The translations under genes were made by a program, and so were the position numbers. From a virus (taxonomy: Duplodnaviria; Caudoviricetes): DNA of 64,000 bases. This document shows, one piece after another, positions 1-64,000 of this stretch (position 1 is the first letter of the stretch; each line of letters starts with the position of its first letter). The stretch lies in IMG/VR virus record IMGVR_UViG_3300036647_000024, positions 4,985-68,984 of that record, one strand, 5' to 3'. Below the pieces are notes generated by a model. It searched no databases and was not told the DNA's origin. It was given only the letters and a program-made list of their open reading frames with translations.

Positions 1-34
1 TTTAATGTAAAGATGTAGGTCTTTATTGATTAGC

Positions 35-598
35 TTAGTTTCTCCACTCAATTCCTTCTTCTCCTAACTTAGAAAAAATTTCTGCAATTAATTTACTATG
101 TTTGACAGCATCAATATTAAAAGTAAGAATTCTTTTATTTATAGAAGCTTTAACTGGGTCTGCATTTTTTTCTAATCTTGGAATAGTAAATTTCTGTTGT
201 TGTTGCTGTTCTTGTCTCCATCTTCTTAGTGTAGATTGAGCCATTCTAAGTTCTTTCATTATCTCACTTATGTTTTTTCCATAGCTTTCTTCTTGTTCAA
301 TATACTGAAAGATCAGTTCTTTACATTCCTTGCTTATGTGGGAACATTTTCTGTTTTTAACTTCTAAGACATGTTCTAGTTTAACCATTCTCTTATCCTT
401 TTTAATGTTAGAAAAAACTTTTTTGTTGGTTTCAAATAAAATGTAACTATTAGCAATCTGCTGTTTTTTAAATGACTCTACAGCTTTTTCTGGATCTGGA
501 CCAGATAGTCCAAGAACTATTCCATTAGTTTTTGGTAAGTCTTTTGTGAGTAACTCTTGTATGATTCTCTTTTTAATAGCTTTTTTATATGGAAACAT
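35..598 (-). CDS. hypothetical protein with C-terminal HTH-like segment
   Basis: 187-aa ORF; ISEIMKELRMAQSTLRRWR resembles a helix-turn-helix. Confidence 0.55.
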   Translation of the reverse strand: MFPYKKAIKKRIIQELLTKDLPKTNGIVLGLSGPDPEKAVESFKKQQIANSYILFETNKKVFSNIKKDKRMVKLEHVLEVKNRKCSHISKECKELIFQYIEQEESYGKNISEIMKELRMAQSTLRRWRQEQQQQQKFTIPRLEKNADPVKASINKRILTFNIDAVKHSKLIAEIFSKLGEEGIEWRN

Positions 599-599
599 T

Positions 600-1412
600 T
601 TATACTAACTCTAGATCTAAGCCAGTAATTTCTTTAAATGCTATTTTTGCATTTTCTGTCTGGAACTCTGGAAATTCTTTAATAGTATCAAGTACTTCTT
701 TAGGACAAGATTTCCAGGCTTTTTTATAAGATTTATTTTCTAAAGAAAACCATGACATATTAAAACTAATTTTTTCATAAGAACTTTTAGAGACTTCTTG
801 GTCAAAAAGAAAATATTTTGTTTGTCTACAAAATTTATTTAGATATCCATTTCCAGAATTATAAAATCCAGAATTATTATGTCCAGAATTAAAATATCCA
901 GAATTATTACTTCCAGAGTTATAATTTCCAGAGTTGTAATATCCAGAATTATAATTTCCAGAATTATAATTTCCAGAATTCAATTTTCCAGAATTATAGG
1001 ATCCAGAATTATAATTTCCAGAATTACAATCTCCAGAATTACGGAATCCAGAGTTTCTCCATCCAGAATTATCATTTTCTTTGATCAGTTTTTCCCATTC
1101 TTTCTTCGGGATATACTGTAACACCTTGAATTTATTAGTACATCTCTTATATGTATCAAATACTACTTCTCCTAAAACTTCGATTTCTATAAATACTGTT
1201 TCTTCTTCAAATAGATTAATTCCAAAACATAAGTCTTCTTTTCTAAAATAATGAAATCCATACTCACAGAGTTCTAGTTTTTCAGGATCTGGAAGTTCAT
1301 AAGTTTCTCCAGTCTTGAATTCTGTATATTTTGATCCACCGATTCCACCTGTGGAGAATAAGTTATTGTAATCATTAACTTTTCTACAAGCTTTTACAGC
1401 TATTTCGTTCAT
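600..1412 (-). CDS. phage protein with NSGxx pentapeptide-type repeats
   Basis: N-terminal ELCEYGFHY domain typical of phage DUF7666-like proteins, followed by about 15 tandem NSGxx repeats. Confidence 0.7.
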   Translation of the reverse strand: MNEIAVKACRKVNDYNNLFSTGGIGGSKYTEFKTGETYELPDPEKLELCEYGFHYFRKEDLCFGINLFEEETVFIEIEVLGEVVFDTYKRCTNKFKVLQYIPKKEWEKLIKENDNSGWRNSGFRNSGDCNSGNYNSGSYNSGKLNSGNYNSGNYNSGYYNSGNYNSGSNNSGYFNSGHNNSGFYNSGNGYLNKFCRQTKYFLFDQEVSKSSYEKISFNMSWFSLENKSYKKAWKSCPKEVLDTIKEFPEFQTENAKIAFKEITGLDLELV

Positions 1413-1668
1413 CTCTTTTCTCCTATTCTATTCTGAACGCTCCAAACTTTGAGGTTAAAAAGTTTTAGTTTTTATTAATCATTCTTCCTCATACTGAATA
1501 TATATTCTTGGACATTCTTTTGTTCTTATAGATGTTTGTTTTCTGTATTTACGATTTATTTCATCACATTGATATAAAGTAAATATAAAAGCTAGCAGGA
1601 ATACATACATAAGAATATTACTTATAAGGCAATTATTGTCATTCATTAGTCTTTCTTTCTTAAGTTAT

Positions 1669-2520
1669 CTAGGATGTTAGTGTTAGTTTAGAAAGCTTTG
1701 TTTTTAGTTGTCTACATTTTAATAAGTCTTCAGTAATTTTATTTTCATGAGCTTGTATTGTTCTTTTAGAACTCTCAATCGCTGATTCTGTACGTAGTAT
1801 TTCTCTATTTATTTGTTCAATTACTTTATCTTTATCTAGTATAATCTCATATTTTTCTGCACTTATAACATCATTGCTGCTAAATTGTTTGCGAGTTTTC
1901 ATATATTCTGTAAGTTTCTCTCTTGCTTCTTCTATTGTATTACAGAAGAATACTTCTTTATTATAGCCAGATCCATCTGAATATTCTCCAATTTTGAAGG
2001 TCATACTTCCATCGTCTTGGCCAAATAGAGTAATTAATTTAAGTCCTTTATCATACTGACTAGGATTATTAAGGAAGTATTCTTCAAAATCAGTTATCTT
2101 TGGACCATGATGATAATCGTATTCTGCTATGTATTTAACTTTCCCGCAAAGGATATTTGCTGCACGTTCGATTACGTCTTTTTCAATTTTTGTGGCTGCT
2201 CGTGATATATAACTAATTCTTGAATTAAGTGCTTGTTGCTCTCTCGTAAGTCGATCTCGCGCATTCTTGATATAAGTTTCTAGGTTTTCTCTTTCCTTTT
2301 CCCATCGCTTTTGTAGTTGTATTTTACGTTTCTGTTCATATGACAAGACAGGTTCGTCATATAATGATGATAGTTTACAGACAAAACTATCTCCAAATAA
2401 GATTTCTTTTCTCCCGGAAGTTCTTACTTCTTGGGCTACTACTTGTTCTTGGTCTATATTATATATAATTCGTACTTTCTTATTATCTTCCGTATATTTG
2501 TCTTTTGTTGTCTCTACCAT
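1669..2520 (-). CDS. hypothetical coiled-coil phage protein
   Basis: 283-aa ORF in the minus-strand gene run. Confidence 0.7.
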   Translation of the reverse strand: MVETTKDKYTEDNKKVRIIYNIDQEQVVAQEVRTSGRKEILFGDSFVCKLSSLYDEPVLSYEQKRKIQLQKRWEKERENLETYIKNARDRLTREQQALNSRISYISRAATKIEKDVIERAANILCGKVKYIAEYDYHHGPKITDFEEYFLNNPSQYDKGLKLITLFGQDDGSMTFKIGEYSDGSGYNKEVFFCNTIEEAREKLTEYMKTRKQFSSNDVISAEKYEIILDKDKVIEQINREILRTESAIESSKRTIQAHENKITEDLLKCRQLKTKLSKLTLTS

Positions 2521-2846
2521 TCTAATATCTCCATTAAATAGTTGTCGTTTATATCTGCAAATCCCTTAGGCCACTCATTTAACCGTCCTGTTTTGTCACA
2601 GGAAATATCTATACCTTTATATTTAAATATTAATTCTTCTGGTTTAAGGATATGTCTGGTTATTCTAATTCTTAATGCATTTACTTCTGTATAGGAAGAT
2701 ATTGCAACGTGGTAATCAGATTTTGATTTTTTTAATTCCTTAACAACTTTATCTGCCCATGCTTCAATATGATCATCTGATTCTGGTTGGTGAAAATGAT
2801 ACCAATCTGCTACTATCTTTTTCATTTTATTCTCTTCCTCTTTCAA
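2514..2846 (-). CDS. hypothetical protein
   Basis: 110-aa ORF overlapping both neighbours; the true start may be the second Met. Confidence 0.6.
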   Translation of the reverse strand: MKEEENKMKKIVADWYHFHQPESDDHIEAWADKVVKELKKSKSDYHVAISSYTEVNALRIRITRHILKPEELIFKYKGIDISCDKTGRLNEWPKGFADINDNYLMEILEW

Positions 2847-3207
2847 TTAGATCTTGGAACTCATGGATAAGGCTTTTAGATCTTTCTATTGATTGGCTCC
2901 AGTTCTTTAAATCCCCTCTCATTTCACTTAGTCCTGCTTCTAGGGAATCTATTGCTTCTTCGAATGTTTTAGTATCTTCAAGCCAATCAAATTCTCCTTT
3001 GTATATGTGTGCATATTCAGATGGAGATTTAGCATTACTTGGCCATTCTAGAATACATTCGTCTGCAGAGCAAACAACAAATCCTCCATTAACATCTATT
3101 CTTTTATAATATTCACATCGCTGGCAAACTTGTGGTGTTACAATTGGATAATGTTTCTCGTCCAGTGGGCACTTGAATGTATTCCCTTTAAAATGTATTC
3201 GTTTCAT
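2827..3207 (-). CDS. CPY-family Cys4 protein with coiled-coil tail
   Basis: CPL..CQRCEYY..VVCSADE matches the paralog family. Confidence 0.65.
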   Translation of the reverse strand: MKRIHFKGNTFKCPLDEKHYPIVTPQVCQRCEYYKRIDVNGGFVVCSADECILEWPSNAKSPSEYAHIYKGEFDWLEDTKTFEEAIDSLEAGLSEMRGDLKNWSQSIERSKSLIHEFQDLIERGRE

Positions 3208-3208
3208 T

Positions 3209-3676
3209 TTAAATATATTTTAGTCCTTCAAGGAGAGAATATACTTCTGGGTGAAGGGTTTCTTTGGTAAGATTTGTTTCAGTAAGATTTTTAATATCCG
3301 GCCAACCAAGAGAATTAGTTGTAGTAATAGTAATCTGCCTATTATTTCTTTCTATACGGCATGGAGCTACATATTCAAATCCTCTGCTTGCTCTAAGGAT
3401 AGGAACAATACATCCTTTAAATAAGCATGCACGAATACCAAATCCACTAGATAAATCATATTGTTTATTAAATACAGAATATTGTTGGCCGATTAGAAAA
3501 ACCTCTTCTCCATTTGTAGGAATTTGATCTTCTCTTCTTGGAGCAAGAAGCATTACATAATTTTTAAGTTGTTCTCCTTCTTTTCGAATGAGTTCAGGAG
3601 GAATATATGTTCCTATATTGTATACTTGATTGTTATTTATAATAGATACAGATTTAGGATAAATCTTTTCAGACAT
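3209..3676 (-). CDS. hypothetical protein
   Basis: 155-aa ORF abutting its neighbours. Confidence 0.65.
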   Translation of the reverse strand: MSEKIYPKSVSIINNNQVYNIGTYIPPELIRKEGEQLKNYVMLLAPRREDQIPTNGEEVFLIGQQYSVFNKQYDLSSGFGIRACLFKGCIVPILRASRGFEYVAPCRIERNNRQITITTTNSLGWPDIKNLTETNLTKETLHPEVYSLLEGLKYI

Positions 3677-3688
3677 TTATTTACCTCT

Positions 3689-3871
3689 CTATATTGGTGG
3701 TTTATTACATATAAAGGTATGATTATCTTTTTCGACACAAGTATATGGAGCGTTAATATATTTATTAACTTTGTGACCAAAATCATATGCTATCTTAGTT
3801 ATAATTATTAGGCCAATAAATTGAGCTATTATAATTATAATAGATCTAATGTTGGTTTTATTAATTTTCAT
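3689..3871 (-). CDS. small membrane protein
   Basis: N-terminal hydrophobic helix and two Cys. Confidence 0.55.
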   Translation of the reverse strand: MKINKTNIRSIIIIIAQFIGLIIITKIAYDFGHKVNKYINAPYTCVEKDNHTFICNKPPI

Positions 3872-3897
3872 TCTTTGCCTCTAATTACTAGTTGTGT

Positions 3898-4116
3898 CTA
3901 ATAATACTTTATTTCATGAATGCTTTTATCTTTGCAGACGACAAAGTATTTATCTTTTTCAGAATAAGTGGTAGACACTTTTGCTTCTTGACAGATATTT
4001 GCAGAAGCTCCAGCGCGGCGCTCAAACTCAGTTGGATATACATAAAGAAGTATTAGTGCTCCTATTATTACTCCAACAAGAAAATTTGTAATTATGTTTT
4101 CAATATTATCATTCAT
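3898..4116 (-). CDS. small membrane protein, paralog of 4126-4347
   Basis: TM helix; C-terminus YFVVCKDKSIHEI. Confidence 0.6.
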   Translation of the reverse strand: MNDNIENIITNFLVGVIIGALILLYVYPTEFERRAGASANICQEAKVSTTYSEKDKYFVVCKDKSIHEIKYY

Positions 4117-4125
4117 TGTTCTTCC

Positions 4126-4347
4126 TTATTTCTCCTTTTGTATTTCATGAATAGTCTTATCTTCACATAAGACATATTCTTGATTGTCTTTATAATAAGT
4201 AGAAAGGTATTTTCCATTACAGATAGTTATGGCTACTCCATCTTTATAACCTTCCTTATAACCTGCATAATTGCCTCCAATTATAAGAAGTATTATGATA
4301 ATAATAGAAAATATTATAGAAACTGATTCATTCATTATTTCCTCCAT
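4126..4347 (-). CDS. small membrane protein, paralog of 3898-4116
   Basis: TM helix; C-terminus YVLCEDKTIHEI. Confidence 0.6.
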   Translation of the reverse strand: MEEIMNESVSIIFSIIIIILLIIGGNYAGYKEGYKDGVAITICNGKYLSTYYKDNQEYVLCEDKTIHEIQKEK

Positions 4348-6250
4348 AGTTTTCTATAAGTTCTTGTAATGTTTTAGGAACGAGTTGCTCATCTTTATAT
4401 TCATGAACAACAATCTTCTTTCTGCAATTATCGCAATACAAGAACAGGTAACCTTTTCCATCTTCCTGAGTTTTAATAAATCTTGGTTTGCCAGTTACCA
4501 TGGAGATGCATCTTTCTTTATTATGAATATGTGGGCAAGATACAGATATTTCAGGTAAAGAAGTAGTTTCTCCATCATTTCCTTCAGTAGTAGTAGATAT
4601 GTCAAGAATCTTTTCATACTGTTTTTGAAAGTGTTTGTTAGCAAGATTTACAGTATCTTTAAGTTTCTGTTCTTCTTTAATAGAAAGATAGTCTATTGGG
4701 GCCTTCTCAAACTGATAACTTTTATTTCCCTTTCTGTTATAAATCCAGGTATTAAAGAGTTTAATATCATGCATATCACGCATTTTAAGAAATGCTCTAT
4801 TAATAGTGGCAACTTTATTTTTCTCTTCTTCGCTTCTTTCAGAAGTCTTATCAAGTTTAAATCTGTGTTTTACTACATCAATAGCCCAGAAAATTGCGCT
4901 CCATTGTGCTTTTGTCATGGATAGTTCTAGAAAAGCTTTAGAACGATGCTTTAGCCATATAGAAGCAGGATAATCTTGATCAGAGATAAGATTAGTTCCT
5001 CTATCAAAGTATGCAAATAAAGTTCTACGGATTAGTTCTTCATCTTTACCAATTTGTCTGAGATAATTTAGCATCTGTCTTCGCTGAATATTGAATTGAG
5101 ATTCTTCAGTAACATTTCCTTGATCGTCTACTCTATCTTTAATAGTCCAATCATTAATGATTTGTCTATCTTGCATATAATGCTCTCGGAGATCGCCATA
5201 ATAACCACCACCTCGCATCATTTCTCCAAACTTTTCAGGATCAGGATTTGGAACTAAATCTCCATATAGATCATCCATACTTTTGGAGCTTAGGATTTTC
5301 TTAAATCCACTATTAAAGAATTGTTTTCTTTCGTCTGCGCGTTCTACTAAATCAGAACTAAATTCACCAGGAATAAAATTATACTGTTTCTTTGGTGGAA
5401 TATATTTAAATGCATGAAATGGAGAATCTATCTTTCCTACACATTCATGATAGATTATACTATCAATAGATTCTTCAACTTGTTTTCGAAGCTCTGCTAT
5501 ATCGTCCTTGTCTTTTATAGATTGAATGGCATTTTCATATTGAGTAACGATTTCACTTACTTGTGACATCGTCTCTTCGGATAGTATTGGTAATTTCATT
5601 TCAGGGTTTCTGTAGTCTATATTTGTAAGATCTTCTTCACTTTCATAGAGTTCCTCTTCTTCTTGAATATTATCTTCAAAAGTTCCTTTATGTTCAGGAG
5701 AATATCCAATATTTGAAGGATCAATGGTTGTTCTAGTAAGTGGCGAAACATCAATAATAGTATTGTTTGTTTCATATGTATCCATTATGTCTCTGTAAGA
5801 TTGGTCGTAGTTAAGAAGATTTGCATCTTCAATAAATATCCTAGTTGCAAAATGAACTTTGGATTTAGGATCACTATGAAGATCTTCTCCGTCGATCCCC
5901 CAATTGCCATTAATTTTAACTTGATCTTCTAGATCAATTGCTTTAAATAATTTATTACTGGCAATATACCAAGTTTCTGCATCTTCAAAGATTTGTCTTA
6001 TAGATTGAGGAAATTGATCTATTTTATCGGAATGACGTCCATAACTAATTTCTTTTTGGGCTTCAGTAATCATTTGAACTTCAGGATTTGGAGAAAACTG
6101 GCTGAAGGGTTCGGAAATATCGGAAATATGTTTCCGGAGTGGCGGCATAATATATTCTTTTCCATTAGTCTTGTTAACAACATAATCCTTGACTACTTTG
6201 TCAGTTTTAGTCCATCCATCAGTTGTCCATTTGATTATTCGCCTCTGCAT
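4328..6250 (-). CDS. large hypothetical protein with C-terminal Cys motifs
   Basis: Long ORF; start placed at the ATG behind an AAGGAG SD (the track extends it to 6304); C-terminal CPH..C..CDNC. Confidence 0.75.
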   Translation of the reverse strand: MQRRIIKWTTDGWTKTDKVVKDYVVNKTNGKEYIMPPLRKHISDISEPFSQFSPNPEVQMITEAQKEISYGRHSDKIDQFPQSIRQIFEDAETWYIASNKLFKAIDLEDQVKINGNWGIDGEDLHSDPKSKVHFATRIFIEDANLLNYDQSYRDIMDTYETNNTIIDVSPLTRTTIDPSNIGYSPEHKGTFEDNIQEEEELYESEEDLTNIDYRNPEMKLPILSEETMSQVSEIVTQYENAIQSIKDKDDIAELRKQVEESIDSIIYHECVGKIDSPFHAFKYIPPKKQYNFIPGEFSSDLVERADERKQFFNSGFKKILSSKSMDDLYGDLVPNPDPEKFGEMMRGGGYYGDLREHYMQDRQIINDWTIKDRVDDQGNVTEESQFNIQRRQMLNYLRQIGKDEELIRRTLFAYFDRGTNLISDQDYPASIWLKHRSKAFLELSMTKAQWSAIFWAIDVVKHRFKLDKTSERSEEEKNKVATINRAFLKMRDMHDIKLFNTWIYNRKGNKSYQFEKAPIDYLSIKEEQKLKDTVNLANKHFQKQYEKILDISTTTEGNDGETTSLPEISVSCPHIHNKERCISMVTGKPRFIKTQEDGKGYLFLYCDNCRKKIVVHEYKDEQLVPKTLQELIENYGGNNE

Positions 6251-6487
6251 TGCCTTCTCCTTTGTTGGATTTTTTGAAGTAAATTCATAATATAAAAGGT
6301 GCATAAGCCTCCAGCGCAGCTTATGCTAATTGCTAATGTAAGGGATTTTTTTCTGGGGAGGAACTTACTTTGTTACATGTACTAGCGTTCGCCTCTCGAC
6401 TCGGTTACTAGTTTTCGATGTTGCTTTCAGTGTCGCCCATTTTAATATTACATATGTCTTTCGACTTACAGCTGTTAGGTCTTTTCG

Positions 6488-7126
6488 CTACAGAGGAGGT
6501 TGATCAAGAACTTCTTCGGAAGATGATTGGTTTTGATCAGAGGATGAGTGGTTTTGAGTAGTTTCATTCGTTTGCATAGGCAAATAATGGGGTTCAGCCC
6601 ATCGAAGCCACTCATCATTGACCATATTCAAGAAAGTTTCTTCATCAGTGATCTCTCCAGCAAGAATACGGTTAGATATTTTTGGAAAGAGTTCTGCCTT
6701 CTTAATATTTGAGACAAGAGACTTTCCTTCACTTGCAACATCATTGTCGCGCAGACCTAGTCGATCTGCATAAATTACCATATTCTTGTATGTTACTATC
6801 TTGCCATCTACCTCAGTAGTATTTGGGTGACAATCAATTGTTCCCCACGCCTGAAGAGACCTTCCACCGTAGAGTGAAGCAAACAATCTCTTAAAGGTAG
6901 GTGTAACCCTCATAACAACTCTAATAGGCTCAGATTCGTTTCCAGGAGGCCTGTAAGCATGAGGTCTTGATCTATCAGGGGAAGTGTATCCCTTGAAAGT
7001 AATCATCTGTCCAGTGACAGTTGAACCATCCTGCTTCTTAAATACAGCATCTGTGAGTCGGGGCCACATGTTAGGCTTTTCACCAATTTTTACAATTGCA
7101 CTACCATAAATATCCATTTCTTTCAC
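6488..7126 (-). CDS. putative OB-fold ssDNA-binding-like protein
   Basis: 212 aa with a beta-rich core and a low-complexity acidic tail ending DQPPL; function inferred. Confidence 0.4.
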   Translation of the reverse strand: MKEMDIYGSAIVKIGEKPNMWPRLTDAVFKKQDGSTVTGQMITFKGYTSPDRSRPHAYRPPGNESEPIRVVMRVTPTFKRLFASLYGGRSLQAWGTIDCHPNTTEVDGKIVTYKNMVIYADRLGLRDNDVASEGKSLVSNIKKAELFPKISNRILAGEITDEETFLNMVNDEWLRWAEPHYLPMQTNETTQNHSSSDQNQSSSEEVLDQPPL

Positions 7127-7291
7127 ATTCCTTTCATTTTTGGCACTTTGCCATTACTTGTGGTATATTAGTTTAACCACATTTTATAAACACAAGAAAA
7201 TAAACAAGAAACTAAAGATTAACAGCTATTGTAAGATATATAATCTACTAGTTCTTTATAAAATTTATCTCTGTTTAAGATAACGGAATCT

Positions 7292-7591
7292 TTAATAACT
7301 TGTTTTTTCTACAATTGTATCTGCTACATTATCTAGATTAAGCAAGATAAGGGTTGTTAATACAATAAACATCCATACTGTAATGGAAAAACTTGTTGGC
7401 AACAGCAATCCTCCTACGGGAATTCCAACGATAAATAAAGTTCCAGCGTAGAGAATACTATCAAAGTTTAGCATGTACTGATTATTTGGATATTTAATCT
7501 TTTGAATGCCAAACAAAGCCATTCCAATATCCTTCAAGGCTCGCATAAAATTAGAGACTTTATGTGCTAACCTGTGGAGAAAACTCAACAT
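7292..7591 (-). CDS. membrane protein
   Basis: Two hydrophobic segments. Confidence 0.6.
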   Translation of the reverse strand: MLSFLHRLAHKVSNFMRALKDIGMALFGIQKIKYPNNQYMLNFDSILYAGTLFIVGIPVGGLLLPTSFSITVWMFIVLTTLILLNLDNVADTIVEKTSY

Positions 7592-7787
7592 TACTTACCT
7601 CCGGTATTTTAGTCATTGCTCCAACTGCAATTATTACAGATGGGATTACAACAACTAGAGCAACTACTAATACCATAGCAGATAAAACAACTTGGCTAGT
7701 AATTTTAGTTGTTGAAAAAAGTATATTCTTGATTGCAAAAAGCAATCTTTTACCATGATTGAAGATATTAATTAGTTTTTGTTTCAT
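7560..7787 (-). CDS. membrane protein
   Basis: Hydrophobic helix VVLSAMVLVVALVVVIPSVIIAV. Confidence 0.55.
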   Translation of the reverse strand: MKQKLINIFNHGKRLLFAIKNILFSTTKITSQVVLSAMVLVVALVVVIPSVIIAVGAMTKIPEVSNVEFSPQVST

Positions 7788-8191
7788 AATACTCCTTGAG
7801 TTTTTACTTGTATTGCACGCATCTTAATAATTCTTTTTGCTTCCATGTGTTGCTGATCCCAGGTCATTTCATGTTTGCCTGCAAGTTTATCAGCTGCAAA
7901 ATCTGCTCTTAGTTCATCATATAATAGTCTACTTCTTCCTCCTCCCCACATTTCAGTACTTTTACCTTCATATTCAGGTAAATTATGATCATTTAAATCT
8001 TGTCTATATTGGTGTGCTGCTTTTACTGCTTTCTTCGCCTCTAGCGGATTTCTTAGATCATATGTATCTCCGTTCATTTCAAGTTTTTCATAACGTCTTG
8101 GGGGAATAGTTAAATCTATTCCTTCATAATGGTCATCATCTCCATCATCTGTGTCTGGAGCATTTCCATGATCAAGGATAAAATCTAACAT
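7784..8191 (-). CDS. hypothetical protein with acidic N-terminus
   Basis: 135-aa ORF overlapping the next start. Confidence 0.6.
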   Translation of the reverse strand: MLDFILDHGNAPDTDDGDDDHYEGIDLTIPPRRYEKLEMNGDTYDLRNPLEAKKAVKAAHQYRQDLNDHNLPEYEGKSTEMWGGGRSRLLYDELRADFAADKLAGKHEMTWDQQHMEAKRIIKMRAIQVKTQGVL

Positions 8192-8396
8192 GCTAATTCA
8201 GGTTGTCTTGATAAATAACAGAAGTTAGCAAATCTTTTATAAAGGCTGATTCCCATCATTAAACCAAAACCAGAGATTGCTGCCCAAAGTACTGATAATA
8301 GAATATGTCCACAAGTAGCTAAGATCGTTGCAATAATTGTCATATAACCTCCTTTAGTTGTATAAATAAAATATTCTACTAAATGTTTTGTTTTTA

Positions 8397-8951
8397 TTAT
8401 TCATTTGGATGAATAGTAACTGATGCTTTTCCTGCTCTAGTTACAGTATTTGTGTCATAGTCTACTTTTACTGGATAAGGATAAGTAGTAACTAATGTTT
8501 CTACATAATGAGGTTCAATTGCTCCAGAAGGCCCAATACACATTACCCAAGTTGCTGATGTATTTGTGCTTGCAAAAATGCCATTTGGTTCTGCTTGTCC
8601 AACGACAACAGCTTCATGCTCAGCAATTCCCTTTATCCATTCTCCCATTAGAGGATTAGTAAGGCTTGTATCATAGGGAAGACCATATCCCATTGAAGGA
8701 CAATCGTATTCGATCTTTCCATCTCTAGATCGCCATACTGTATGAGTGGCTACTTGCTGATTTCTGATATTGTAGAGTTGAATCAGCAAATCTCTTTCGA
8801 GAGAATAGTTATATCCTGGAACTGGTTGAGCCTTTGCATATTGATCTTGTTGTCTTGCAACAGCTTGTTTTTCTGCTTGATTAGCAGACGGCGTCGGCCG
8901 GACGCAGCCAAGCAAACTAATACACATAATTATAGGAATAATAAACTTCAT
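8397..8951 (-). CDS. lipoprotein
   Basis: Signal peptide with lipobox LLG|C. Confidence 0.7.
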   Translation of the reverse strand: MKFIIPIIMCISLLGCVRPTPSANQAEKQAVARQQDQYAKAQPVPGYNYSLERDLLIQLYNIRNQQVATHTVWRSRDGKIEYDCPSMGYGLPYDTSLTNPLMGEWIKGIAEHEAVVVGQAEPNGIFASTNTSATWVMCIGPSGAIEPHYVETLVTTYPYPVKVDYDTNTVTRAGKASVTIHPNE

Positions 8952-9266
8952 TTAATTTCTCCTTTCAAGAGCATTTAGTTGTACTTCAATTCCGTCAAGC
9001 TGAGATTGAAGTATTGCTTTTTCTTCTTCTTTAATTGCTGGAGATCTGAGCTTTGATTGAATCATTGCTTTTTCTGACTGTAGCATAGCTTCTTTGTCTT
9101 TTTGGCCCGCTGAATATTGATAACTATTTTCAAAAACCTTTCTTTCTACGACTGTATTTCCAAGAATTCCTAGGTAATTAAGTCCAGTAAAGATGATTGT
9201 TGAGATGATCAATAACCCAATAACTAGCATGAACCATCTGCTAAATTCCTTTTTGTAATTATCCAT
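8952..9266 (-). CDS. membrane-anchored coiled-coil protein
   Basis: N-terminal TM helix; abuts the lipoprotein gene. Confidence 0.65.
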   Translation of the reverse strand: MDNYKKEFSRWFMLVIGLLIISTIIFTGLNYLGILGNTVVERKVFENSYQYSAGQKDKEAMLQSEKAMIQSKLRSPAIKEEEKAILQSQLDGIEVQLNALERRN

Positions 9267-9296
9267 TCTTTCTCCTTTGTTGTTTAGGGGTGTTGG

Positions 9297-9515
9297 CTAG
9301 TATCCTCTACCACCTCCACCAAGATAAGAGCAAATCATCCCGCCCATGTTCGATGCCATATGACAAGGCTGATTAAACCCACAAACAGGACATGCAATAT
9401 GCCAAGTTGGAGGGTATGTATTATTTATTTTTAATTCGTCTCTCTTTGCACTAAGTACCGAACCGCATTCCCGACACTGAATCTCGATTCTTCCTTCCGA
9501 GATTACCTGTACCAT
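9297..9515 (-). CDS. zinc-ribbon miniprotein
   Basis: CRECG...CPVCG. Confidence 0.55.
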   Translation of the reverse strand: MVQVISEGRIEIQCRECGSVLSAKRDELKINNTYPPTWHIACPVCGFNQPCHMASNMGGMICSYLGGGGRGY

Positions 9516-9683
9516 TTCTCAGCCCTTTCTATAAGAAGGATTTTGGTTTTTTCTAATAATAGTTTTACCTATCTATTCTTTTCCCTTTATTTAATAAAAT
9601 TAGGGCTAGATAAAATTGTTAAATATTTAGTTAAGTGGCCCGTACGACAAATCAACTGAATATCTTAACTATCTAGCCCTTAG

Positions 9684-9755
9684 TAGGCCGTAGGAGAGTC
9701 GAACTCCTGTGACTGGATCGAAAATCCAGTATCCTGACCACTAGATGAACGGCCC
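9684..9755 (-). tRNA. trnE: tRNA-Glu(UUC)
   Basis: Cloverleaf: acceptor GGGCCGT/ACGGCCT, anticodon arm CTGGA-TTTTCGA-TCCAG, T-loop GTTCGACTC; followed by CTA. Confidence 0.92.
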
Positions 9756-9967
9756 ATAAAAACTATATAGATTTGAAGAGCTTATTTTTTTAAAGATAAC
9801 GGTACCATTATCTTCCTGGCTGCTCTTAAACCGACCAGAAGTATTAGTAGGTCTTATCTATATAGTATTAGTACAGGTGGTGGGATTCGAACCCACATCC
9901 CTTTACAGGGAGCAGATTTTCTTACCACTACAACTTTCGCTGCTGTACTTAAAATACATTTGTGGTC

Positions 9968-9996
9968 TGGACTTTCTCTTTACCATATACTATAAT
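9968..9996 (+). promoter_or_regulatory. sigma70-like promoter for the intron-borne HNH gene
   Basis: TGGACT-N17-TATAAT, about 50 nt upstream of the HNH ATG. Confidence 0.65.
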
Positions 9997-10047
9997 AGTA
10001 CTTAGGTACAGGCCGTAAAGTCTCTACACTTTCAATAGGAGAAAACT

Positions 10048-10506
10048 ATGAAACTACGAAAATACACACAAGAAGAACTTACAGAAGCAGTTGTTAATTC
10101 TACTTCTTATCGTCAAGTTTTAAAAAAACTTAATGTTGTTCCTGCTGGTGGTAATTATCAAACACTTAAGAAAGCAATTAAACATTTTGGTCTAGATAGT
10201 ACACATTTCCTTGGTCGACGGTCAAACCTTGGAAAGAAGTTTGGCTATAAGCGAGCAATTGAAGAATATCTTGAGAATCGACAACCAATTCAATCATATA
10301 AGCTTAAGAATCGTCTTTTAAGTGAGAAGATATTTGAAGCTCAATGTATGAATTGTTTAAGAACTACTTGGGAACATCATCTGATTCCGCTTGAGCTTCA
10401 TCATATAGATGGTAATACTCAAAATAATTCTCTAGATAATCTTAAATTGTTATGTCCAAATTGTCATGCTTTAACTGATAATTATCGTGCTAGAAATTCC
10501 TCCTAA
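10048..10506 (+). CDS. HNH endonuclease (putative intron homing endonuclease)
   Basis: CMNC..ELHHIDGN..NN..DNL..LCPNCH motif; SD TAGGAG; the only convincing plus-strand gene in the left arm. Confidence 0.9.
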   Translation: MKLRKYTQEELTEAVVNSTSYRQVLKKLNVVPAGGNYQTLKKAIKHFGLDSTHFLGRRSNLGKKFGYKRAIEEYLENRQPIQSYKLKNRLLSEKIFEAQCMNCLRTTWEHHLIPLELHHIDGNTQNNSLDNLKLLCPNCHALTDNYRARNSS

Positions 10507-10704
10507 AGCTTAGCTCGGGATTGCCATCACCATAATGTGTTAAGGTTTCCCCGAATTTGACCTGATTCGTCTAGAAGTTTCCTTTCTAGATGCTCAATTT
10601 TAGTATAAGTCTGCCGTGTAATCCATTCCACCACACCTGCATACATTTGTTTAGTCAATTACCCAGAAGTCTATATAATACATTCCTGGTTTATAATCTG
10701 TTTG

Positions 10705-10992
10705 TTAAATACATAGCCAAGTTACTATAATTACTATCATTAAAACAAATGACCATCCATAGATGGCATTTCTGTACTTTTGCCATATAGTCTTAGGCTC
10801 AAATAATTTACAATCATTACGCAAGTTTATATATCTACAACGTGATCTACTAAAATCTAAATATGGACCATTGACTGCATCTAGCATCCATGTTCCGTTG
10901 TCTGGATGATGACATTCTGGCGTATTATGATAGTCTTTTCCTACTTCTAGATATGTACAATCTTTACATAATACTTTGTTTGTTTTATTCAT
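10705..10992 (-). CDS. Cys-rich protein with C-terminal TM helix
   Basis: CKDC..CHHP..C..C followed by a hydrophobic tail. Confidence 0.6.
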   Translation of the reverse strand: MNKTNKVLCKDCTYLEVGKDYHNTPECHHPDNGTWMLDAVNGPYLDFSRSRCRYINLRNDCKLFEPKTIWQKYRNAIYGWSFVLMIVIIVTWLCI

Positions 10993-11020
10993 AATTGTAT
11001 ATTTTTTCTTATTAATTTAG

Positions 11021-11094
11021 TCCGCCCCCGAAGATTTGAACTTCGCACCTGTCGCTTATAAGGCGACTGCTCTAACCATCTGAGCTAGAAGCGG
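11021..11094 (-). tRNA. trnI: tRNA-Ile(UAU)
   Basis: Anticodon arm GTCGC-CT-TAT-AA-GCGAC, D arm GCTC/GAGC, T arm CGAAG-TTCAAAT-CTTCG; followed by CTA. Confidence 0.9.
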
Positions 11095-11255
11095 ATAGGT
11101 AGGTTAGTTGTTCTTTTCTAACAAACAAGGACAATCTTTGGCTTTAATCTTAGTTTCTTCTAATGAAGTATAGCTTGTGATTCCAATTATCATTATAAAG
11201 AGGAAGATCATACTTATAATAAATATTGCTTTAAGTTTATCGTCACTATCCATTT

Positions 11256-11438
11256 TTACCTCTCAAGAAATAATTCTTTATGAGTGCAGCTACACCTATG
11301 TTTAGTCATTTTGTCAGCACATTTTTGACAACAACATCCGTGATTATCATATTCATCTTTTCTAGGAGTGTAACGCTTGTTACAATTATTACATTTGTGA
11401 ATTTCTTTTTTCTTTGCCATTTTATTTTTTCTTTCCAA
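11256..11438 (-). CDS. Cys-rich zinc-finger miniprotein
   Basis: CNNC...CCCQKC. Confidence 0.5.
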   Translation of the reverse strand: MERKNKMAKKKEIHKCNNCNKRYTPRKDEYDNHGCCCQKCADKMTKHRCSCTHKELFLER

Positions 11439-11637
11439 TGTTAGCTATCTTTTCTGCTAAATTAATTATGAGATACACAATTGCAAGTATTGTAAGTATT
11501 GGCCAAAGGAACATTGTTAAAAGTGCATCTGCAATATACTTATCATTTGTTTCTGTAATAAGATCAAATCTTATACTTAGAATCATAGCAATAAATCCTA
11601 TAAGGAAATATATAGCTATTCCTATAGCAATATTCAT
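11422..11637 (-). CDS. small membrane protein
   Basis: Two TM helices, FLWP motif. Confidence 0.6.
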   Translation of the reverse strand: MNIAIGIAIYFLIGFIAMILSIRFDLITETNDKYIADALLTMFLWPILTILAIVYLIINLAEKIANIGKKK

Positions 11638-11639
11638 TC

Positions 11640-11882
11640 TTATTTCTCCGTTTGACAGATCTGTCCTTCTGCTAGCTTAGCGAAGTATGTGTTAATTGGT
11701 CCTCCTTGAGCTAGAAAAAACATTAACACAAGTGCTGTGATATAGAGTATATGAGTTAATGGTCTAACTGCATATTTACCTGCTACAAGGCCAAAGGTAA
11801 ATGCAATTAGATTACTCCCTTTCCTCGGCCTGGGATTTTCAGTCATCTTTATTTTCTCCTTCGGGAAGCATCTTTCTTTCAA
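11640..11882 (-). CDS. small membrane protein
   Basis: Hydrophobic segments; start uncertain. Confidence 0.5.
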   Translation of the reverse strand: MKERCFPKEKIKMTENPRPRKGSNLIAFTFGLVAGKYAVRPLTHILYITALVLMFFLAQGGPINTYFAKLAEGQICQTEK

Positions 11883-12684
11883 ATTTGCTGGAAATAGTAT
11901 CTAGCATTCCTTCAATCATATTCTTGATTTTCTTCTGACAGCGGCCGTCATTAAAGAAATAATCAATTGCTACTACAATAAGAAGTGGGAAGATAATATC
12001 TTCATGTTGTTTGTAGTACTCTTTTAGTTTGTCGATCATTGACTTTTTCTCCTTTATAATTATTTTTGTTATCGTGTTTTCCTTATCTGAAATTTTAGTA
12101 TTCTCTTCTTTTAAACTGTATTTATTTAAAACTTCTTTAAGACGTTCGTAGTCTTGATCAGATATTTTTTCGTCTTCTACAGAGTATTTTATATCTTTGT
12201 ACGATCCATCTTTATAGTAAATACGAAATCCACTTCTCTCACTATTATATTTCCATTTCTCTATACAATAAATATTAGTAGTACGAATATATGTTGAACC
12301 AATACTTTCTGGAAGCCATATAAATTTTTGTGCTATCATTTCTCCGCTCTTTAATAATGTATTATTATCTTCTCCTTTTGAATGCTTATCTATATTATTT
12401 TCAGTATATCCTACTAGTCTATTAATTTCTTGTTCATCTTTGAGAAGACTATGTTTTGCTTCGTAATTATCATAGTAGAACAAATTATTACTTTTACTTT
12501 GATCTTTATAGCTTATAATAAGACGTTTTGCATAATTTGGTTGTGCAAAAGCATACTTTACTTCATTTAAATAGATGATACTATGGTTTCTATCATCCAA
12601 AGTATATGTTTCTTCAGAAGGTGATATCTTTGGCAGTTCTAATAATCTTGGTGGAACTGGTGGAACTGGTGGAAATAATGGCAT
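11839..12684 (-). CDS. hypothetical protein with Pro-rich N-terminus and C-terminal TM
   Basis: 281-aa ORF. Confidence 0.65.
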   Translation of the reverse strand: MPLFPPVPPVPPRLLELPKISPSEETYTLDDRNHSIIYLNEVKYAFAQPNYAKRLIISYKDQSKSNNLFYYDNYEAKHSLLKDEQEINRLVGYTENNIDKHSKGEDNNTLLKSGEMIAQKFIWLPESIGSTYIRTTNIYCIEKWKYNSERSGFRIYYKDGSYKDIKYSVEDEKISDQDYERLKEVLNKYSLKEENTKISDKENTITKIIIKEKKSMIDKLKEYYKQHEDIIFPLLIVVAIDYFFNDGRCQKKIKNMIEGMLDTISSKFERKMLPEGENKDD

Positions 12685-13347
12685 TTATTTATTCCTATTC
12701 TTTCTTCTTGGCTTTTTACTTATTACTGTCTTAAAGCTTTTACTATCAAAACCTTTTTTATCTCTCATATCTTCATCTGAGATTTGAATAGTTTCTTTAT
12801 CTTCTTGTCCTAATACGCCTGATATAAACATACTTATTTCTTGAAAAGCAGTATAAGGATCTTTTATCTTTTGAAAATTAAAGTCCTTCAAACAAGAGTT
12901 TTTATATACTACTTTGTGAAATTTTCCTCTATCGAAATTTTCTACAATAGTAATTATTGGAGTTTTGTTTATAATAAATGACTCAACATCATTGATTTTA
13001 CTTATTTCGTTGAATAAATTTTTCTTGTTGAATTTAGATTCTGAATTCCACGGTACATAAATTTTATTTTCAAGTTTAATGTCTTTTAAGTCTTCATAAG
13101 AGTAGAAAGAATGTTCTTCAGTTTCAACAACTAAATACCATTTACCACAGAAACCGATTATACTTTGGTACATATAATTCTTTCTATCTCGGCCGAAGTA
13201 GCCATTTCCTACAAATTTCATAAGTAAATTGATAGTATCTGTGATATGTTCTATTTCTTCTTCTTCTCTCTTATATAGAATTGTTGAATCAATACCATAT
13301 CTTAATGCTATATCATAGTAATCATGAAATTTTGAAAAGATTCTCAT
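12685..13347 (-). CDS. conserved phage hypothetical protein
   Basis: MRIFSKFHDYYD...DPYTAFQEISMF...KGFD..SF pattern recognised from phage proteins. Confidence 0.7.
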   Translation of the reverse strand: MRIFSKFHDYYDIALRYGIDSTILYKREEEEIEHITDTINLLMKFVGNGYFGRDRKNYMYQSIIGFCGKWYLVVETEEHSFYSYEDLKDIKLENKIYVPWNSESKFNKKNLFNEISKINDVESFIINKTPIITIVENFDRGKFHKVVYKNSCLKDFNFQKIKDPYTAFQEISMFISGVLGQEDKETIQISDEDMRDKKGFDSKSFKTVISKKPRRKNRNK

Positions 13348-13364
13348 TAATAGTTATTCCTTTA

Positions 13365-13433
13365 TAGATTGGTCTGGAATCGAACCAGAGTTACTCCTTC
13401 AGAGGGAGGGCTCTACCACTGAGCTACCAATCT
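13365..13433 (-). tRNA. trnQ: tRNA-Gln(CUG), slightly non-canonical anticodon stem
   Basis: Acceptor AGATTGG/CCAATCT, loop CT-CTG-AA with a 4-bp stem, T arm TCTGG-TTCGATT-CCAGA. Confidence 0.75.
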
Positions 13434-13548
13434 GGTTAATAGTAGGGTTCGAGAGCCAACTATGCGACAGATCATTATCCATAGTTATATTTACCACTCT
13501 ATCCAGTACCCTCAGTTGGGCAGTCTTAGCTGGAGTATCTACTATTAG

Positions 13549-13628
13549 AGGACTGAGTGAGATTTGAACTCACGGTGTATAATACATGATTAAAAGTCAT
13601 GTGCCATCGACCACTCGGCCATCAGTCC
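13549..13628 (-). tRNA. trnK: tRNA-Lys(UUU) with an extended variable region
   Basis: Acceptor GGACTGA/TCAGTCC, arm CATGA-CT-TTT-AA-TCATG, T arm GTGAG-TTCAAAT-CTCAC; followed by CTA. Confidence 0.85.
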
Positions 13629-13659
13629 TAGAATTTATATGCTTTATTAAATTTTATAG

Positions 13660-13685
13660 CACGCCCGGCCCGACTTGAACCTACA
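13660..13685 (-). pseudogene. degenerate tRNA 3' remnant
   Basis: GTAGGTTCAAGTC...CGGGCGT-G-CTA; T stem broken and no 5' half found. Confidence 0.45.
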
Positions 13686-13735
13686 AATAATATAAGTTTC
13701 TTGACTTGTAGGTTCGATCTTGATAATCTTTTTAG

Positions 13736-13775
13736 TAGGGCAGGAGGGACTCGAACCCCCATCGATCCAATTACG
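13736..13775 (-). pseudogene. orphan tRNA 3' half fused to the HNH stop codon
   Basis: Intact T arm GGGGG-TTCGAGT-CCCTC, acceptor 3' strand CTGCCCT-A, then CTA; no adjacent D arm. Confidence 0.6.
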
Positions 13776-14214
13776 GTGCTCTAAAATCTTCAATGTTTAA
13801 GAAACCATTATGGGTTTCCCAATGACAATTTCTACAAAGAGGAACAACATTTAGTTCTGAGTTTACTTCACCAAGAGTAGCAGTATCACTGAATTTTGAA
13901 ATTGGTTTGATATGACATAATTCTACAAATTTGTCGTAACCACAATTTTTACACCCTTCAGTAGTGAGTTTAGAAAGCCAACTTCTACAAAGGGTTCTTA
14001 CTCTTGCATGAAGCCAAGAAGGGTGTTTGTTCTTAACTGCTAAAGATTTTCTAACTTCTCCTATAGTTGTTTCTTTAGAGAACTCAGATCGTCGAGCACA
14101 AGCACACTTTGTACAAATTTTAGACTCAGGAAGTATCCATTCTTCTCCACAGTCAGAACAGAGCTTTTTATTTTTCTCTCTCCATTCTTTTACACGTTTG
14201 CTTTCTTTTTTCAT
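13771..14214 (-). CDS. free-standing HNH endonuclease
   Basis: N-terminal CSDC..CTKC; CKNCGY..ELCHIKP..N..PLCRNCHWETH. Confidence 0.85.
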   Translation of the reverse strand: MKKESKRVKEWREKNKKLCSDCGEEWILPESKICTKCACARRSEFSKETTIGEVRKSLAVKNKHPSWLHARVRTLCRSWLSKLTTEGCKNCGYDKFVELCHIKPISKFSDTATLGEVNSELNVVPLCRNCHWETHNGFLNIEDFRAP

Positions 14215-14218
14215 TTAG

Positions 14219-14291
14219 CCTCCTCGGCAGGAATCGAACCTGCATAAAACCAGATTAGAAGTCTGGTGTTCATCCATTGAACCACGAGGAG
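14219..14291 (-). tRNA. trnR: tRNA-Arg(UCU)
   Basis: Acceptor CTCCTCG/CGAGGAG, arm CCAGA-CT-TCT-AA-TCTGG, T arm GCAGG-TTCGATT-CCTGC; followed by CTA. Confidence 0.9.
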
Positions 14292-14320
14292 ATAATAATA
14301 TTCTTTGTTACAATTGTCAA
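14292..14320 (-). promoter_or_regulatory. sigma70-like promoter abutting tRNA-Arg
   Basis: TTGACA-N17-TATTAT. Confidence 0.6.
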
Positions 14321-14359
14321 TACATAGAAGTCACGTCCGATACTGCCCCAAAATGTAAA

Positions 14360-14605
14360 TTACTTTATATATTTAAATGACTTTAGAATTTCTAGTTTAG
14401 TTCGAAGATACTTAACATACTCATGTTCCTCTTTTGTTTCTTTATATATTTCTTCTGCATTAAGTTCTATGAGTTTTTCAGGTAATGATTCTAATACAGT
14501 TAAATAAACTGTATCATGAAAGGCTTGTATTCCTGTTGGATCTGCGTCCCATTGATCGTCAATTCCTTCAGGATATTCAATTTCACAAACAATCCTCTTT
14601 TTCAT
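14360..14605 (-). CDS. hypothetical protein
   Basis: 81-aa ORF. Confidence 0.6.
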   Translation of the reverse strand: MKKRIVCEIEYPEGIDDQWDADPTGIQAFHDTVYLTVLESLPEKLIELNAEEIYKETKEEHEYVKYLRTKLEILKSFKYIK

Positions 14606-14606
14606 T

Positions 14607-15047
14607 TTAATCAGTTTCTATAATGATTTGTTTTGGCCACCAAGAAGGCAGTTGATTTTCTAGCCTTGCTGCCATTTTTTCTATTGTAGCGCGGGGAACA
14701 TTATGAATATTTCTTTTAACAGAAGTTTCTACTGAACACTTACAATAGATAAGTTCTACTTGATAATTAAAACTGTATGCAGTTTCTTTATAATTACGCA
14801 TTTCCTTTTCAGAAGTGTTAGTATTATCGACAATAACTAATGGGTTGCTTAGATTAAGAAGTCCTTTAAATTTGTTGTAACAGCATTTATGGGCTTCCCC
14901 AAGTTTATTAACATTAAACTTGTAGCTTCCATCTTTTTGAATCCAGAAGTGATCTGCAGAACAAACAATGGCATCAGGGTAATTATCTTTAATATAAGTA
15001 CTTTTCCCGCTGCCCGGTAAACCTCTCATAATAATTACTTTTTTCAT
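14607..15047 (-). CDS. AAA_33 / polynucleotide-kinase-like P-loop protein
   Basis: IIMRGLPGSGKST Walker A, VIVDNTN, RNIHNVP. Confidence 0.8.
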   Translation of the reverse strand: MKKVIIMRGLPGSGKSTYIKDNYPDAIVCSADHFWIQKDGSYKFNVNKLGEAHKCCYNKFKGLLNLSNPLVIVDNTNTSEKEMRNYKETAYSFNYQVELIYCKCSVETSVKRNIHNVPRATIEKMAARLENQLPSWWPKQIIIETD

Positions 15048-15068
15048 TTTATTCCTTATTATGCTTTA

Positions 15069-15272
15069 TTAGCCTTTTGAATTTTCATAATTATCTATGT
15101 ATTCCTTAACAGTATTATAAAATTCTTCTGTTATCTCTGCTTCACCAGTAATAACATCTACGAGATATTCTGCAAATGTATCTAGTAGTATATCTTTATA
15201 CTTTATTGATAATGAATCATAATAATTATCGAATTCTTTATTTATATCAATTGCCATTTTAGTCCTTATCAA
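15069..15272 (-). CDS. hypothetical acidic protein
   Basis: 67-aa ORF. Confidence 0.5.
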   Translation of the reverse strand: MIRTKMAIDINKEFDNYYDSLSIKYKDILLDTFAEYLVDVITGEAEITEEFYNTVKEYIDNYENSKG

Positions 15273-15612
15273 AAAGAATTTTTTGTAAATCTTTGCAGAT
15301 TGCTTTTACATCGCAGATTTTATCTTGTAAATAGTTAATTCGTATGTCTTTTTCGTCTTTATTGTCGTAGTACATACATCTTGCAGCATTATATGTCTCA
15401 TCATCAAAATAGGATAAATCCCCAGCTCCAGATAATGAGTATCCAATCAATTGGGCAAATTGTATTCGGTCATCATTATCAAAGTTCATCCTGGCGATAT
15501 CGTTCAGATCATGTGGCCCAGCATCTAAGAGCCACTGAACAATTTTGTTTGGCTTAAAACGGATGACTCCGTGTTCATCTTTATATAACGGTTGAATCGG
15601 GTGTTTTTCCAT
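15259..15612 (-). CDS. conserved phage hypothetical protein
   Basis: HPIQP...RFKPNKIV..LLD...QFAQLIGYSLSG; start moved to the ATG behind an AAGGAG SD. Confidence 0.7.
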   Translation of the reverse strand: MEKHPIQPLYKDEHGVIRFKPNKIVQWLLDAGPHDLNDIARMNFDNDDRIQFAQLIGYSLSGAGDLSYFDDETYNAARCMYYDNKDEKDIRINYLQDKICDVKAICKDLQKILFDKD

Positions 15613-15626
15613 TGTTTCTCCTTTTG

Positions 15627-15713
15627 TGGGCAAGATAGGATTTGCACCTATAATCTAGCTGCGCAGGCTAGAACTCCTGCTACGGAGCTGCGTCTACATT
15701 CCGCCACTTGCCT
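15627..15713 (-). tRNA. degenerate class II tRNA, Leu(UAG)-like
   Basis: Leu-type D arm GCGGAATGTAGACGC, long variable arm CTAGC/GCTAG, T arm ATAGG-TGCAAAT-CCTAT; 6-nt anticodon loop GTAGCA and a 1:72 mismatch. Confidence 0.55.
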
Positions 15714-16195
15714 AAAATATGTCGGATTTCCAGCGTCACCGACTAAAATAACTCTTTTGTCTTTTGGCTCAAAGACCTTACTCTTGCCTAAGACTTTGAT
15801 AGCTTCGTGGTTGGTCTTTACCACGGGCTGATTAGCTGTTGTAATTAAATAGATGGTCTCACTACGCTAATATATTAGCACCGGGTCTGTGCGGCCAGTC
15901 CATCTAAACCTCTGGTTTATCTAGAATCGCCAGTTTATTACTGTTCTAGAAACAGAAGCAGTTTTATATCTTGCTTAGGAGTTAATAAAATCCTAGTAAA
16001 AGCTTATAGGCCTAAGGTTATGCTAGCTTCCTTTGCCTACCCATTTAGCCATCGTACTTGCGTCCAAGTTCTCCGACTACAGTAGTCACGGATTAGTTCT
16101 AAACGAACTCATTGATAACGATGCTAGGATTTATATTTTAGCAATCTCTATTCTATGGGGTTGCTTCGCATCCCAGAGATCGCTTAACGCTGTCT
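15714..16195 (-). ncRNA. candidate large structured ncRNA (~480 nt)
   Basis: No credible ORF; at least 10 hairpins visible; lies immediately upstream of a tRNA-like gene. Confidence 0.6.
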
Positions 16196-16201
16196 TTAAC
16201 T

Positions 16202-16414
16202 TTATTTCTTTTCTGGATCTATTCCTTGAAGCTTAAGTTTATCTTTTAGAATATCCATCTCATTTTGAAGACGATTACATACTTCTTCAATTGAGGTTTC
16301 TTTCTTAAGTCTTCCTTTCTTTGTCTCTTCAAGTTTGATATCTTCTGGATGATTTAGAACTATTCTAATTCTATAATATGCTGCTAATTGACGATTTATT
16401 TTGTTCTTCTTCAT
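16202..16414 (-). CDS. hypothetical protein
   Basis: 70-aa ORF with GGAGG SD. Confidence 0.6.
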   Translation of the reverse strand: MKKNKINRQLAAYYRIRIVLNHPEDIKLEETKKGRLKKETSIEEVCNRLQNEMDILKDKLKLQGIDPEKK

Positions 16415-16491
16415 AGTTTACCTCCAAAGAATTTTAGTTAACATTAGAACATATATTACTATTGGAATTAGTATTCCGATAAATAACCAAA

Positions 16492-16719
16492 TCAATTTGT
16501 TTTCTTCTCTGTAATAGTTACTTCATCCATAAGAATTGCTTCTACAAGAGGGTTGTTGCAATATGCACTATCCCCTATTTTCAAGAATCTGCAGGTGTGA
16601 CAGGTCTCTTTAGAATATTTACATATCTTGCCTGCATCAACCTCACAGATAACCTTCACAACTAATTTTGCTTCTGGTATCTTAGCCATTATTGTTATCC
16701 TTTTTATTTGAGGACCCAT
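16492..16719 (-). CDS. Cys-rich hypothetical protein
   Basis: CKY..CHTC..YC; the true start is probably downstream of the tRNA overlap. Confidence 0.5.
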   Translation of the reverse strand: MGPQIKRITIMAKIPEAKLVVKVICEVDAGKICKYSKETCHTCRFLKIGDSAYCNNPLVEAILMDEVTITEKKTN

Positions 16720-16784
16720 CCAGAATTGAACTGGAAACCATCCGGTTATGAGCCGGAAGCTCTAACCAATTGAGCTATGGGTCC
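16711..16784 (-). tRNA. tRNA(CAU), elongator Met or Ile2
   Basis: Acceptor GGACCCA/TGGGTCC, arm TCCGG-CT-CAT-AA-CCGGA; lacks initiator hallmarks. Confidence 0.85.
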
Positions 16785-16800
16785 ATTTATATTTCTGTAG

Positions 16801-17160
16801 CTATTTGAATTTTATTACTCTAATTTGTAGGTTATATTCTTCTGCAAGATTAATCATATGTTCTGTACCTTTAGATTTTCCATCCCAAAAGGCTACTAAA
16901 GCATCGGCATATTCTGCCATCTGTTTATTGCGTTTATATCCCGCGCTGCGACCAAAAACTTCCCAATTTGCTGGAAAACATTTTAGTTGTATACTGTTTG
17001 CAAAAGCATACCGTTCTCCAAGTTTATCAGCTCCATTTGCAGTACCTGATATAATTTCTACTACAGATTTTTCTTTATCCTGTAACAAGAAGTCTAGTTT
17101 GTCTCTCAATAACTCATAATTATTGAAATTTCTACTTCCAGCCACTATGACTTTAAACAT
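16801..17160 (-). CDS. SLOG family (DUF2493/YspA-like) protein
   Basis: VIVAGSRNF..EIISGTANGADKLGERYA..GYKRN..M..ALVAFWDG.S.GT. Confidence 0.85.
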   Translation of the reverse strand: MFKVIVAGSRNFNNYELLRDKLDFLLQDKEKSVVEIISGTANGADKLGERYAFANSIQLKCFPANWEVFGRSAGYKRNKQMAEYADALVAFWDGKSKGTEHMINLAEEYNLQIRVIKFK

Positions 17161-17161
17161 C

Positions 17162-17377
17162 TTAATCTTTGACTTTTTCTAGATGAGAGCATGTGACTTC
17201 TTTCTTATCGTCGTCATATCTAACACAAAATTCACATGAGGTACACCAAGCGGAACCAACCTTGGCAAATCCTGCTTCTCTCCCAATATCGTACCACCCC
17301 TGTCCATACGGACAGTCGGTTAATAGCTTCCCATTTTCTTCTTCCTCGTATTTGAGCACCTTTACTTTCCACTTCAT
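17162..17377 (-). CDS. CPY-family Cys4 miniprotein
   Basis: TDCPY..VGSAWCTSCEF..VTC. Confidence 0.65.
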   Translation of the reverse strand: MKWKVKVLKYEEEENGKLLTDCPYGQGWYDIGREAGFAKVGSAWCTSCEFCVRYDDDKKEVTCSHLEKVKD

Positions 17378-17460
17378 CTTAGTCCTCCGCCTTTTCCGGG
17401 TTAGAGCACGTCACCTCTCTTTGATCGTAGTTATAAGTCTTCGTATTTGAAAACCAGTTT

Positions 17461-17730
17461 TTAATCCATGTGTTCATCAGCATCCTCAATATCTTTATGA
17501 GTTATTGATTCGTCGCTAAGTCTAGTGTTACCATAGGTAAAGTTAAGTCGCTGCCAATTTTTCTCATAGTCACTCATGCCCTTTTTTGATTTCTCGGATA
17601 ATATAGCCTCTAGTCTCTTGCTTTGCTTTCTTTGTCTGTATAGGACACTAGAGTACCAGCCAGTCATAAAACAAGAGAAATAGAAGAAAGCAATAGCTAC
17701 TACTTTTATTACAATCCAGAAGTCAATCAT
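17461..17730 (-). CDS. membrane protein
   Basis: N-terminal TM helix. Confidence 0.6.
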   Translation of the reverse strand: MIDFWIVIKVVAIAFFYFSCFMTGWYSSVLYRQRKQSKRLEAILSEKSKKGMSDYEKNWQRLNFTYGNTRLSDESITHKDIEDADEHMD

Positions 17731-17745
17731 CTTTTACCTCTAATT

Positions 17746-18090
17746 CTATTCATTTGGTAGATTTTTCCACCACAACACACCAGCCGTTGGAACAGAAGCA
17801 TATCTCCAGTAGGTGCTTTCATCCTCTGTCGGTACTGCAGGCACTTTCCATCCGATTGAATCTGTGTAATGATGAATGTTATCACTTTTAAATCTGCCAT
17901 CTAGGGTCATGGTAGATATATCTATACCCTGATTCTTCGCGGCACATATTGCGCACATGAGAGTTTGAGCTGATAGAACGGTGTTGTAGTCTCTCCACAA
18001 TTTTATTCCGGTTGAACTACATACTGAACACTTATAGAAATCTGGCACCTCGGCGTTTAAATATTTCATCGGCTCATTTCCCTTGCTCAA
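17746..18090 (-). CDS. hypothetical protein
   Basis: CSVC..CAIC; 114 aa. Confidence 0.65.
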   Translation of the reverse strand: MSKGNEPMKYLNAEVPDFYKCSVCSSTGIKLWRDYNTVLSAQTLMCAICAAKNQGIDISTMTLDGRFKSDNIHHYTDSIGWKVPAVPTEDESTYWRYASVPTAGVLWWKNLPNE

Positions 18091-18344
18091 TCTGCAATCA
18101 TCATGGCAGAATTAGCAACATCTGAAGCCTCGTCGATAACTCTAGTAATTAAAGCTCCTGATGGCTTATTGCCAATAAAATCCTCAGTACGGAGTTTAAC
18201 AGTAAATGTAATCAGTTTCTCACTTTCTTCTTCTAGCCTATCCATCAGATAGGAAAAACTCTTCCATTCCCCCTTATAGTCATTTTTTTGAAGTTTAGCT
18301 CCCATACGCTCGGCAAACCAAGCAACTTGTTCTTGTGGTTTCAT
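18087..18344 (-). CDS. MazG-like / dNTP pyrophosphohydrolase-fold protein
   Basis: KL.KNDYKG.W...RLEEE...IDEASDVANSAMMIAD. Confidence 0.6.
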   Translation of the reverse strand: MKPQEQVAWFAERMGAKLQKNDYKGEWKSFSYLMDRLEEESEKLITFTVKLRTEDFIGNKPSGALITRVIDEASDVANSAMMIAD

Positions 18345-18353
18345 TACTTACTC

Positions 18354-18545
18354 CTAGTCAGTTTTGCGATTTGTGAAAAAACAAAAGTGAGTACTATATG
18401 TGTTATCAATTTTACAGTTATCTAACAAACAAGCTATCAGTTCACACTTGTGTAACCGAATATTTATAAGAGTGTATTTATATAATTTATATTCGGCTAG
18501 ATTACATTGTTTTATTAGTTTATCTGTTGTTAATTTTATACACAT
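18354..18545 (-). CDS. hypothetical protein
   Basis: 63-aa ORF. Confidence 0.35.
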   Translation of the reverse strand: MCIKLTTDKLIKQCNLAEYKLYKYTLINIRLHKCELIACLLDNCKIDNTYSTHFCFFTNRKTD

Positions 18546-18976
18546 TTATAGTTTCCTTTTGTGTAATTATTTAACATAGATACATATTCATTTAAAGAGG
18601 TATTTTTAGATACTTTACTTGGGGCTCTGTGATGAACTGATTTTTCATAATCAGTTTTTGCCGGGCGGGTAAGAATTCTTAATTCTCTTGTGGCCTTATT
18701 TACAATACATCCAATTCTATTAGCATTGAACATATGTGAATTACCATTCTTATCTTTCTCAGTATATCCAGTTACATGAAGTAGAGAAACCTTCCAGTCT
18801 TTTGAATTCCACTGGTCTGGCATAGATTTATCTCCATTGACGGAACCATCTGTTCTAGCAAATGATGTCCATTGATAAGATACATCTTTATTACTACCAG
18901 ACAAGTATTGTCCAGAAATATATGATCTCTTTCCAACTAGCTTGTCATTGTGTTCAAGTTTTAATTCGCCGCACAT
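18536..18976 (-). CDS. SRAP/YedK-like protein (minimal)
   Basis: N-terminal MCG; GYTE and ILTRPA..VHHRAP align with the SRAP GFYE and IHDRMP motifs. Confidence 0.6.
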   Translation of the reverse strand: MCGELKLEHNDKLVGKRSYISGQYLSGSNKDVSYQWTSFARTDGSVNGDKSMPDQWNSKDWKVSLLHVTGYTEKDKNGNSHMFNANRIGCIVNKATRELRILTRPAKTDYEKSVHHRAPSKVSKNTSLNEYVSMLNNYTKGNYKCV

Positions 18977-18988
18977 ATAGATATTCTC

Positions 18989-19315
18989 CTATAACCATGC
19001 ATCCATCTCTTCCTTAGTCCATTGGAACATTAAAGTTCCATCTTCTTTCTGGAGACAGAAGAATGCTACTGGTCCACTAGACCATGGTTCTGCCTGTACT
19101 ATTTCTTTAACTTTGGAGCCATCAAGAAGAGTATATTCTTTTAGCTTCGGGCCATCACCATAGAACAAGTCTACCTCTTTGTATATTCTTGACGATAGTT
19201 TTTCTCCAATACCTTTCCCATAATGAGGACAGTAGTCTTTTACAGTCTTCTTTGTGTTCTTGCTAATGAACTCTTCTGCAGCGACAGTCAGTCCTACTTC
19301 TTGATATTCTCTCAT
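18989..19315 (-). CDS. hypothetical protein
   Basis: 108 aa; VQAEPWSSGP..F.CL. Confidence 0.65.
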   Translation of the reverse strand: MREYQEVGLTVAAEEFISKNTKKTVKDYCPHYGKGIGEKLSSRIYKEVDLFYGDGPKLKEYTLLDGSKVKEIVQAEPWSSGPVAFFCLQKEDGTLMFQWTKEEMDAWL

Positions 19316-19772
19316 TTTTGTTTTCCTTTTATTTTAGCCAGTAAGATCTAATTTAACTCATATGTGTCATATCCCCATATCACATGGGGTCCATCATGAT
19401 CCTCTTCTTCTTCACACTGTCTCTCAAACTCATCTTTCCATGGGCATCTCATAGATCTAAGTTCCATCTTTCAATTCTCTCCCCGTATCCCTAATGTCAA
19501 AAAATTCCCAACATCTTTTTCTATCCGCCGATGGATTTATTACACCATAAAACTTGCACTTGTGTTTAATTACCGTTTCCCCTTTCCATACCCGAAGCTC
19601 TTGCACATATACGCATCTGTCACATGGTGAGGGGAGTCTTTCCTTTCTCATCCTGATCTCTCCTTATTAAAAAGTTGAATCTTTAATGAACTCTTCTGCA
19701 GCGACAGTCAGTCCTACTTCTTGATATTCTCTCATTTTTGTTCTTCTTTTGTTTTAGCCAGTAAGATCTAAT
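19264..19772. repeat. 89-bp direct repeat (19264-19352 and 19684-19772)
   Basis: 86/89 identical by eye; duplicates the leader and first codons of ORF 18989-19315. Confidence 0.9.
19457..19651 (-). CDS. Cys-rich miniprotein
   Basis: CDRC..C..C. Confidence 0.5.
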   Translation of the reverse strand: MRKERLPSPCDRCVYVQELRVWKGETVIKHKCKFYGVINPSADRKRCWEFFDIRDTGRELKDGT

Positions 19773-20157
19773 ACTTGAGCATTTCATCATACTCTGGAAT
19801 CCATTTACTAGGAATCTTTCTGAGTTTTAAGAAAACAGTAGGTTGTCCATTTTTTCTTCCCCAAAAACAAAAATGTCTTTTATAGCGAGGTCGAGGATTT
19901 TCATCCCATCGATCTTCTCTCTGGTTTGGTGGAGTAATGTTAATATTACAGTTACGGAACCACCAACTACCTCGGTGTTCTTTTCCCTTCCAGTAATCAT
20001 ATCTTAAAAGATATGGGCCTTGAATATTGTTTTCAATCCATGTATTAATTGGAGTAGACCAGCCAACTAAAAGGTAACTTTCTTTCTTTGTATATAGAAA
20101 TATAGTAGTCCACGGATCATGTTTTTTACGGCCTTCTGCAAATTCTTTTTTGATCAT
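19768..20157 (-). CDS. hypothetical protein
   Basis: 129-aa ORF. Confidence 0.65.
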   Translation of the reverse strand: MIKKEFAEGRKKHDPWTTIFLYTKKESYLLVGWSTPINTWIENNIQGPYLLRYDYWKGKEHRGSWWFRNCNINITPPNQREDRWDENPRPRYKRHFCFWGRKNGQPTVFLKLRKIPSKWIPEYDEMLKY

Positions 20158-20322
20158 TGGAGTCCCCTTAGGATAGAGTGATGTAAAACACTGGTATAAA
20201 GAATATCAAATGAACACAGATATTTTACATCTATTAAAACTAATATTATTTGTCGGGATAAAGCTTTTTTAAAAGACCACGAACAATATTAGTTTTTTTA
20301 TAGAGATCTTCTTTCTTGTATT

Positions 20323-20673
20323 TGGTGGAGCTGGAGAGACTCGAACTCTCGTCCTTAAATACTCATTCTATTGATCGTTACATGTTTAGTTGTTTCAAGC
20401 TACTCTAGTTAATCCAACAACAAGATATTATAGAGTTTTTTCTCTATTTTGTTTCGCTGAAAAATATAGAGAATCTTAATCAGCTATTCTGTTAAAATGA
20501 TGCTTCTTTTACTTACACAGACAATCAGTAAAGAAACAGATCAGGCAGCAGCCTGAACGGGTACGTAACTGTCTTCGGCAGTTATCTTTGAGTACTCGTT
20601 TTAACTCGCAGAATACTCAATGCGAGACATGCACAATAAACTTCTTGTACCTAAGTCGAAACCATTCAGCCCC
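20323..20673 (-). ncRNA. ssrA: tmRNA; tag (A)AEDSYVPVQAAA at 20541-20579
   Basis: 5' GGGGCTGAATGGTTTCGAC, 3' GGACGAGAGTTCGAGTCTCTCCAGCTCCACCA with G3-U70; ATAACT precedes the resume codon GCC. Confidence 0.95.
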
Positions 20674-20718
20674 ATATTTTTTAATTATATTACTTTTTAC
20701 TAGTTTTTAGAACTTTAG

Positions 20719-20916
20719 TTGACCAGGCAGGATTCGAACCTGCATTACTGACATCCTCTCTCCACTGTTAGTATACGTTGCCTTGCGATTGAGTGTGAGC
20801 ACCACTCACGTGCGCAATCTGTTCCACCGAAACGAAATTCCAGGCGGCACTCATACTATATGGATAATGTCATTTGTCATTATGACTTTCAGCGTCTACC
20901 ATTCCGCCACTGGTCA
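20719..20916 (-). ncRNA. 198-nt tRNA-like RNA with a branched insert in place of the anticodon arm
   Basis: Acceptor TGACCAG/CTGGTCA-A, Leu-type D arm, perfect T arm GCAGG-TTCGAAT-CCTGC and nested internal helices. Confidence 0.8.
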
Positions 20917-21171
20917 ATAGAGCAGAAGCCTGCTAGTCTCACCACTAATTTCGCATACAGGTGACTTATGCTACGAGCTTTCTTCCTCTGAATAGGCTTA
21001 GGCAGTCATTCTTGCAATTATAGTGCTCGTTCTATCTTTGCTAAGCATTACTGTCATACCTAATCTTTGGTTAACAGCATTCTTTTGATTCCCGCTGCAA
21101 GGAACTTTAGGGACAACACAGTTTGTGTATATCCTCCACCACTTGCTTTTTATAGAAGCAAGAAACTACTT

Positions 21172-21372
21172 TTATCCATCTCCATATCCGGTTCCGGTTC
21201 CATATCCATCTCCAATTCCAGATCCACCTCCACTTCCAAATCCACCTCCAAATCCAGATCCATCTCCAAATCCAGATCCATCTCCAGCTCCAAATCCATC
21301 TCCATATCCAGATCCGTATCCGCCTCCAGATCCAAATCCAGATCCATATTCAACAATGCTTGGATGATTCAT
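21172..21372 (-). CDS. Gly-rich repeat protein (GxGYG)
   Basis: GSGFGSGGGYGSGYGDG repeats; start overlaps the upstream stop. Confidence 0.65.
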   Translation of the reverse strand: MNHPSIVEYGSGFGSGGGYGSGYGDGFGAGDGSGFGDGSGFGGGFGSGGGSGIGDGYGTGTGYGDG

Positions 21373-21752
21373 TTATTTCCTCCAAAGTTCCAGTTCTGAA
21401 CTGCTTCAATTGATTCTTTGGCCTTTGAAGTACAAAGAATATTTTCACATGTTTCTGTAAGAATAATTTCTTGCACTGGTTCTCCAAATTTACATTCTTG
21501 GGCGGAATATGGACCTTGGTTTGCAATACCAGAAAGAGTATTATCTGGACTGTTCCATCTCCATAGTCTTCTGGAGTTAACTAGAATTGTAGTTCTTCCT
21601 TCGATACTTTTTGCATATCCTGCATGTACTCCAGCATCATGACATCTAACAATATAATATTTAAGACCATCAGTGTTTATTGCTGGAGACATATTTTGAA
21701 TGTCGTCTCTGCGAACATATTCAATATCATCTAGCTTGATAGTTCTTAGCAT
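21369..21752 (-). CDS. DUF6948-like phage protein
   Basis: YIVRCHDAGVHAG...L.NSRRLWRW..TLSGIA..G pattern. Confidence 0.7.
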   Translation of the reverse strand: MLRTIKLDDIEYVRRDDIQNMSPAINTDGLKYYIVRCHDAGVHAGYAKSIEGRTTILVNSRRLWRWNSPDNTLSGIANQGPYSAQECKFGEPVQEIILTETCENILCTSKAKESIEAVQNWNFGGNK

Positions 21753-21855
21753 TATCTTTTGCCTTTCTTTCTTAATGTTTTGCTATTAGTTCAATTGCTA
21801 CTTGTATAAATTTAATACAGATAGCAATTGTAACTGCTAGTATTACTCCTGACAT

Positions 21856-22143
21856 TTAATCAGTATATCTTGGAGCTTCTTCTGTCGGAATGAATCTGTG
21901 ATACATTTGACATCCAAGCCCTTTAGTCTTGGCCTCCAAAGTAATAAACCAGTTTGCAGATCTCTTTTGATGAGAAGCAGTGACTTCAAGTCCATTTACC
22001 TTGAAGGGATATCCTGATTTTCTCTCATTGTGTGTGCGATTAAGATCATAACAAAGCTTTTCCCAGTCGCTCTGTTTGATCCACTGATAAAGTTGGATAT
22101 TACGCTCGATTGTTTTTCCATCATCTGATTCGATCTTCATCAT
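21856..22143 (-). CDS. hypothetical protein
   Basis: 95-aa ORF. Confidence 0.6.
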   Translation of the reverse strand: MMKIESDDGKTIERNIQLYQWIKQSDWEKLCYDLNRTHNERKSGYPFKVNGLEVTASHQKRSANWFITLEAKTKGLGCQMYHRFIPTEEAPRYTD

Positions 22144-22160
22144 TTTCTTTTCCTTTATTT

Positions 22161-22298
22161 TTAGTTGTCTTTAAAATCCATATATCCGACGATAGCTGCT
22201 ATGGGAACTATAGGAACAGGTATTACAACTAATAGAGTAATAATTACAATTGCTACCATTAACTCAATAGCTGTATATCCATGTTCTTTGTTCTTCAT
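22161..22298 (-). CDS. prepilin-like miniprotein (internally deleted paralog)
   Basis: MKNKEHG|YTAIELMVAIVII class III signal-like motif; 45 aa. Confidence 0.55.
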   Translation of the reverse strand: MKNKEHGYTAIELMVAIVIITLLVVIPVPIVPIAAIVGYMDFKDN

Positions 22299-22309
22299 TT
22301 TTTTGTTCC

Positions 22310-22543
22310 TTATTCTATTTCTCCATATATTTCGTCTGCGTTGCAAACAATAAATCCGTCTTCTCTGTTTGTTTTTCGTTTAATGTAGTATTTACAAATA
22401 CAACAGTTTATAGAATATACTTTTACATCCTTGTTACCATAAACTTTTTTAGAGTATGGACAGGATGTTAAGCATTTGTATTCTCCTTCTATTTTAAATT
22501 TGATTCTTTTCATCGAATTTCTCGTCAGCAGAACAGACAACAT
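22310..22543 (-). CDS. CPY-family Cys4 miniprotein
   Basis: TSCPY..CCICKYY..IVCNADE. Confidence 0.65.
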   Translation of the reverse strand: MLSVLLTRNSMKRIKFKIEGEYKCLTSCPYSKKVYGNKDVKVYSINCCICKYYIKRKTNREDGFIVCNADEIYGEIE

Positions 22544-22712
22544 ACTTGGTTATATGCTCTGGATTTTTTATCTTTTGCACGAAGTAGTTACATTTATTAC
22601 AAGTATTAGAAGTTAAGTATACTATACTAGAATACATATCTCCATGTTCCTCTGAACTATAAGGACAATGGTTGTAATTTCCATCTTTGTCTTTAATTGG
22701 TAATCTTCTCAT
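22494..22712 (-). CDS. CPY-family Cys4 miniprotein
   Basis: HCPY..CNKCNYF..VVCSADE. Confidence 0.7.
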   Translation of the reverse strand: MRRLPIKDKDGNYNHCPYSSEEHGDMYSSIVYLTSNTCNKCNYFVQKIKNPEHITKYVVCSADEKFDEKNQI

Positions 22713-22917
22713 CTAGTTCCTCGTCTGCTTTACAAACAACAAATTGTTTATTAGAGTCTCTGTTTCGATATTTTGTGACGAAATATTTGCATCTTTCGCA
22801 ATAGCATGAGGTACCTACTAAAAAAGTTCTACCATTCTCTGTTGTTATGTTATATGGACAAGGAGTGACACAAGTATAACCTCCCGGCATGGTATATCCA
22901 TAATGAATCCTTCTCAT
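22693..22917 (-). CDS. CPY-family Cys4 miniprotein
   Basis: TPCPY..CERCKYF..VVCKADE. Confidence 0.7.
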   Translation of the reverse strand: MRRIHYGYTMPGGYTCVTPCPYNITTENGRTFLVGTSCYCERCKYFVTKYRNRDSNKQFVVCKADEELDEKITN

Positions 22918-22919
22918 AT

Positions 22920-23120
22920 TTAATGTCCTTTAATCTTATTTATTAGATTTTGGATACAGGATGCAGAGATGATATAAGCTGCTCTCTTACCAGCTTCTCT
23001 GAAACAGTTGTCTCCTGTTACGATATTACAGTCCTTTGCTGCTTTTTCAGCATTGTCTCTTAGTTGATCTCTTAGTTCTGCAAGACTGTTTAGAATTTCG
23101 TTTACTTGTTTGTTTGGCAT
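22920..23120 (-). CDS. small helical protein (EQL family)
   Basis: Similar to 24814, 26931 and 28728. Confidence 0.55.
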   Translation of the reverse strand: MPNKQVNEILNSLAELRDQLRDNAEKAAKDCNIVTGDNCFREAGKRAAYIISASCIQNLINKIKGH

Positions 23121-23147
23121 AATTTATCTTTTTAGTGTTTCTTCTTG

Positions 23148-23531
23148 TTATTTTATTGCCTCGAATTGTTTTTCCCATTTCGGACGATAATATGCATGAA
23201 CAATAAATACTCCTACAGAGATACCAACTGCAGTTAATACATTAAATACCATCATTGATATTCCAGTAACTGCAGTAGATAGTCCTAGCATTGCAGAGAA
23301 TACTAGGAATAATGATATTGATATATCAAATGGAGTTAGTAGTTTACATATAGCAAGTTTTGGTGAATAGGTAATAGTTATTTTTTTCGGCCGCCAGAGA
23401 AATTTGTCATTATGCCTTGTCAGCCACAATACTTTAGATCTTGTAGCTTTAAGTGGGACATATCTAACAATAGGATATACAATTGTAAATGTACCTCCTA
23501 ACGAGATAATTAGTAATGTCAGAAATGACAT
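23148..23531 (-). CDS. membrane protein
   Basis: About three hydrophobic helices. Confidence 0.65.
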   Translation of the reverse strand: MSFLTLLIISLGGTFTIVYPIVRYVPLKATRSKVLWLTRHNDKFLWRPKKITITYSPKLAICKLLTPFDISISLFLVFSAMLGLSTAVTGISMMVFNVLTAVGISVGVFIVHAYYRPKWEKQFEAIK

Positions 23532-23533
23532 TT

Positions 23534-24028
23534 TTATTTCTCCCTTTGTGGAAATCCATAAATAACTAGTCTCTTGCCAGTTATTCTAAGATAACTTTCA
23601 TTTGCTGTTAGATTACATTCTTTTGCAAATCGTTTTAGATGTTTAATCCAATTACTATAAGTGTAATTGTCCTTTAATTGACTAGCTGTTGGCTTTACAC
23701 AACAAGGAACAATTGCGTATGGGATTTTTCTTCTTCCTGCTTCAGCGATAATAATATCTGTTGCCTCATCAGGATGCATGCCAACAAGAAGAGAAAATTC
23801 TTCTTTGATGGCTGATGTAAAATATCTGTATTGATAATGAAATCTGTTCGGACGATTCTTTCTTCCTTTTCTTTTGTCAAATGTTGTTACATTGTATCCG
23901 TAACTCCTAAGATTAGTTTGAAGATATCCTTTTCCACCCGCAATATCTGCAACAACAGGATATTTTTCTACTGGAAAATTGCGCTTGATAAATTCTCCAA
24001 ATCTATCAAATCGTCTTGAATCACCCAT
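23534..24028 (-). CDS. SAM-dependent methyltransferase-fold protein
   Basis: VADIAGGKGYL motif I; LLVGMHPDEATD..AIVPCC. Confidence 0.7.
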   Translation of the reverse strand: MGDSRRFDRFGEFIKRNFPVEKYPVVADIAGGKGYLQTNLRSYGYNVTTFDKRKGRKNRPNRFHYQYRYFTSAIKEEFSLLVGMHPDEATDIIIAEAGRRKIPYAIVPCCVKPTASQLKDNYTYSNWIKHLKRFAKECNLTANESYLRITGKRLVIYGFPQREK

Positions 24029-24053
24029 TTTATCTTCTCTTGTTTGTTATTTA

Positions 24054-24575
24054 TTAATAAGCATTTACAAGGTGAAGTTTTGCTTTTGTTCTCTCAAATA
24101 CAGATGATAGGGTTATAGATCCAATCCATCCGAGAACTGGAGCAAGATAGAATAGTACACATATTCCAACACTTCCTCCTGGGTTTATAATACTTGAGAT
24201 GATGGTAAGTATTGCAATTGCAATACATGCTCCACCAGTAAATCCTTCTACAAATTCACTAGCTGTGTTAAGTTCTATTCCAAATGCTCGAAGTAGACTA
24301 AAAATTGCTAATACTGCAAATGGGCCTGCAATAAGCAGGAAATTAGCAAGACTGGTATAGAGGATTGTATTCAATATTGCACCGGTTGCTCCTAGAATGA
24401 ATGCTAGGATTCCTGTTACTTCGCGTGAAAATATACAAGCAAAGAATGCTGCAATATATTTCCCAATCTTCTCTTTAGTCCAATTGTAGAAGTCAATTGC
24501 TACTTCTTTTGCTTTTGATAGAATTTTCATTTCTTCTTCCTTATTTTGAATCTTTTTCTTCAGTAAAAGTTTCAT
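24054..24575 (-). CDS. multi-pass membrane protein
   Basis: Four or five hydrophobic segments; start uncertain. Confidence 0.65.
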   Translation of the reverse strand: MKLLLKKKIQNKEEEMKILSKAKEVAIDFYNWTKEKIGKYIAAFFACIFSREVTGILAFILGATGAILNTILYTSLANFLLIAGPFAVLAIFSLLRAFGIELNTASEFVEGFTGGACIAIAILTIISSIINPGGSVGICVLFYLAPVLGWIGSITLSSVFERTKAKLHLVNAY

Positions 24576-24762
24576 TGGCAGAACAAACTGTATACTTAGC
24601 TCTATCGTTTGTATCTTTCAACTCTTGCACAAAATATTTACACTCGTGGCAAACAGTTGAAGTTAAGTATACTGTACTAGAATATAAATATCCGTGTGCT
24701 CTTAGGCCATAAGGACAATAGTTGTAATTTCCTTTATTGTCTCGAACTGGTATTCTTCTCAT
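24541..24762 (-). CDS. CPY-family Cys4 miniprotein
   Basis: YCPY..CHECKYF..TVCSANE; close paralog of 22494-22712. Confidence 0.7.
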   Translation of the reverse strand: MRRIPVRDNKGNYNYCPYGLRAHGYLYSSTVYLTSTVCHECKYFVQELKDTNDRAKYTVCSANETFTEEKDSK

Positions 24763-24813
24763 TTAATGCTCCTAATTTTATTAATTAAATCTTATAAACA
24801 GATTAGGACTTTG

Positions 24814-24996
24814 TTAGTTTTCATTAATTATTAAGTTCTCAATATAGTTCAATACTATTTGTGCCATAAGCATTTCACCAAAATATTGCTGGCCTAAGAA
24901 TGGATTTTTTTCTCCATGATTCTTTATCATAGACTCAGCTTCATCTTGTTTTTCTTTTAGAAAATCGATTAGATTATCTAACTGTTCTTTGTTCAT
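24814..24996 (-). CDS. small helical protein (EQL family)
   Basis: MNKEQLDNLIDFL. Confidence 0.6.
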   Translation of the reverse strand: MNKEQLDNLIDFLKEKQDEAESMIKNHGEKNPFLGQQYFGEMLMAQIVLNYIENLIINEN

Positions 24997-25127
24997 CGTG
25001 GCTATATTACTCTCCTATTTATTGTTTACATCATAGATGTAACAAATGCTTGAGTACAATATCCTATAAACAATATGATCATTATGCAGAATAGTAACTT
25101 GCTCATTTTATACGTAGAAGACTTTCT

Positions 25128-25427
25128 TTATTCTTCGTCCTTAAGTTCTGCTTCTAGCTTTATTGCTAGTTCTCCAAGAGTTATTACTTTTTTTGTCTGC
25201 TCTATCGCCTCATAAAGTCCTATGAGTTCTTGTTTACAAGATTCAAGATACTCCTTGCAAGTTGGGACAATTAGAGGTCCAAGAACGCTACGATGAATAA
25301 TCTTGAGTCTGTTTTCTTCTTTTGTAAGAATTTGTTCACAGACTTTTTCTACTAATTCATTATTGAATTTGACCATTGTTTTTCTCTGGGAAGTTACACT
25401 CAACTTCTCTTTTATCAAAGTCATCAT
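25128..25427 (-). CDS. hypothetical protein
   Basis: 99-aa ORF; start uncertain. Confidence 0.5.
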   Translation of the reverse strand: MMTLIKEKLSVTSQRKTMVKFNNELVEKVCEQILTKEENRLKIIHRSVLGPLIVPTCKEYLESCKQELIGLYEAIEQTKKVITLGELAIKLEAELKDEE

Positions 25428-25548
25428 TTACAAATGCTTCACATTTGTGACATGCACCAGAATGTACCATATGTTTTTTGCCACATGGACATTTAGTTAA
25501 GCACTCATTAAAAGGCTTGTTGTCTTTTGTGTAATAAATGATTTTCAT
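25360..25548 (-). CDS. CPY-family Cys4 miniprotein
   Basis: TKCPC..VHSGACHKCEAF..VEC. Confidence 0.6.
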   Translation of the reverse strand: MKIIYYTKDNKPFNECLTKCPCGKKHMVHSGACHKCEAFVNDDFDKREVECNFPEKNNGQIQ

Positions 25549-25898
25549 TTGTTTTCTTCGTTTACTTTGTCCTCTGTTTTTTCAACTTTTACTCCTAGAG
25601 CTTCCATAAAAGTATTTATCTGTTCCGGACATATTTTTGCACCACGTAGAAACGCACCCTGAAGATCCACATTTTGTATTTTCGCACCACGGAAGTCTAC
25701 ATCCTGGAGGTATGCTTCCTGAAGATCCGCACCACAGAGGTCCGTACCATAGAAAGATACACCCGTAAAGTCTGCACAATAGAGGTCTGCATCTTGAAGA
25801 TCCGCATACCGTAGATCCTCATACCGTAGATCCTTATACCTAAGGCTCTCTCCTGGCATCACTACTCTTCCTCTTTTATCTCGCTTTAACTCTATCAT
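25545..25898 (-). CDS. pentapeptide repeat protein
   Basis: [AK][DN]Lxx repeats. Confidence 0.85.
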   Translation of the reverse strand: MIELKRDKRGRVVMPGESLRYKDLRYEDLRYADLQDADLYCADFTGVSFYGTDLCGADLQEAYLQDVDFRGAKIQNVDLQGAFLRGAKICPEQINTFMEALGVKVEKTEDKVNEENK

Positions 25899-25932
25899 TT
25901 TATGCTCCGTTGTTTGTCTATCGACGTGTGAA

Positions 25933-26181
25933 CTACGGACAACTAATTACATTTCGTGTAATCAATTGTTCATTAATACATTGTCCACTTTTCTCTTTTG
26001 AATTATAGCCAGATCTCCTAATCCAGCCTTTATAGACCTCTCCCTTGATAGGTTCTAAATCTGTATCATCTTTGAAGTCTGTTGAGTCCTGTAAAAGAAG
26101 AGCACAACCTACATAATTATCATTATGGAGTTCGTTTGATATACTGTGTCTACTCAAATGACAAGATTTGCATATACTCAT
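25933..26181 (-). CDS. hypothetical protein
   Basis: 82-aa Cys-containing ORF. Confidence 0.55.
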   Translation of the reverse strand: MSICKSCHLSRHSISNELHNDNYVGCALLLQDSTDFKDDTDLEPIKGEVYKGWIRRSGYNSKEKSGQCINEQLITRNVISCP

Positions 26182-26193
26182 TTTGTTCTCTGT

Positions 26194-26649
26194 TTATTCA
26201 ACTTCTACCCCAAGTGCGACTACCAAGCAGCCTAGATCTTTTAACAAGATTTTCGAGCCCTTAACGTTCGCATTCCGAAGATCTGCTCCTAAGAGGTTCG
26301 TGTTCCGGAGATCTGCTTTCCGAAGATCCACTCTTTGGAAGTTCGCGTTCCGAAGGTCTGCGTTCCGGAGATCTGCATTCCAGAGATCCGCGTTCCGGAG
26401 ATCCGTATTCCGAAGGTCTGCGTTCCGAAGGTCTGCGTTTCGGAGATCTGCATTCCAGAGATCCGCGTTCCGAAGGGTTGCTCCTTGGAGATCTGCATTC
26501 TGGAATTGTGTGTTCTGGAGGTTTGCTCCCTGGAGGTTTGCGCCTTGGAGATTCGCATGCCGAAGGCTTGCTCCCTGGAGGTTTGCATTCCGGAGGTTTG
26601 CGCCTGGCATAAGCACCAGTCCATTTCTGTCCCGTTTTAGCTCAGTCAT
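26194..26649 (-). CDS. pentapeptide repeat protein
   Basis: About 22 A[DN]Lxx repeats; N- and C-termini shared with 25545-25898. Confidence 0.9.
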   Translation of the reverse strand: MTELKRDRNGLVLMPGANLRNANLQGASLRHANLQGANLQGANLQNTQFQNADLQGATLRNADLWNADLRNADLRNADLRNTDLRNADLWNADLRNADLRNANFQRVDLRKADLRNTNLLGADLRNANVKGSKILLKDLGCLVVALGVEVE

Positions 26650-26701
26650 TTTGTCCTCTAGATTTAGAAGTGTTTATCACTGAAAAAGAACTTACCAAAT
26701 G

Positions 26702-26926
26702 TTATTCCTTTGGCATATTGATGCAGATTCTTTTTCCTGTTGGAATATGAATCAAGATAATATATTCACATTTATCTTTGCTATAGTTTGACTGCATCAT
26801 TACTACGTTGCTGCCGATACTTTCTCCCGTGTGATAGGAATCATGACAAAAAGGATTTGCTTTTGGAGGGAAGTTTGCCGTTTCACGAATATGGAAACTA
26901 TTTATTTCTGCTTCTCTCATTGACAT
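26702..26926 (-). CDS. hypothetical protein
   Basis: 74-aa ORF. Confidence 0.6.
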   Translation of the reverse strand: MSMREAEINSFHIRETANFPPKANPFCHDSYHTGESIGSNVVMMQSNYSKDKCEYIILIHIPTGKRICINMPKE

Positions 26927-26930
26927 AATG

Positions 26931-27110
26931 TTATTCCTTTAGCATTCCATTAATGTAATTAATGGTAATGGCTGACTGAAAATACTTTCCTCGAAAATAT
27001 TCTTCATTGCTAATATCATTAGCATCTATGGCTATTTCTACCATGGTTTTTGAGTCTGAAGCTTTATCTTCTAGCCATTTTAGCAATTTTGTTATTTGCT
27101 CTTCAGTCAT
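26931..27110 (-). CDS. small helical protein (EQL family), absent from the ORF track
   Basis: MTEEQITKLLKWLEDK...YFRGK...INYINGMLKE, 59 aa, with AGGA SD. Confidence 0.6.
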   Translation of the reverse strand: MTEEQITKLLKWLEDKASDSKTMVEIAIDANDISNEEYFRGKYFQSAITINYINGMLKE

Positions 27111-27181
27111 TTTATTTCCTTGTTATTTATTATCTACCTCTGGAGGAGGAGAATCTGGTCCAAAGAGTTGTGTTATCATCA

Positions 27182-27430
27182 TCAAGATGAAGAAGTAGTT
27201 ATAGATATTTTACACTCATCAGTACTTGCATATAAATATATGCTTTCTAAAGAGTTATTATCTACATTGTAATTGTAGATTACATGAGTAACTTTATAAC
27301 ACTCGTTTTGTATAGTGCTCTTGTTAATATGTTTGGCAATATAGATCACTTCCCCTTTATGTGGTACACATGGAGATTCGAATTCTCCGAGGAGATTTAT
27401 ATCGTCTTCATGAAATATGAGTATTTTCAT
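27182..27430 (-). CDS. hypothetical protein
   Basis: 82 aa; VPHKGEVI..YKVTHVIY. Confidence 0.6.
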   Translation of the reverse strand: MKILIFHEDDINLLGEFESPCVPHKGEVIYIAKHINKSTIQNECYKVTHVIYNYNVDNNSLESIYLYASTDECKISITTSSS

Positions 27431-27454
27431 CCTCCAGATCCAATTCCACTGTTT

Positions 27455-27676
27455 TTAGTTGTCTTCAATATCCATATATTCGACGATAGCTCCCATAGGG
27501 ATTACAGGAACACCTACACCTCTGATGACCTCTGCCTTGTAAGGCTTTTCAAAATTGCATTCTGAAAGCTTGATAATGTTCTTTACCCAGCCAACCGGTA
27601 TTACAATTAGTAGAGTAATGATTGCAATTAGTGCCATTAACTCAATAGCTGTATATCCATGTTCTTTGTTCTTCAT
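27455..27676 (-). CDS. prepilin-like small protein
   Basis: MKNKEHG|YTAIELMALIAIITLL then GWVKNIIKL.ECNFEKPYKAEVIRGVGV. Confidence 0.7.
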   Translation of the reverse strand: MKNKEHGYTAIELMALIAIITLLIVIPVGWVKNIIKLSECNFEKPYKAEVIRGVGVPVIPMGAIVEYMDIEDN

Positions 27677-27903
27677 TTTTTTTGTTCCTTATTCTGTTGA
27701 TTTGGCTTTCTTAAACTACTTCTAGTTTTAGATCGTCGTTTATAAACGCTTTATTCTGTTCGAGCAGGTTATTAATAGCCGCTCTTGCCAAAGCTTTCTT
27801 TGCCGTCCCAGCAAACCATTGTTCGACTGTTGCTGAAGGAGTTGGACCAACTTTCCTGAGCCTTTTAATGATTACTTCTTCAAATGTCATTGTTATCGTT
27901 CTC

Positions 27904-28113
27904 CTAACAAATACTATCTAATCTTTTATAGTTGTTAATAGATGTTTGTAGTTGATCTGTGAGAGCTTTTGCTTCTTCGAGTGTTAAGCTCATACTAATT
28001 TTTTCTGTTTCTGACCACCCCACAAGTTCATCATTGATTATACATGGATGTAGAGAATCATTAGAAATAATAATTCTACTAACCTCCCATTTACATTCTG
28101 CTTTGACAGCCAT
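27904..28113 (-). CDS. hypothetical protein
   Basis: 69-aa ORF. Confidence 0.55.
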   Translation of the reverse strand: MAVKAECKWEVSRIIISNDSLHPCIINDELVGWSETEKISMSLTLEEAKALTDQLQTSINNYKRLDSIC

Positions 28114-28317
28114 TTATTTATCCTTGTCTTCATAGGTACAGATAACTGTTTGATTTTCTTTGTCTTGGCCCCAAAAATAAGGACAAATATCTCTACAACA
28201 ACAATCTCCTACAAAGTAGTATTCACCTTCTTTCTTTGTAATATGATGATTCTGCTTGTATGGACAAGGAGTAAGCATATCATTCCCTACTTGCTCGTAT
28301 TTAAGTATTTTAGACAT
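28114..28317 (-). CDS. CPY-family Cys4 miniprotein
   Basis: TPCPY..VGDCCCRDICPYF..VIC. Confidence 0.65.
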   Translation of the reverse strand: MSKILKYEQVGNDMLTPCPYKQNHHITKKEGEYYFVGDCCCRDICPYFWGQDKENQTVICTYEDKDK

Positions 28318-28353
28318 AGCTTTACTTAATCTTTTCTTCTCCCATAGATTTAC

Positions 28354-28593
28354 TTAATCTACTGGAGTAAATATTATTTCGCTCTTACAAAACCAACCCT
28401 TTGGTGGTTTAACTTTACGACCAGATGGCTTTAAAATTCCGAAAGTACTTTGTCCTCTCTTTTCCGCGCGTAAATATTTATAAAGACTACCATTTCTCAA
28501 AAATCCATAAAGAATAATATACTCTTCTTCACAGATATAGGTAGTCCATCCTTTTGTTAATTTAAATAACTTCTTCCATTGTCGCTTATTCAT
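28354..28593 (-). CDS. hypothetical basic protein
   Basis: MNKRQWKK; 79 aa. Confidence 0.55.
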   Translation of the reverse strand: MNKRQWKKLFKLTKGWTTYICEEEYIILYGFLRNGSLYKYLRAEKRGQSTFGILKPSGRKVKPPKGWFCKSEIIFTPVD

Positions 28594-28727
28594 CTTTACT
28601 CCTTAGATAAACAAATAGATAGACATTATATAGATAATAAATAGGTAATAAATAGACTAGGTGCAGCAAAGAATTTACTTTACGTGCATGTACAAGAGAA
28701 TCGGAATGATTCCTGATACTTACCTTG

Positions 28728-28940
28728 TTATTCTTCTTTCAGAAGGTTTTTGATGAAATTTATTGTTTGTACTGATTGTTGTTTTTTACCTAGGAAGAAC
28801 TTATATGCTTGAAGATCATTATTATCATGTGCTGCTGTCCAAGCTTCCTTTTGTTTTTCAATACAGGAATCTAACCATTCTTCTAGTTTTTTTAACTGTT
28901 CTTCAGTCATAGTTATTCTCTCAGTGGAAAAGTGTCTCAT
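28728..28940 (-). CDS. small helical protein (EQL family)
   Basis: MTEEQLKKLEEWL. Confidence 0.6.
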   Translation of the reverse strand: MRHFSTERITMTEEQLKKLEEWLDSCIEKQKEAWTAAHDNNDLQAYKFFLGKKQQSVQTINFIKNLLKEE

Positions 28941-29190
28941 TTCCTGTTTGTAATGATTTCAATAGGTTAGTTAACTTTTACCGCCCTATGAAATAAAACT
29001 ATTTGTACAGTTAAACTGTAAAGTGTCTCATTAAGCTTTAGTTATCTTTGTTTCAGGATAAAGAAGCTCTATGAAGTACTGTTGATCGTCTTTAGACTCA
29101 TAATACATAATGTATTTTATTTCGTCCTTGGGCCGATTAATAGATACTTCTAATACAATATAGTCGTACATTTGTTTACCCCCACTTTAT

Positions 29191-29394
29191 TTAGTTTCCC
29201 CCTTCGGGGGGATCTTCGTCTGCTATGCATAAGATAATATCATAGCCTTCTAACTTCTTATGAAAGTAACGACAGCATTGACATACAGCAGAATGAATTT
29301 TTACTGTTCCTTTTGTCGCTGGATATGATCCACGTTTGTAGGGACAAGGAGTAATAAGCCAGTCTCCTGCTCTTTCAAAAGGTATTCGTTTCAT
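29191..29394 (-). CDS. CPY-family Cys4 miniprotein
   Basis: TPCPY..IHSAVCQCCRYF..ILCIADE. Confidence 0.65.
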   Translation of the reverse strand: MKRIPFERAGDWLITPCPYKRGSYPATKGTVKIHSAVCQCCRYFHKKLEGYDIILCIADEDPPEGGN

Positions 29395-29401
29395 AAGCCC
29401 C

Positions 29402-29578
29402 TCAGTCCCCTTCGGGGGAGATTAGTTCCCTCGCTTCGCTCGGGCGAGTTCTGTAATATAGGAGATAATTTGCTTGATCCTGAAAGTCATAGAATGCTTT
29501 CTCACATTCAGAACAGCAGAATTCATCATCTATATCTTCTTGTTGGAATGGTAATCCACATGCAAGACATGTTTCCAT
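29402..29578 (-). CDS. treble-clef zinc-finger miniprotein, absent from the ORF track
   Basis: METCLACG...FCCSEC, 58 aa, GGAG SD. Confidence 0.6.
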   Translation of the reverse strand: METCLACGLPFQQEDIDDEFCCSECEKAFYDFQDQANYLLYYRTRPSEARELISPEGD

Positions 29579-29631
29579 TGTTGTTTCTCCATTTGTTTGG
29601 GTTTAGCGGAGCGACCGAAGGGAGCGGAGCG

Positions 29632-29862
29632 TTATTCTTCTTCGTCGCCCTTACAAACTATAAAGTTTGTTAATGGTTTATCTGTTTTGTTATCAGATAC
29701 AAAGTTTTTACAATCATGACAGAATACACTACCTACATTTATTAGTAGGGGATTTGTCATATAAACTGTGTTAAATTGTTTCTTGTATGGACAAGGTACT
29801 TTTAAAACAGGTGTATTGTAGAGTATTCTTCTCATTTGGATCTCTTTCTTCTGTATTTCCAT
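29632..29862 (-). CDS. CPY-family Cys4 miniprotein
   Basis: VPCPY..VGSVFCHDCKNF..IVCKGDE. Confidence 0.65.
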   Translation of the reverse strand: MEIQKKEIQMRRILYNTPVLKVPCPYKKQFNTVYMTNPLLINVGSVFCHDCKNFVSDNKTDKPLTNFIVCKGDEEE

Positions 29863-30062
29863 ATAGGTTTTGGTTCTGGTTCAGGAACACATTCTTTCCA
29901 ATTAAGAAAAGATTCTCCTAACTGGTCTATCATAGAAGATAATTCTGTTTCTTCTAGTAATAGATATGTTCCCCCGCCGCACCAATCACAAATAGGAAAT
30001 TCTCCCTTTGAAGGATAATCTTCAAACTCATGATGACAATTATTACAGTGATACAATGGCAT
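29832..30062 (-). CDS. FmdB-like zinc-ribbon protein
   Basis: MPLYHCNNCHHEFE...CDWCGG. Confidence 0.65.
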   Translation of the reverse strand: MPLYHCNNCHHEFEDYPSKGEFPICDWCGGGTYLLLEETELSSMIDQLGESFLNWKECVPEPEPKPIWKYRRKRSK

Positions 30063-30109
30063 TTGCTAACTCCTTGTCTGGATTAAATACGTTAGCTCCT
30101 TGCGAAGCG

Positions 30110-30415
30110 TTAGAATAAACTTAACTGATTAGGATGAGCCTTATTCTTCTTTGCTTGTTTACGAGCTGCTAAGGCCCTTCCAAGCGCACTCATATTATCA
30201 TGAGTAACTCGGTAGCCACCTTTGTTTAAAGCGACCATAAGAGCCTTCCTGCGCTCATACATGCCAAGCTTAATAAAGTCTGCTGCCATCTTTGCTACAG
30301 TATCCATTGGTGTTAGCATTTGTATTCTCCTTCCTAGTTTCTGTTCTTCACATATAGTTGAACAGAAGTCTTCTTTCCCTTCAAAACATTTATAACAGTT
30401 AGGACAACGTTTCAT
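30110..30415 (-). CDS. treble-clef zinc-finger protein
   Basis: RCPNC...FCSTIC. Confidence 0.65.
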   Translation of the reverse strand: MKRCPNCYKCFEGKEDFCSTICEEQKLGRRIQMLTPMDTVAKMAADFIKLGMYERRKALMVALNKGGYRVTHDNMSALGRALAARKQAKKNKAHPNQLSLF

Positions 30416-30418
30416 TTG

Positions 30419-30712
30419 TTAGCACTCGTGTTTCTCTTTGTTCCAGTTGCATATACAATAGTCAATATCACAATAGCAGACTCCACAAACTTCTCCTTTC
30501 TTAATTGCCTCTTGCATAAATTGATCAAATTCTTCTTCTGATTCTTCTGTGCATCCACAGTAAAATGTTTCTTCTTCATGTTCCATTTGATATTGTAGAT
30601 TTGCTTCTTCTACTTCTTTAATAATACAGTCAAGAGAACAATATTCAATATTGTCTTCTTCGACCGAAATAGAAAACTCTTTACCACATGTAATACATCT
30701 TGTTGTTTTCAT
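30419..30712 (-). CDS. treble-clef zinc-finger protein, acidic
   Basis: RCITCGKEF...YCSLDC; start moved to MKTT (the track extends it to 30847). Confidence 0.6.
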   Translation of the reverse strand: MKTTRCITCGKEFSISVEEDNIEYCSLDCIIKEVEEANLQYQMEHEEETFYCGCTEESEEEFDQFMQEAIKKGEVCGVCYCDIDYCICNWNKEKHEC

Positions 30713-30728
30713 TTGCTTTTTCCTTTCT

Positions 30729-30977
30729 TTAGAATTCACATTCTTCTTGATGTTTGCCCCAATATTCATTAGCACAAGTCTGACAACAGAAGCTTTGATA
30801 ATCTGTTTCTGTTTTGTTGGCCGCGTCAATAGGAAACTCACATCCACATTCTCTACATGTTCCAGTAGTAAATCTGTCTAGTTCACATTGAGCTGAACAA
30901 CAATTAAGATCACTGCCATCTTCTTTGTCATACATATATTCTTTGTTACACATACAACAATGTCTTGTTTCTTTCAT
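30729..30977 (-). CDS. tandem treble-clef zinc-finger protein
   Basis: CCMC..CCSAQC and CREC..FCCQTC. Confidence 0.65.
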   Translation of the reverse strand: MKETRHCCMCNKEYMYDKEDGSDLNCCSAQCELDRFTTGTCRECGCEFPIDAANKTETDYQSFCCQTCANEYWGKHQEECEF

Positions 30978-31150
30978 TGTCTTACTCCTTCTTGTTTCGA
31001 TATTTTTGTACTAGTGCACCAGAAACAGCTCCAATGCACATGCTAATAATCATTAAGATTATTCCTTTTGTCACGCCAAAATAGTAAACAAGTGCTATTA
31101 ATAAACAAATGTCTGCTAAGATTGAAAGATACATTATTCTTTTGTTCATT

Positions 31151-32512
31151 TTAGAACCAGCTTTCGTTTATGTTGTTGGTTTCAATATTGTGAGCTTCTG
31201 CCCACTCCTTAACAAGATCTTGAGTTTCTTTACTAACTGCTTGATTGCACACTCCTCTCAATTGGTTTAATTTCCATCCACGAATACCATATGGAAAGAA
31301 TTGTTCTTTTAGTTCCAAAGTCGCATTCTCTTCCCCATTTGCCACATGATAAATATAAGAAGTTCCATTTAAAACTAAATCTTTATAGCTACTTACACAG
31401 TGATGCATAGTTTTTGATTCGTCTATTAGTCCATGTGAATCTAAGATTGGAGTAATTTGTGTAGTCCCTAATACTGGAGGTTGTTTAAATACAATGTTTT
31501 TGTCACGTATCTTTCTGTGCTCTGCAGATAGATAGTCATGATGAGCAAGTATATTTTTGTGGGATATCTTGGGTTTATTGAACTTACATCCTTTTGCAGC
31601 AAGAAGATTTTCTAAACGAATAGTATCATTCATAGTGAAAGGATCTGTTCCTTTATATTGATATCCCCTCTTGGTACGAAGATGTCCTGTCTTGGAAAGC
31701 CATTCAATATATGGAGCAAATCGCTTTTGTTGCTCTTTGGGCTTCTGACAAATGTCAATTAGCATGTTAATTGCATTACTTGTTATTTGTTTTAGGTGAT
31801 ATGCCTGAGTTGGAATTTCTTCTATTTCTGACCACCTATTAAGCCTTTCTGCAATACTTACAGCGTTCCATTCGATATCAATTGTTTTATGGGTAAACTT
31901 CTTAAGCAAGGGAAGTAAACAAGAAACATTTCTTTCTGGAATATCTGTGCTGTAATAATAACAGTTTGTCCACAAGAAAGTTATCTTGTCGCTATCAGAC
32001 ATTTTAAGTACTTGTTTTACTTTGGCAAGAGTAAGTTGTTTGTGTGTCCGATAAGAGTATCTCTTTTGCATGTTTGCGACTAGGAAAACAGCGCAGAATG
32101 GGAATCTTTTGGATAGTTCATATATCTCTGGACAGATATAAAAGGCTCGAAGCATGACTCCAGAAAGATTATTTCTGAATATTGAGTTGTCTGGATTTCT
32201 TCCTGCGTTATATTTTATTGCTTCATAAAAATATTTCTTACCAATAAGATTAATCCATTCTTTTGCTGGATTGGGTCTTCCATCAAATGTTTTAAACTTT
32301 GATACTTTATGAATAAGATGTAAGGAAACACTAGATAGTTTAATTGCTTTCCAAATAGAGGTTCCATCCTCGTTAAGGTGGCCTTTATATGCACAACATC
32401 CTTTAAGAACTAATGCATGATCTTCTTCAAAGGCATAGAACTTATTGTTTTTCCAGCGATATTTATACTTATGCATCTTTCTACTCCTTTTCTTCTGTTG
32501 AGTTGTGCTCAA
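31151..32512 (-). CDS. PcfJ-like domain protein
   Basis: C-terminal HDYL..L.DESKTMHHCVSSY..ATLEL..QLRGVCN pattern. Confidence 0.75.
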   Translation of the reverse strand: MSTTQQKKRSRKMHKYKYRWKNNKFYAFEEDHALVLKGCCAYKGHLNEDGTSIWKAIKLSSVSLHLIHKVSKFKTFDGRPNPAKEWINLIGKKYFYEAIKYNAGRNPDNSIFRNNLSGVMLRAFYICPEIYELSKRFPFCAVFLVANMQKRYSYRTHKQLTLAKVKQVLKMSDSDKITFLWTNCYYYSTDIPERNVSCLLPLLKKFTHKTIDIEWNAVSIAERLNRWSEIEEIPTQAYHLKQITSNAINMLIDICQKPKEQQKRFAPYIEWLSKTGHLRTKRGYQYKGTDPFTMNDTIRLENLLAAKGCKFNKPKISHKNILAHHDYLSAEHRKIRDKNIVFKQPPVLGTTQITPILDSHGLIDESKTMHHCVSSYKDLVLNGTSYIYHVANGEENATLELKEQFFPYGIRGWKLNQLRGVCNQAVSKETQDLVKEWAEAHNIETNNINESWF

Positions 32513-32684
32513 GAATCACCAAGAGCACAATGCCAATTACTGCTGTTAGTAAAGTCATTATTGTGCCGCAATTAAAACCAAGCCAGTTAATACAGAAGAG
32601 CCAAAAAGCTCCACTGATTAACCAACAAATAGTTAATGCTTTTAACATGTTAGCCAGATTGCTACAATCATGACTGGAAGACAA
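32481..32684 (-). CDS. small membrane protein
   Basis: Two TM helices. Confidence 0.5.
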   Translation of the reverse strand: MSSSHDCSNLANMLKALTICWLISGAFWLFCINWLGFNCGTIMTLLTAVIGIVLLVILEHNSTEEKE

Positions 32685-32792
32685 ATTGCTAACATTAATA
32701 TAATTTCAACAAGGTTATAACAGATGTACCACAACCATTCTTCTTTCGTGCGGCGGAAAGCAAATTGATGATTCTTGTTATCTTGTTTTATT

Positions 32793-33947
32793 TCATACAT
32801 TCATAGACCTCCTGTCAATTGCTTCAATTAGTTCGTCTTCTGATAGCCAATTAGTACATAGTTCATATGGTCCAACATTTGCATCTTTTGGATCACATAT
32901 CATACGTTCTTCCCATAATTTCTTCTCTCGTTCCTTGCGACGAATATTTGCATTTATTAACAAGTCTTCTAGTTCGTCAATAGCTTTCTTGATTCTTGCT
33001 GATTCATCAAGCATTTTGCATAGTTTAGCTTGGTTCTCAGTTAATTCTGACAATCTTGCATTAAATGCATTCTTAATGGAATCAGGTTGAGACATCCATT
33101 CTTCCAGCTGTGACTCATGAGAGGCATATTGAGATCTGTTTACTGGCATAACTTTATCAAGCCAATTATTAAATAGTTTATTTCGTTTGTAATAGCAGCG
33201 GATTTTATAATCCAATACTGCTTGTTCACCGCGATAAACTTCTAATAGTCTTATTTGAGCAATCCAGATAAATAAACCTGTCTTCTCTTTTACTTTGTCA
33301 GTAATCATGTCTCTGTTATCAATGAGCATGATTAGTTCTTCTTTGCTCATATTATCAATGGTATGTAACATGTCCTCTGTAGCACAATCCTCTTTTGTCC
33401 AAGCTCCAACATACATGTTTTCTTCTTGAACAGACTGGATATTGTTATCATAAGCTTCTTGATCAATTGATTTAACAACATCCAAATAATGATTAATGCT
33501 CCTTTCTTTTAGCGTGGCCAAAAATGACATATAGTCTTTGTACCATTTAGTCCTATTGATCTGTGTCCAATAAGCCTGTCTTTTGTATTCTTTGGCAATA
33601 TTTGCCTTTTGCTCTTCTGGGACATCACTATCTTCTGATAGTTTCTTTAGTTTCCATGCGATATCAACATCTTTCCTGTCAAATCCACAATAGAACTCTT
33701 CTCTATCAAGATAGTCGTTATATTTCTCAACGGCATTCTTAACAGCTTCTCTTGCTCTAACTTCTCGTAAATCCACAAGATTGTTAAGAGTCAAAGAGTT
33801 CTCAAGATCACCAATACTTGATACATTGGTTTTGTATGCAGACTCTAAGTCTTCCATACACACTGGAGACTCCTGACCTTTAATTGTCATTCCAGTAGTA
33901 CACATTCTTTGGTTAGATACGAATCTACCGTTCTTGTCTCTTCTCAT
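32793..33947 (-). CDS. hypothetical coiled-coil protein
   Basis: 384 aa; N-terminus MRRDKNGRFV. Confidence 0.75.
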   Translation of the reverse strand: MRRDKNGRFVSNQRMCTTGMTIKGQESPVCMEDLESAYKTNVSSIGDLENSLTLNNLVDLREVRAREAVKNAVEKYNDYLDREEFYCGFDRKDVDIAWKLKKLSEDSDVPEEQKANIAKEYKRQAYWTQINRTKWYKDYMSFLATLKERSINHYLDVVKSIDQEAYDNNIQSVQEENMYVGAWTKEDCATEDMLHTIDNMSKEELIMLIDNRDMITDKVKEKTGLFIWIAQIRLLEVYRGEQAVLDYKIRCYYKRNKLFNNWLDKVMPVNRSQYASHESQLEEWMSQPDSIKNAFNARLSELTENQAKLCKMLDESARIKKAIDELEDLLINANIRRKEREKKLWEERMICDPKDANVGPYELCTNWLSEDELIEAIDRRSMNV

Positions 33948-33962
33948 TGTCTTTTCCTTTCT

Positions 33963-34268
33963 TTAGAGTTCTTTTACCAGTTCTTTGATTTGTTTTACCA
34001 ATTCTTTAGTTTGTTTTGCCAACCCATCGATATTATTGAGTTTTTCTTCTATAACTGCTCTTGGGTTACAGTTGTCCAAAAGCATTTCGTAGACTCTGTG
34101 TTCAAACTCAGATACATATTTTCCTGCTTGAATGTTATCCCAGGCTTTGCAGGCTGATTTTAGAGACCACGTTTCTCCAAGTTCTTCTGACATGTCATAA
34201 TACAATTTGCAGTATCTAACCTTGCTTGCACGACAATATGCATTTGTCATCTTACTTCTCCCATCCAT
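33963..34268 (-). CDS. hypothetical protein
   Basis: 101-aa ORF. Confidence 0.6.
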   Translation of the reverse strand: MDGRSKMTNAYCRASKVRYCKLYYDMSEELGETWSLKSACKAWDNIQAGKYVSEFEHRVYEMLLDNCNPRAVIEEKLNNIDGLAKQTKELVKQIKELVKEL

Positions 34269-34691
34269 ACAGATGTCCTGAAATGATATTCAAGATATCT
34301 TTGATTGCATTGTTGGTTTCTGGGCCTTCAGGATAGATGATATCCAGAACCTGATTTATTGCTTGTACAGTTGCCATTACTTGTTTCCTTTCTTCAGTTC
34401 TCTTACACCATGTAAGGTTTCAGCTACTTCATCCCAACTCATTCCATTTGTTGTCCAGCGCTCAAATTTTTCAAGATAGCTATCTGCCAAAACAGCTTTC
34501 TCTTCTACTTTCTTGTAGATTTCTTTGGTCTTGGACCAAATAGATTTAATATTCACTTGTTTTACCTTTCTACCTGATGGACTTTATCCACAACAGTCTT
34601 AGCTTGTTCTACTATTTGTGTAATAACAAAACAAAACGCAACAATTGCAATAATCATCAATACTGCTGTTTTCATTGTTCTTTCCTTTCTG

Positions 34692-35120
34692 TTAGCAACC
34701 CATTGCATCCAGAACAGATGCGAGTTTGTCTTCTGTTTCCAGTTGCAGCTTGAATGTGCGGATTACTTCAGCCGCGTTTACTACATCGCCAATCACCCTT
34801 ACTTTGAGGGCTTCTACTCTTTTGTAGATTCCTTCGAGCTTGATTTGCAGAAGTGCTGCAATCTTGAGCAGTTTTCTGAAAGCTTTGGTTTTTGGAGTTG
34901 AAGCCGGAACTTCTTCCATAATCTCCTTTTCTACCTCATTGGTACAGATAACGAACCTCTCTACTTTAGGAGCTTTGTCTCCCTTGTACTTAGGCCGAAT
35001 ATCAATGGCCTTCTCCTCTACTAGTTCATCTTGGTTAGGGATAAGCCCTGCTTTAGCAAAGACCCCTTTGAGAGTAGTGGAATCGGACGTCTTACGATAC
35101 ACTTTCTTTGTGGTAGACAT
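34692..35120 (-). CDS. hypothetical protein (probable early gene)
   Basis: 142 aa; SD GAAAGGA. Confidence 0.7.
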   Translation of the reverse strand: MSTTKKVYRKTSDSTTLKGVFAKAGLIPNQDELVEEKAIDIRPKYKGDKAPKVERFVICTNEVEKEIMEEVPASTPKTKAFRKLLKIAALLQIKLEGIYKRVEALKVRVIGDVVNAAEVIRTFKLQLETEDKLASVLDAMGC

Positions 35121-35151
35121 GATGTCTATCCTTTCTGGGTGTGTATATACA

Positions 35152-35256
35152 CCCTGTTGTAGGGATAGGTCCCTATATAAAGCCCCTTCTATAGGAGAGG
35201 CCCTATATAGAGCATAGGATGCTTATACCCCGCCTCCTATGAGAGCGGCCTATATA
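35152..35256. repeat. three degenerate hairpin + CCTATATA units
   Basis: CCCT..AGGG..CCCTATATA; CCCCTTCTATAGGAGAGGCCCTATATA; CCCCGCCTCCTATGAGAGCGGCCTATATA. Confidence 0.6.
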
Positions 35257-35685
35257 TCACATACCTCTAGTCTTACATGTACACATAGTAGTAGTAGTAC
35301 ATATAGCATGGTGTACTGATGTAGTACCCTGCATGAGTGTAGCCCTAGCAGCTAGCTCATACAGTGCCCTACTAGCAGCAGGATAGCCACTATACAGAGC
35401 TGATCTAGCCTGCCTCTCTAGTGTATGTACATTAAGCTTAGGTACAGACATGTCTAGCATACTAATCACATCCAATAGTCTTTCTTCTGTCATGATACAC
35501 ATGCTCTTTCTACTACATATAGTAGTGGTAGTAGTACATACATACTATATATATGTACTATGGTTATATGTTATGTGTTAGTGGCTAGGTACAGACTCGA
35601 ACTGTACAATTTCCATCAACTAGTCTACTAGTATATCTCTAGCCATAGTGATGTAGTTTATACTCATACATCAGGAGTATAGATA

Positions 35686-35868
35686 CTAAGAGTGGTAGGC
35701 CACGAGACACTCACCACTAATCCTAACATCTGTGATTCCCTGTCTGAGCAAGGAATACTGATATTTCATATTCCTCACGGTCATGTGACTGTCCATCGCA
35801 GTCATCATCTTCTCCACTCTCTCTCTGAATACTTTGAAAGTCATTTTGTTGTTAGTTTTGGTTGACAT
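35686..35868 (-). CDS. first gene of the leftward arm, hypothetical
   Basis: 60 aa; same CAGAAAGGAT-N4-ATC-ATG leader as 35120. Confidence 0.55.
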   Translation of the reverse strand: MSTKTNNKMTFKVFRERVEKMMTAMDSHMTVRNMKYQYSLLRQGITDVRISGECLVAYHS

Positions 35869-35869
35869 G

Positions 35870-36216
35870 ATACAAATCCTTTCTGAGTCAATGACTCAAG
35901 TTGTTTGTGATAGACGACCCGGGGGCACCGAACATACCCCCTACCCTCTACCACTACTAATACACACTAGGTATCAACAAATTTTCCTGAAATTTTTTCC
36001 CTATAGACAATTTATATCTTTTCAAATTTCCCCCTATTTTCTTTCTTATAGAGCTTTTTGTAATAGAGTTCCTAATTGATACATTTTTACATCTATGTAT
36101 AATCTAAAAAATTTTTTTGCCGGGAAATAAGACTATATAAGAAAATTTTATTCTTGAAGGCTAATGAATATAATGGTAAGGTATATGGAATAAAAGGAAG
36201 AGGACAATATAAATAA
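35870..36216. other. strand-switch region; candidate genome terminus or origin
   Basis: Divergent gene orientation; GC patch ACCCGGGGGCACC and C-runs followed by A/T tracts. Confidence 0.45.
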
Positions 36217-36744
36217 ATGAATCTTTATTACATACTACTAGAAACAAGAACCAATATATATTCCGCCGAAGTGGGAGCAGAATATACAGATGATGCAATA
36301 GAATTGTTTTATATATGGCTAACAGAGAATGGAGTAGAAGATATAGATATTATTAATGAAGTTGCACATTATAATGGAGATTGTATTGGCACGCACCCAA
36401 GAGAAGAAGTATTAGAGGATACAGTTAAAGTAACTACTCCATATGAAAGAAGATTAAACTTTGATATATGGAAACTTATGGATAAAAGAGAGATAGAAAA
36501 AATTTGTATGTGTGATTGTCACAGAGTAGGTTTAGCAGGCTTTTATCATTGTTTAGGTCTAGTGTGTTGTAATTATGAGAATTCTCAATATTTAGTTACT
36601 CCTACAAAGCCAGTAGATTTAGAAAGTGGAAGAATTGCTTTAAATGAGAAAGGTGTTTTTGATAAAGAGTTGTATAAACAGTTTTTATTAAATGATAACA
36701 ATTTCCCGAAGCAGAAGAAAAGGAAAGCTTGTAGTAGAGGATAA
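36217..36744 (+). CDS. hypothetical protein
   Basis: 175 aa; CMCDCH..CCNY. Confidence 0.7.
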   Translation: MNLYYILLETRTNIYSAEVGAEYTDDAIELFYIWLTENGVEDIDIINEVAHYNGDCIGTHPREEVLEDTVKVTTPYERRLNFDIWKLMDKREIEKICMCDCHRVGLAGFYHCLGLVCCNYENSQYLVTPTKPVDLESGRIALNEKGVFDKELYKQFLLNDNNFPKQKKRKACSRG

Positions 36745-36773
36745 ATGATTATAGCTATATTATAGAGGACAAT

Positions 36774-37022
36774 ATGATAGAACAATGGAAAATAGAACAA
36801 AGGTATAGGATCAAAGATAAATTAAGAGTATGTACTAACTGTAAACATGTTATAGTCGGGCCGGAAGGAGAACTTTGGTGTAATTATACGGGTTGGCACG
36901 ACAATAATACTGATAAGCTAACAGAAGAAGAGATATATAAATACTGGGATGAAACTTTTGTAGAATGGATTGGATGTTGTGACAATTGGGAAATAGGAGG
37001 CAAAATCAAATATGATAGATAA
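36774..37022 (+). CDS. Cys-rich miniprotein
   Basis: CTNCKH..WC..CCDNW. Confidence 0.6.
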   Translation: MIEQWKIEQRYRIKDKLRVCTNCKHVIVGPEGELWCNYTGWHDNNTDKLTEEEIYKYWDETFVEWIGCCDNWEIGGKIKYDR

Positions 37023-37242
37023 AGGTTATAAGAGTGGAATAGCAATTAGTTTTAAGGGTATTAATAACTTTAAAGAATTAGAAGATAAGATATATGAAAT
37101 GTGGGAAGTATTATTTAGTTTCATGTTAAAGAAAGGTATTTGTATTGATAAAAAAGATACAAAAGTAGAAATAGAAAATAATCAGCTTCGACTTATTTAC
37201 GAAACAACAGATGAAGAAAAGGGGCTTATCAGTGATAGATAA
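37012..37242 (+). CDS. hypothetical protein
   Basis: 76-aa ORF. Confidence 0.55.
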   Translation: MIDKGYKSGIAISFKGINNFKELEDKIYEMWEVLFSFMLKKGICIDKKDTKVEIENNQLRLIYETTDEEKGLISDR

Positions 37243-37489
37243 AATAGAAGATAGATTAAATAAGCTTAGTAAATATAAAGATAATTGGGATTCTTATGGT
37301 GCGCGGGCAATAACAAAAGAAGCATTAGATTCTTGTAGAAGTTTAATTGATAATATAAGTGTTATTGCAGTGAATGATGGTGGAATAGATTTAGAAGTAG
37401 GTAATATAGAGATAGATTCAATTCATTTGTGTCTACATATTGATCCTGATGGCACAACACAACTTTATTATCTTGAGAATTGTAAATGA
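37211..37489 (+). CDS. hypothetical protein
   Basis: DNWDSYGARAI motif. Confidence 0.6.
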   Translation: MKKRGLSVIDKIEDRLNKLSKYKDNWDSYGARAITKEALDSCRSLIDNISVIAVNDGGIDLEVGNIEIDSIHLCLHIDPDGTTQLYYLENCK

Positions 37490-37740
37490 TAGAAGAAAAA
37501 CATATACAAGAAGAGCTTTATAATATATATATAAATGAGCCTTTAGATCCAGGAGATTCTATATCTCATGTTACTTTAAATGAATGTATTAATCGTGGGC
37601 TGGCAACACGAAGTTACTATAAAGGAAAAGTATGTTTAAAAAGACAAGGAATTATATTACTTGAAGAATCTGAATATATTAATAAGCTTTCAGAAGAAGA
37701 GGTAGCAATTTGTCCTATATGTACCGGTATTAGTGTTTGA
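37486..37740 (+). CDS. hypothetical protein
   Basis: 84-aa ORF. Confidence 0.55.
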   Translation: MIEEKHIQEELYNIYINEPLDPGDSISHVTLNECINRGLATRSYYKGKVCLKRQGIILLEESEYINKLSEEEVAICPICTGISV

Positions 37741-37749
37741 TAAATACAA

Positions 37750-38007
37750 ATGAAACAGTTTTTAAAAGAGAGTGCAGTTAGTTATAAGGGTGGATGTTGT
37801 CAATTGTGTGGATATAAGAGATGTATATCTGCTTTACATTTTCATCATATTAATCCGCACGAAAAAGATTTTAATATTAGTGAAAAGAGTAATTGGTATG
37901 ATATTTCACACGAAATAGACAAATGTATTCTATTGTGTGCAAATTGTCATGCAGAAGTACATGCTGGAATGGTAGATCTAGAAATACTTGTTCAGTTTAA
38001 TGAATAG
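37750..38007 (+). CDS. minimal HNH endonuclease-like protein
   Basis: GGCCQLCGY..ALHFHHINP..KCILLCANCHAEVH. Confidence 0.8.
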   Translation: MKQFLKESAVSYKGGCCQLCGYKRCISALHFHHINPHEKDFNISEKSNWYDISHEIDKCILLCANCHAEVHAGMVDLEILVQFNE

Positions 38008-38014
38008 AAGTTAA

Positions 38015-38530
38015 TTGGAGTATATAATGAATTATAAAGAATTAGAAAAACTAATAGACGAATTTGTAGTATCTATAGAGGAAGATCCTGATAATACTAT
38101 AGAAGCAGACAGAAGAGCAGAAATATTAACAAAGAAACTATGGACTCATTTTGAAAATCCTTCTCTTAAAATTAATCTTCCTGATAGATATATTGGTGGT
38201 CATCCTAAATTTGTGGACATTGAATTTGAATATTCTTTTGAGCGATATCGAAAAGACATATTTACTATATCTTGGACAGACAAGGCAAGATATGAGTTAG
38301 GAAAAAATACTATAGAAATGCAAGGAACAAATTATTTTGAGTCTGAGCCTAAATCTATAGAAACAAATTGGATTGTTAGTTCCTATTTTGATGGTAAAGG
38401 TAACTTTACTGGAGGGAGACCTGCTTTTGTTGCAAGAGAAGCTAACAGTGATCTATATTTCTATTTTGAACTTGCTAAATTTACTGAATACTATAATTTG
38501 GGATATTTTGTGATTTCAAATGAAACTTGA
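38015..38530 (+). CDS. hypothetical protein
   Basis: 171-aa ORF. Confidence 0.65.
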   Translation: MEYIMNYKELEKLIDEFVVSIEEDPDNTIEADRRAEILTKKLWTHFENPSLKINLPDRYIGGHPKFVDIEFEYSFERYRKDIFTISWTDKARYELGKNTIEMQGTNYFESEPKSIETNWIVSSYFDGKGNFTGGRPAFVAREANSDLYFYFELAKFTEYYNLGYFVISNET

Positions 38531-38648
38531 AGTATATCAGTGTCTTAAGTGTGGCGGGAAATTTACTAATCCTCCCGGACCACAATTGTGTCCATATTGT
38601 GGGCATTGTTATATAAAATGGTTAACATATAAGGAGAAAAAAAATATA
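38520..38648 (+). CDS. zinc-ribbon miniprotein, absent from the ORF track
   Basis: YQCLKCG..CPYCG, 42 aa. Confidence 0.5.
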
Positions 38649-38649
38649 A

Positions 38650-39228
38650 ATGAAAGAGCTAGATGATATATATGAAACTTTTTGTATGAATAGAAAAGAT
38701 AGTATTGTTGTTGCGCCAAGAAGATTTGGCAAAACAACTTTAGTAACAAATTGTATTGTAAAACTTCTAAATAGCCATAGTGATATATCTATTATGGTGT
38801 TAGCTCCACAGAAAGCAATAGCCTTAAATATTACAGAAAGACTTCCAAAAGAAATAAGAAAATATATTAAAATTGCTACAACTATAAATAATATTACTGG
38901 AATACAACCAGATTATTTATTTATAGAAGAAGCAGCATTTATTAAAAAATATATTTTAAAAACAGCAATGATGATTCAATGTCCTAAACTTATTACTAGT
39001 TCTCCAAGAACTGTTACTTATTCTAAAGATGAAACTGGAGAAATTGTAAGTGATTGTTATTTAAAAGACTTATGTGATAATTCTGGTTTTTCTGGAGTTG
39101 CATATTATAAAATTAATATTAATAATCATCAACAGCGTGACAAAATATTGGAAGAAAGATTTTATTTTTCAGAAGACCAATTTACTACTGAAATTCTTGC
39201 AGAATGGATTTGTAAATATGAACAATGA
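38650..39228 (+). CDS. stand-alone terminase-like P-loop ATPase
   Basis: APRRFGKT Walker A, LFIEEAA Walker B, ITSSP coupling motif, QFTTEILAEW end motif. Confidence 0.75.
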   Translation: MKELDDIYETFCMNRKDSIVVAPRRFGKTTLVTNCIVKLLNSHSDISIMVLAPQKAIALNITERLPKEIRKYIKIATTINNITGIQPDYLFIEEAAFIKKYILKTAMMIQCPKLITSSPRTVTYSKDETGEIVSDCYLKDLCDNSGFSGVAYYKININNHQQRDKILEERFYFSEDQFTTEILAEWICKYEQ

Positions 39229-39326
39229 ATTATTAGAAGAAATAGAAGAAAAATTTAATCAACTTAAAATAGAATGAAACAAGAAAGTTTATATGAAGAT
39301 TGGATGGATGATTTAGAAGCAAATTA

Positions 39327-39635
39327 TTGGGAGAAACAATGCAAATTAAAGAACATGTAGAAGATGCTATTAAATGTTTAAATTCAATTAATTGGGAAAA
39401 ACAATCAAATCTTGATTACTTTTCTGATTTAGTAGATGCATTAACAACAATAGAGGAAGAATATCAATCTCTTTGTGAAGATTTAGATTATGAACTATAT
39501 CATGACAGAAAAGATTCTTGTTATGATTTTGGTCCAAATATTGAATTTCAAATAGAAGCTTCAGATTGGCACAGGATTTCTTTAATTCTTCGTAAAATAA
39601 ACCCACATCTAAGAGAATACTTTAATAAAGAATAG
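39327..39635 (+). CDS. hypothetical protein
   Basis: 102-aa ORF. Confidence 0.6.
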   Translation: MGETMQIKEHVEDAIKCLNSINWEKQSNLDYFSDLVDALTTIEEEYQSLCEDLDYELYHDRKDSCYDFGPNIEFQIEASDWHRISLILRKINPHLREYFNKE

Positions 39636-39662
39636 TATCGTATTCTGTTATATAATATATAT

Positions 39663-39959
39663 GTGACAGATCTTGAATTAGTTAAATACATGTTTATGCG
39701 GCTTCTAAAGGAAAGAGATTTGCTTCTTTTAGAAATAGATCTAATGAATAATAATATAACTAAAGATTTTTATGATGCTACATTAGTTGAATTTTTATCT
39801 GAGAATAGACTATCAACAAGAGATTTTATTGCCGGTTGTAAGATAGTCCAAAAGTATTTTCCAGATTACTATGATCCTCAAACTATTAGTATTTTACTAA
39901 ACACAACAGCTCAAACAGCAAAAAGATTTATGAATATCTTGACAGAAAAAGAACAATGA
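39663..39959 (+). CDS. hypothetical protein
   Basis: 98-aa ORF. Confidence 0.55.
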   Translation: MTDLELVKYMFMRLLKERDLLLLEIDLMNNNITKDFYDATLVEFLSENRLSTRDFIAGCKIVQKYFPDYYDPQTISILLNTTAQTAKRFMNILTEKEQ

Positions 39960-40055
39960 TTATATTTTAGTTTAGCTAGATATTGTTCTAGCGGGGTTAA
40001 TAACAACCCACATAACTGAACTTATAAAAGTTCATATCTTATTAGGAGGTAAATC

Positions 40056-40460
40056 ATGTTTACTACAGCACTATCAAGAGACATTCCATCATTTGTTGAC
40101 ATGTTTGATCAATTCTTTTTTAATTGGCCAACAGAAGTAAAGCCACCGTTAGACAGTTTTCCTATTGTAAATAAAGAAAATTCTTTAGATGGGTATGAAA
40201 TTCAAATGGCTTTAGCTGGCTTTACTGAAAATGATGTTAAAGTCTATTCAGAAGACAGGGTTTTACATATTGAAGGAAACAACACAGAAACAAAAGGTTT
40301 AAGTGACCGATTTGTTTGTAAGTTTCATCATAAGATACCCTGTTCTAGTAAGTTAGATTTAGAAGCAACAAAAGTTTCTCTTGAAAATGGGGTTTTAAGT
40401 ATACGAATCCCGCGACTCGAAAAAGCTAAAGATAGAGTCTATTTATTTAATAAGGACTAA
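40056..40460 (+). CDS. small heat-shock protein (Hsp20/alpha-crystallin)
   Basis: YEIQMALAGF..DVKV..L.IEG..ATKVSLENGVLSIRIPR; AGGAGG SD. Confidence 0.9.
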   Translation: MFTTALSRDIPSFVDMFDQFFFNWPTEVKPPLDSFPIVNKENSLDGYEIQMALAGFTENDVKVYSEDRVLHIEGNNTETKGLSDRFVCKFHHKIPCSSKLDLEATKVSLENGVLSIRIPRLEKAKDRVYLFNKD

Positions 40461-40469
40461 GCATCTCCT

Positions 40470-40712
40470 CTAGAATATCTCCACAATAGGACCAATCAAT
40501 ACAGCTTCTCTTTCACCTGATGGAGAGGAGACACTTGGATACCTATATTTAAATCTTATGTTCTGATTTGTAATTACAAATGTAACATCTACATATACTC
40601 CCTTGTCTGATTCTTTCAGAACTGGAAGATCCCCATAAGAGTTTTTAATCTGTTCCAACCACTTTATGATATCGGATAAACGATCCATAAAATACCCCTC
40701 CTTTCTTTTCAT
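40470..40712 (-). CDS. hypothetical protein, inverted relative to neighbours
   Basis: YGDLPV motif common in small phage proteins; start uncertain. Confidence 0.5.
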   Translation of the reverse strand: MKRKEGYFMDRLSDIIKWLEQIKNSYGDLPVLKESDKGVYVDVTFVITNQNIRFKYRYPSVSSPSGEREAVLIGPIVEIF

Positions 40713-40820
40713 CTACATATAAAATAACATATTATAATACGTTATTTCAATTATGGAATATATGTATATACTTATGACATGTTATACTATAAAATAGGGG
40801 ATCGGGGCGAAAGGAGAATT

Positions 40821-41129
40821 ATGGCTGAATCAAGAGAAAAAGCCACCGCCCAGTTCGTTGTTATTCTATTAACTATAGTTGCGTTTGCTATTGGTGCATT
40901 CTCTTGGGCTGTAAATTCACATTCTGATATAAAAGAATGGACATCTGAACAAGATTTTGTTACAAAGAAAGAGTTAAAAGAAACTATCAAAGAACAATAT
41001 GTTCCTGTAAGAGAGTTTATGGAAGTTAAAGCTAAAATAGATGAAACCAGTAGAGAAAACAAAGAAGTAATGAAATCATTAGAAGAAATTAAGCATGAAC
41101 TCCGCTCTATGTCTAAAAAACACAAATAA
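40821..41129 (+). CDS. TM plus coiled-coil protein (holin-like?)
   Basis: Start MAESR behind an AAGGAG SD; one TM helix then a coiled coil. Confidence 0.55.
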   Translation: MAESREKATAQFVVILLTIVAFAIGAFSWAVNSHSDIKEWTSEQDFVTKKELKETIKEQYVPVREFMEVKAKIDETSRENKEVMKSLEEIKHELRSMSKKHK

Positions 41130-41139
41130 TGAGGATTAT

Positions 41140-41436
41140 ATGTCTAAGAAAGATCCTGTATTAGATCAACTTGGTAAATTAAGAGATAATTTAAAAATGT
41201 TTATGTCGCCAAATATACTTAATAAACTTGTAGGTTTATTAGAAGTACTTGGAAATGACAGACAATCATTCGTGCGGCAATATAACTTCTGGATCGATAA
41301 AAACGGTAAAGATTGTAGATATGCCCAAATTGCAAAAGATTTCTTTGAGAAGGATCAAGCAGAAAGTATTGCCAAATCAATAATTTCACTATATCATAGT
41401 TGGGCAATAAACTATGAGAAGGAGAAGAATGCATGA
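41140..41436 (+). CDS. hypothetical protein
   Basis: Start MSKK behind a GAGGA SD. Confidence 0.6.
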   Translation: MSKKDPVLDQLGKLRDNLKMFMSPNILNKLVGLLEVLGNDRQSFVRQYNFWIDKNGKDCRYAQIAKDFFEKDQAESIAKSIISLYHSWAINYEKEKNA

Positions 41437-41792
41437 ATTTTATAGTAATAAATCCACAAGAAGAGCCAATGAGAAAAGGGGAGTCGTGGTGGATAGTGCA
41501 TCCTAATATTAAAGCTGCTGAATTTAAGGTCCCCCATAATGCTAGTGCACTTTGTACAAAAGAATATAGAAGCTTTAAAGAAGGAACAGTTTATTCTATT
41601 GTCAGCTGCGATAATAATAACGGATGGATTATGATTCAATCCTTGACGGAACTAGTCAAAATGCCACATTATGTGTTTGCAAGATACTTTGATGCAGAAG
41701 CATTTGTAAAACATGTTGCTATGTCAGGCAATACACATGAACCTATCCTTCCACTGAAACCAAAGAAACAATTGGAGTTATTTAATGACTAA
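41433..41792 (+). CDS. hypothetical protein
   Basis: 119-aa ORF. Confidence 0.65.
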   Translation: MNFIVINPQEEPMRKGESWWIVHPNIKAAEFKVPHNASALCTKEYRSFKEGTVYSIVSCDNNNGWIMIQSLTELVKMPHYVFARYFDAEAFVKHVAMSGNTHEPILPLKPKKQLELFND

Positions 41793-41882
41793 AATACCTA
41801 TTGTATCTCATAAAATTGGTCTTAGTATAGATGATATTGTTGGAGAATATGTATATTTCTTTGAAGAAGTTGGTGAAAATTA

Positions 41883-42140
41883 ATGGAAAAAATATTTTAT
41901 CCATGTAATTACGACTATCAAGACTTAGAAGATGAAATAATTGGAAAAGAAGAGGTAGAACAAGAAAAAATAGTATATTATCCAGTATATTATCCAGAAC
42001 CTATTTGGGCTCCTTATCTCAATCCACAATATAAAGAAGATGTATTTATTCCATACTTTTGGTTAGATGATAATACCGTATCTGATGAGCACACAATAGA
42101 AACAAATATATCAGATGATAGAGTAAAAATTACCTCATAG
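41883..42140 (+). CDS. acidic hypothetical protein
   Basis: 85-aa ORF. Confidence 0.55.
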   Translation: MEKIFYPCNYDYQDLEDEIIGKEEVEQEKIVYYPVYYPEPIWAPYLNPQYKEDVFIPYFWLDDNTVSDEHTIETNISDDRVKITS

Positions 42141-42161
42141 AAATAGGAATATGGAGTTAAT

Positions 42162-42749
42162 ATGAAATTATTATCACATGCTCACATTAATGGAAATGGA
42201 GACAAATATAGAGATGAATATGCTCGTATATTAGCTAGAACTTGTAAAAAGAGAAAATATACTCATTGTGTTCTTGGCTGTCATGGTAGTTATATAACAT
42301 CTCAAAAAACAATGGAAGAAGTTAGAAAGCTAGGGATTACTCCAATTAGATTTGCAGAATTAGACATTACTGTTCGTAATGAATCAAAATATAAAACAGC
42401 TCATATTGCATTTATTAATATTCCAGAATCAAAAATAGAAGGATATGTTCATTCTAAAGAAGGTACAGATATTGACAATGTAATTCCTTATGCTAGAAAA
42501 GTTGGATGTAAAGTTGTTCTTTGTCATCCTTATTCTAAGGAAGAGATTAGAGCATTTAGTTCTTATATTGATGGATATGAATTAATTAATGGATTGGAAA
42601 CTAGATCTTTTACAGATAGAGATGTTTCTGATGAGTTCCCAAATTTAATTCAATTTTCTGGAGCTGATTGGCATGTATGGGAAGGTGCTGGAGATCCAAG
42701 TTATTATACTGAACTTCCAGACAATTGGTTTGGACAACTATATAAATAA
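42162..42749 (+). CDS. PHP-domain metallo-phosphoesterase-like protein
   Basis: SHAH, CHG, CHPY, GYELING and GADWH metal-binding motifs. Confidence 0.7.
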   Translation: MKLLSHAHINGNGDKYRDEYARILARTCKKRKYTHCVLGCHGSYITSQKTMEEVRKLGITPIRFAELDITVRNESKYKTAHIAFINIPESKIEGYVHSKEGTDIDNVIPYARKVGCKVVLCHPYSKEEIRAFSSYIDGYELINGLETRSFTDRDVSDEFPNLIQFSGADWHVWEGAGDPSYYTELPDNWFGQLYK

Positions 42750-42758
42750 GGTGATTTA

Positions 42759-43535
42759 ATGGGTGGAGAAGGAAGCGGAAAACCAAAGGGTGAATTACTT
42801 ACTCTTGATGGCAAAGAATTAATAGAAGGAAAACTATCTAAAACAGATTTCTTTAACTTCTTAGGTATGGATTTAGCAGATTATTCTGGGATTACAATGA
42901 CTCCAGAACAAGCTTTAGCATTCAAGAACCAAGTTGTTCGTATGACCCATGGTGTTTCGGCCGCTATTCCACTAAAATGTTATGGTGCTTCTTGTAATAA
43001 CTGGACATGTGTATTTCATAGTATAGGAACTTATCCTCTTGGTCTTCCATGTATTCTAGAACATAAAATGATACAAACTCTTACAAAATCATATATGGAA
43101 GACATTGGTGTAGATCCTGAAAGCTTATCTGAAATGACTCTTGTTAATAAGTTAGTTGAAGCTGATATAATTGACTACAGAGCCAATATAGGCTTATCTG
43201 GTGCACGAGATCCAGAAGATGGTACATTGCTTAAGACTTCTATTATGGAGACAGAGAAGGGCAGTTCCGAAACTGTAAACCTTCATCCATTATTAGAGGC
43301 CAAAGAAAAAGCTAATACAATGAGGATTAAGATTCTTGAGGCATTAGCAACAACTAGAAGAGAGAAATATAAGAAAGCTGCTGCTCTTAAAACAAGTGAA
43401 GATACAGATGCTTCTAAAGCATTATCTGATTTGAGAGAAAGAGTTATGTCTCTTGTTTCTAATTCAACACCAGAAGAGAGACTTAAGAAAGCAGAAGATA
43501 CTATTGATGCCGAGTGGAGGGATAGTGACCTTTAG
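42759..43535 (+). CDS. hypothetical protein, candidate terminase small subunit
   Basis: 258 aa, helical; upstream of the head module; function inferred from position only. Confidence 0.35.
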   Translation: MGGEGSGKPKGELLTLDGKELIEGKLSKTDFFNFLGMDLADYSGITMTPEQALAFKNQVVRMTHGVSAAIPLKCYGASCNNWTCVFHSIGTYPLGLPCILEHKMIQTLTKSYMEDIGVDPESLSEMTLVNKLVEADIIDYRANIGLSGARDPEDGTLLKTSIMETEKGSSETVNLHPLLEAKEKANTMRIKILEALATTRREKYKKAAALKTSEDTDASKALSDLRERVMSLVSNSTPEERLKKAEDTIDAEWRDSDL

Positions 43536-46500
43536 TGGCAAAAATATCCGACAAAGATCTTCAAAGATTTATTGATGATATAAATCAATCATCTGGTGGT
43601 GTTAAAACACCAGAACCTGCCTTTCAAAGATATAAAAAACAATTTCTTAGAGAACTAGATTTCGATGTTCTTCAGAAGTTTAGTCCAGAACAATTAATTG
43701 ATTCAGCTCGTACACAAGAAGAATTATTTATTCTTGGAGAACATTTAGAAGAAAAATGGGGACGTGACCACTATTGGTGGAAGAAGTATCACGAGAAACG
43801 TATTGAATTAGGTCATTCTCCTAGTTTCTATGGAATGGTTGATGATTCTGTTTCTGGAAAGAGACGAGGATTATGGGGAGTTCCTGTAAGTGCTCAAGAA
43901 TACATAAGAAATGAACATTTAGCTGGTCCTCAAGCAGTAGCTGTTAATAGAAGTTTAGTTCCTGCTACCTGGGAACAAGTATCTGGAAATAAAGTATTAT
44001 TTAATAAAGTTAACACTCCTGATGGTATTGTTTTAAGAAAATGGACCGGACTTAAGCCGCCAGTTCTAAAATCTAATACTTCTAGAAATGCTCTTATATT
44101 TGATATTGAAACTACAGGATTAATAGGAAAAGATAACTCAAATATTATCTCTGTTGGCTTATTAAACACTCAAACAGGCAAGTCTTCTGGTATATATGCT
44201 GATTTTAATCAATCTATTAAATATTCGGCTGCAATAGAAAACAAAATAATTCCACAATGGAAATCTGCTGTTCAAGCTTCTAGAATAACTCCAGTTACAG
44301 AAAGAGAGTTAGTAGAAGAAACAATATCTAGTTTCTCTAAAGCTGTATCTAGTGGACAAGCATTAATGGGATATAACATTAAAGAGTTTGATATCCCAAA
44401 AATATATGAAACTGCTAAAAAATATGGTCTTCACAAACAGTTTGAGAAAATAGTTAAACAGGCTGAAATAGTAGACGTAGCAGAACATGCTGTTCCTTTT
44501 CTGTCTAAACATTTAGGCAATAAATTTGTTGGTTGGCAAGAGTCAGAATTAGGATTAAAGCCTCTAGGTTGGCAGCTTGGTATTGTAGCTGAGTCTCTTG
44601 GTTATAATGTTAAGAATGCACATGAGGCTAAAGCTGATGTTGCTATGACAAGGTTTGTCTGGGACGCGCTTCAAAATGAAGAAAAAGCATCTGCTATATT
44701 TAAAGAGTCTGTTGCGTCGGGCAAATACGAACAATTAATTAAAGCTCATACAGGAAAAGAACTTGTTCCTGTAGCAAAGGCTAGCAAGTGGGCTAGTTTT
44801 ACAAAACCACTATTAGCATCAGAAGCTGATTATGCTAGACCATTTACAGAACATCTAGCTAAAATATATCCAAATGTTACCAAAGTAGCAGAGCCAGAAG
44901 TAGCTAATGCTGTTAAGTCTTTTATGGGCAAAAAGCTTCCATTTATTAATAAACATATTAAAGGAGCTACAGTTGGTAAGGCTTTAAGATATACAGGATA
45001 TTTTGCTTTATCTAATTTACTCTGGCCGGGAGATTTTTGGAGAGCAGCTACAGATACAGCTGCTTTTGATTTAGCTTCTTATGCTGCCAGAGGAAAAGGG
45101 AACTGGAAATATGTTGCTGGTATAGCTGCTTTAGGCGCTGCTAATACACTATATTCTGCACTTGAAAGTAAAGACAGTTTAGATTTATCTGGTTTTAGTG
45201 GAAAATTTAATTCTATTCCACCAGAAGTAATAGAACAAAATAAAGAAGGTTTACCCAATTCTTTAATGGGCGTTACTATTTCACCAGATATTCTATCTTT
45301 TAGAGAAAAGATTCTTGATAATCCAGAAGAAAAACAAGCACTAGAAGATAGAATTAAAGCTGCTCAAGCAAAAGCACAAGAAAACATTGATACTTTTAGA
45401 TCTAGCGACTTAAAACAAACAGATTTATCATCTATTGAGGGACTTAATCAAAAAAACCAAAATCTTAGAGAAGTTGATCTAAGTAACTTTAAATTAGAAG
45501 TAGAAGATGCCGATACTATCTTCCTTCATAGAAAAGGTATAAATCTTGATAATCCAATACAAATTAGACTTTCAGGTATAGATGCACCTGAAGTTGCTAG
45601 TCATGAACTTGATCCTCTAGAAGAAGTACGTATATTTCAAAATCAGCCTGGCGGAGAAGAAGCTACCAAAGCTTTAGAGGCAATATTAGCCAATCAAAAG
45701 AATATAAGACTTATTGTTGACGCGAAAAATAAAACATATGGCAGAAGTTTAGGTGTTCTTATTGGCGATGAAGATAGGAATATTGCTTATGATCTATTAT
45801 CTATTGGTGCAGTTTCAGCTTTGCCATTTGGTCCTTCTTCTGAAGATGTAGTTTCTAGAACGCCAGCTCAACAAATCGAAACAAGAGCCAGACAAGAAGA
45901 AGCTGGAATGTGGAGCTTGGCTAGATATAAAGCAATTCATAGAGCAACAGAAGCAATAGGAAATCCTCTTACATATAATACTTTAACAGAAAAAACTAAA
46001 TTAGGAGAAAATCTTAATCTCGGCGCGTATGCATCATTCCTTGAAGGCTTAGGAACAGAAAACAGGCAATTAACTTTAGAAGAAACAGTATTGTCTTCTA
46101 GATTAGGTAAGATTCTTAAAAACCAATATAGTGCAGCTGCATATCAACATAGATTTAGTGGAAAAGACGATAATTATAATACTATTGAAGGTTTACACCC
46201 ACAAAGTAATGGTCCAGGTGCACAAAAAGTTCAAGAAAATACAGAATTTGGTAGTGGTTGGGATCCAATTAGAGCAATGGCCCGTACAATATACAAAGGA
46301 TTAGATGAACAAGCTGCTTTTGATAAATTAAGAAGATCTTCTAAGTGGATGAGTGCATTAGAAGGTGCTAAAGAAATTAAACAGTTAAGTTATGGATCAT
46401 ATGGAACTACATTTTTAATGGAAGGAAAAATTGGTAAACAGTCATTTAATTTTATTAAGAAGATACCAGAAACTCCTTTATATAATGATTTTATACCAAA

Positions 46501-47122
46501 TCTTCCAAATAAATCTAAACGTCTAGCTGCTTTAAAAGAAGAAGCATCAATAATGCCATTAGTAGAAAATAGAATTGCTCCATCTTTATATGGCTTTAAA
46601 GGTGAATCTTTATACATGGAGTTAATGCCAGGAAAAACAGTACATGAATTAATTCAAGAAGGAACTCCTATTCCTAAAAAACAAATAGAAGATACAATAC
46701 GTAACGAGATTAGTAAAATATCAAAATCTGGAATAGTAAATACAGATATTCATACTGGAAATATTATGTTTGACCAAAGTACACAGAATGTATCATGGAT
46801 TGACTGGGGAATGGGTAAAACCATATCATCTGGAACTGATTATCAAAAAATGATCACAAATATGGAAAGTAAACTTATAACTCCAATACAACAATCTTCT
46901 GCTAAAATAAGCCAAAAAGAAAGTATAATTTCTGAAAATTGGGGAGAAGTAATGCCTAAAACTCCAATAAGAGTTAAATCCAGAATGTCTACTTCTAATA
47001 GAAAACAAGCTCTTAAACGCATGAAAAGATTCAATAAACTTTCAACTGATGCTGTTGGTATAGGATTAAAATCTGCTCATAATGCAGGAAGAAAACATAC
47101 AACATTTTCAACATTAGGATAA
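43535..47122 (+). CDS. multidomain protein: DEDDh exonuclease + SNase nuclease + protein-kinase-like domain
   Basis: FDIETTG/YNIKEFD/HEAKAD; DADTI..IRLSGIDAPE..YGRSLG; YGSYG..K..MELMPG..DIHTGN..IDWG. Confidence 0.8.
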   Translation: MAKISDKDLQRFIDDINQSSGGVKTPEPAFQRYKKQFLRELDFDVLQKFSPEQLIDSARTQEELFILGEHLEEKWGRDHYWWKKYHEKRIELGHSPSFYGMVDDSVSGKRRGLWGVPVSAQEYIRNEHLAGPQAVAVNRSLVPATWEQVSGNKVLFNKVNTPDGIVLRKWTGLKPPVLKSNTSRNALIFDIETTGLIGKDNSNIISVGLLNTQTGKSSGIYADFNQSIKYSAAIENKIIPQWKSAVQASRITPVTERELVEETISSFSKAVSSGQALMGYNIKEFDIPKIYETAKKYGLHKQFEKIVKQAEIVDVAEHAVPFLSKHLGNKFVGWQESELGLKPLGWQLGIVAESLGYNVKNAHEAKADVAMTRFVWDALQNEEKASAIFKESVASGKYEQLIKAHTGKELVPVAKASKWASFTKPLLASEADYARPFTEHLAKIYPNVTKVAEPEVANAVKSFMGKKLPFINKHIKGATVGKALRYTGYFALSNLLWPGDFWRAATDTAAFDLASYAARGKGNWKYVAGIAALGAANTLYSALESKDSLDLSGFSGKFNSIPPEVIEQNKEGLPNSLMGVTISPDILSFREKILDNPEEKQALEDRIKAAQAKAQENIDTFRSSDLKQTDLSSIEGLNQKNQNLREVDLSNFKLEVEDADTIFLHRKGINLDNPIQIRLSGIDAPEVASHELDPLEEVRIFQNQPGGEEATKALEAILANQKNIRLIVDAKNKTYGRSLGVLIGDEDRNIAYDLLSIGAVSALPFGPSSEDVVSRTPAQQIETRARQEEAGMWSLARYKAIHRATEAIGNPLTYNTLTEKTKLGENLNLGAYASFLEGLGTENRQLTLEETVLSSRLGKILKNQYSAAAYQHRFSGKDDNYNTIEGLHPQSNGPGAQKVQENTEFGSGWDPIRAMARTIYKGLDEQAAFDKLRRSSKWMSALEGAKEIKQLSYGSYGTTFLMEGKIGKQSFNFIKKIPETPLYNDFIPNLPNKSKRLAALKEEASIMPLVENRIAPSLYGFKGESLYMELMPGKTVHELIQEGTPIPKKQIEDTIRNEISKISKSGIVNTDIHTGNIMFDQSTQNVSWIDWGMGKTISSGTDYQKMITNMESKLITPIQQSSAKISQKESIISENWGEVMPKTPIRVKSRMSTSNRKQALKRMKRFNKLSTDAVGIGLKSAHNAGRKHTTFSTLG

Positions 47123-47175
47123 ATAAGTGTATAATAATAATGGATACTTTTCTTTTAAGGAGAAGGTGATTTAAC

Positions 47176-47619
47176 ATGAGTATGCTTGGTAGATTCGCAC
47201 TTAGAGCTTTAGCAGGTGGAGCTGCTGGTGGAATGATGACTGGTAGTTGGGGTGGTGTTGCAGGTGGTGCAGCAGTTGCTGGCTTGGGTGGCGGAATGAT
47301 GAGTAGATATGGTAGAGGATTAAATTTTGCTGGTGGTGTTGAGAAAGGTTTAGGAGCCGGAATACTTGGAGCTTCTATTGGTGCGGGCTCAAGAGGTCTT
47401 GGTAGATGGTCTAATAAATTATCTGGAGTAGGTTTAGCTGCCAACATGGGATCAAGAGGTTTAACCGGTATTGGTAGAGGTTTAATTGGTGCTAGAAACT
47501 TTATTGGCAGAAAATCTGTTGCTACTAATAAAATAGGTGGTTATGCTATGGCTTCGATGGGTGCTGGTGCTGGTGCCTATATTGGTTCTACTGTTCTTTC
47601 TTCAAATAGAGGATACTAA
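47176..47619 (+). CDS. Gly-rich glycine-zipper protein (possible ejected virion protein)
   Basis: Dense GxxxG helices. Confidence 0.6.
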   Translation: MSMLGRFALRALAGGAAGGMMTGSWGGVAGGAAVAGLGGGMMSRYGRGLNFAGGVEKGLGAGILGASIGAGSRGLGRWSNKLSGVGLAANMGSRGLTGIGRGLIGARNFIGRKSVATNKIGGYAMASMGAGAGAYIGSTVLSSNRGY

Positions 47620-47621
47620 TT

Positions 47622-48422
47622 GTGCCACGGTGGTCTGATAATCCTAACTATAACTATCTGAAAAATAAGAGACTGGAATTTGCTGCTGATGTGAACACAT
47701 TTGGCAAGCAATACTTTGCTTCTAATTTTTCTAGAGGTGGTTTTGCAGCTACTGCATTTGCCGCTACTCCAGGAGAAGCATTTAGATCTGCTTTTCGGAA
47801 TAATGTTGAGTATGGTGGAGATATCCATTTGGCCCGCATGAAAGCAATGGCACAAGCAGATCCATCACTTTTAGAGTCTAATGCTTGGAAGAATCAATTT
47901 AGAAAAGTTTATGGAGCTAATAGATATGGACAAAGAGGATTTTCTAAAGCAGCTTCAGGATTTTCAGGTGTATTAGGGAAAGCCCTTCCTATTGGCTTTT
48001 TTGCCTTGCCAGCATTTACAACTCCCGGTGGATTAGAAGAAAAAGCTAGAGCGACCCTTGGTGGTGCAGCAAGTTACATTGGATGGGAACTTGGTTCCAA
48101 GTTTGGAATGGGAACAGGAGCAGCTATTGGTAGTATAATTCCTGGATTTGGTACAGCAATTGGTGCTGGAGTTGGATATATTGTTGGTGGTTTCGCTGGA
48201 GCAATAGGATTTGATGAAGGTACTCAAGCTTTAACACGAATTCCAGATGCTATGGTCAAAAGAGAAAGAGAAAGAAGAAGATTAGATTGGGTTGGAAGCA
48301 AAAATGCTTTTCAGACTCAATCAGCTGCTACTATGAGACAACAATCTATGCTTGCAATGAGTAGAGGGTTAATGAATGCTAGATCTGCACTTGGCAGAGA
48401 AGCAGTAATGATGCATCGATAA
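47622..48422 (+). CDS. Gly/Ala-rich glycine-zipper protein
   Basis: GTGAAIGSIIPGFGTAIGAGVGYIVGG. Confidence 0.65.
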   Translation: MPRWSDNPNYNYLKNKRLEFAADVNTFGKQYFASNFSRGGFAATAFAATPGEAFRSAFRNNVEYGGDIHLARMKAMAQADPSLLESNAWKNQFRKVYGANRYGQRGFSKAASGFSGVLGKALPIGFFALPAFTTPGGLEEKARATLGGAASYIGWELGSKFGMGTGAAIGSIIPGFGTAIGAGVGYIVGGFAGAIGFDEGTQALTRIPDAMVKRERERRRLDWVGSKNAFQTQSAATMRQQSMLAMSRGLMNARSALGREAVMMHR

Positions 48423-51400
48423 TGACTAATGAAACAGACAACTTAGAAGATCTAAGAAAAATAGATTTACCTTTTGATATAGACAATGTAGATCCTCAAT
48501 GTATAAAGTGTGTTCGTAATCAGCTTAAGAAATATGAAAAATATGCTTTCAAAGATGAAACTATGGCTACAGGTAAATTCCTTGTGCCGTGTACTGGAAT
48601 TCCAAAACATATTATAGATCCAACTGTTAAGTCTTCTTTAACTGATGATCAACTAGAAGATTATATGTCAGTTATTGACCCGATTACATTTGCAAAGCGG
48701 TTTATTCAAGACAACAAAGGGAATCCTTGGATTGCAAGAGATCCACATCAAGTTGAAGTGCTAAAGTGTACTTCTCGTAGACGGGTATTACGTATAAGCA
48801 GGAGGACCGGAAAAACGGCTTTGGTAGTTGTTGATATTATATTTAATGCATATACTAACAAGAAGAAAAAAATTCTTGTCATTGGCCCACAAAAGAAGCA
48901 TACACAGGAAGTCTTTAACAGGATTAAAGAGATTATATATGCAAATCCAATATTATCAGATTCTGTTGTGACAGATGTTACAGCACCACACCCAAAGATT
49001 GTATTTAAGAACGGAACAGAAATTAGAGGTTTTGCTGGCGGTGCAAAAGGAAAAGGAGAAGGTTTAGCTGTTCGTGGAGAAGATGCCGATTTAATTTATT
49101 GTTTTCCAAAAGGAACTCTTGTTTCTACTTCTGTATTTGGGGTTCGTCCAATTGAAAGTTTACGGTTAAAAGATACTATTTTAGGTGGAAATCAAGAAGG
49201 AATACAGATTGGTGAAATAACAAACCTACTGCTTAATAAAGGACAAACAATGACTTTGTCTACCGCATTAGGAAAAATTACATGTACACCTGATCATCCT
49301 TTGTTTAATGGCAAAGAAGATATTCCTGCAAAACAAGCTGATAGTGTTATATTTTCTCTAGCTCACCAGAATCTTACTTTCAGTAAAGAAGTTATATTAG
49401 CTAGACTGCTTGGATTTGTGTATGGAGATGGATGGGCTAGCCAAAAATCAATTGGTTTTTCTGGACAACCTGAAGATTTAGAACAAGTCATAGAAGACCT
49501 TTCTTTACTAGGAGACATTCGACATAAAGTTTCATCTAGAACTACAGAAAATAAGAAAAGAAACATTAAAGGATTTGGAGCAGAATTTCATTCTCAATAT
49601 CTATATCCTATATTAAAAGATTTCCTTCCACAAGGCAAAAAAGTGTATCAACCTATTCGAGTACCAAAACATATTATGAATGGACTTGATTATTTAAAAA
49701 CTTCATTTTTGTCAGGATTATTTTCTGCAGAGGCAACTTCTTTTAAGTTTCAGAAAAATGGAATAACTCCACGTTCTATAGAATTAAAGATGTGTAGTTC
49801 TAAAGAAAATTGGATACGCGATTGGTTTAAAGATATTTCAACTTTATTGGCTGATATTGGTATTGATTATTCTTTAAAGTTTAAATATTTTTTTGACGAA
49901 TATAATAAAGAATCACGATATTATGGCATAATCAAAGTTTTTGGAGAAGAAAGCAATCTTCTTAAATATGCCAATAAGATTGGATATTGTTACAATTATC
50001 AGAAAACTATTGATATGAATTCATTTTTAGCATATTCACATTATAAAAAAATATGGAAACAAAAATGCTGGAGAAGAAATCGTATTATTAGAAAATATGA
50101 AAATTGTTCTTCATCTGAAGCAGCAAGACGAACAAAAATAAACAAAGCAACTATTAAATATCATAGAAGTCATGATATTTATAACAATCTATATTCTGAA
50201 AACCTTTTAACTTGTAAAGAATATATTAACAAAATTACTTGGAAAGAAAATTTTGTTGTTTTGCCTATTTACAAGCAAAGTACAAGATATAACCAGGAAG
50301 AGCCTTTAGTAGATGTATATAATTTAACATCAACAGCTAGTAATAGATATTTTGCATCTGGTATTTTTACTCATAATTGTGAAGAAGCTGCGTATATAGA
50401 AGAAGATTCATTTAAAAGTGTTATTTCACCAATTCTGTATACAACACCTGAAGTTAAGCTAACAGCGTTTTCTACTCCAGCCCCATTTAGAAATACTTTT
50501 TATCAATATTGTAAAGAAAATCCTATTTATAAAGAATATCATTATAACTATAAAGTATTGCCTTGGTGGAAACAAATCGAGCAAGAAAGAGAGAATCTAA
50601 CAGAAGATCAGTGGAAAACTGAGTACCTAGCAGAATTTCCAGAGGGTGATGCAGGTGTATATAAGCCTTCTTATATTGATAGAGCATTAAAAACATATTT
50701 GTATTCAGAAATACAACCACATATGATGTGGAGATATGTTATGGGTGTAGATTGGAATGAAAAACATGGTGCTGAAATTGTCGTTATTGGATACAATCCT
50801 CTAACAAGGAGATATCAAGTTGTTGAAGCTGAATGTATTGAATCTTCTGAATTTACACAACTTAAAAGTGTTGATAAAGTTATTGAGCTAAACAAAAAGT
50901 GGAGACCATCTTTTGTATATATTGATTCTGGAAATGGCTCTACTAATGCGGAATTATTAAGAAAAACAGCACAAGAGCATTCAATGAACAATGGTGATTT
51001 TGCTACTGCTAAATTACTAATGACACTTAGAAAATATGATTCAGGTGCTAGTATTACAACTAGAGATCCTATTACAAATGAAAAGTTAAAAAAACCTGCT
51101 AAATCTTTTATGGTTAATGCTGCTGTAAGAATGTTTGAACAAGGACTTATTAATATTTCTACACATGATCATATATTAGAAAAACAACTCAGAAACTATA
51201 TTATTGAACGTATGACCCCAACTGGAAATCCTGTATATGGTCTTCAAGAACCAAAAGTATTAGATCATAGACTAGATGCTTTTAACCTTGCATGTGTAGG
51301 TTTTCAACTTGAATTTAATGATTTACATGTAGTACAACATGTTAACAGAGCTGGTGCAGCATTAGACCCAAGAATTATACAAACAAATGAAAAAGGTCAA

Positions 51401-51643
51401 AAAGAGCTTATTAAAAATGTACCAGAACAAAGAAGTATGGACACTATAAAAACTCCACTAGAAGCTATTGCTTTTCCATATTTACCAGGGAGAGTAGATA
51501 CACTAGAAGGTATTAGAACAAATCGTCTTGGCTGGGATACAGACCAAGAAGAACTTGAAAAAGCAAAATTTATACAAAGAAGACGTTCTCATGATAAAAT
51601 TCGTGGTAGGTTTAGCAAAAAACCAAAGAGAACTAATATTTAG
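48422..51643 (+). CDS. terL: terminase large subunit, intein-containing
   Basis: SRRTGKT Walker A, Walker B split by the intein, STP coupling motif, MGVDW nuclease motif, DHRLDA. Confidence 0.92.
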   Translation: MTNETDNLEDLRKIDLPFDIDNVDPQCIKCVRNQLKKYEKYAFKDETMATGKFLVPCTGIPKHIIDPTVKSSLTDDQLEDYMSVIDPITFAKRFIQDNKGNPWIARDPHQVEVLKCTSRRRVLRISRRTGKTALVVVDIIFNAYTNKKKKILVIGPQKKHTQEVFNRIKEIIYANPILSDSVVTDVTAPHPKIVFKNGTEIRGFAGGAKGKGEGLAVRGEDADLIYCFPKGTLVSTSVFGVRPIESLRLKDTILGGNQEGIQIGEITNLLLNKGQTMTLSTALGKITCTPDHPLFNGKEDIPAKQADSVIFSLAHQNLTFSKEVILARLLGFVYGDGWASQKSIGFSGQPEDLEQVIEDLSLLGDIRHKVSSRTTENKKRNIKGFGAEFHSQYLYPILKDFLPQGKKVYQPIRVPKHIMNGLDYLKTSFLSGLFSAEATSFKFQKNGITPRSIELKMCSSKENWIRDWFKDISTLLADIGIDYSLKFKYFFDEYNKESRYYGIIKVFGEESNLLKYANKIGYCYNYQKTIDMNSFLAYSHYKKIWKQKCWRRNRIIRKYENCSSSEAARRTKINKATIKYHRSHDIYNNLYSENLLTCKEYINKITWKENFVVLPIYKQSTRYNQEEPLVDVYNLTSTASNRYFASGIFTHNCEEAAYIEEDSFKSVISPILYTTPEVKLTAFSTPAPFRNTFYQYCKENPIYKEYHYNYKVLPWWKQIEQERENLTEDQWKTEYLAEFPEGDAGVYKPSYIDRALKTYLYSEIQPHMMWRYVMGVDWNEKHGAEIVVIGYNPLTRRYQVVEAECIESSEFTQLKSVDKVIELNKKWRPSFVYIDSGNGSTNAELLRKTAQEHSMNNGDFATAKLLMTLRKYDSGASITTRDPITNEKLKKPAKSFMVNAAVRMFEQGLINISTHDHILEKQLRNYIIERMTPTGNPVYGLQEPKVLDHRLDAFNLACVGFQLEFNDLHVVQHVNRAGAALDPRIIQTNEKGQKELIKNVPEQRSMDTIKTPLEAIAFPYLPGRVDTLEGIRTNRLGWDTDQEELEKAKFIQRRRSHDKIRGRFSKKPKRTNI
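49100..50377 (+). mobile_element. intein with LAGLIDADG homing endonuclease (426 aa)
   Basis: Starts CFPKGT, ends FTHN followed by Cys; LLGFVYGDG and FLSGLFSAE blocks. Confidence 0.93.
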
Positions 51644-51651
51644 GAGGATTA

Positions 51652-52116
51652 ATGACACTTGGTCTTTATTATAGAAATACTTCAGGTTCTTATGTTGCAG
51701 TATCTACTGCGCCTGATTTAAGTTCCCCAATTACTACAACCCATGATGGCAAAAATGGAGATGTCAAAACTGTTCTTTTATATATTAGAAATGATAATGC
51801 TGCACTCTGGTATTCTAATATTAGGATTAGACCAATAGATACACTAGAAGCTTATCCATATGGAGATGTTATCTTTACTGAAACAGGATGGGGAATTAAG
51901 CTATCAAGTGGTGGAACAGCTCCAACAGCATCTGAATGGGACGATATTCTTTGGGGTAATGAATTATCTATGGATAATATTGGAACAAATAGTTTAGGTA
52001 ACACAACAACATATTATCCGTTCTATTATTATATTGTTTCTCCTCCTAATATACCTGCTGCAAATAAAACAGATATTCAATTAGATGTAAGATATACAGA
52101 AAATTCGGTGTCATAA
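51652..52116 (+). CDS. putative virion structural protein
   Basis: Beta-rich 154 aa in the head module. Confidence 0.6.
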   Translation: MTLGLYYRNTSGSYVAVSTAPDLSSPITTTHDGKNGDVKTVLLYIRNDNAALWYSNIRIRPIDTLEAYPYGDVIFTETGWGIKLSSGGTAPTASEWDDILWGNELSMDNIGTNSLGNTTTYYPFYYYIVSPPNIPAANKTDIQLDVRYTENSVS

Positions 52117-52526
52117 TGAGAAATCTTAAAGACATGCTTACTCCAGATGATTTTGCACTAATAAATGCAGATACTAGTGTAAACTGGATTCCTAAAGACC
52201 CACAAGAAGTAATTCTTCCATATATGAACATAGACTCTTCTGAAGAAGAAGAAAAAATAGAAGAACAAAGAAGAAAATCAAAAGAAGTAATAGATGGATA
52301 TTCTAAAATTATTAAAGAATGTAAACAACTTGAAGCTGTAATTGAAGATAGATGTAAAAATGTAAAAACAACAATTAATAGACAAGAACATCTTCCAGTA
52401 ATTCAAGCAATGGCAAGAGTGTTTGGCCAAGGCGAACAGACTGAGATAACTTTTGAACATTATAAAGCATGTATTAAAGCATTAGCAGACTTGAATAATC
52501 AAATTCCTAAACCAGGAGATAAGTAA
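52116..52526 (+). CDS. hypothetical protein
   Basis: 136 aa, translationally coupled. Confidence 0.65.
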   Translation: MRNLKDMLTPDDFALINADTSVNWIPKDPQEVILPYMNIDSSEEEEKIEEQRRKSKEVIDGYSKIIKECKQLEAVIEDRCKNVKTTINRQEHLPVIQAMARVFGQGEQTEITFEHYKACIKALADLNNQIPKPGDK

Positions 52527-52527
52527 A

Positions 52528-52911
52528 ATGATGGTGGCAGGTTTAGATCTAGAACAATATGATACAACTGGTGGAACAATTATCTATGGAAAATTGTTTC
52601 CTAAATTACTAAAAGACTTTTTGACAAGAGAAGATGCCAAAGAGATGATGAAATCATCTAATCTTCAGGTTACTACTAATGTTCGAGTAAATCCAGGACA
52701 AGCTGTTTCTGCTCCTCCTCCTTCTGGAGCTGGATCTACAACTTCTCCAGGGACAGGATCTGGTAGTGGACAAGTAAGAGCAATTTATAAAGGCGAGCAA
52801 GCTATGCCAGCATCTAAAATTTTAGAACAAAGAAGGAAATTAGAAAAAGAATTAGGAACAGAAACTATTGACACAGAAATATCCGCTATTGAAGAAATTG
52901 CAGGAGTTTAA
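52528..52911 (+). CDS. hypothetical protein
   Basis: 127 aa with a Gly/Ser/Pro linker. Confidence 0.65.
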   Translation: MMVAGLDLEQYDTTGGTIIYGKLFPKLLKDFLTREDAKEMMKSSNLQVTTNVRVNPGQAVSAPPPSGAGSTTSPGTGSGSGQVRAIYKGEQAMPASKILEQRRKLEKELGTETIDTEISAIEEIAGV

Positions 52912-54872
52912 TGGCACTATTAAATGATGATAAGTTAATTGATTCTAATAAATCTACTTATAAAGCAGAAGGTGTACAAATTCGTGTTGGAAACCCTTTT
53001 GCTCAGTCAGATTATGCTTTAATTATAAGTACTTATGAAAAAGAAATTTCTTATTGGCCAAAGGAAGACTATGCTTTAGCTTATCATTATAAGGATATTT
53101 ATTCTACTCGTAATTTTTCTGAACGTGTTCAAGAGCAGATGAACTATTATCCTGGTATTCATCAAACTTCTCCTGTTCCTGGGACAGATCCAATGTATGT
53201 AAATGCAAAAGGAATGGCAGAAGATAGATTACAATATTGGAATAATGTATTAGATAATCCAGATTCATTTATGAATGCTCTTCGTTCTGATGAACAAGAT
53301 TTTGATTATACAACTATTTTTGGTTCTAATGCTTCTGCTAAAGACAGAGCTACAAATATTGGCAAAATTCTTACTGAATGTATACCATGTTTTGGTAGAA
53401 AAGTTGGTTTAGATGATCTTCTTCCTGATTTAGATCTGTTAAATGTACATCTTGGTAATATAGGAGCAAGAACAGATCTGTTAGATCAAATTAAGAAGCT
53501 GTTTACTGATCCTGGTTCATATATTGACATTTGTGAACTGTTAAATTTATTATCTTCTCTTTGTCCACAAGACTTGTTAGCAATGCTTGTGTTGTTAAGT
53601 CAATATTTAGCAAAGATGAATTTAGATATTAGGTTTAATATTGATTTTATTATTAATTTAGTTGGAGCAATATTATCTCCATTCTTGAATGCACTAAGTC
53701 AATGGTTGGATAAATGGATTCAGATGATTCTAGATCCAATGATATGTGTTATTGATCATATTAATGAAGTAATTATCTTGTCTCAACAGTTCCAGATTCC
53801 TTTTAAAGAAGCAACAGGATCAGCTACTGCAGATTTAGGACCATTTGGAGTTGGAGCTGCAGGATTTAGTGCAAATGCAGGAGAAGAGTTTGATGCTGCA
53901 TATGTAAATTCTTTTGTTGGATCTGACAATTATACAAATACTCAAACATTTGATGCACCAAATCCAGCTGCATATAAAGAATCTAGACCAGAATGGCCAG
54001 CAGAAATAGTAGAAATGTCTGGTGATGAGGTTAAAGAATCTTGGAATCCTAGTTTTTCAGAAGAAGAACGAGCGAAAAGAAACGAACGATTTGAAGAACT
54101 TAGACAAGAAAACTTAAAAAAACAATATCAAAAAAATCTAGCACTAGATTACAAATATAGAAGACAAAATCCTCCTAATAGAGAAGAATATTATCCTCCA
54201 GAACAACAACCACAAGTAAAAGCAGGAAATTATTATTGGAATCCAGCTCCATTGGTTAATAGTATTGTCCAAATGCGAAATATTATGCAAGCTGCAGTAC
54301 AATATGTATCAGATTGGTTCTCATATGTTACTCAAATGATTTATGATCTTGTTGGTATGGATATAGGCTGGATGCAGAACAAAACAGGTTCTTCATTCTT
54401 AAAATCTAGAGTTATAGAACTGATTCTTATTATAAAAAGTATTCTTGAAGCTGTATCTAAAAACGGCCTTAGATGTGGGCAAGATTCTAACTTTGATATA
54501 GAACAAATGAGATTCATTTTTGAAAATGGATTAAACAAATATTCAAATTCTAATTTTAAAGTTTTAGATGATGGTTCTATTCAAGTAACTCCTCCTGGTA
54601 TGGATAATATTCCAGATGCAGAAGATTTATCAAATGAAATTGTTCGTCAACAAGAAGAACAAGCAAGCGGAGACACGTCTTCTACTAAGACAGGAGTAAT
54701 AAATGCAGGTCAAGATTTTGGAGATGTATCACTTCCAACTTCTGGAGAAGTTAAGCAAAAAGCTGTAAAATCAGGTATTATTATAAAGAATTGTTTAAAA
54801 GATTTGACTTCAGATCAAATTGACGAAGCAAAAGCATGGATAGCTGAGTATGAGAGGAGATCGAATGGTTGA
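52911..54872 (+). CDS. large hypothetical protein in the head module
   Basis: 653 aa with hydrophobic helical segments. Confidence 0.7.
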   Translation: MALLNDDKLIDSNKSTYKAEGVQIRVGNPFAQSDYALIISTYEKEISYWPKEDYALAYHYKDIYSTRNFSERVQEQMNYYPGIHQTSPVPGTDPMYVNAKGMAEDRLQYWNNVLDNPDSFMNALRSDEQDFDYTTIFGSNASAKDRATNIGKILTECIPCFGRKVGLDDLLPDLDLLNVHLGNIGARTDLLDQIKKLFTDPGSYIDICELLNLLSSLCPQDLLAMLVLLSQYLAKMNLDIRFNIDFIINLVGAILSPFLNALSQWLDKWIQMILDPMICVIDHINEVIILSQQFQIPFKEATGSATADLGPFGVGAAGFSANAGEEFDAAYVNSFVGSDNYTNTQTFDAPNPAAYKESRPEWPAEIVEMSGDEVKESWNPSFSEEERAKRNERFEELRQENLKKQYQKNLALDYKYRRQNPPNREEYYPPEQQPQVKAGNYYWNPAPLVNSIVQMRNIMQAAVQYVSDWFSYVTQMIYDLVGMDIGWMQNKTGSSFLKSRVIELILIIKSILEAVSKNGLRCGQDSNFDIEQMRFIFENGLNKYSNSNFKVLDDGSIQVTPPGMDNIPDAEDLSNEIVRQQEEQASGDTSSTKTGVINAGQDFGDVSLPTSGEVKQKAVKSGIIIKNCLKDLTSDQIDEAKAWIAEYERRSNG

Positions 54873-57033
54873 ACCTACAACTGATACTCCAGAAGAAATA
54901 AAAGATGTTACTGTTGATAAAAAGTATGTTTTTACTACAAAAGTAATTCCTTCTCCAGCTAAAGTATATACAAGTAATCTTGGTCGATCAAGAGTTCCTA
55001 ATATGGAATGGGAACCACCAGAATGGGATCTAGCAGAGACTGGTAGAATAGTTGATACTGAATCTTTTGTAAAAAGAGCATTTAAAGTAAAACAAAACTT
55101 ATTCCTTAAAGAAGGATATGAGTTTACAAGTTCTGATCCTAAACGTGCTGAGTATATAGATAATAGATTTAGGCAGATGGAATTTGCCACAGGCAAACCA
55201 TTCCCTATCCTAATGACAGAAACAATCGCATCTTTGATTAGATGTTCTAATGCCTTCTGGGTTAAAGTTAGAGATATCAAAGCTTCAGGTGGTAAACCAA
55301 GACAAATTGGTCGAAGAGAAATTGAGCCTATTGCAGGTTATTTCTTACTTCCAGCAGAAACAGTAAGATTTAAAAGAGATGAATATGGAAAAGTTAAAAA
55401 GTATATGCAGGATGTTTGGGGTCATGAAACTAAAGAATTTAAACCAGAAGATGTAATTCATTTTTATTTTAATAGAAGAGAAGGTTATTCTGTAGGGACT
55501 CCAGATCTAACTCCTGTTAAAGATGACATTAGAGCTTTACGGAGAATTGAAGAAAACATAGAACTTTTAATTTATCAGCATTTATTTCCACTTTTTCACT
55601 ATAAGGTTGGAACACCAGAAGCTCCTGCTCAAGTTTATCCTGATGGTACAGATGAAGTACAAAAAGTAATGCTTACAGTAGCAGAAATGCCTTCAGATGG
55701 TTGTTGGGTAACGCCAGAAAGACATGAAGTTAAAGCTATTGGAGCAGAAAGTCCACCAATTGCAGTAGAGAATGTAATTGCATATTTTAAACAAAGAATA
55801 TATACCGGTCTTGGAGTAAGTCCTATTGATATGGGAGAAGGCGGAACAGCCAATCGATCAACTGCACAAACTCTTTCTAGAAATCTTATTGATGACACTA
55901 AAGCTTGTCAGCAAGAATTTGGTGCACAATTCTTTACATTTGTTTTATCAGAACTTCTTATGGAATCTACTTTTGATGAAAAGACTATTTTTGATAAAGA
56001 AAACATTGTAAAACTTAAGTTTAAAGAAATTGACTTTGAAGCAAGACAAGCTAAGGAAAACCACCTAACTGATATCTTTTTAAAAAATGCTATTACTCAT
56101 GATGAACTAAGAATTAGTATGGGTATGAAACCATTCCAAGGAGAAGGTTGGCCTACAGGAACTAGTAAACGTCAGATGTTTTCTAAAGGTGATGGAGATT
56201 GGGCAAGAACAAATTATGGTCTTGTGGAAAGAGATAAAGTTATTCTTCAGTCTCTTGACGAACCAGGAACTCCAACATCTCAAGCTGAATCCCAAGCAAG
56301 AACAAAAGCAACAAGAAGTAAATCAGCAGGCGGAAATGCAGTTTCTAACAAAAACAAACCAACTAATCAACATGGAACTAGATCTTCTACTAAAACAAAT
56401 AAAGATTCTAACAACTTAGCTGTTTTTAGTTTACAAAAACAAAGATTTAATAATGAATATGAAGATATTAAAAATAATTTAATAATTAGAATTAGAAATA
56501 ACGGGATTGAAGAAAGAATTATAAAGGCTAATTTAGATCTTGCATTTCATGATAGTACTACAAAACTTATTAACTCTTGTCAGCATGCATATAGAGCTGG
56601 ATTAGCTGAAACAGGACATTACATTTGGGAAGTTCAAGCTCAACATATCGATGCTAAGATCCTTCTTCATGTAACAAAATATACTACAAAACTTAAAGAT
56701 GAACTTCTTATTAATATTAAAAAACATACAACAAACGAAAAAGACAATAGACAAGAAGATGCAGTGTTTGTCCAATTAATTTTTGATTCTCTTCAATATA
56801 GGGCAAAAATGATCGGTGATAGTGAGATACAAAGAGCATATAATTATGGTCTAGCAAGTGGATATAGACTTTCTGGATTTGAAGAAATGGAATCAATTTA
56901 CACTGGTAATGGAAGTTGTCCTATCTGTAAAGAACACTTTTTGAAAATAAAATCATCAGATGCTATAATTTACGAAGAGTTACCGCCACTTCATCCACTA
57001 TGTAAATGTTTGATGCGGATAACTAAACCATAG
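54850..57033 (+). CDS. portal protein with C-terminal MuF/SPP1-gp7-like domain
   Basis: GNAF-like SNAFW, DVIHF..G.PDL..V.DDI; C-terminal CPIC..LPPLHPLCKC. Confidence 0.8.
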   Translation: MRGDRMVEPTTDTPEEIKDVTVDKKYVFTTKVIPSPAKVYTSNLGRSRVPNMEWEPPEWDLAETGRIVDTESFVKRAFKVKQNLFLKEGYEFTSSDPKRAEYIDNRFRQMEFATGKPFPILMTETIASLIRCSNAFWVKVRDIKASGGKPRQIGRREIEPIAGYFLLPAETVRFKRDEYGKVKKYMQDVWGHETKEFKPEDVIHFYFNRREGYSVGTPDLTPVKDDIRALRRIEENIELLIYQHLFPLFHYKVGTPEAPAQVYPDGTDEVQKVMLTVAEMPSDGCWVTPERHEVKAIGAESPPIAVENVIAYFKQRIYTGLGVSPIDMGEGGTANRSTAQTLSRNLIDDTKACQQEFGAQFFTFVLSELLMESTFDEKTIFDKENIVKLKFKEIDFEARQAKENHLTDIFLKNAITHDELRISMGMKPFQGEGWPTGTSKRQMFSKGDGDWARTNYGLVERDKVILQSLDEPGTPTSQAESQARTKATRSKSAGGNAVSNKNKPTNQHGTRSSTKTNKDSNNLAVFSLQKQRFNNEYEDIKNNLIIRIRNNGIEERIIKANLDLAFHDSTTKLINSCQHAYRAGLAETGHYIWEVQAQHIDAKILLHVTKYTTKLKDELLINIKKHTTNEKDNRQEDAVFVQLIFDSLQYRAKMIGDSEIQRAYNYGLASGYRLSGFEEMESIYTGNGSCPICKEHFLKIKSSDAIIYEELPPLHPLCKCLMRITKP

Positions 57034-57046
57034 GAATATTAAAAAT

Positions 57047-59140
57047 ATGGCAAAACAAGTCTCTATATTTAACGATTATTATAAAATTGTACGTCCAACA
57101 GATTCTGTTATTAAAGACTTTAAAGATAGTACAATTGATGGTCAAAAGCGTGGTCTAGAAATTACTTTAGAAGCAACTCATTCTGGAATTATGAATCGTA
57201 ATATTAAGTTCTATATTCCATCAAGAATGGAAGATGGAGCTTTTACTTTTGTAAAACGTCAAAAACCCGCAAAAATTTTAAAACATCATGATACAGCATC
57301 TGATCCTGTTGGAATTATTACAGATGCAGAATATGTTCATACTATTCCAGAATATCTTATGTCTGATAAAAATGTACAAATTTTAACAGATAGTAATTTT
57401 TCTGTGTCTAGACAAATCTCTGCCGCCAGATCGTTTATTAAAGATGGATATCCTTTAAATGAAGATTTTAAAGGTTTAGGTTATATTCGTTTGAAGGCTA
57501 CTATTCTTGACAAAGAATCAATCGAACAAATATTAGATGGAAGGTTTGATGCTGTATCTACTTCTTTTAGATCTCCAGGTGGAGTTTATTGTTCTGAATG
57601 TGGTCAAAATTTAGTTAAAGATGGATTCTGTGATCATGAACCTGGTCAGTCTTATGAAGATGAAGACGGAAGCAAAGTTTTGTGTGGTCTAATTCCTTCT
57701 ACTCATAACTATCAAGAATGTAGTTTAGTAGTAGCAGATGCGGATCCATTTACTGTTATTTCTATTGGAGACTCGATAAATCCAAAGATATATACTATTA
57801 GTCCAGATGATTTAAAAAATGACTCAAAGAATAATATGTCTGAGTTTGTTTATGAGTTCAAGGACTTTAAGGAGGAAACAATAATGCCAAAGAAAACACT
57901 AGAGCTTTCTGATCGAGGCAAAGAAGTTCTAAAAACTGTTAAAGTTCTTCGGCCTGATATGGAAGACAATGCTGCAGTTAAGGTAGTTTCAGAAATTGAG
58001 GCACTTAGAACTCAGGATGGCACATTTATAGACCAAGAAGATGCTGGAATAGATGAGGCTACTGCTGTTCAATATGCTCTCGAAAGTATTGAAACTAAAG
58101 ATCAGGAAGTTAATGCTGATGAAATTTATGCAGAAATTGAAAAAGAACTTGATGAATTAAATTTTGGAGATGCAAAGCTTAGTACGGAATCACGGAAAAA
58201 GCTTTCTGGGAGTACATTTTGTGGACCAGATAGAAGTTTTCCGGTTCCAGATTGTGCTCATGTAACTGCTGCTCGAAGACTTATCGGTCGCTATAAAGGG
58301 CCTGGAAGCAAAACTTCTATTCTTGCTTGTATAAATAGAAAAGCCAAGTCTATGGGTTGCGATAAGAGTGGAGATTCAGTTGTAATTGAACCTAAAGATT
58401 CAGATACAACTATAGTTAAATTTGAGCTTCCAAAGTGTAATCAGTTGTCAACTTTATCTAATGAAGATGCTCAATCTTTGTTCGCAATGGCAGAAAGTGA
58501 ATTAATTTCACGTGACTTGAAAGTTCAGCGAGAATGTAGTAAGTGTGCTGAAAAAGAAAAAGTTGCACAAGATGCAATTGCTGAAAAAGATAAAGCCCAA
58601 AAAGAAACAGAGGAGCTTGCCGATCAACTTAAATACTTAAGAACTGAACTTCGTTTACAGATGACTGATTATCAAACCCTAATGAATGAACAAATTAATC
58701 TTGCAAAGAAGCTTCATGATTCAAAAGTTGAACAATTATCTATAGTTAGTGTTCTTAAGGGTGGTCATAAAGATATAGAATCAGCTAAAGAAGAGTTGGC
58801 TAATTCAGATATTTCAGCTCAAGAATTAGTTATTATGAAAGATTTTGATCTTGCTGATAGTGCAAAAAGACTTGGTAATGGAATGTTCAAAGAGACTGTT
58901 GCTCAAATCGCAGATCCAACAATTCATATCGATAAAGATATTGAAGATATAACTTCTAGACTCAAGCCAGCTGCTAAGAAAGCAATCTCTAATATTAAAG
59001 AGTACTTGGCAGATGGTGACTTAGAGCATGCAAAATATTATTATGATAAAATGGTAGTTATGGAGATCTTGGATAAAGAACAAATTCCATTTGATTCTCT
59101 TTCAGCAGATAATAATAGCGACGAAGACGCTGCTGAATAA
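57047..59140 (+). CDS. prohead protease/scaffold protein
   Basis: ATHSG..ILDGRFDAVSTSF..ECSLV..AD protease-like N-half; coiled-coil C-half; internal SD and ATG at 57884. Confidence 0.7.
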   Translation: MAKQVSIFNDYYKIVRPTDSVIKDFKDSTIDGQKRGLEITLEATHSGIMNRNIKFYIPSRMEDGAFTFVKRQKPAKILKHHDTASDPVGIITDAEYVHTIPEYLMSDKNVQILTDSNFSVSRQISAARSFIKDGYPLNEDFKGLGYIRLKATILDKESIEQILDGRFDAVSTSFRSPGGVYCSECGQNLVKDGFCDHEPGQSYEDEDGSKVLCGLIPSTHNYQECSLVVADADPFTVISIGDSINPKIYTISPDDLKNDSKNNMSEFVYEFKDFKEETIMPKKTLELSDRGKEVLKTVKVLRPDMEDNAAVKVVSEIEALRTQDGTFIDQEDAGIDEATAVQYALESIETKDQEVNADEIYAEIEKELDELNFGDAKLSTESRKKLSGSTFCGPDRSFPVPDCAHVTAARRLIGRYKGPGSKTSILACINRKAKSMGCDKSGDSVVIEPKDSDTTIVKFELPKCNQLSTLSNEDAQSLFAMAESELISRDLKVQRECSKCAEKEKVAQDAIAEKDKAQKETEELADQLKYLRTELRLQMTDYQTLMNEQINLAKKLHDSKVEQLSIVSVLKGGHKDIESAKEELANSDISAQELVIMKDFDLADSAKRLGNGMFKETVAQIADPTIHIDKDIEDITSRLKPAAKKAISNIKEYLADGDLEHAKYYYDKMVVMEILDKEQIPFDSLSADNNSDEDAAE

Positions 59141-59158
59141 TATAGGAGGTAACATATT

Positions 59159-60595
59159 ATGACAATTCCACGAGGATATACAGCAAATCATAAAGTATGG
59201 GATCGGATGGGTCGAATTACTCCTAACTGGGAGTGGTCAGAATCTCATCGCCCACACGCAGAATGGACAGTCGCAGGTTGGCTTCCTGTTCAGCGGTATG
59301 AAACAGAAATTGAAGCTTGGTTTACAGTTTCTGCTGGTAAAGTTGTTGCTGAAGACACAGAGGGACATCTTGTTCCTGCTGGTTTGAAGAAAACATTTAA
59401 CGTTGCTACAGGTACTACTGTTCTTACTTATACTGCCAACGATGTAGCTGCAAATGTAATCGACCTTACAACTGGTGTTGCTGTTGCAGGTGCAACTAGT
59501 TATACAGAAGCTCAACTTACTGTAGCTCTTAGAGAAAGAGGATTAATCCGACATACTCAAAGAGCAACTGACTTTATTTCAAAGCCAGTAGGTATTGCTA
59601 CTTATAACTATTACAAAGCACCTGGTTCGGATCATTATAACCCCGCTAATTTATATCAACATAATTTCAGACCACAGGCTTTAGTTGCAATTACTTGTGA
59701 CTATGTTGGTACATATCCAGTTCTTCCTGCTCTTGCTACTACAGAAGCAACTGCAAATAGAATGGGTGGAGCAGCTGGTTTAATGGAAGATATTTTTGAC
59801 GGAACTACAGCAAGAGAGGCTGCCGCAACTGGTTTCTTTAGTTCAACTCAGATTGCTCAGGTAACTCGATATGCAAGTCAAGTGACTGCAGGCGACGATG
59901 TTGTTTGTTTCTTAACTATAAATTATCCAGTAGCTCATATTACTGAAGATTCTCCAATCACAACTTCAACTGACGCTTGTCTAGTTCGAGAAGTTGATAG
60001 TATTGCAAGAATTTCTGCTGCTGGAGATTATTATATTGATTATGAAGTTGGCGCTATCTTCTTATATGAAGCTGGCGGCAATGCAGTTCCATCACCATGG
60101 GTAGCTGCTACAACTACAATCACTTACTATCACTATCAGGCTGAAGGTACTGCTACTAATACTGTTAGTACCTATGCATGTGCAACCGGTAATCTTGAGT
60201 ATGGTGACTTTTTAACTTATGATGCTAATAGTAACTTAGTTAAAGCTACTCTTGATATTTCTGCAGCTGAAGGCTATTCTAGTGCTTCTGCTGGAACTCT
60301 TTACAGTACAGATCCTGACTATGATGATCCTGGAACAGATGCTGCAATTTCAGCACAGATTGAGGCTGCTATTGATGGTCACCTTTTCGGTATTGTTGGA
60401 CAGATAATTGGTGTTAATACCTTTGGTGAAGGTCAGTACTCAAGAGCTTATCTTGATAGAGTGGCTACTGCATATCAAGGATATTCTGCAGCAAACATGC
60501 AAACTCCTGGTAGCGCAACCGGTGGACGAACAGACCAGCTTACTTATGCTAATGGCGCTGAGAGGATGATCCTGGTCAACCTAATCATGCGTTAA
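59159..60595 (+). CDS. putative head decoration/auxiliary capsid protein
   Basis: Thr/Ala-rich, directly upstream of the MCP, strong GGAGG SD. Confidence 0.6.
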   Translation: MTIPRGYTANHKVWDRMGRITPNWEWSESHRPHAEWTVAGWLPVQRYETEIEAWFTVSAGKVVAEDTEGHLVPAGLKKTFNVATGTTVLTYTANDVAANVIDLTTGVAVAGATSYTEAQLTVALRERGLIRHTQRATDFISKPVGIATYNYYKAPGSDHYNPANLYQHNFRPQALVAITCDYVGTYPVLPALATTEATANRMGGAAGLMEDIFDGTTAREAAATGFFSSTQIAQVTRYASQVTAGDDVVCFLTINYPVAHITEDSPITTSTDACLVREVDSIARISAAGDYYIDYEVGAIFLYEAGGNAVPSPWVAATTTITYYHYQAEGTATNTVSTYACATGNLEYGDFLTYDANSNLVKATLDISAAEGYSSASAGTLYSTDPDYDDPGTDAAISAQIEAAIDGHLFGIVGQIIGVNTFGEGQYSRAYLDRVATAYQGYSAANMQTPGSATGGRTDQLTYANGAERMILVNLIMR

Positions 60596-60612
60596 TAAGG
60601 AGGATAATTATA

Positions 60613-61887
60613 ATGCCAAAGCGAAAAAATATTAATTACTCTGAAGCATTTGGGGACGACAGGGACAACCCCAAGCTTTTCATTGATACATGGATGAACA
60701 ATGGCTACAACGAGCAAATCGGTGAGACATTGGAATTCAAGGATCTAATTGCTACTCCAAATGCTAATTACTGGATGCCAAAAGTTGTCGAGACAATCAT
60801 ACGTGAACCTGTCGAGCCAATGACTCTCATCCCATCTCTGCTTGATAATATTAGCTATAATCCATCAGCAAGAATTACTGTTCCTGCTATTGGTGCTTTA
60901 GTTGCATATGATCTTGCTGAAGGTCAAGCTTATCCAGAACAGACCTTACAGATTGCTCCTGGATCAATTACTGTTGATGTTCAGAAGACAGGTCTTGCTT
61001 TCAAGATTACTGAAGAGATGCAGAAATATAGCCAGTTCGATATTATGAATATGCATATTCGTGCTGGTAGACGGGCTCTTGACAGATGGAAAGAACAAAA
61101 AGGTATGCTTTCAATTTCTGGTATGGGAGTAACACTTTTCGATAATATTAATCCAACTTCTTCTGTATTTGGTACTTGTACAGGCCGTGGTATTGATGGA
61201 GCTGGCAATGGTTCTTGTCGAATGGAAGACCTTTTAAAGGCTTATTCTCATATTATGATGCAAGGTTATGTTCCTGACACAATCCTTATGCATCCTTTAA
61301 CTTGGTCAATGTGGTTAGCAGATCCGTTGCTTCAGACTATTGTTAAAAATACTGGTAATGGCCAGTGGTTCCAGCCTCATAATATGCCAAAGAGCGATCT
61401 CCCTTGGGCTAACGCAGGTCAGTCAAAAATGGGTAGAGCTGGTGGTTATGGTCCATTTACTCCTTCAGGAAATGCTGGTTCTGAAACACCAACTTCAGTT
61501 TCTAAAATTGACCAGAATCTTAATTCTCCAGCTGTTATTCCTGGATATTTCCCATATCCACTTCGGGTACTGGTAAGTCCATTTGTTCCATTTAATGTTA
61601 ACAATAACACTGCTGATATTATGATCTTCGACTCTAATAACCTTGGTGCTCTAGTTATTGACGAGGGCGTTAGTGTTGATCAGTGGGAGGATATGTCTGC
61701 TGATACAATGAAGGTTAAACTTAAAGAAAGATATGCAATTGCTATCTACGAAGAAGGTCTTGCAATTGGCGTGCTAAGAAACGTTCCAGTTAAGGCTAAT
61801 GAAATTGCTTTCCCATTGCAGCCAACCATTTCTGCTGCTGGGTCAATTTCAGCACTAGATATTACAACTGCTATTAGCGGTCTATAA
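60613..61887 (+). CDS. major capsid protein
   Basis: 424 aa after portal and protease; V.K.GL.F.ITEEM..SQFD HK97-like pattern; followed by a terminator. Confidence 0.85.
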   Translation: MPKRKNINYSEAFGDDRDNPKLFIDTWMNNGYNEQIGETLEFKDLIATPNANYWMPKVVETIIREPVEPMTLIPSLLDNISYNPSARITVPAIGALVAYDLAEGQAYPEQTLQIAPGSITVDVQKTGLAFKITEEMQKYSQFDIMNMHIRAGRRALDRWKEQKGMLSISGMGVTLFDNINPTSSVFGTCTGRGIDGAGNGSCRMEDLLKAYSHIMMQGYVPDTILMHPLTWSMWLADPLLQTIVKNTGNGQWFQPHNMPKSDLPWANAGQSKMGRAGGYGPFTPSGNAGSETPTSVSKIDQNLNSPAVIPGYFPYPLRVLVSPFVPFNVNNNTADIMIFDSNNLGALVIDEGVSVDQWEDMSADTMKVKLKERYAIAIYEEGLAIGVLRNVPVKANEIAFPLQPTISAAGSISALDITTAISGL

Positions 61888-61906
61888 TACCTAGTTATGA
61901 TTAACG

Positions 61907-61943
61907 AAAAGGGAGGAGGAGTGGGATCTCTTTCTCCCTTTTT
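61907..61943 (+). terminator. rho-independent terminator
   Basis: AAAAGGGAG...CTCCCTTTTT stem after the MCP. Confidence 0.75.
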
Positions 61944-61963
61944 ATTTTCTACAGGAGAATAGA

Positions 61964-62509
61964 ATGCGCCTTATTAGCTTGAAGCTTTCATCTAATTGTC
62001 CATATTGGTTTTTGGGTGATTTGATACGGCTTAACTATAAGAACAATACAAGTGAGTATATTAATATTGAAGAGCTTGATAATGATCTTAAGGCAATTTT
62101 AAACAAATCAATTAAAATGCATAATGTATATGCTTTTGATTATGATGGAAATAAAATTAAAAACATCGATGAAGTTAATCTTAGTCAGTGTAATCTAGAT
62201 ATAAATATAGAAGATTCTAATACAGAAGAAGATGAAATGCCTAATATTATATCTGTAACTGAAGAAGATGAAGAAGATATTAACGATTGTGAAATAAGTG
62301 AAGAAGATATTAAACAAGCAGAGTATTTATTATCTAAAAATGGTAATACAGTAAGAAAGACTATAAAAAATACCGTTGCAACAAATGAAACATTAAGTTT
62401 TCTTACTGCATGTCTTAATCTAGAATTATGTAATAAAAATAGAAATGGTATTATTAAAGTATTAAATGAAAAGATTGAGGAATATAATGCTAACAGAAAA
62501 TCAAATTAA
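61964..62509 (+). CDS. acidic hypothetical protein
   Basis: 181 aa; AGGAG SD. Confidence 0.65.
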   Translation: MRLISLKLSSNCPYWFLGDLIRLNYKNNTSEYINIEELDNDLKAILNKSIKMHNVYAFDYDGNKIKNIDEVNLSQCNLDINIEDSNTEEDEMPNIISVTEEDEEDINDCEISEEDIKQAEYLLSKNGNTVRKTIKNTVATNETLSFLTACLNLELCNKNRNGIIKVLNEKIEEYNANRKSN

Positions 62510-62729
62510 TAAAAATCTTGAAAAGAATTTTGAGTCTATAACTATTAAGGTTACAAAAGAAACTATTTGCCAACTTAGAGCTGAAGCAGAAAGACAGAAA
62601 ATTCAAAAAGCAGAAAAACTTGCAATGGTAATAGGAAATAATGGGAAAGACTTGCCTTCTGTTGATATACAAGAATTAGCTCAAATGGAAGATATAATGG
62701 CAGGATTTGAAATTACAGAAGGAGACTAA
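62466..62729 (+). CDS. hypothetical protein
   Basis: 87 aa; start probably at the second Met. Confidence 0.55.
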   Translation: MKRLRNIMLTENQINKNLEKNFESITIKVTKETICQLRAEAERQKIQKAEKLAMVIGNNGKDLPSVDIQELAQMEDIMAGFEITEGD

Positions 62730-62745
62730 TGGAGGTTAGCTCTTA

Positions 62746-64000
62746 ATGGCTGCACCAACAATCACAAACGTCTATCCTGCTCCTAATTCTCCTGGTATAC
62801 CAATTGGAGATCAAATTGTTGTTACTTTTAACCAGGAGATGGATACATCTTCTATTAATACTGGAACATTTGTTCTAGCCGCTCCAGATAATGGTGTTGT
62901 TTTTGGCCCTGGTCTACAACCTATTGATGATACAGGACAAAATCTAATAAATTCACCATATTATGGTGGTTTTGTAGAAGGTACAATATCATTCTCTAGA
63001 GTAGATATCTATGGAACTACTATTGATGATGATTTAGTAGACACTACTGGTGATAGAACACTATGGCGTACAGTTGCTATATTCACTCCTTCTCAGCCTC
63101 TTAAAGAAAATTCTGATTATACTGTTATTGTTGCTGGTGATGAAGACCAAACTAACGCTTTTGATAGCGGCGTAAAAACAAGAACTGTATTTGATCCTAT
63201 AGCTGTAGTTGTAACCGGTTCTGGTAGTATTGAATTTAGTGGTGGATATACTGGTTCTACTACTAGAACCTATGTTGTAGAGATTACTGCTGGTGGTTAT
63301 ACAGGGACTGCTACTTATCATTGGTGGAATCAATCTGCTCCTTTAGTAACTAAAGACGGTGTAACGACAACTGGTGATAGAGAACTAGAAGATGGAATTA
63401 TAGTCAACTTTAGTCATGATGGTATCTTCTCTAATGGAGATCGTTGGACTGTTGTTGTTGCTCCTGCAGAACTTATGGCTGCTAATTATACGTGGTCATT
63501 TACTACAGGTAGTGGATCTATTACTACTCCTCCATCAAGTTATAGTACAAGTGGAATAGAAGATCTTAGTACAGCTGAGGCAGAGGGGATTCTTACAGTA
63601 GATGAAGTCACTCCATACGGAGGGCAATATGGGGTGACTATATCTACTAATCCATATCTTGGAGAAGTAATTACTATACATTTTGCTGGAACAAGTCTAG
63701 TTGATGAAACTACTTTAGTTGGTGCAATTGATGTTCGGTCTGAGTCTGCTCTTGGCGGCACAACAACAACAGCCACAGGAGACTTAGACTTTGATGCTGT
63801 GTTAACAGGTAATACTTTAACAATAACATTAGATCCAGGACAACTATATCAAAATAACATTGTTATTGTTACTCTAGATAAAGATATTGCAAATGCTGCT
63901 GGAGATACATTAAACGAAAATTATGTAACTTATTTTTCTACTACATATACTCCTTTATATACAAGCAGAAGAAGAATTTTATCTGAAATGGGAGGATTAC
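62746..64000 (+). CDS. Ig-like (Big_5/SbsA-type) domain virion protein, truncated by the window end
   Basis: GGAGG SD; MAAPTITNVYPAPNSPGIPIGDQIVVTFNQEMD..F.P.QPL.EN..Y.V; I found no stop before 64000. Confidence 0.75.
   Translation, partial: MAAPTITNVYPAPNSPGIPIGDQIVVTFNQEMDTSSINTGTFVLAAPDNGVVFGPGLQPIDDTGQNLINSPYYGGFVEGTISFSRVDIYGTTIDDDLVDTTGDRTLWRTVAIFTPSQPLKENSDYTVIVAGDEDQTNAFDSGVKTRTVFDPIAVVVTGSGSIEFSGGYTGSTTRTYVVEITAGGYTGTATYHWWNQSAPLVTKDGVTTTGDRELEDGIIVNFSHDGIFSNGDRWTVVVAPAELMAANYTWSFTTGSGSITTPPSSYSTSGIEDLSTAEAEGILTVDEVTPYGGQYGVTISTNPYLGEVITIHFAGTSLVDETTLVGAIDVRSESALGGTTTTATGDLDFDAVLTGNTLTITLDPGQLYQNNIVIVTLDKDIANAAGDTLNENYVTYFSTTYTPLYTSRRRILSEMGGL

Follow-up and report, generated by a model that had tools for sequence, protein, structure and literature searches.

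A phage tRNA-Leu(UAA) gene with a candidate mobile group I intron carrying an HNH endonuclease gene on the opposite strand

Split tRNA-Leu(UAA) gene

We analysed a window of 64,000 nucleotides (positions 4,985 to 68,984 of the viral record IMGVR_UViG_3300036647_000024), in which a split tRNA-Leu(UAA) gene occupies positions 9872–10640 on the minus strand. With introns allowed, ARAGORN placed a tRNA-Leu(taa) gene at c[9871,10640]; the intron of this call measures 686 nt and separates tRNA positions 34 and 35, and the mature tRNA has 84 nt, with A73 and no encoded CCA. On this minus strand, to which all exon and intron coordinates below refer, the 5' exon (10607–10640; ...GGCAGACTT) has U34 as its last base, and the 3' exon (9872–9920; AAAATCTGC...) begins with A35. 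Between them lies a group I intron of the IC3 type (9921–10606, 686 nt), with the omega-G at 9921, delimited by ARAGORN, the alignment, Rfam homologues and a contig from a relative (in run X4, described below). An earlier note, made from the sequence alone, had placed the exons and the intron at the same coordinates, the sole difference being an extra 3' base (9871) in the ARAGORN call; the 34/35 split that it had proposed was recovered both by this call and by the X4 contig, which deletes exactly the same interval.

The joined exons form a type II tRNA with a 7-bp acceptor stem (G1-U72), a 3-bp D stem, the anticodon stem GCAGA/TCTGC, a long variable arm, a T arm and A73. Alignment A1, comprising the window intron and 24 relatives (25 sequences), was compared with 500 shuffles and with versions in which the pairing partners were slid by 1–3 columns. 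The tRNA helices were 98–100% paired and covarying in this alignment, and the anticodon stem, which spans the intron, was 97.6% paired with four covarying pairs. UUA accounted for 33.5% of the Leu codons in 30 long ORFs; with about one Leu codon in three being UUA, the phage would need tRNA-Leu(UAA).

The gene in the window was missed by ARAGORN without the intron option and by the Rfam tRNA model. Standard tRNA finders and Rfam thresholds miss such genes, and phage tRNA sets are therefore under-counted; a split tRNA that had escaped annotation in Klebsiella phage Muenster is an example. Another ARAGORN call, a tRNA-His with a 1838-nt intron (13735–15665), was rejected as spurious, since it overlaps other tRNA genes and shows no group I signal.

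Intron core and antisense HNH gene

Covariation analysis of alignment A1 revealed that the proposed pairs formed in 94.5% of cells, compared with 75.0% in the shuffles, and that 63 of the 87 pairs changed on both sides. The covariation score was 0.483 versus 0.162 for shuffled alignments, none of the 500 shuffles scored as high, and the score dropped to 0.06–0.11 when partners were slid by 1–3 columns.

P1 (10593–10609) pairs the exon CTT and the adjoining intron A (10609–10606) with the internal guide TGAG (10596–10593), and the U34-G wobble at the 5' splice site (columns 36/70) was present in all 25 aligned sequences. The P2 hairpin (10570–10590) carries a GAAA tetraloop; its family pairing was just 64.5% because of register shifts in the alignment. 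The 5' strand of P3 (CAGGTC, 10559–10564) pairs with GGCCTG at 10014–10009 in a pseudoknot with P7, and this helix was 100% paired with five of six pairs covarying. The P4–P5 domain (10514–10555), which is the half that Rfam aligns, consists of P4 (10555–10549/10520–10514), P5 (10545–10544/10525–10524) and P5a; P4 was 100% paired, with a switch from G-C to U-A in 10 sequences. P6 is built from a 5' arm (10500–10508; CTTTAGGAG) and a 3' arm (10033–10041; CTCCTATTG), and was 92% paired across the 25 sequences, with two U-U mismatches. The 5' strand of P7 (GAGAC, 10024–10020, with a bulged A) is followed by the 3' strand of P3, the two together spanning 10009–10024. In the alignment, the 3' strand of P7 (GTCC, 9969–9972) lies inside the invariant AGTCCAGAC, and P7 as a whole was 100% paired with two covarying pairs. 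The P8 hairpin (9981–10008), 98% paired, contains a CCTAAG/TATGG receptor-like internal loop and an AT-rich loop. At the 3' end (9924–9966), P9.0 (9966–9962/9928–9924) surrounds P9 (9958–9944) and P9a with its GAAA loop (9942–9931); P9.0 was 98% and P9a 100% paired in the 25 sequences, with covariation.

The predicted intron fold keeps the P1 U-G wobble, P2, the P3/P7 pseudoknot, P4–P6, P8, P9 and the terminal G. The P, Q, R and S elements recognised in the earlier note fit this core, with P and Q being the two strands of P4 and R and S those of P7, both of which covary in the 25 sequences. The core words (TCAAATTCGGNGAAACC; GTGTAGAGACT) are probably nearly identical to those of the Azoarcus tRNA-Ile(CAU) intron. 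When the core word was matched in bacteria, 59 of 120 matches were tRNA-Leu(UAA) introns, from many phyla.

Covariance-model support, which the same note had named as a check, is good, though indirect. No intron was reported in the window at Rfam gathering thresholds. Under E-value thresholds, RF00028 aligned the 5' half alone at 23.4 bits (E 1.3e-3; cut-off 50), and the 3' half appeared as a 10.1-bit fragment; the window intron falls below the threshold apparently because its insert of about 460–480 nt breaks the model. The ten alignable ORF-less homologues scored 56.8–69.3 bits against the same cut-off of 50, and the P1–P9 pair counts likewise support the core. For the ORF-less homologue L002 (LR756501), RF00028 gave no report at E<=0.01.

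The insert between Q and R is a 152-aa ORF on the plus strand (10048–10506), antisense to the intron and looped out of P6, as had been noted before. The ORF matched phrog_10822, annotated 'HNH endonuclease', with an E-value of 5e-43. Its predicted product consists of an N-terminal three-helix domain followed by a C-terminal beta-beta-alpha-metal domain, whose motif includes the catalytic His, Asn and His and two CxxC zinc pairs; C100, C103, H119, N127, N131, C136, C139 and H140 were invariant in 32 HNH homologues. The predicted structure (pLDDT 88.6) shows helices, then strands at 116–119 and 132–135 and a helix at 137–141. Pfam scores for the protein were just under the cut-offs (HNH_3, 23.1 vs 24.8; HNH, 19.8 vs 21.4), sequence search found no relative in the PDB, and Foldseek returned weak matches (best E 0.03), to the McrA, Gme and GVE2 HNH nucleases and to winged-helix proteins, with HNH nucleases as the best.

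The arms of P6 coincide with expression signals of this gene. The 5' arm (10508–10500) overlaps, on the opposite strand, the last codons and the TAA stop, and the plus-strand complement of the 3' arm (10041–10033) contains the ribosome-binding site AGGAG (10037–10041), 6 nt before the ATG, in agreement with the earlier view of the arms as antisense of the stop region and of the ribosome-binding site. Upstream, a promoter-like site, TGGACT-17-TATAAT (9968–9996, plus strand), matches 10 of 12 consensus positions and is the antisense of P7'/J8-7/P8. The invariant core by itself accounts for the -35-like TGGACT, a good -10 box occurs in the window only, and eight other antisense members, searched for a conserved sigma-70-like promoter ahead of the HNH gene, yielded none; the site is thus inconsistently conserved among relatives, and we therefore regard the promoter as tentative. 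A terminator-like hairpin with a T-rich tail (10568–10602, plus strand), antisense of P2 and P1, was assigned by consensus match only. A possible mimicry of the exon junction by the flanks of the ORF insertion, judged by eye only, was rejected as too weak a resemblance.

HNH family, intron-less allele and competing readings

More than 100 loci, in phages and bacteria, link the HNH family to tRNA-Leu genes, and in most of about 105 loci its members lie in or beside tRNA-Leu(UAA) genes. The tRNA context of these loci was tabulated strand by strand, with orientation taken from the core motifs; Tyr(ata)/Ser(aga) calls on some reverse strands were discarded as two-strand ARAGORN miscalls. Three settings were observed: free-standing, intron-borne in sense orientation and intron-borne in antisense orientation. 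All antisense-oriented members formed one clade (support 94/91). The antisense-in-P6 layout also occurs in the phage contigs L015, L033 and L053 and in the bacterial MAG contigs L226, L231, L246, L292 and L316, with an interrupted HNH match in L226. Among the nine antisense members, the inserts measured 477–494 nt and the insertion point in P6 was uniform. In the intron-core tree, eight of the nine antisense-HNH introns clustered (support 0.865), and ORF-less introns were interspersed among them. No syntenic phages sharing the neighbouring 95-aa ORF were found.

The closest HNH relatives (54–62% identity) are free-standing and abut tRNA genes, five or six of them being intron-less. The free-standing relatives are convergent with tRNA-Leu(UAA), tRNA-Phe(GAA) or tRNA-Lys(UUU) genes and lie 0–9 nt from their 3' ends; these tRNA genes carry ORF-less introns, and some neighbours are intron-less tRNA-Leu genes. 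The nearest homologue (L123, 61%) is accompanied by a remnant of the 3' part of the intron and lies upstream of an intron-less tRNA-Leu gene.

In marine-sediment run X4, a contig connects 9919 directly to 10606, leaving out exactly 686 nt; the junction is represented by this one 211-nt contig at a depth of 3.65, in a run whose DNA type is a guess. By its sequence, the contig comes from a relative with about 94% identity and represents an allele without the intron. In X3, another sample of the same study, the intron and the HNH gene are contiguous. None of the runs listed for the window sequence is an RNA run. Among the differences listed for X3, six fall in 9886–10640 versus 32 in 10641–11285, and on that count the intron with its HNH gene appears about six-fold less diverged than the flanks. 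Between the X1 and X3 copies, the HNH gene shows two synonymous changes and a conservative one, R149K. The exact intron-less allele and the low divergence of the intron both fit recent mobility, and the element of tRNA-Leu intron and HNH gene looks mobile. The mobility that the earlier note had inferred thus gains support from the exact 686-nt gap in X4 and from the association of the HNH family with tRNA-Leu genes.

The evidence is probably best explained by a functional phage tRNA-Leu(UAA) gene with an IC3-type group I intron inserted between U34 and A35, an intron that has itself acquired a homing-endonuclease gene pointing the opposite way. The minus-strand transcript of the tRNA cluster would fold so that the anticodon stem and P1 hold the exons together and the antisense ORF, of about 460 nt, is extruded as the P6 loop. 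Guanosine-initiated self-splicing would then yield tRNA-Leu(UAA), with GACTT joined to AAAATC at the spliced-exon junction (ligated exons ...GGCAGACUU followed by AAAAUCUGC...). The HNH gene would be transcribed separately off the plus strand, possibly via the promoter-like site antisense to P7/P8, and its product would combine a small DNA-binding domain with a zinc-stabilised HNH domain. In co-infecting relatives whose tRNA-Leu(UAA) allele lacks the intron, this enzyme may nick or cut that allele, into which the intron and the HNH gene would be copied by repair. The backwards orientation is a lineage trait of the HNH clade rather than an accident of one genome. On the present comparisons, the intron-less anticodon site ranks first among the possible targets, without being the only one; since the closest HNH relatives are free-standing beside tRNA genes, the target need not be the exon junction.

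That last point opens a second reading, which we consider unlikely: the intron splices, and the HNH gene is semi-autonomous and mobile by itself rather than encoding the homing enzyme for the exon junction, the P6 loop being simply a place where it can insert without harm. The enzyme's targets could then be the P6 region of ORF-less introns or some other site within or adjoining tRNA genes, with the intron and the gene as no more than loosely linked partners in trans or collaborative homing. The position of the closest relatives beside tRNA genes with ORF-less introns, some of them intron-less, agrees with this reading, as do the intron remnant in L123 upstream of an intron-less tRNA-Leu and the interspersed ORF-less introns of the core tree. 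However, the X4 contig lacks the intron and the gene together, exactly at the splice sites, and the nine antisense members share a uniform insert size and P6 point on introns that mostly cluster, both of which fit co-inheritance as a unit.

With still less confidence, the two strands of the segment could be read as one integrated module that switches between making the tRNA and spreading the element during infection. The antisense of the conserved P7/P8 would supply the endonuclease promoter, the P6 arms would double as ribosome-binding site and stop, with pairing in the mRNA masking the ribosome-binding site, and the antisense of P2 and P1 would end the HNH transcript. Antisense transcription would oppose maturation of the tRNA.

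We regard it as improbable that the element is decaying, that is, that the intron splices and the tRNA works while the HNH gene, silent or inactive, is heading for loss in a gain-decay-loss cycle. The relatives' lack of a conserved promoter, the Pfam scores just below the cut-offs, the interrupted match in L226 and the commonness of ORF-less descendants would suit such decay, but the frame is open over 152 codons with every invariant catalytic and zinc residue present, the HNH structure model is confident, and the X1 and X3 copies show only the two synonymous changes and the conservative one. That the locus is an artefact of assembly, or a tRNA pseudogene that no longer works, is hardly credible, for although the record is a single metagenomic contig with an estimated completeness of 57%, both intron-exon junctions are spanned without a break by contigs of three runs belonging to two studies, every tRNA and ribozyme helix is intact, and at least eight further contigs show this layout.

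Comparison with known systems

According to reviews, phage group I introns sit in protein-coding genes, and tRNA-Leu introns are ORF-less relics of cyanobacteria and plastids. The literature searched contained no phage tRNA group I introns, with the exception of unclassified tRNA introns of Lak phages, and no endonuclease genes antisense to introns of bacteria or phages. The locus described here and its many relatives show that group I introns in tRNA genes are common in phages. The occurrence of one HNH lineage in free-standing, sense and backwards forms offers a natural series for the formation of composite mobile elements, and the locus offers a test case for gene expression off the antisense strand of a catalytic RNA.

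The tRNA-Leu(UAA) introns of cyanobacteria and plastids were reported in 1990, including by Kuhsel et al. 1990, as cited in PMC3984707 and PMC11835236. The window intron shares with these classical trnL introns the host gene, the U34/A35 insertion, an IC3-type core and an anticodon stem that holds the exons. The classical introns have no ORF and belong to cyanobacteria and plastids, whereas the window intron, with its HNH gene, belongs to a phage; the two are likened by site and core type. The Azoarcus tRNA-Ile(CAU) intron, an IC3 intron whose structures are cited in PMC3984707 and PMC13168695, is likewise small and resides in a tRNA gene; its P1 is short, it has GAAA tetraloops, and both P5 and P8 contain receptor-like motifs, although it interrupts a different tRNA, has no ORF and belongs to a bacterial host. 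As cited in PMC3984707 (ref. 105, Bonocora and Shub 2001), the tRNA-fMet intron of Synechocystis encodes I-SspI. Its host is a bacterium, whereas that of the window intron is a phage. The I-SspI gene lies on the sense strand and is not known to be of the HNH type.

Nuclear rDNA group I introns such as L2066 carry antisense His-Cys box endonuclease genes (PMC9548176). In these, as in the window, the endonuclease gene lies opposite the ribozyme strand and is looped out of a peripheral helix. The L2066-type introns are found in eukaryotic nuclear rDNA, with a His-Cys box enzyme and spliceosomal introns in its gene, whereas the window combines a phage tRNA gene, an HNH enzyme and bacterial signals; the window intron is therefore an analogue, not a member, of this group, sharing the antisense layout only. 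Phage group I introns with HNH endonucleases, such as that of I-PfoP3I (PMC3428280; reviewed in PMC3984707), also pair a self-splicing-type intron with an HNH enzyme of the homing or nicking type, but they interrupt protein-coding genes rather than a tRNA gene. 'Enigmatic' introns, possibly common in large phages according to the authors, have been described in the tRNAs of Lak megaphages (bioRxiv 10.1101/356790). In the text of that preprint, these too are phage tRNA-gene introns with presence/absence variants between genomes, although they occur in other tRNAs and other phages and are neither classed as group I nor linked to endonucleases in that text.

In collaborative (trans) homing, a free-standing endonuclease acts together with an ORF-less intron, which has been proposed as a route to composite mobile introns (PMC3984707, Figure 5b, section 12). 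The HNH relatives that stand free beside ORF-less intron-bearing tRNA genes resemble this arrangement, whereas the HNH gene of the window, from the same enzyme clade, is already embedded in its intron. It is a more remote possibility that the HNH family as a whole preserves every stage from a free-standing endonuclease to a composite mobile intron.

The split tRNA-Leu(UAA) gene and its group I intron

With introns allowed, ARAGORN called a tRNA-Leu(taa) with a 686-nt intron at c[9871,10640]. This two-piece tRNA-Leu(UAA) gene (10640-9872, minus strand) consists of a 5' exon (10640-10607), an intron between tRNA positions 34 and 35 (10606-9921) whose last base is G (9921), and a 3' exon (9920-9872). 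The joined exons form a type II tRNA with a long variable arm and A73. The split gene was not detected in the window by ARAGORN in default mode or by the Rfam tRNA model. An ORF of 152 codons lies within the intron on the plus strand (10048-10506). The ARAGORN split at 34/35, this ORF and its PHROG match bear out the earlier note, which had described the split tRNA, its intron and an antisense HNH ORF at the correct coordinates.

The parent IMG/VR record is linear, 68,984 bases long and an estimated 57% complete, and the window makes up most of it. Phage genes in the window include those for the large terminase subunit, portal protein, major head protein and DNA polymerase exonuclease, and a tRNA gene cluster and a tmRNA lie on the minus strand (ARAGORN, Rfam). 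Because G+C content is 34% and UUA makes up 33.5% of the codons for Leu across 30 long ORFs, a UUA-reading tRNA is plausibly useful to the phage.

Several other features of the window were recorded. The large terminase subunit (48422-51640, plus) is 1073 aa long, and a LAGLIDADG_3 domain (427-521) separates its two stretches of terminase similarity (residues 84-225 and 653-957); such a layout resembles an intein carrying a homing endonuclease, which would be a second mobile element of the same phage. The tmRNA (20323-20673, minus; Rfam 141.7 bits) encodes the tag peptide AEDSYVPVQAAA. Directly upstream of it, a tRNA-like gene (20718-20916, minus) forms the acceptor stem, D arm and T arm well but contains about 126 extra nt mid-gene, and ARAGORN called it tRNA-Met(cat) with a 126-nt intron; this length falls short of a group I intron, and the insert had no Rfam match. 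The anticodon loop of a type II tRNA-like gene (15626-15713, minus; tRNA-??? in ARAGORN) is irregular, at 6 or 8 nt, and a 1195-aa protein (43535-47119, plus) combines an RNase H-like/DNA polymerase exonuclease domain, a staphylococcal-nuclease domain and a kinase-like C-terminus.

Taken by itself, the window intron scored 23.4 bits (E 1.3e-3) on the Rfam group I intron model RF00028, under the cut-off of 50, with a match limited to its 5' half, since the ORF insert interrupts the model. Searching IMG/VR with the core word TCAAATTCGGNGAAACC matched more than 118 contigs, in which ARAGORN found about 60 tRNA-Leu(UAA) genes interrupted at the identical site by introns of about 198 nt, as well as introns in Met, Arg, Thr, Ser, Asn and Glu tRNAs. 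Covariance-model support for the core is indirect, coming from ten of these homologues, all ORF-less, which scored 56.8-69.3 bits against the same cut-off. Pair covariation was assessed in an alignment of the entire window gene with 24 relatives, of which 22 are ORF-less and 2 carry an ORF (25 sequences).

Pairs in this alignment were counted over P1, P2, P3, P4, P5, P5a, P6, P7, P8, P9.0, P9, P9a and the tRNA helices. Standard pairs formed in 94.5% of cells versus 75.0% in shuffles, both sides had changed in 63 of the 87 pairs, and the covariation score was 0.483 versus 0.162 in shuffles (0 of 500 as high) and 0.06-0.11 with partners slid. The core elements P, Q, R and S proposed in the earlier note held: P3, P4 and P7 were 100% paired across the 25 sequences, and five of the six pairs of the P3 pseudoknot (10564-10559/10014-10009) covaried. 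A U-G wobble at the 5' splice site was found in 25/25 sequences, and the anticodon stem bridging the intron was 97.6% paired. P2 was only 64.5% paired because of register shifts among sequences; in the window, P2 folds cleanly into a hairpin capped by a GAAA loop. We conclude that the intron belongs to group I, of the small bacterial tRNA type (IC3-like), with predicted catalytic activity. Seven intron-bearing phage tRNAs with a UAA anticodon (L125, L137, L157, L108, L051, L183 and L033; alignment columns 795-810) lack the long variable arm usual for tRNA-Leu.

The antisense HNH gene

The ORF matched PHROG 10822 'HNH endonuclease' (E 5e-43) and scored slightly below the cut-offs of the Pfam HNH models. 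The inserts of three antisense-ORF introns (the window's and those of contigs L033 and L053) share one point, the P6 loop. In the window, the P6 arms (10508-10500 and 10041-10033, minus) are joined by six Watson-Crick pairs (TAGGAG/CTCCTA) and one further C-G pair, with two U-U mismatches. The final codons and TAA stop of the ORF overlap the first arm, and the complement of the second contains AGGAG, 6 nt upstream of the ATG. This agrees with the earlier note, in which the ORF is looped out of P6 by pairing between the antisense of its stop region and that of its SD.

Residues C100, C103, H119, N127, N131, C136, C139 and H140, comprising the HNH motif and two CxxC pairs, are invariant in 32 aligned homologues. 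An AlphaFold model built from that alignment had a mean pLDDT of 88.6 but a pTM of 0.55, and in it a three-helix bundle at the N terminus (residues 8-46) is connected by a linker to two strands and a helix in the C-terminal part. Foldseek returned weak matches (best E 0.03), the C-terminal part resembling HNH nucleases and the N-terminal part winged-helix regulators; a sequence search found no relative of solved structure. Our reading is that the gene encodes an intact HNH enzyme of two domains, with predicted activity.

Because the neighbouring genes are all on the minus strand, the HNH gene would require its own promoter. A consensus scan of the plus strand found a promoter-like site, TGGACT-17-TATAAT (9968-9996), about 50 nt before the ATG and antisense to P7'/J8-7/P8, and a terminator-like hairpin with a T-rich tail (10568-10602), antisense to P2/P1. 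TGGACT is present in all eight other antisense members examined, since AGTCCA is invariant in the intron core; a well-formed -10 box at the correct spacing was not consistently found in these eight. Both sites are put forward as hypotheses for HNH expression signals.

An intron-less allele, probable mobility and the wider family

Contigs of four DNA-type sequencing runs (X1-X4) were compared over window positions 8000-12500; no RNA run with the sequence was found. The tRNA, intron and HNH gene are unbroken in contigs of X1 and X2 (source sample, rhizosphere) and X3 (marine sediment). In X4, another sample of the marine-sediment study, a 211-nt contig (depth 3.65) joins 9919 to 10606, skipping 686 nt, exactly the predicted intron allowing one ambiguous base. 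It differs from the window at 1 position in 49 nt of 3' exon and at 6 in a 95-nt stretch that crosses from the 5' exon into the spacer upstream of it. This one low-depth contig is an intron-less allele in a relative about 94% identical, or would be the spliced product if the run were RNA. The intron boundaries are confirmed under either reading.

Among the differences listed between X3 and the window, 6 fall in 9886-10640 and 32 in 10641-11285, those within the HNH gene being two synonymous changes and R149K; provisionally, this suggests that the element is younger than its flanks. Presence and absence at the exact splice sites and a younger element are what homing predicts, the former resting on one low-depth contig and the latter on a provisional contrast. 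Related phages, in which the earlier note had proposed to look for intron-less and ORF-less alleles, yielded both: the X4 junction, and ORF-less introns in the roughly 60 tRNA-Leu(UAA) genes.

Most likely, the tRNA-cluster transcript would self-splice to tRNA-Leu(UAA), and the HNH protein, produced from a separate plus-strand transcript, would cut or nick intron-less tRNA-Leu alleles of co-infecting relatives, into which repair would copy the intron and HNH unit. The main rival, suggested by the free-standing relatives of the HNH protein, is that it is a semi-autonomous partner acting on another target, for instance an ORF-less intron or the flank of a tRNA gene. The genomic context was classed for about 105 homologues from IMG/VR. 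At 29 loci, a free-standing HNH gene converges on an intron-bearing tRNA gene whose 3' end lies 3-9 nt away; at about 50, the free-standing gene is in tandem with a tRNA gene; and it lies within a tRNA intron on the sense strand at 16 loci and on the antisense strand at 4. The convergent intron-bearing genes are chiefly Leu(UAA), less often Phe(GAA) or Lys(UUU), and their ORF-less introns are about 196 nt long. Five intron-less tRNA neighbours were convergent by ARAGORN best-strand call, the strand being ambiguous between two runs.

In the HNH tree, all antisense-oriented members fall in one clade (94/91) of 25 free-standing convergent genes, the 4 intron-borne antisense genes and L123, and the window groups with L123 and L053 (97/64). 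On contig L123 (2320-2980), the closest homologue (61% identical) adjoins a remnant of the intron 3' part, both lying upstream of a tRNA-Leu(UAA) gene that has no intron; the locus resembles an element copy that was rearranged or has decayed. Three other homologues (L164 and L173, both IMG/VR 3300045988 contigs, and L192) have 3-4 in-frame stops in otherwise well-aligned ORFs, and would be either pseudogenes or from phages reading a stop codon as sense.

In bacterial genome contigs, the core word gave more than 120 matches across many phyla, with tRNA-Leu(UAA) introns making up 59 of the 120 fetched. Five bacterial introns carry an antisense HNH gene (L226, L231, L246, L292 and L316; 54-59% identity) and two a sense one. 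The insert measures 477-494 nt in each of the nine antisense-HNH introns, which also share GAGCTAA at a place where GAGCCAA predominates among the others. In the intron-core tree, from a short alignment, eight of the nine share a clade (support 0.865) with 12 ORF-less introns, and the window intron is sister to that of L033 (0.973); introns adjoining free-standing convergent HNH genes are placed elsewhere. Insert size, GAGCTAA and the clustering with ORF-less introns together indicate that the backwards layout is an inherited feature of the intron-plus-HNH lineage, the ORF having been lost along the way. Both trees are unrooted and from short alignments, and either state, embedded or free-standing, may have come first.

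Comparison with known systems

The window intron matches the classical tRNA-Leu(UAA) intron in insertion site and core, and its core words presumably also match the Azoarcus tRNA-Ile intron. The endonuclease genes of the tRNA-fMet (I-SspI) intron and of phage HNH introns are known from the sense strand. Among public phage genomes, LR756501 carries an unannotated ORF-less tRNA-Leu(UAA) intron. Klebsiella phage Muenster (MT708547, ~302826-303136; record L001, 1414-1724) has, between annotated tRNA-Ser and tRNA-Asn genes, an unannotated tRNA(CAU) interrupted by a group I intron that scores 104.1 bits on RF00028 and shares 92% identity with the window's intron in the P4-P5 core; four further Klebsiella phage records match this core stretch at 90-92%.

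Passages of the Lak megaphage preprint describe 'enigmatic' introns in phage tRNAs, not classified there (bioRxiv 10.1101/356790). Introns with endonuclease genes were already known in tRNAs, as passages of the 2014 review of bacterial group I introns relate for the tRNA-fMet intron with I-SspI, and in phages with HNH genes (PMC3984707). That review places phage introns mostly in protein-coding genes, and the words 'antisense' and 'opposite' are absent from it (PMC3984707). Nuclear rDNA introns are a documented setting for antisense endonuclease genes, with an enzyme family and expression system different from those of the window's intron (PMC9548176).

Follow-up and report, generated by a model that had tools for sequence, protein, structure and literature searches.

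The tRNA-Leu(UAA) gene on the minus strand of the window (that is, the whole 64,000-nucleotide stretch of phage DNA analysed) is interrupted by a classical group I intron whose P6 loop holds a putative HNH homing-endonuclease gene on the opposite, plus strand, and the best candidate for a promoter of that gene is TGGACT-N17-TATAAT at positions 9968-9996, the bases of which would be dual-coded. The case for this site being the working promoter of the HNH gene is judged to be evenly poised, because the gene is intact, is the sole plus-strand gene in the minus-strand block on its 5' side and has no better candidate upstream, and because the phage has other sigma-70-like sites and free-standing relatives of the gene carry a promoter-like cassette of their own. 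The sequence, the anatomy of the intron, the strand isolation of the gene and the spread of this layout among its relatives were observed directly; that the site fires is inferred.

The window comes from an IMG/VR record of 68,984 bases, estimated to be 57% complete, of a tailed phage with terminase, portal and head genes; a T4-type capsid gene (Gp23) was not found in the part of the phage genome examined. The large-terminase ORF (48422-51643, plus strand, 1073 aa) shows terminase matches that are split between residues 84-225 and 653-957, and the ∼430 unmatched residues between them could represent an intein or other insertion. Six tRNA genes, and all of the credible genes near the intron, are encoded on the minus strand. 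Within the minus-strand block that extends on its 5' side, no gene but the HNH gene reads in the plus direction, and it therefore needs a promoter of its own. Its translation contains a visible CxxC...HH..N...CxxCH motif, with matches to Pfam HNH_3 (23.1 bits, cut-off 24.8) and HNH (19.8 bits, cut-off 21.4) that both fall just below threshold. Homologues at E ≤ 1e-20 number 1726, and PF13392/PF01844 is found in homologues; a PDB sequence search with the HNH protein returned nothing relevant and no solved relative. Comparison with homologues that share 50-70% identity shows no truncation or disruption of the gene, which is therefore presumably expressed.

The intron itself was examined by reference to its exon junctions and its relatives. 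The 686 nt between the exons start after U and end in G (tRNA gene 10640 to 9872, minus strand), and the insertion between U34 and A35, the terminal G and the conserved P3-P9 core are those of IC3-type introns; 23 introns without an ORF, taken from other viral contigs, can be aligned with it over the entire core. On this anatomy the tRNA-Leu(UAA) intron is to be classed as a group I intron, and is presumably self-splicing. The ORF-less relatives score 53-68 bits on Rfam RF00028, for which the gathering score is 50 bits, whereas the window intron gives 23.4 bits for its 5' part and 8.8 bits for its 3' part, low values that arise because the 459-nt ORF splits the model and that say little about the intron itself. 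On the plus strand, the region of the HNH stop codon (TCCTCCTAAAGC) is the complement of the 5' arm of the P6 stem. The 3' part of the intron, from P8 to P9 (9911-10008, minus strand), also gave a sub-threshold match to the Rfam LOOT RNA (RF03000; 27.1 bits, E 0.0014), and the LOOT motif may partly describe the 3' halves of ORF-split tRNA-Leu group I introns. Many of the intron-containing relatives (L004, L005, L013, L016 and others) have a UAA anticodon but a variable region of only 4-5 nt, and are class I-shaped rather than of the long-arm Leu type; the long arm is kept in the window, L006 and L024. Coordinates of the individual features are collected in Table 1.

Table 1. Features of the tRNA-Leu(UAA) gene, its intron and the antisense HNH gene; positions are those of the window.
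Feature	Position	Strand	Remarks
-35-like hexamer TGGACT	9968-9973	+	4/6 matches to TTGACA; complement of AGUCCA (S element, P7 3' strand)
-10-like hexamer TATAAT	9991-9996	+	6/6 matches; 17 nt after TGGACT; complement of the P8 UUA loop together with the two pairs that close it
Shine-Dalgarno-like TAGGAG	10036-10041	+	6 nt before ATG; read on the minus strand, forms the 3' arm of the extended P6 stem
Putative HNH homing-endonuclease gene, 152 aa	10048-10506	+	antisense, in the P6 loop
P8: ACC UAA GUACUA-UUA-UAGUAU AUGGU	9982-10007	-	from the fold; distal 15 nt (9987-10001) form a variable hairpin
Weak terminator-like hairpin and T-run	10568-10602	+	complement of the intron P2 hairpin and P1/IGS
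Group I intron, cyanobacterial tRNA-Leu(UAA) type	9921-10606	-	between U34 and A35; ends in G
tRNA-Leu(UAA) 5' exon (G1 to U34)	10607-10640	-	read from the sequence
tRNA-Leu(UAA) 3' exon (A35 to A73)	9872-9920	-	read from the sequence; starts AAAATCTGC at 9920

An earlier note on this DNA had claimed that a promoter for the antisense gene is written into the reverse strand of the ribozyme core, and direct reading bears out the anatomy on which that claim was built. The two hexamers are present on the plus strand with a 17-nt spacer (9974-9990) between them, and are followed by the Shine-Dalgarno-like sequence and the ATG at 10048. The -35-like box corresponds, on the other strand, to AGUCCA of the S element, and the -10-like box to the P8 tip, the 15-mer at 9987-10001 folding as the distal hairpin of P8, GUACUA-UUA-UAGUAU. 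Taken together the boxes have 10 of 12 consensus matches and an optimal spacer (consensus scan; the promoter rules of the host may differ). The features expected of sigma-70 hexamers are present, in that the -10 box has A at position 2 and T at position 6 and the spacer lies within 16-18 nt, and the HNH ATG is located 51 nt beyond the -10 box, in the right orientation for a promoter. The claim that the site actually serves the HNH gene fared less uniformly: the anatomy and the isolation of the gene argue for it, but the lack of conservation or of enrichment over chance of the sigma-70 box across 43 related variants, described below, argues against.

The constraints on the two boxes are of different kinds. 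The minus-strand sequence AAGTCCAGAC (9974-9965) is the S/P7-3' element, which is invariant in the 24 aligned introns (the 23 relatives and the window) and in the 43 antisense-HNH variants, and since it is invariant in all related introns the TGGACT hexamer is dictated by the ribozyme rather than by any function in transcription. The distal hairpin of P8, on the other hand, varies freely among the relatives with compensatory substitutions in the stem, which indicates selection on RNA pairing. The mechanism that we propose would make use of both: TGGACT would be available as the complement of an obligatory AGUCCA, and TATAAT, as the complement of the P8 tip, would be free to vary while pairing holds. 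Host sigma-70 RNA polymerase would then start near 10003, giving an mRNA of ∼0.5-0.6 kb that lies wholly inside the intron and perhaps ends at the complement of P2. The hairpin at that location has a predicted energy of -11.2 kcal/mol (z -2.7), with a U-run beginning 5 nt past the stem, and would be a weak terminator at best. Relatives appear to solve the need for a promoter with other sequences at the same slot, T4-like phages using TATAAATA.

Several further observations bear on the promoter reading. In the 1.5 kb scanned upstream of the HNH gene (8500-10047), 9968-9996 is the only plus-strand site with at least 9 of 12 matches. Elsewhere in the phage, sigma-70-like sites are found before tRNA-Arg at 14320 (TTGACA-17-TATTAT), before the tmRNA region at 21044 (TTAGCA-16-TATAAT) and at the strand switch at 36076 (TTGATA-16-TATAAT). 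A run of TGGA[AC]A-16-TATAAT matches at ∼885-1035 on the minus strand, some of them 15 nt apart, suggests a short tandem repeat rather than real promoters. Alternative boxes derived from the complement of the intron core were also considered: TTGTGG-15-TACCAT and TTAGGT-15-TACACT were rejected in the window on account of poor spacing or a poor -35, and TTGATG-16-TACCAT is good in L095 only.

In many phages, members of the HNH family accompany tRNA-Leu(UAA) genes, and they do so in several layouts: free-standing and convergent, just 3' of an intron-containing tRNA-Leu(UAA); free-standing beside an intron-less tRNA-Leu(UAA); sense, near the 5' splice site; sense in P6, including in the published huge-phage record LR756511.1; and antisense in P6, as in the window. 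That the family is always found with this tRNA gene is the one observation that points to site-specific cleavage of the intron-less allele by the HNH protein. The huge-phage gene (L204, from a 595-kb uncultured phage) is homologous to that of the window (54% identity) and lies in sense orientation in the P6 loop of the same tRNA-Leu intron, so both orientations exist at the same site. A more distant member (39% identity) is present in a cultured cyanophage, Synechococcus phage S-CRM01 (L203, record positions 145010-145599), where it is annotated as overlapping the 3' end of tRNA-Leu on the same strand, and could provide an experimental handle for the family. A related viral locus, L040, contains a Pistol ribozyme match (1019-1081, minus strand; 52.4 bits, above threshold) near a tRNA-Arg gene.

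Free-standing HNH relatives have a strongly conserved upstream cassette, TTcAAA-N16-TAnnnT, so the family would normally travel with a sigma-70-type promoter; at the level of sequence the cassette looks like a promoter travelling with the gene. It comprises TTcAAA, then TTTGGTGTATATnTATTATAGCGTTTAC, then AGGAGTCAA, and is positioned ∼25-60 nt upstream of the HNH start in L003-L040, where the flanks are otherwise unrelated. Homology between the P8 box of the window and this cassette was considered in view of a shared CTAT[T/A]ATAG noted by eye. Local alignments scored against shuffles gave p values of 0.07-0.99, the single alignment at p = 0.01 fell in the Shine-Dalgarno region, and the homology reading was dropped.

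The foremost alternative is that the box is a chance look-alike, and this has an appreciable, if minority, prospect of being correct. The ribozyme forces TGGACT, and an AU-rich palindromic P8 17 nt away happens to read TATAAT on the other strand; the site would then not be the HNH promoter, or would show only background firing, and the nuclease would be transcribed from elsewhere, by pervasive low-level transcription, or hardly at all. This was examined by comparison with 43 distinct antisense-in-P6 variants, which were gathered by scanning viral and metagenome contigs for the pattern and by looking up the most similar proteins. In the slot 16-18 nt from TGGACT, TATAAT is present in the window and two near-identical contigs, TAGAAT in L157 and TATACT in L168, and the other variants have mostly non-promoter sequences. 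In favour of a promoter, the nearest relative of the same layout (L084, 71% HNH identity) keeps TGGACT-17-TAAAAT, with four stem positions changed with compensation. In favour of chance, L085 (68% HNH identity) reads TATAAC and L112 reads TATAAG, the critical last T of the -10 box thus being lost while RNA pairing is kept via G-U. When the P8 hairpin of the window was subjected to pair-preserving shuffles with TGGACT held fixed, the observed score was attained in 3.3% of trials and a score of at least 8.5 in 9.5%, and TGGACT-anchored scores of at least 8.5 were seen in 4 of the 43 variants, against ∼4 expected from structure-preserving shuffles of the AU-rich hairpin. The best sigma-70 score in the 190 nt upstream of the gene did not exceed that of a control set of 20 ORF-less introns (p = 0.44 by the Mann-Whitney test). 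There is no family-wide signature of selection for a sigma-70 promoter, and the box is lineage-specific.

The density of such sites in the surrounding DNA leads in the same direction. Promoter-like sites between 8500 and 12500 number 19, compared with 17.1 ± 4.4 in shuffles, and the contig holds 52 sites of at least 10/12 in 138 kb of both strands, equivalent to a chance of ∼4% per 100-nt stretch. Three plus-strand 10/12 sites (10652-10679, 10702-10731 and 10780-10807) lie just past the 5' end of tRNA-Leu with no plus-strand gene behind them, and these geneless sites serve as a gauge of local noise. The same palindromic P8 tip also yields TTTACG-16-TATTAT on the minus (intron) strand. In addition, the window was picked for showing the motif, which constitutes a selection effect. 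The box is beyond chance expectation only weakly, and as a motif class it is not; if it is a mere look-alike then the finding is ordinary, AT-rich phage DNA being full of such matches. Against the chance reading stands the fact that an intact, conserved gene must be expressed from some promoter, and none better is visible upstream. Moreover, sigma-70 holoenzyme usually transcribes from a 10/12 match that has a 17-nt spacer and a perfect -10. The third point against chance is that in T4-like relatives this slot is occupied by the promoter consensus of those phages.

In these relatives the P8 tip reads [T/C]ATAAATA in four variants with different stem bases (L087; L095/L148/L162; L176; L135/L167), and the registers of the motif within the hairpin appear to differ among the four. 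The contigs of L087 and L135 encode the T4-type major capsid protein (Gp23), and the T4 late-promoter consensus, TATAAATA, is present upstream of the HNH gene in L087, L095 and L176, and nearly so in L135. L087 belongs to a complete T4-like genome of 168 kb, in which TATAAATA is found only 21 times, with 12 of the copies in the 7% of the genome that is non-coding and 10 of the 21 no more than 60 nt ahead of an ORF on the same strand. For two of three control 8-mers of similar composition the number of copies so placed ahead of an ORF was 1 and 5, the third control being the reverse complement of the motif. Occurrence in few, intergenic and gene-proximal copies is the expected behaviour of T4-type late promoters. 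One of the ten gene-proximal copies is the P8 site itself, located 46 nt ahead of the HNH start codon. In the only sub-group for which a promoter consensus of the resident phage is known, the P8 tip therefore matches it exactly and retains it as the stem varies. Since the four variants are related by descent and are not four independent cases, this is suggestive of a promoter slot and not proof of one. A T4-type late promoter was rejected for the window, which reads TATAATAG rather than TATAAATA at this position; in the window's contig TATAAATA is found 21 times against 19 expected and is not gene-proximal, and the phage has no Gp23 match.

The P8 tip is plausibly a promoter slot. A broader proposition is that it is a dual-coded slot that has been retuned to the form of polymerase used by the resident phage, with a sigma-70 TATAAT paired with the ribozyme-fixed TGGACT in the window and a gp55-type TATAAATA in the T4-like phages. 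This generalisation is put forward tentatively, and may well prove to be wrong.

It is also conceivable, although improbable, that the P8 box is irrelevant and that the HNH gene is served by a promoter of another kind or in another place, such as a phage-specific class of promoter, or a start in the tRNA-Glu/tRNA-Leu spacer (9756-9871) or in the complement of P9. Variants L122 and L141, for example, have a short P8 and no box, but their P9 region contains a palindromic ACTATATAATAGT that lies upstream of both TGGACT and the antisense HNH gene. Several variants are without a good sigma-70 site within 190-260 nt, and the promoter rules of the host may differ from those assumed. The window offers little to such a promoter, however: there is no plus-strand site of at least 9/12 between 8500 and 9967, none of the 10-mers within 9861-10047 is repeated ahead of another gene of the contig or in a meaningful place, and TATAAATA is neither enriched nor gene-proximal in this phage.

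The earlier note had gone further, proposing that the transcript regulates the intron. RNA starting at ∼10003 would pair with the intron core (the 5' half of P8, P3', P7 and P6-P2), and so lower splicing and the supply of tRNA-Leu while the nuclease is made, a role that seems unlikely. The transcript would be geometrically complementary to most of the core, and for nuclear rDNA introns with antisense endonuclease genes the possibility of such interference has been discussed (PMC9548176). Titration would more likely run in reverse, however, with intron RNA silencing a scarce HNH mRNA, or transcription of the tRNA might instead occlude the promoter. Precursors of tRNAs are normally far more abundant than endonuclease mRNAs. 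Given these usual levels of expression, the excised intron RNA, in which the entire HNH mRNA is represented as its complement, could silence the nuclease, an outcome no less likely than throttling of splicing. The late consensus in the T4-like relatives also hints at separation in time from tRNA transcription, as opposed to interplay with it.

To return to the site at 9968-9996 as the promoter of the HNH gene, its interest derives from the position in which a backwards gene is placed. Intron-borne endonuclease genes need to be expressed without harm to the host gene; a backwards gene cannot ride the host transcript and must therefore bring a promoter, and a ribozyme of 230 nt leaves almost no free sequence for one. 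If the promoter reading is correct, the P8 tip would represent a compact case in which one stretch of DNA codes for RNA structure on one strand and for a signal to RNA polymerase on the other. The persistence of a backwards nuclease gene in phage tRNA introns would then be explained as well, and the promoter reading would make the mobile unit of ribozyme, nuclease and promoter self-contained within ∼690 nt.

Two elements of this arrangement are known already, namely intron-internal endonuclease promoters in T4 and antisense endonuclease genes in protist rDNA introns. The latter comprise the nuclear group I introns Dir.S956-2 of Didymium iridis and Dsq.L2066 of D. squamulosum, for which an internal or opposite-strand promoter has been proposed and antisense interference discussed as a problem (PMC9548176). 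In the literature searched, these nuclear rDNA introns (PMC9548176) were the only description of antisense intron-borne endonuclease genes found; no such gene in a bacterial or phage group I intron was found in the searchable literature, coverage of which is incomplete, so that absence is not proven. The window resembles the Didymium introns in having the endonuclease gene on the strand opposite the ribozyme. The Didymium introns are eukaryotic, however, and involve RNA polymerase II, polyadenylation, spliceosomal introns and His-Cys box enzymes, with insertion in P9.2 in the case of Dsq.L2066, whereas the window is from a phage and has sigma-70-type signals, an HNH enzyme, a P6 insertion and a tRNA host gene.

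The ribozyme itself is akin to the cyanobacterial and plastid tRNA-Leu(UAA) intron of subgroup IC3, with which it shares the U34/A35 site and a core with GGUAAAGAGAAAGUCCAGAC and GUGUAGAGACU, and ORF-less phage relatives of this type exceed the Rfam threshold. To our knowledge the classical cyanobacterial or plastid intron is ORF-less and is treated as immobile; by contrast, the window and the 43 variants carry an antisense HNH gene in P6, and other phages carry the gene in sense orientation or free-standing beside the tRNA. The free-standing layouts recall "collaborative homing", in which free-standing endonucleases are encoded beside intron-containing genes, as with the cyanophage psbA intron. 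Many of the HNH relatives are likewise located just 3' of an intron-containing or intron-less tRNA-Leu(UAA), with their own promoter-like cassette, whereas the HNH gene of the window has moved inside the intron without the cassette, to which similarity was not significant. A close parallel for expression from within an intron is provided by the group I introns of phage T4, such as the td intron, where the I-TevI ORF is looped out of P6 and promoters within the intron drive its own endonuclease gene. An endonuclease ORF in the P6 loop and a promoter inside the intron would be common to both systems, and the T4-like relatives described here show TATAAATA. In td, however, the gene and its promoter are on the intron's own strand, with the promoter in the looped-out insert, whereas the HNH gene of the window reads from the strand opposite to the intron, and its candidate boxes coincide with two elements of the ribozyme, the 3' strand of P7 and P8.
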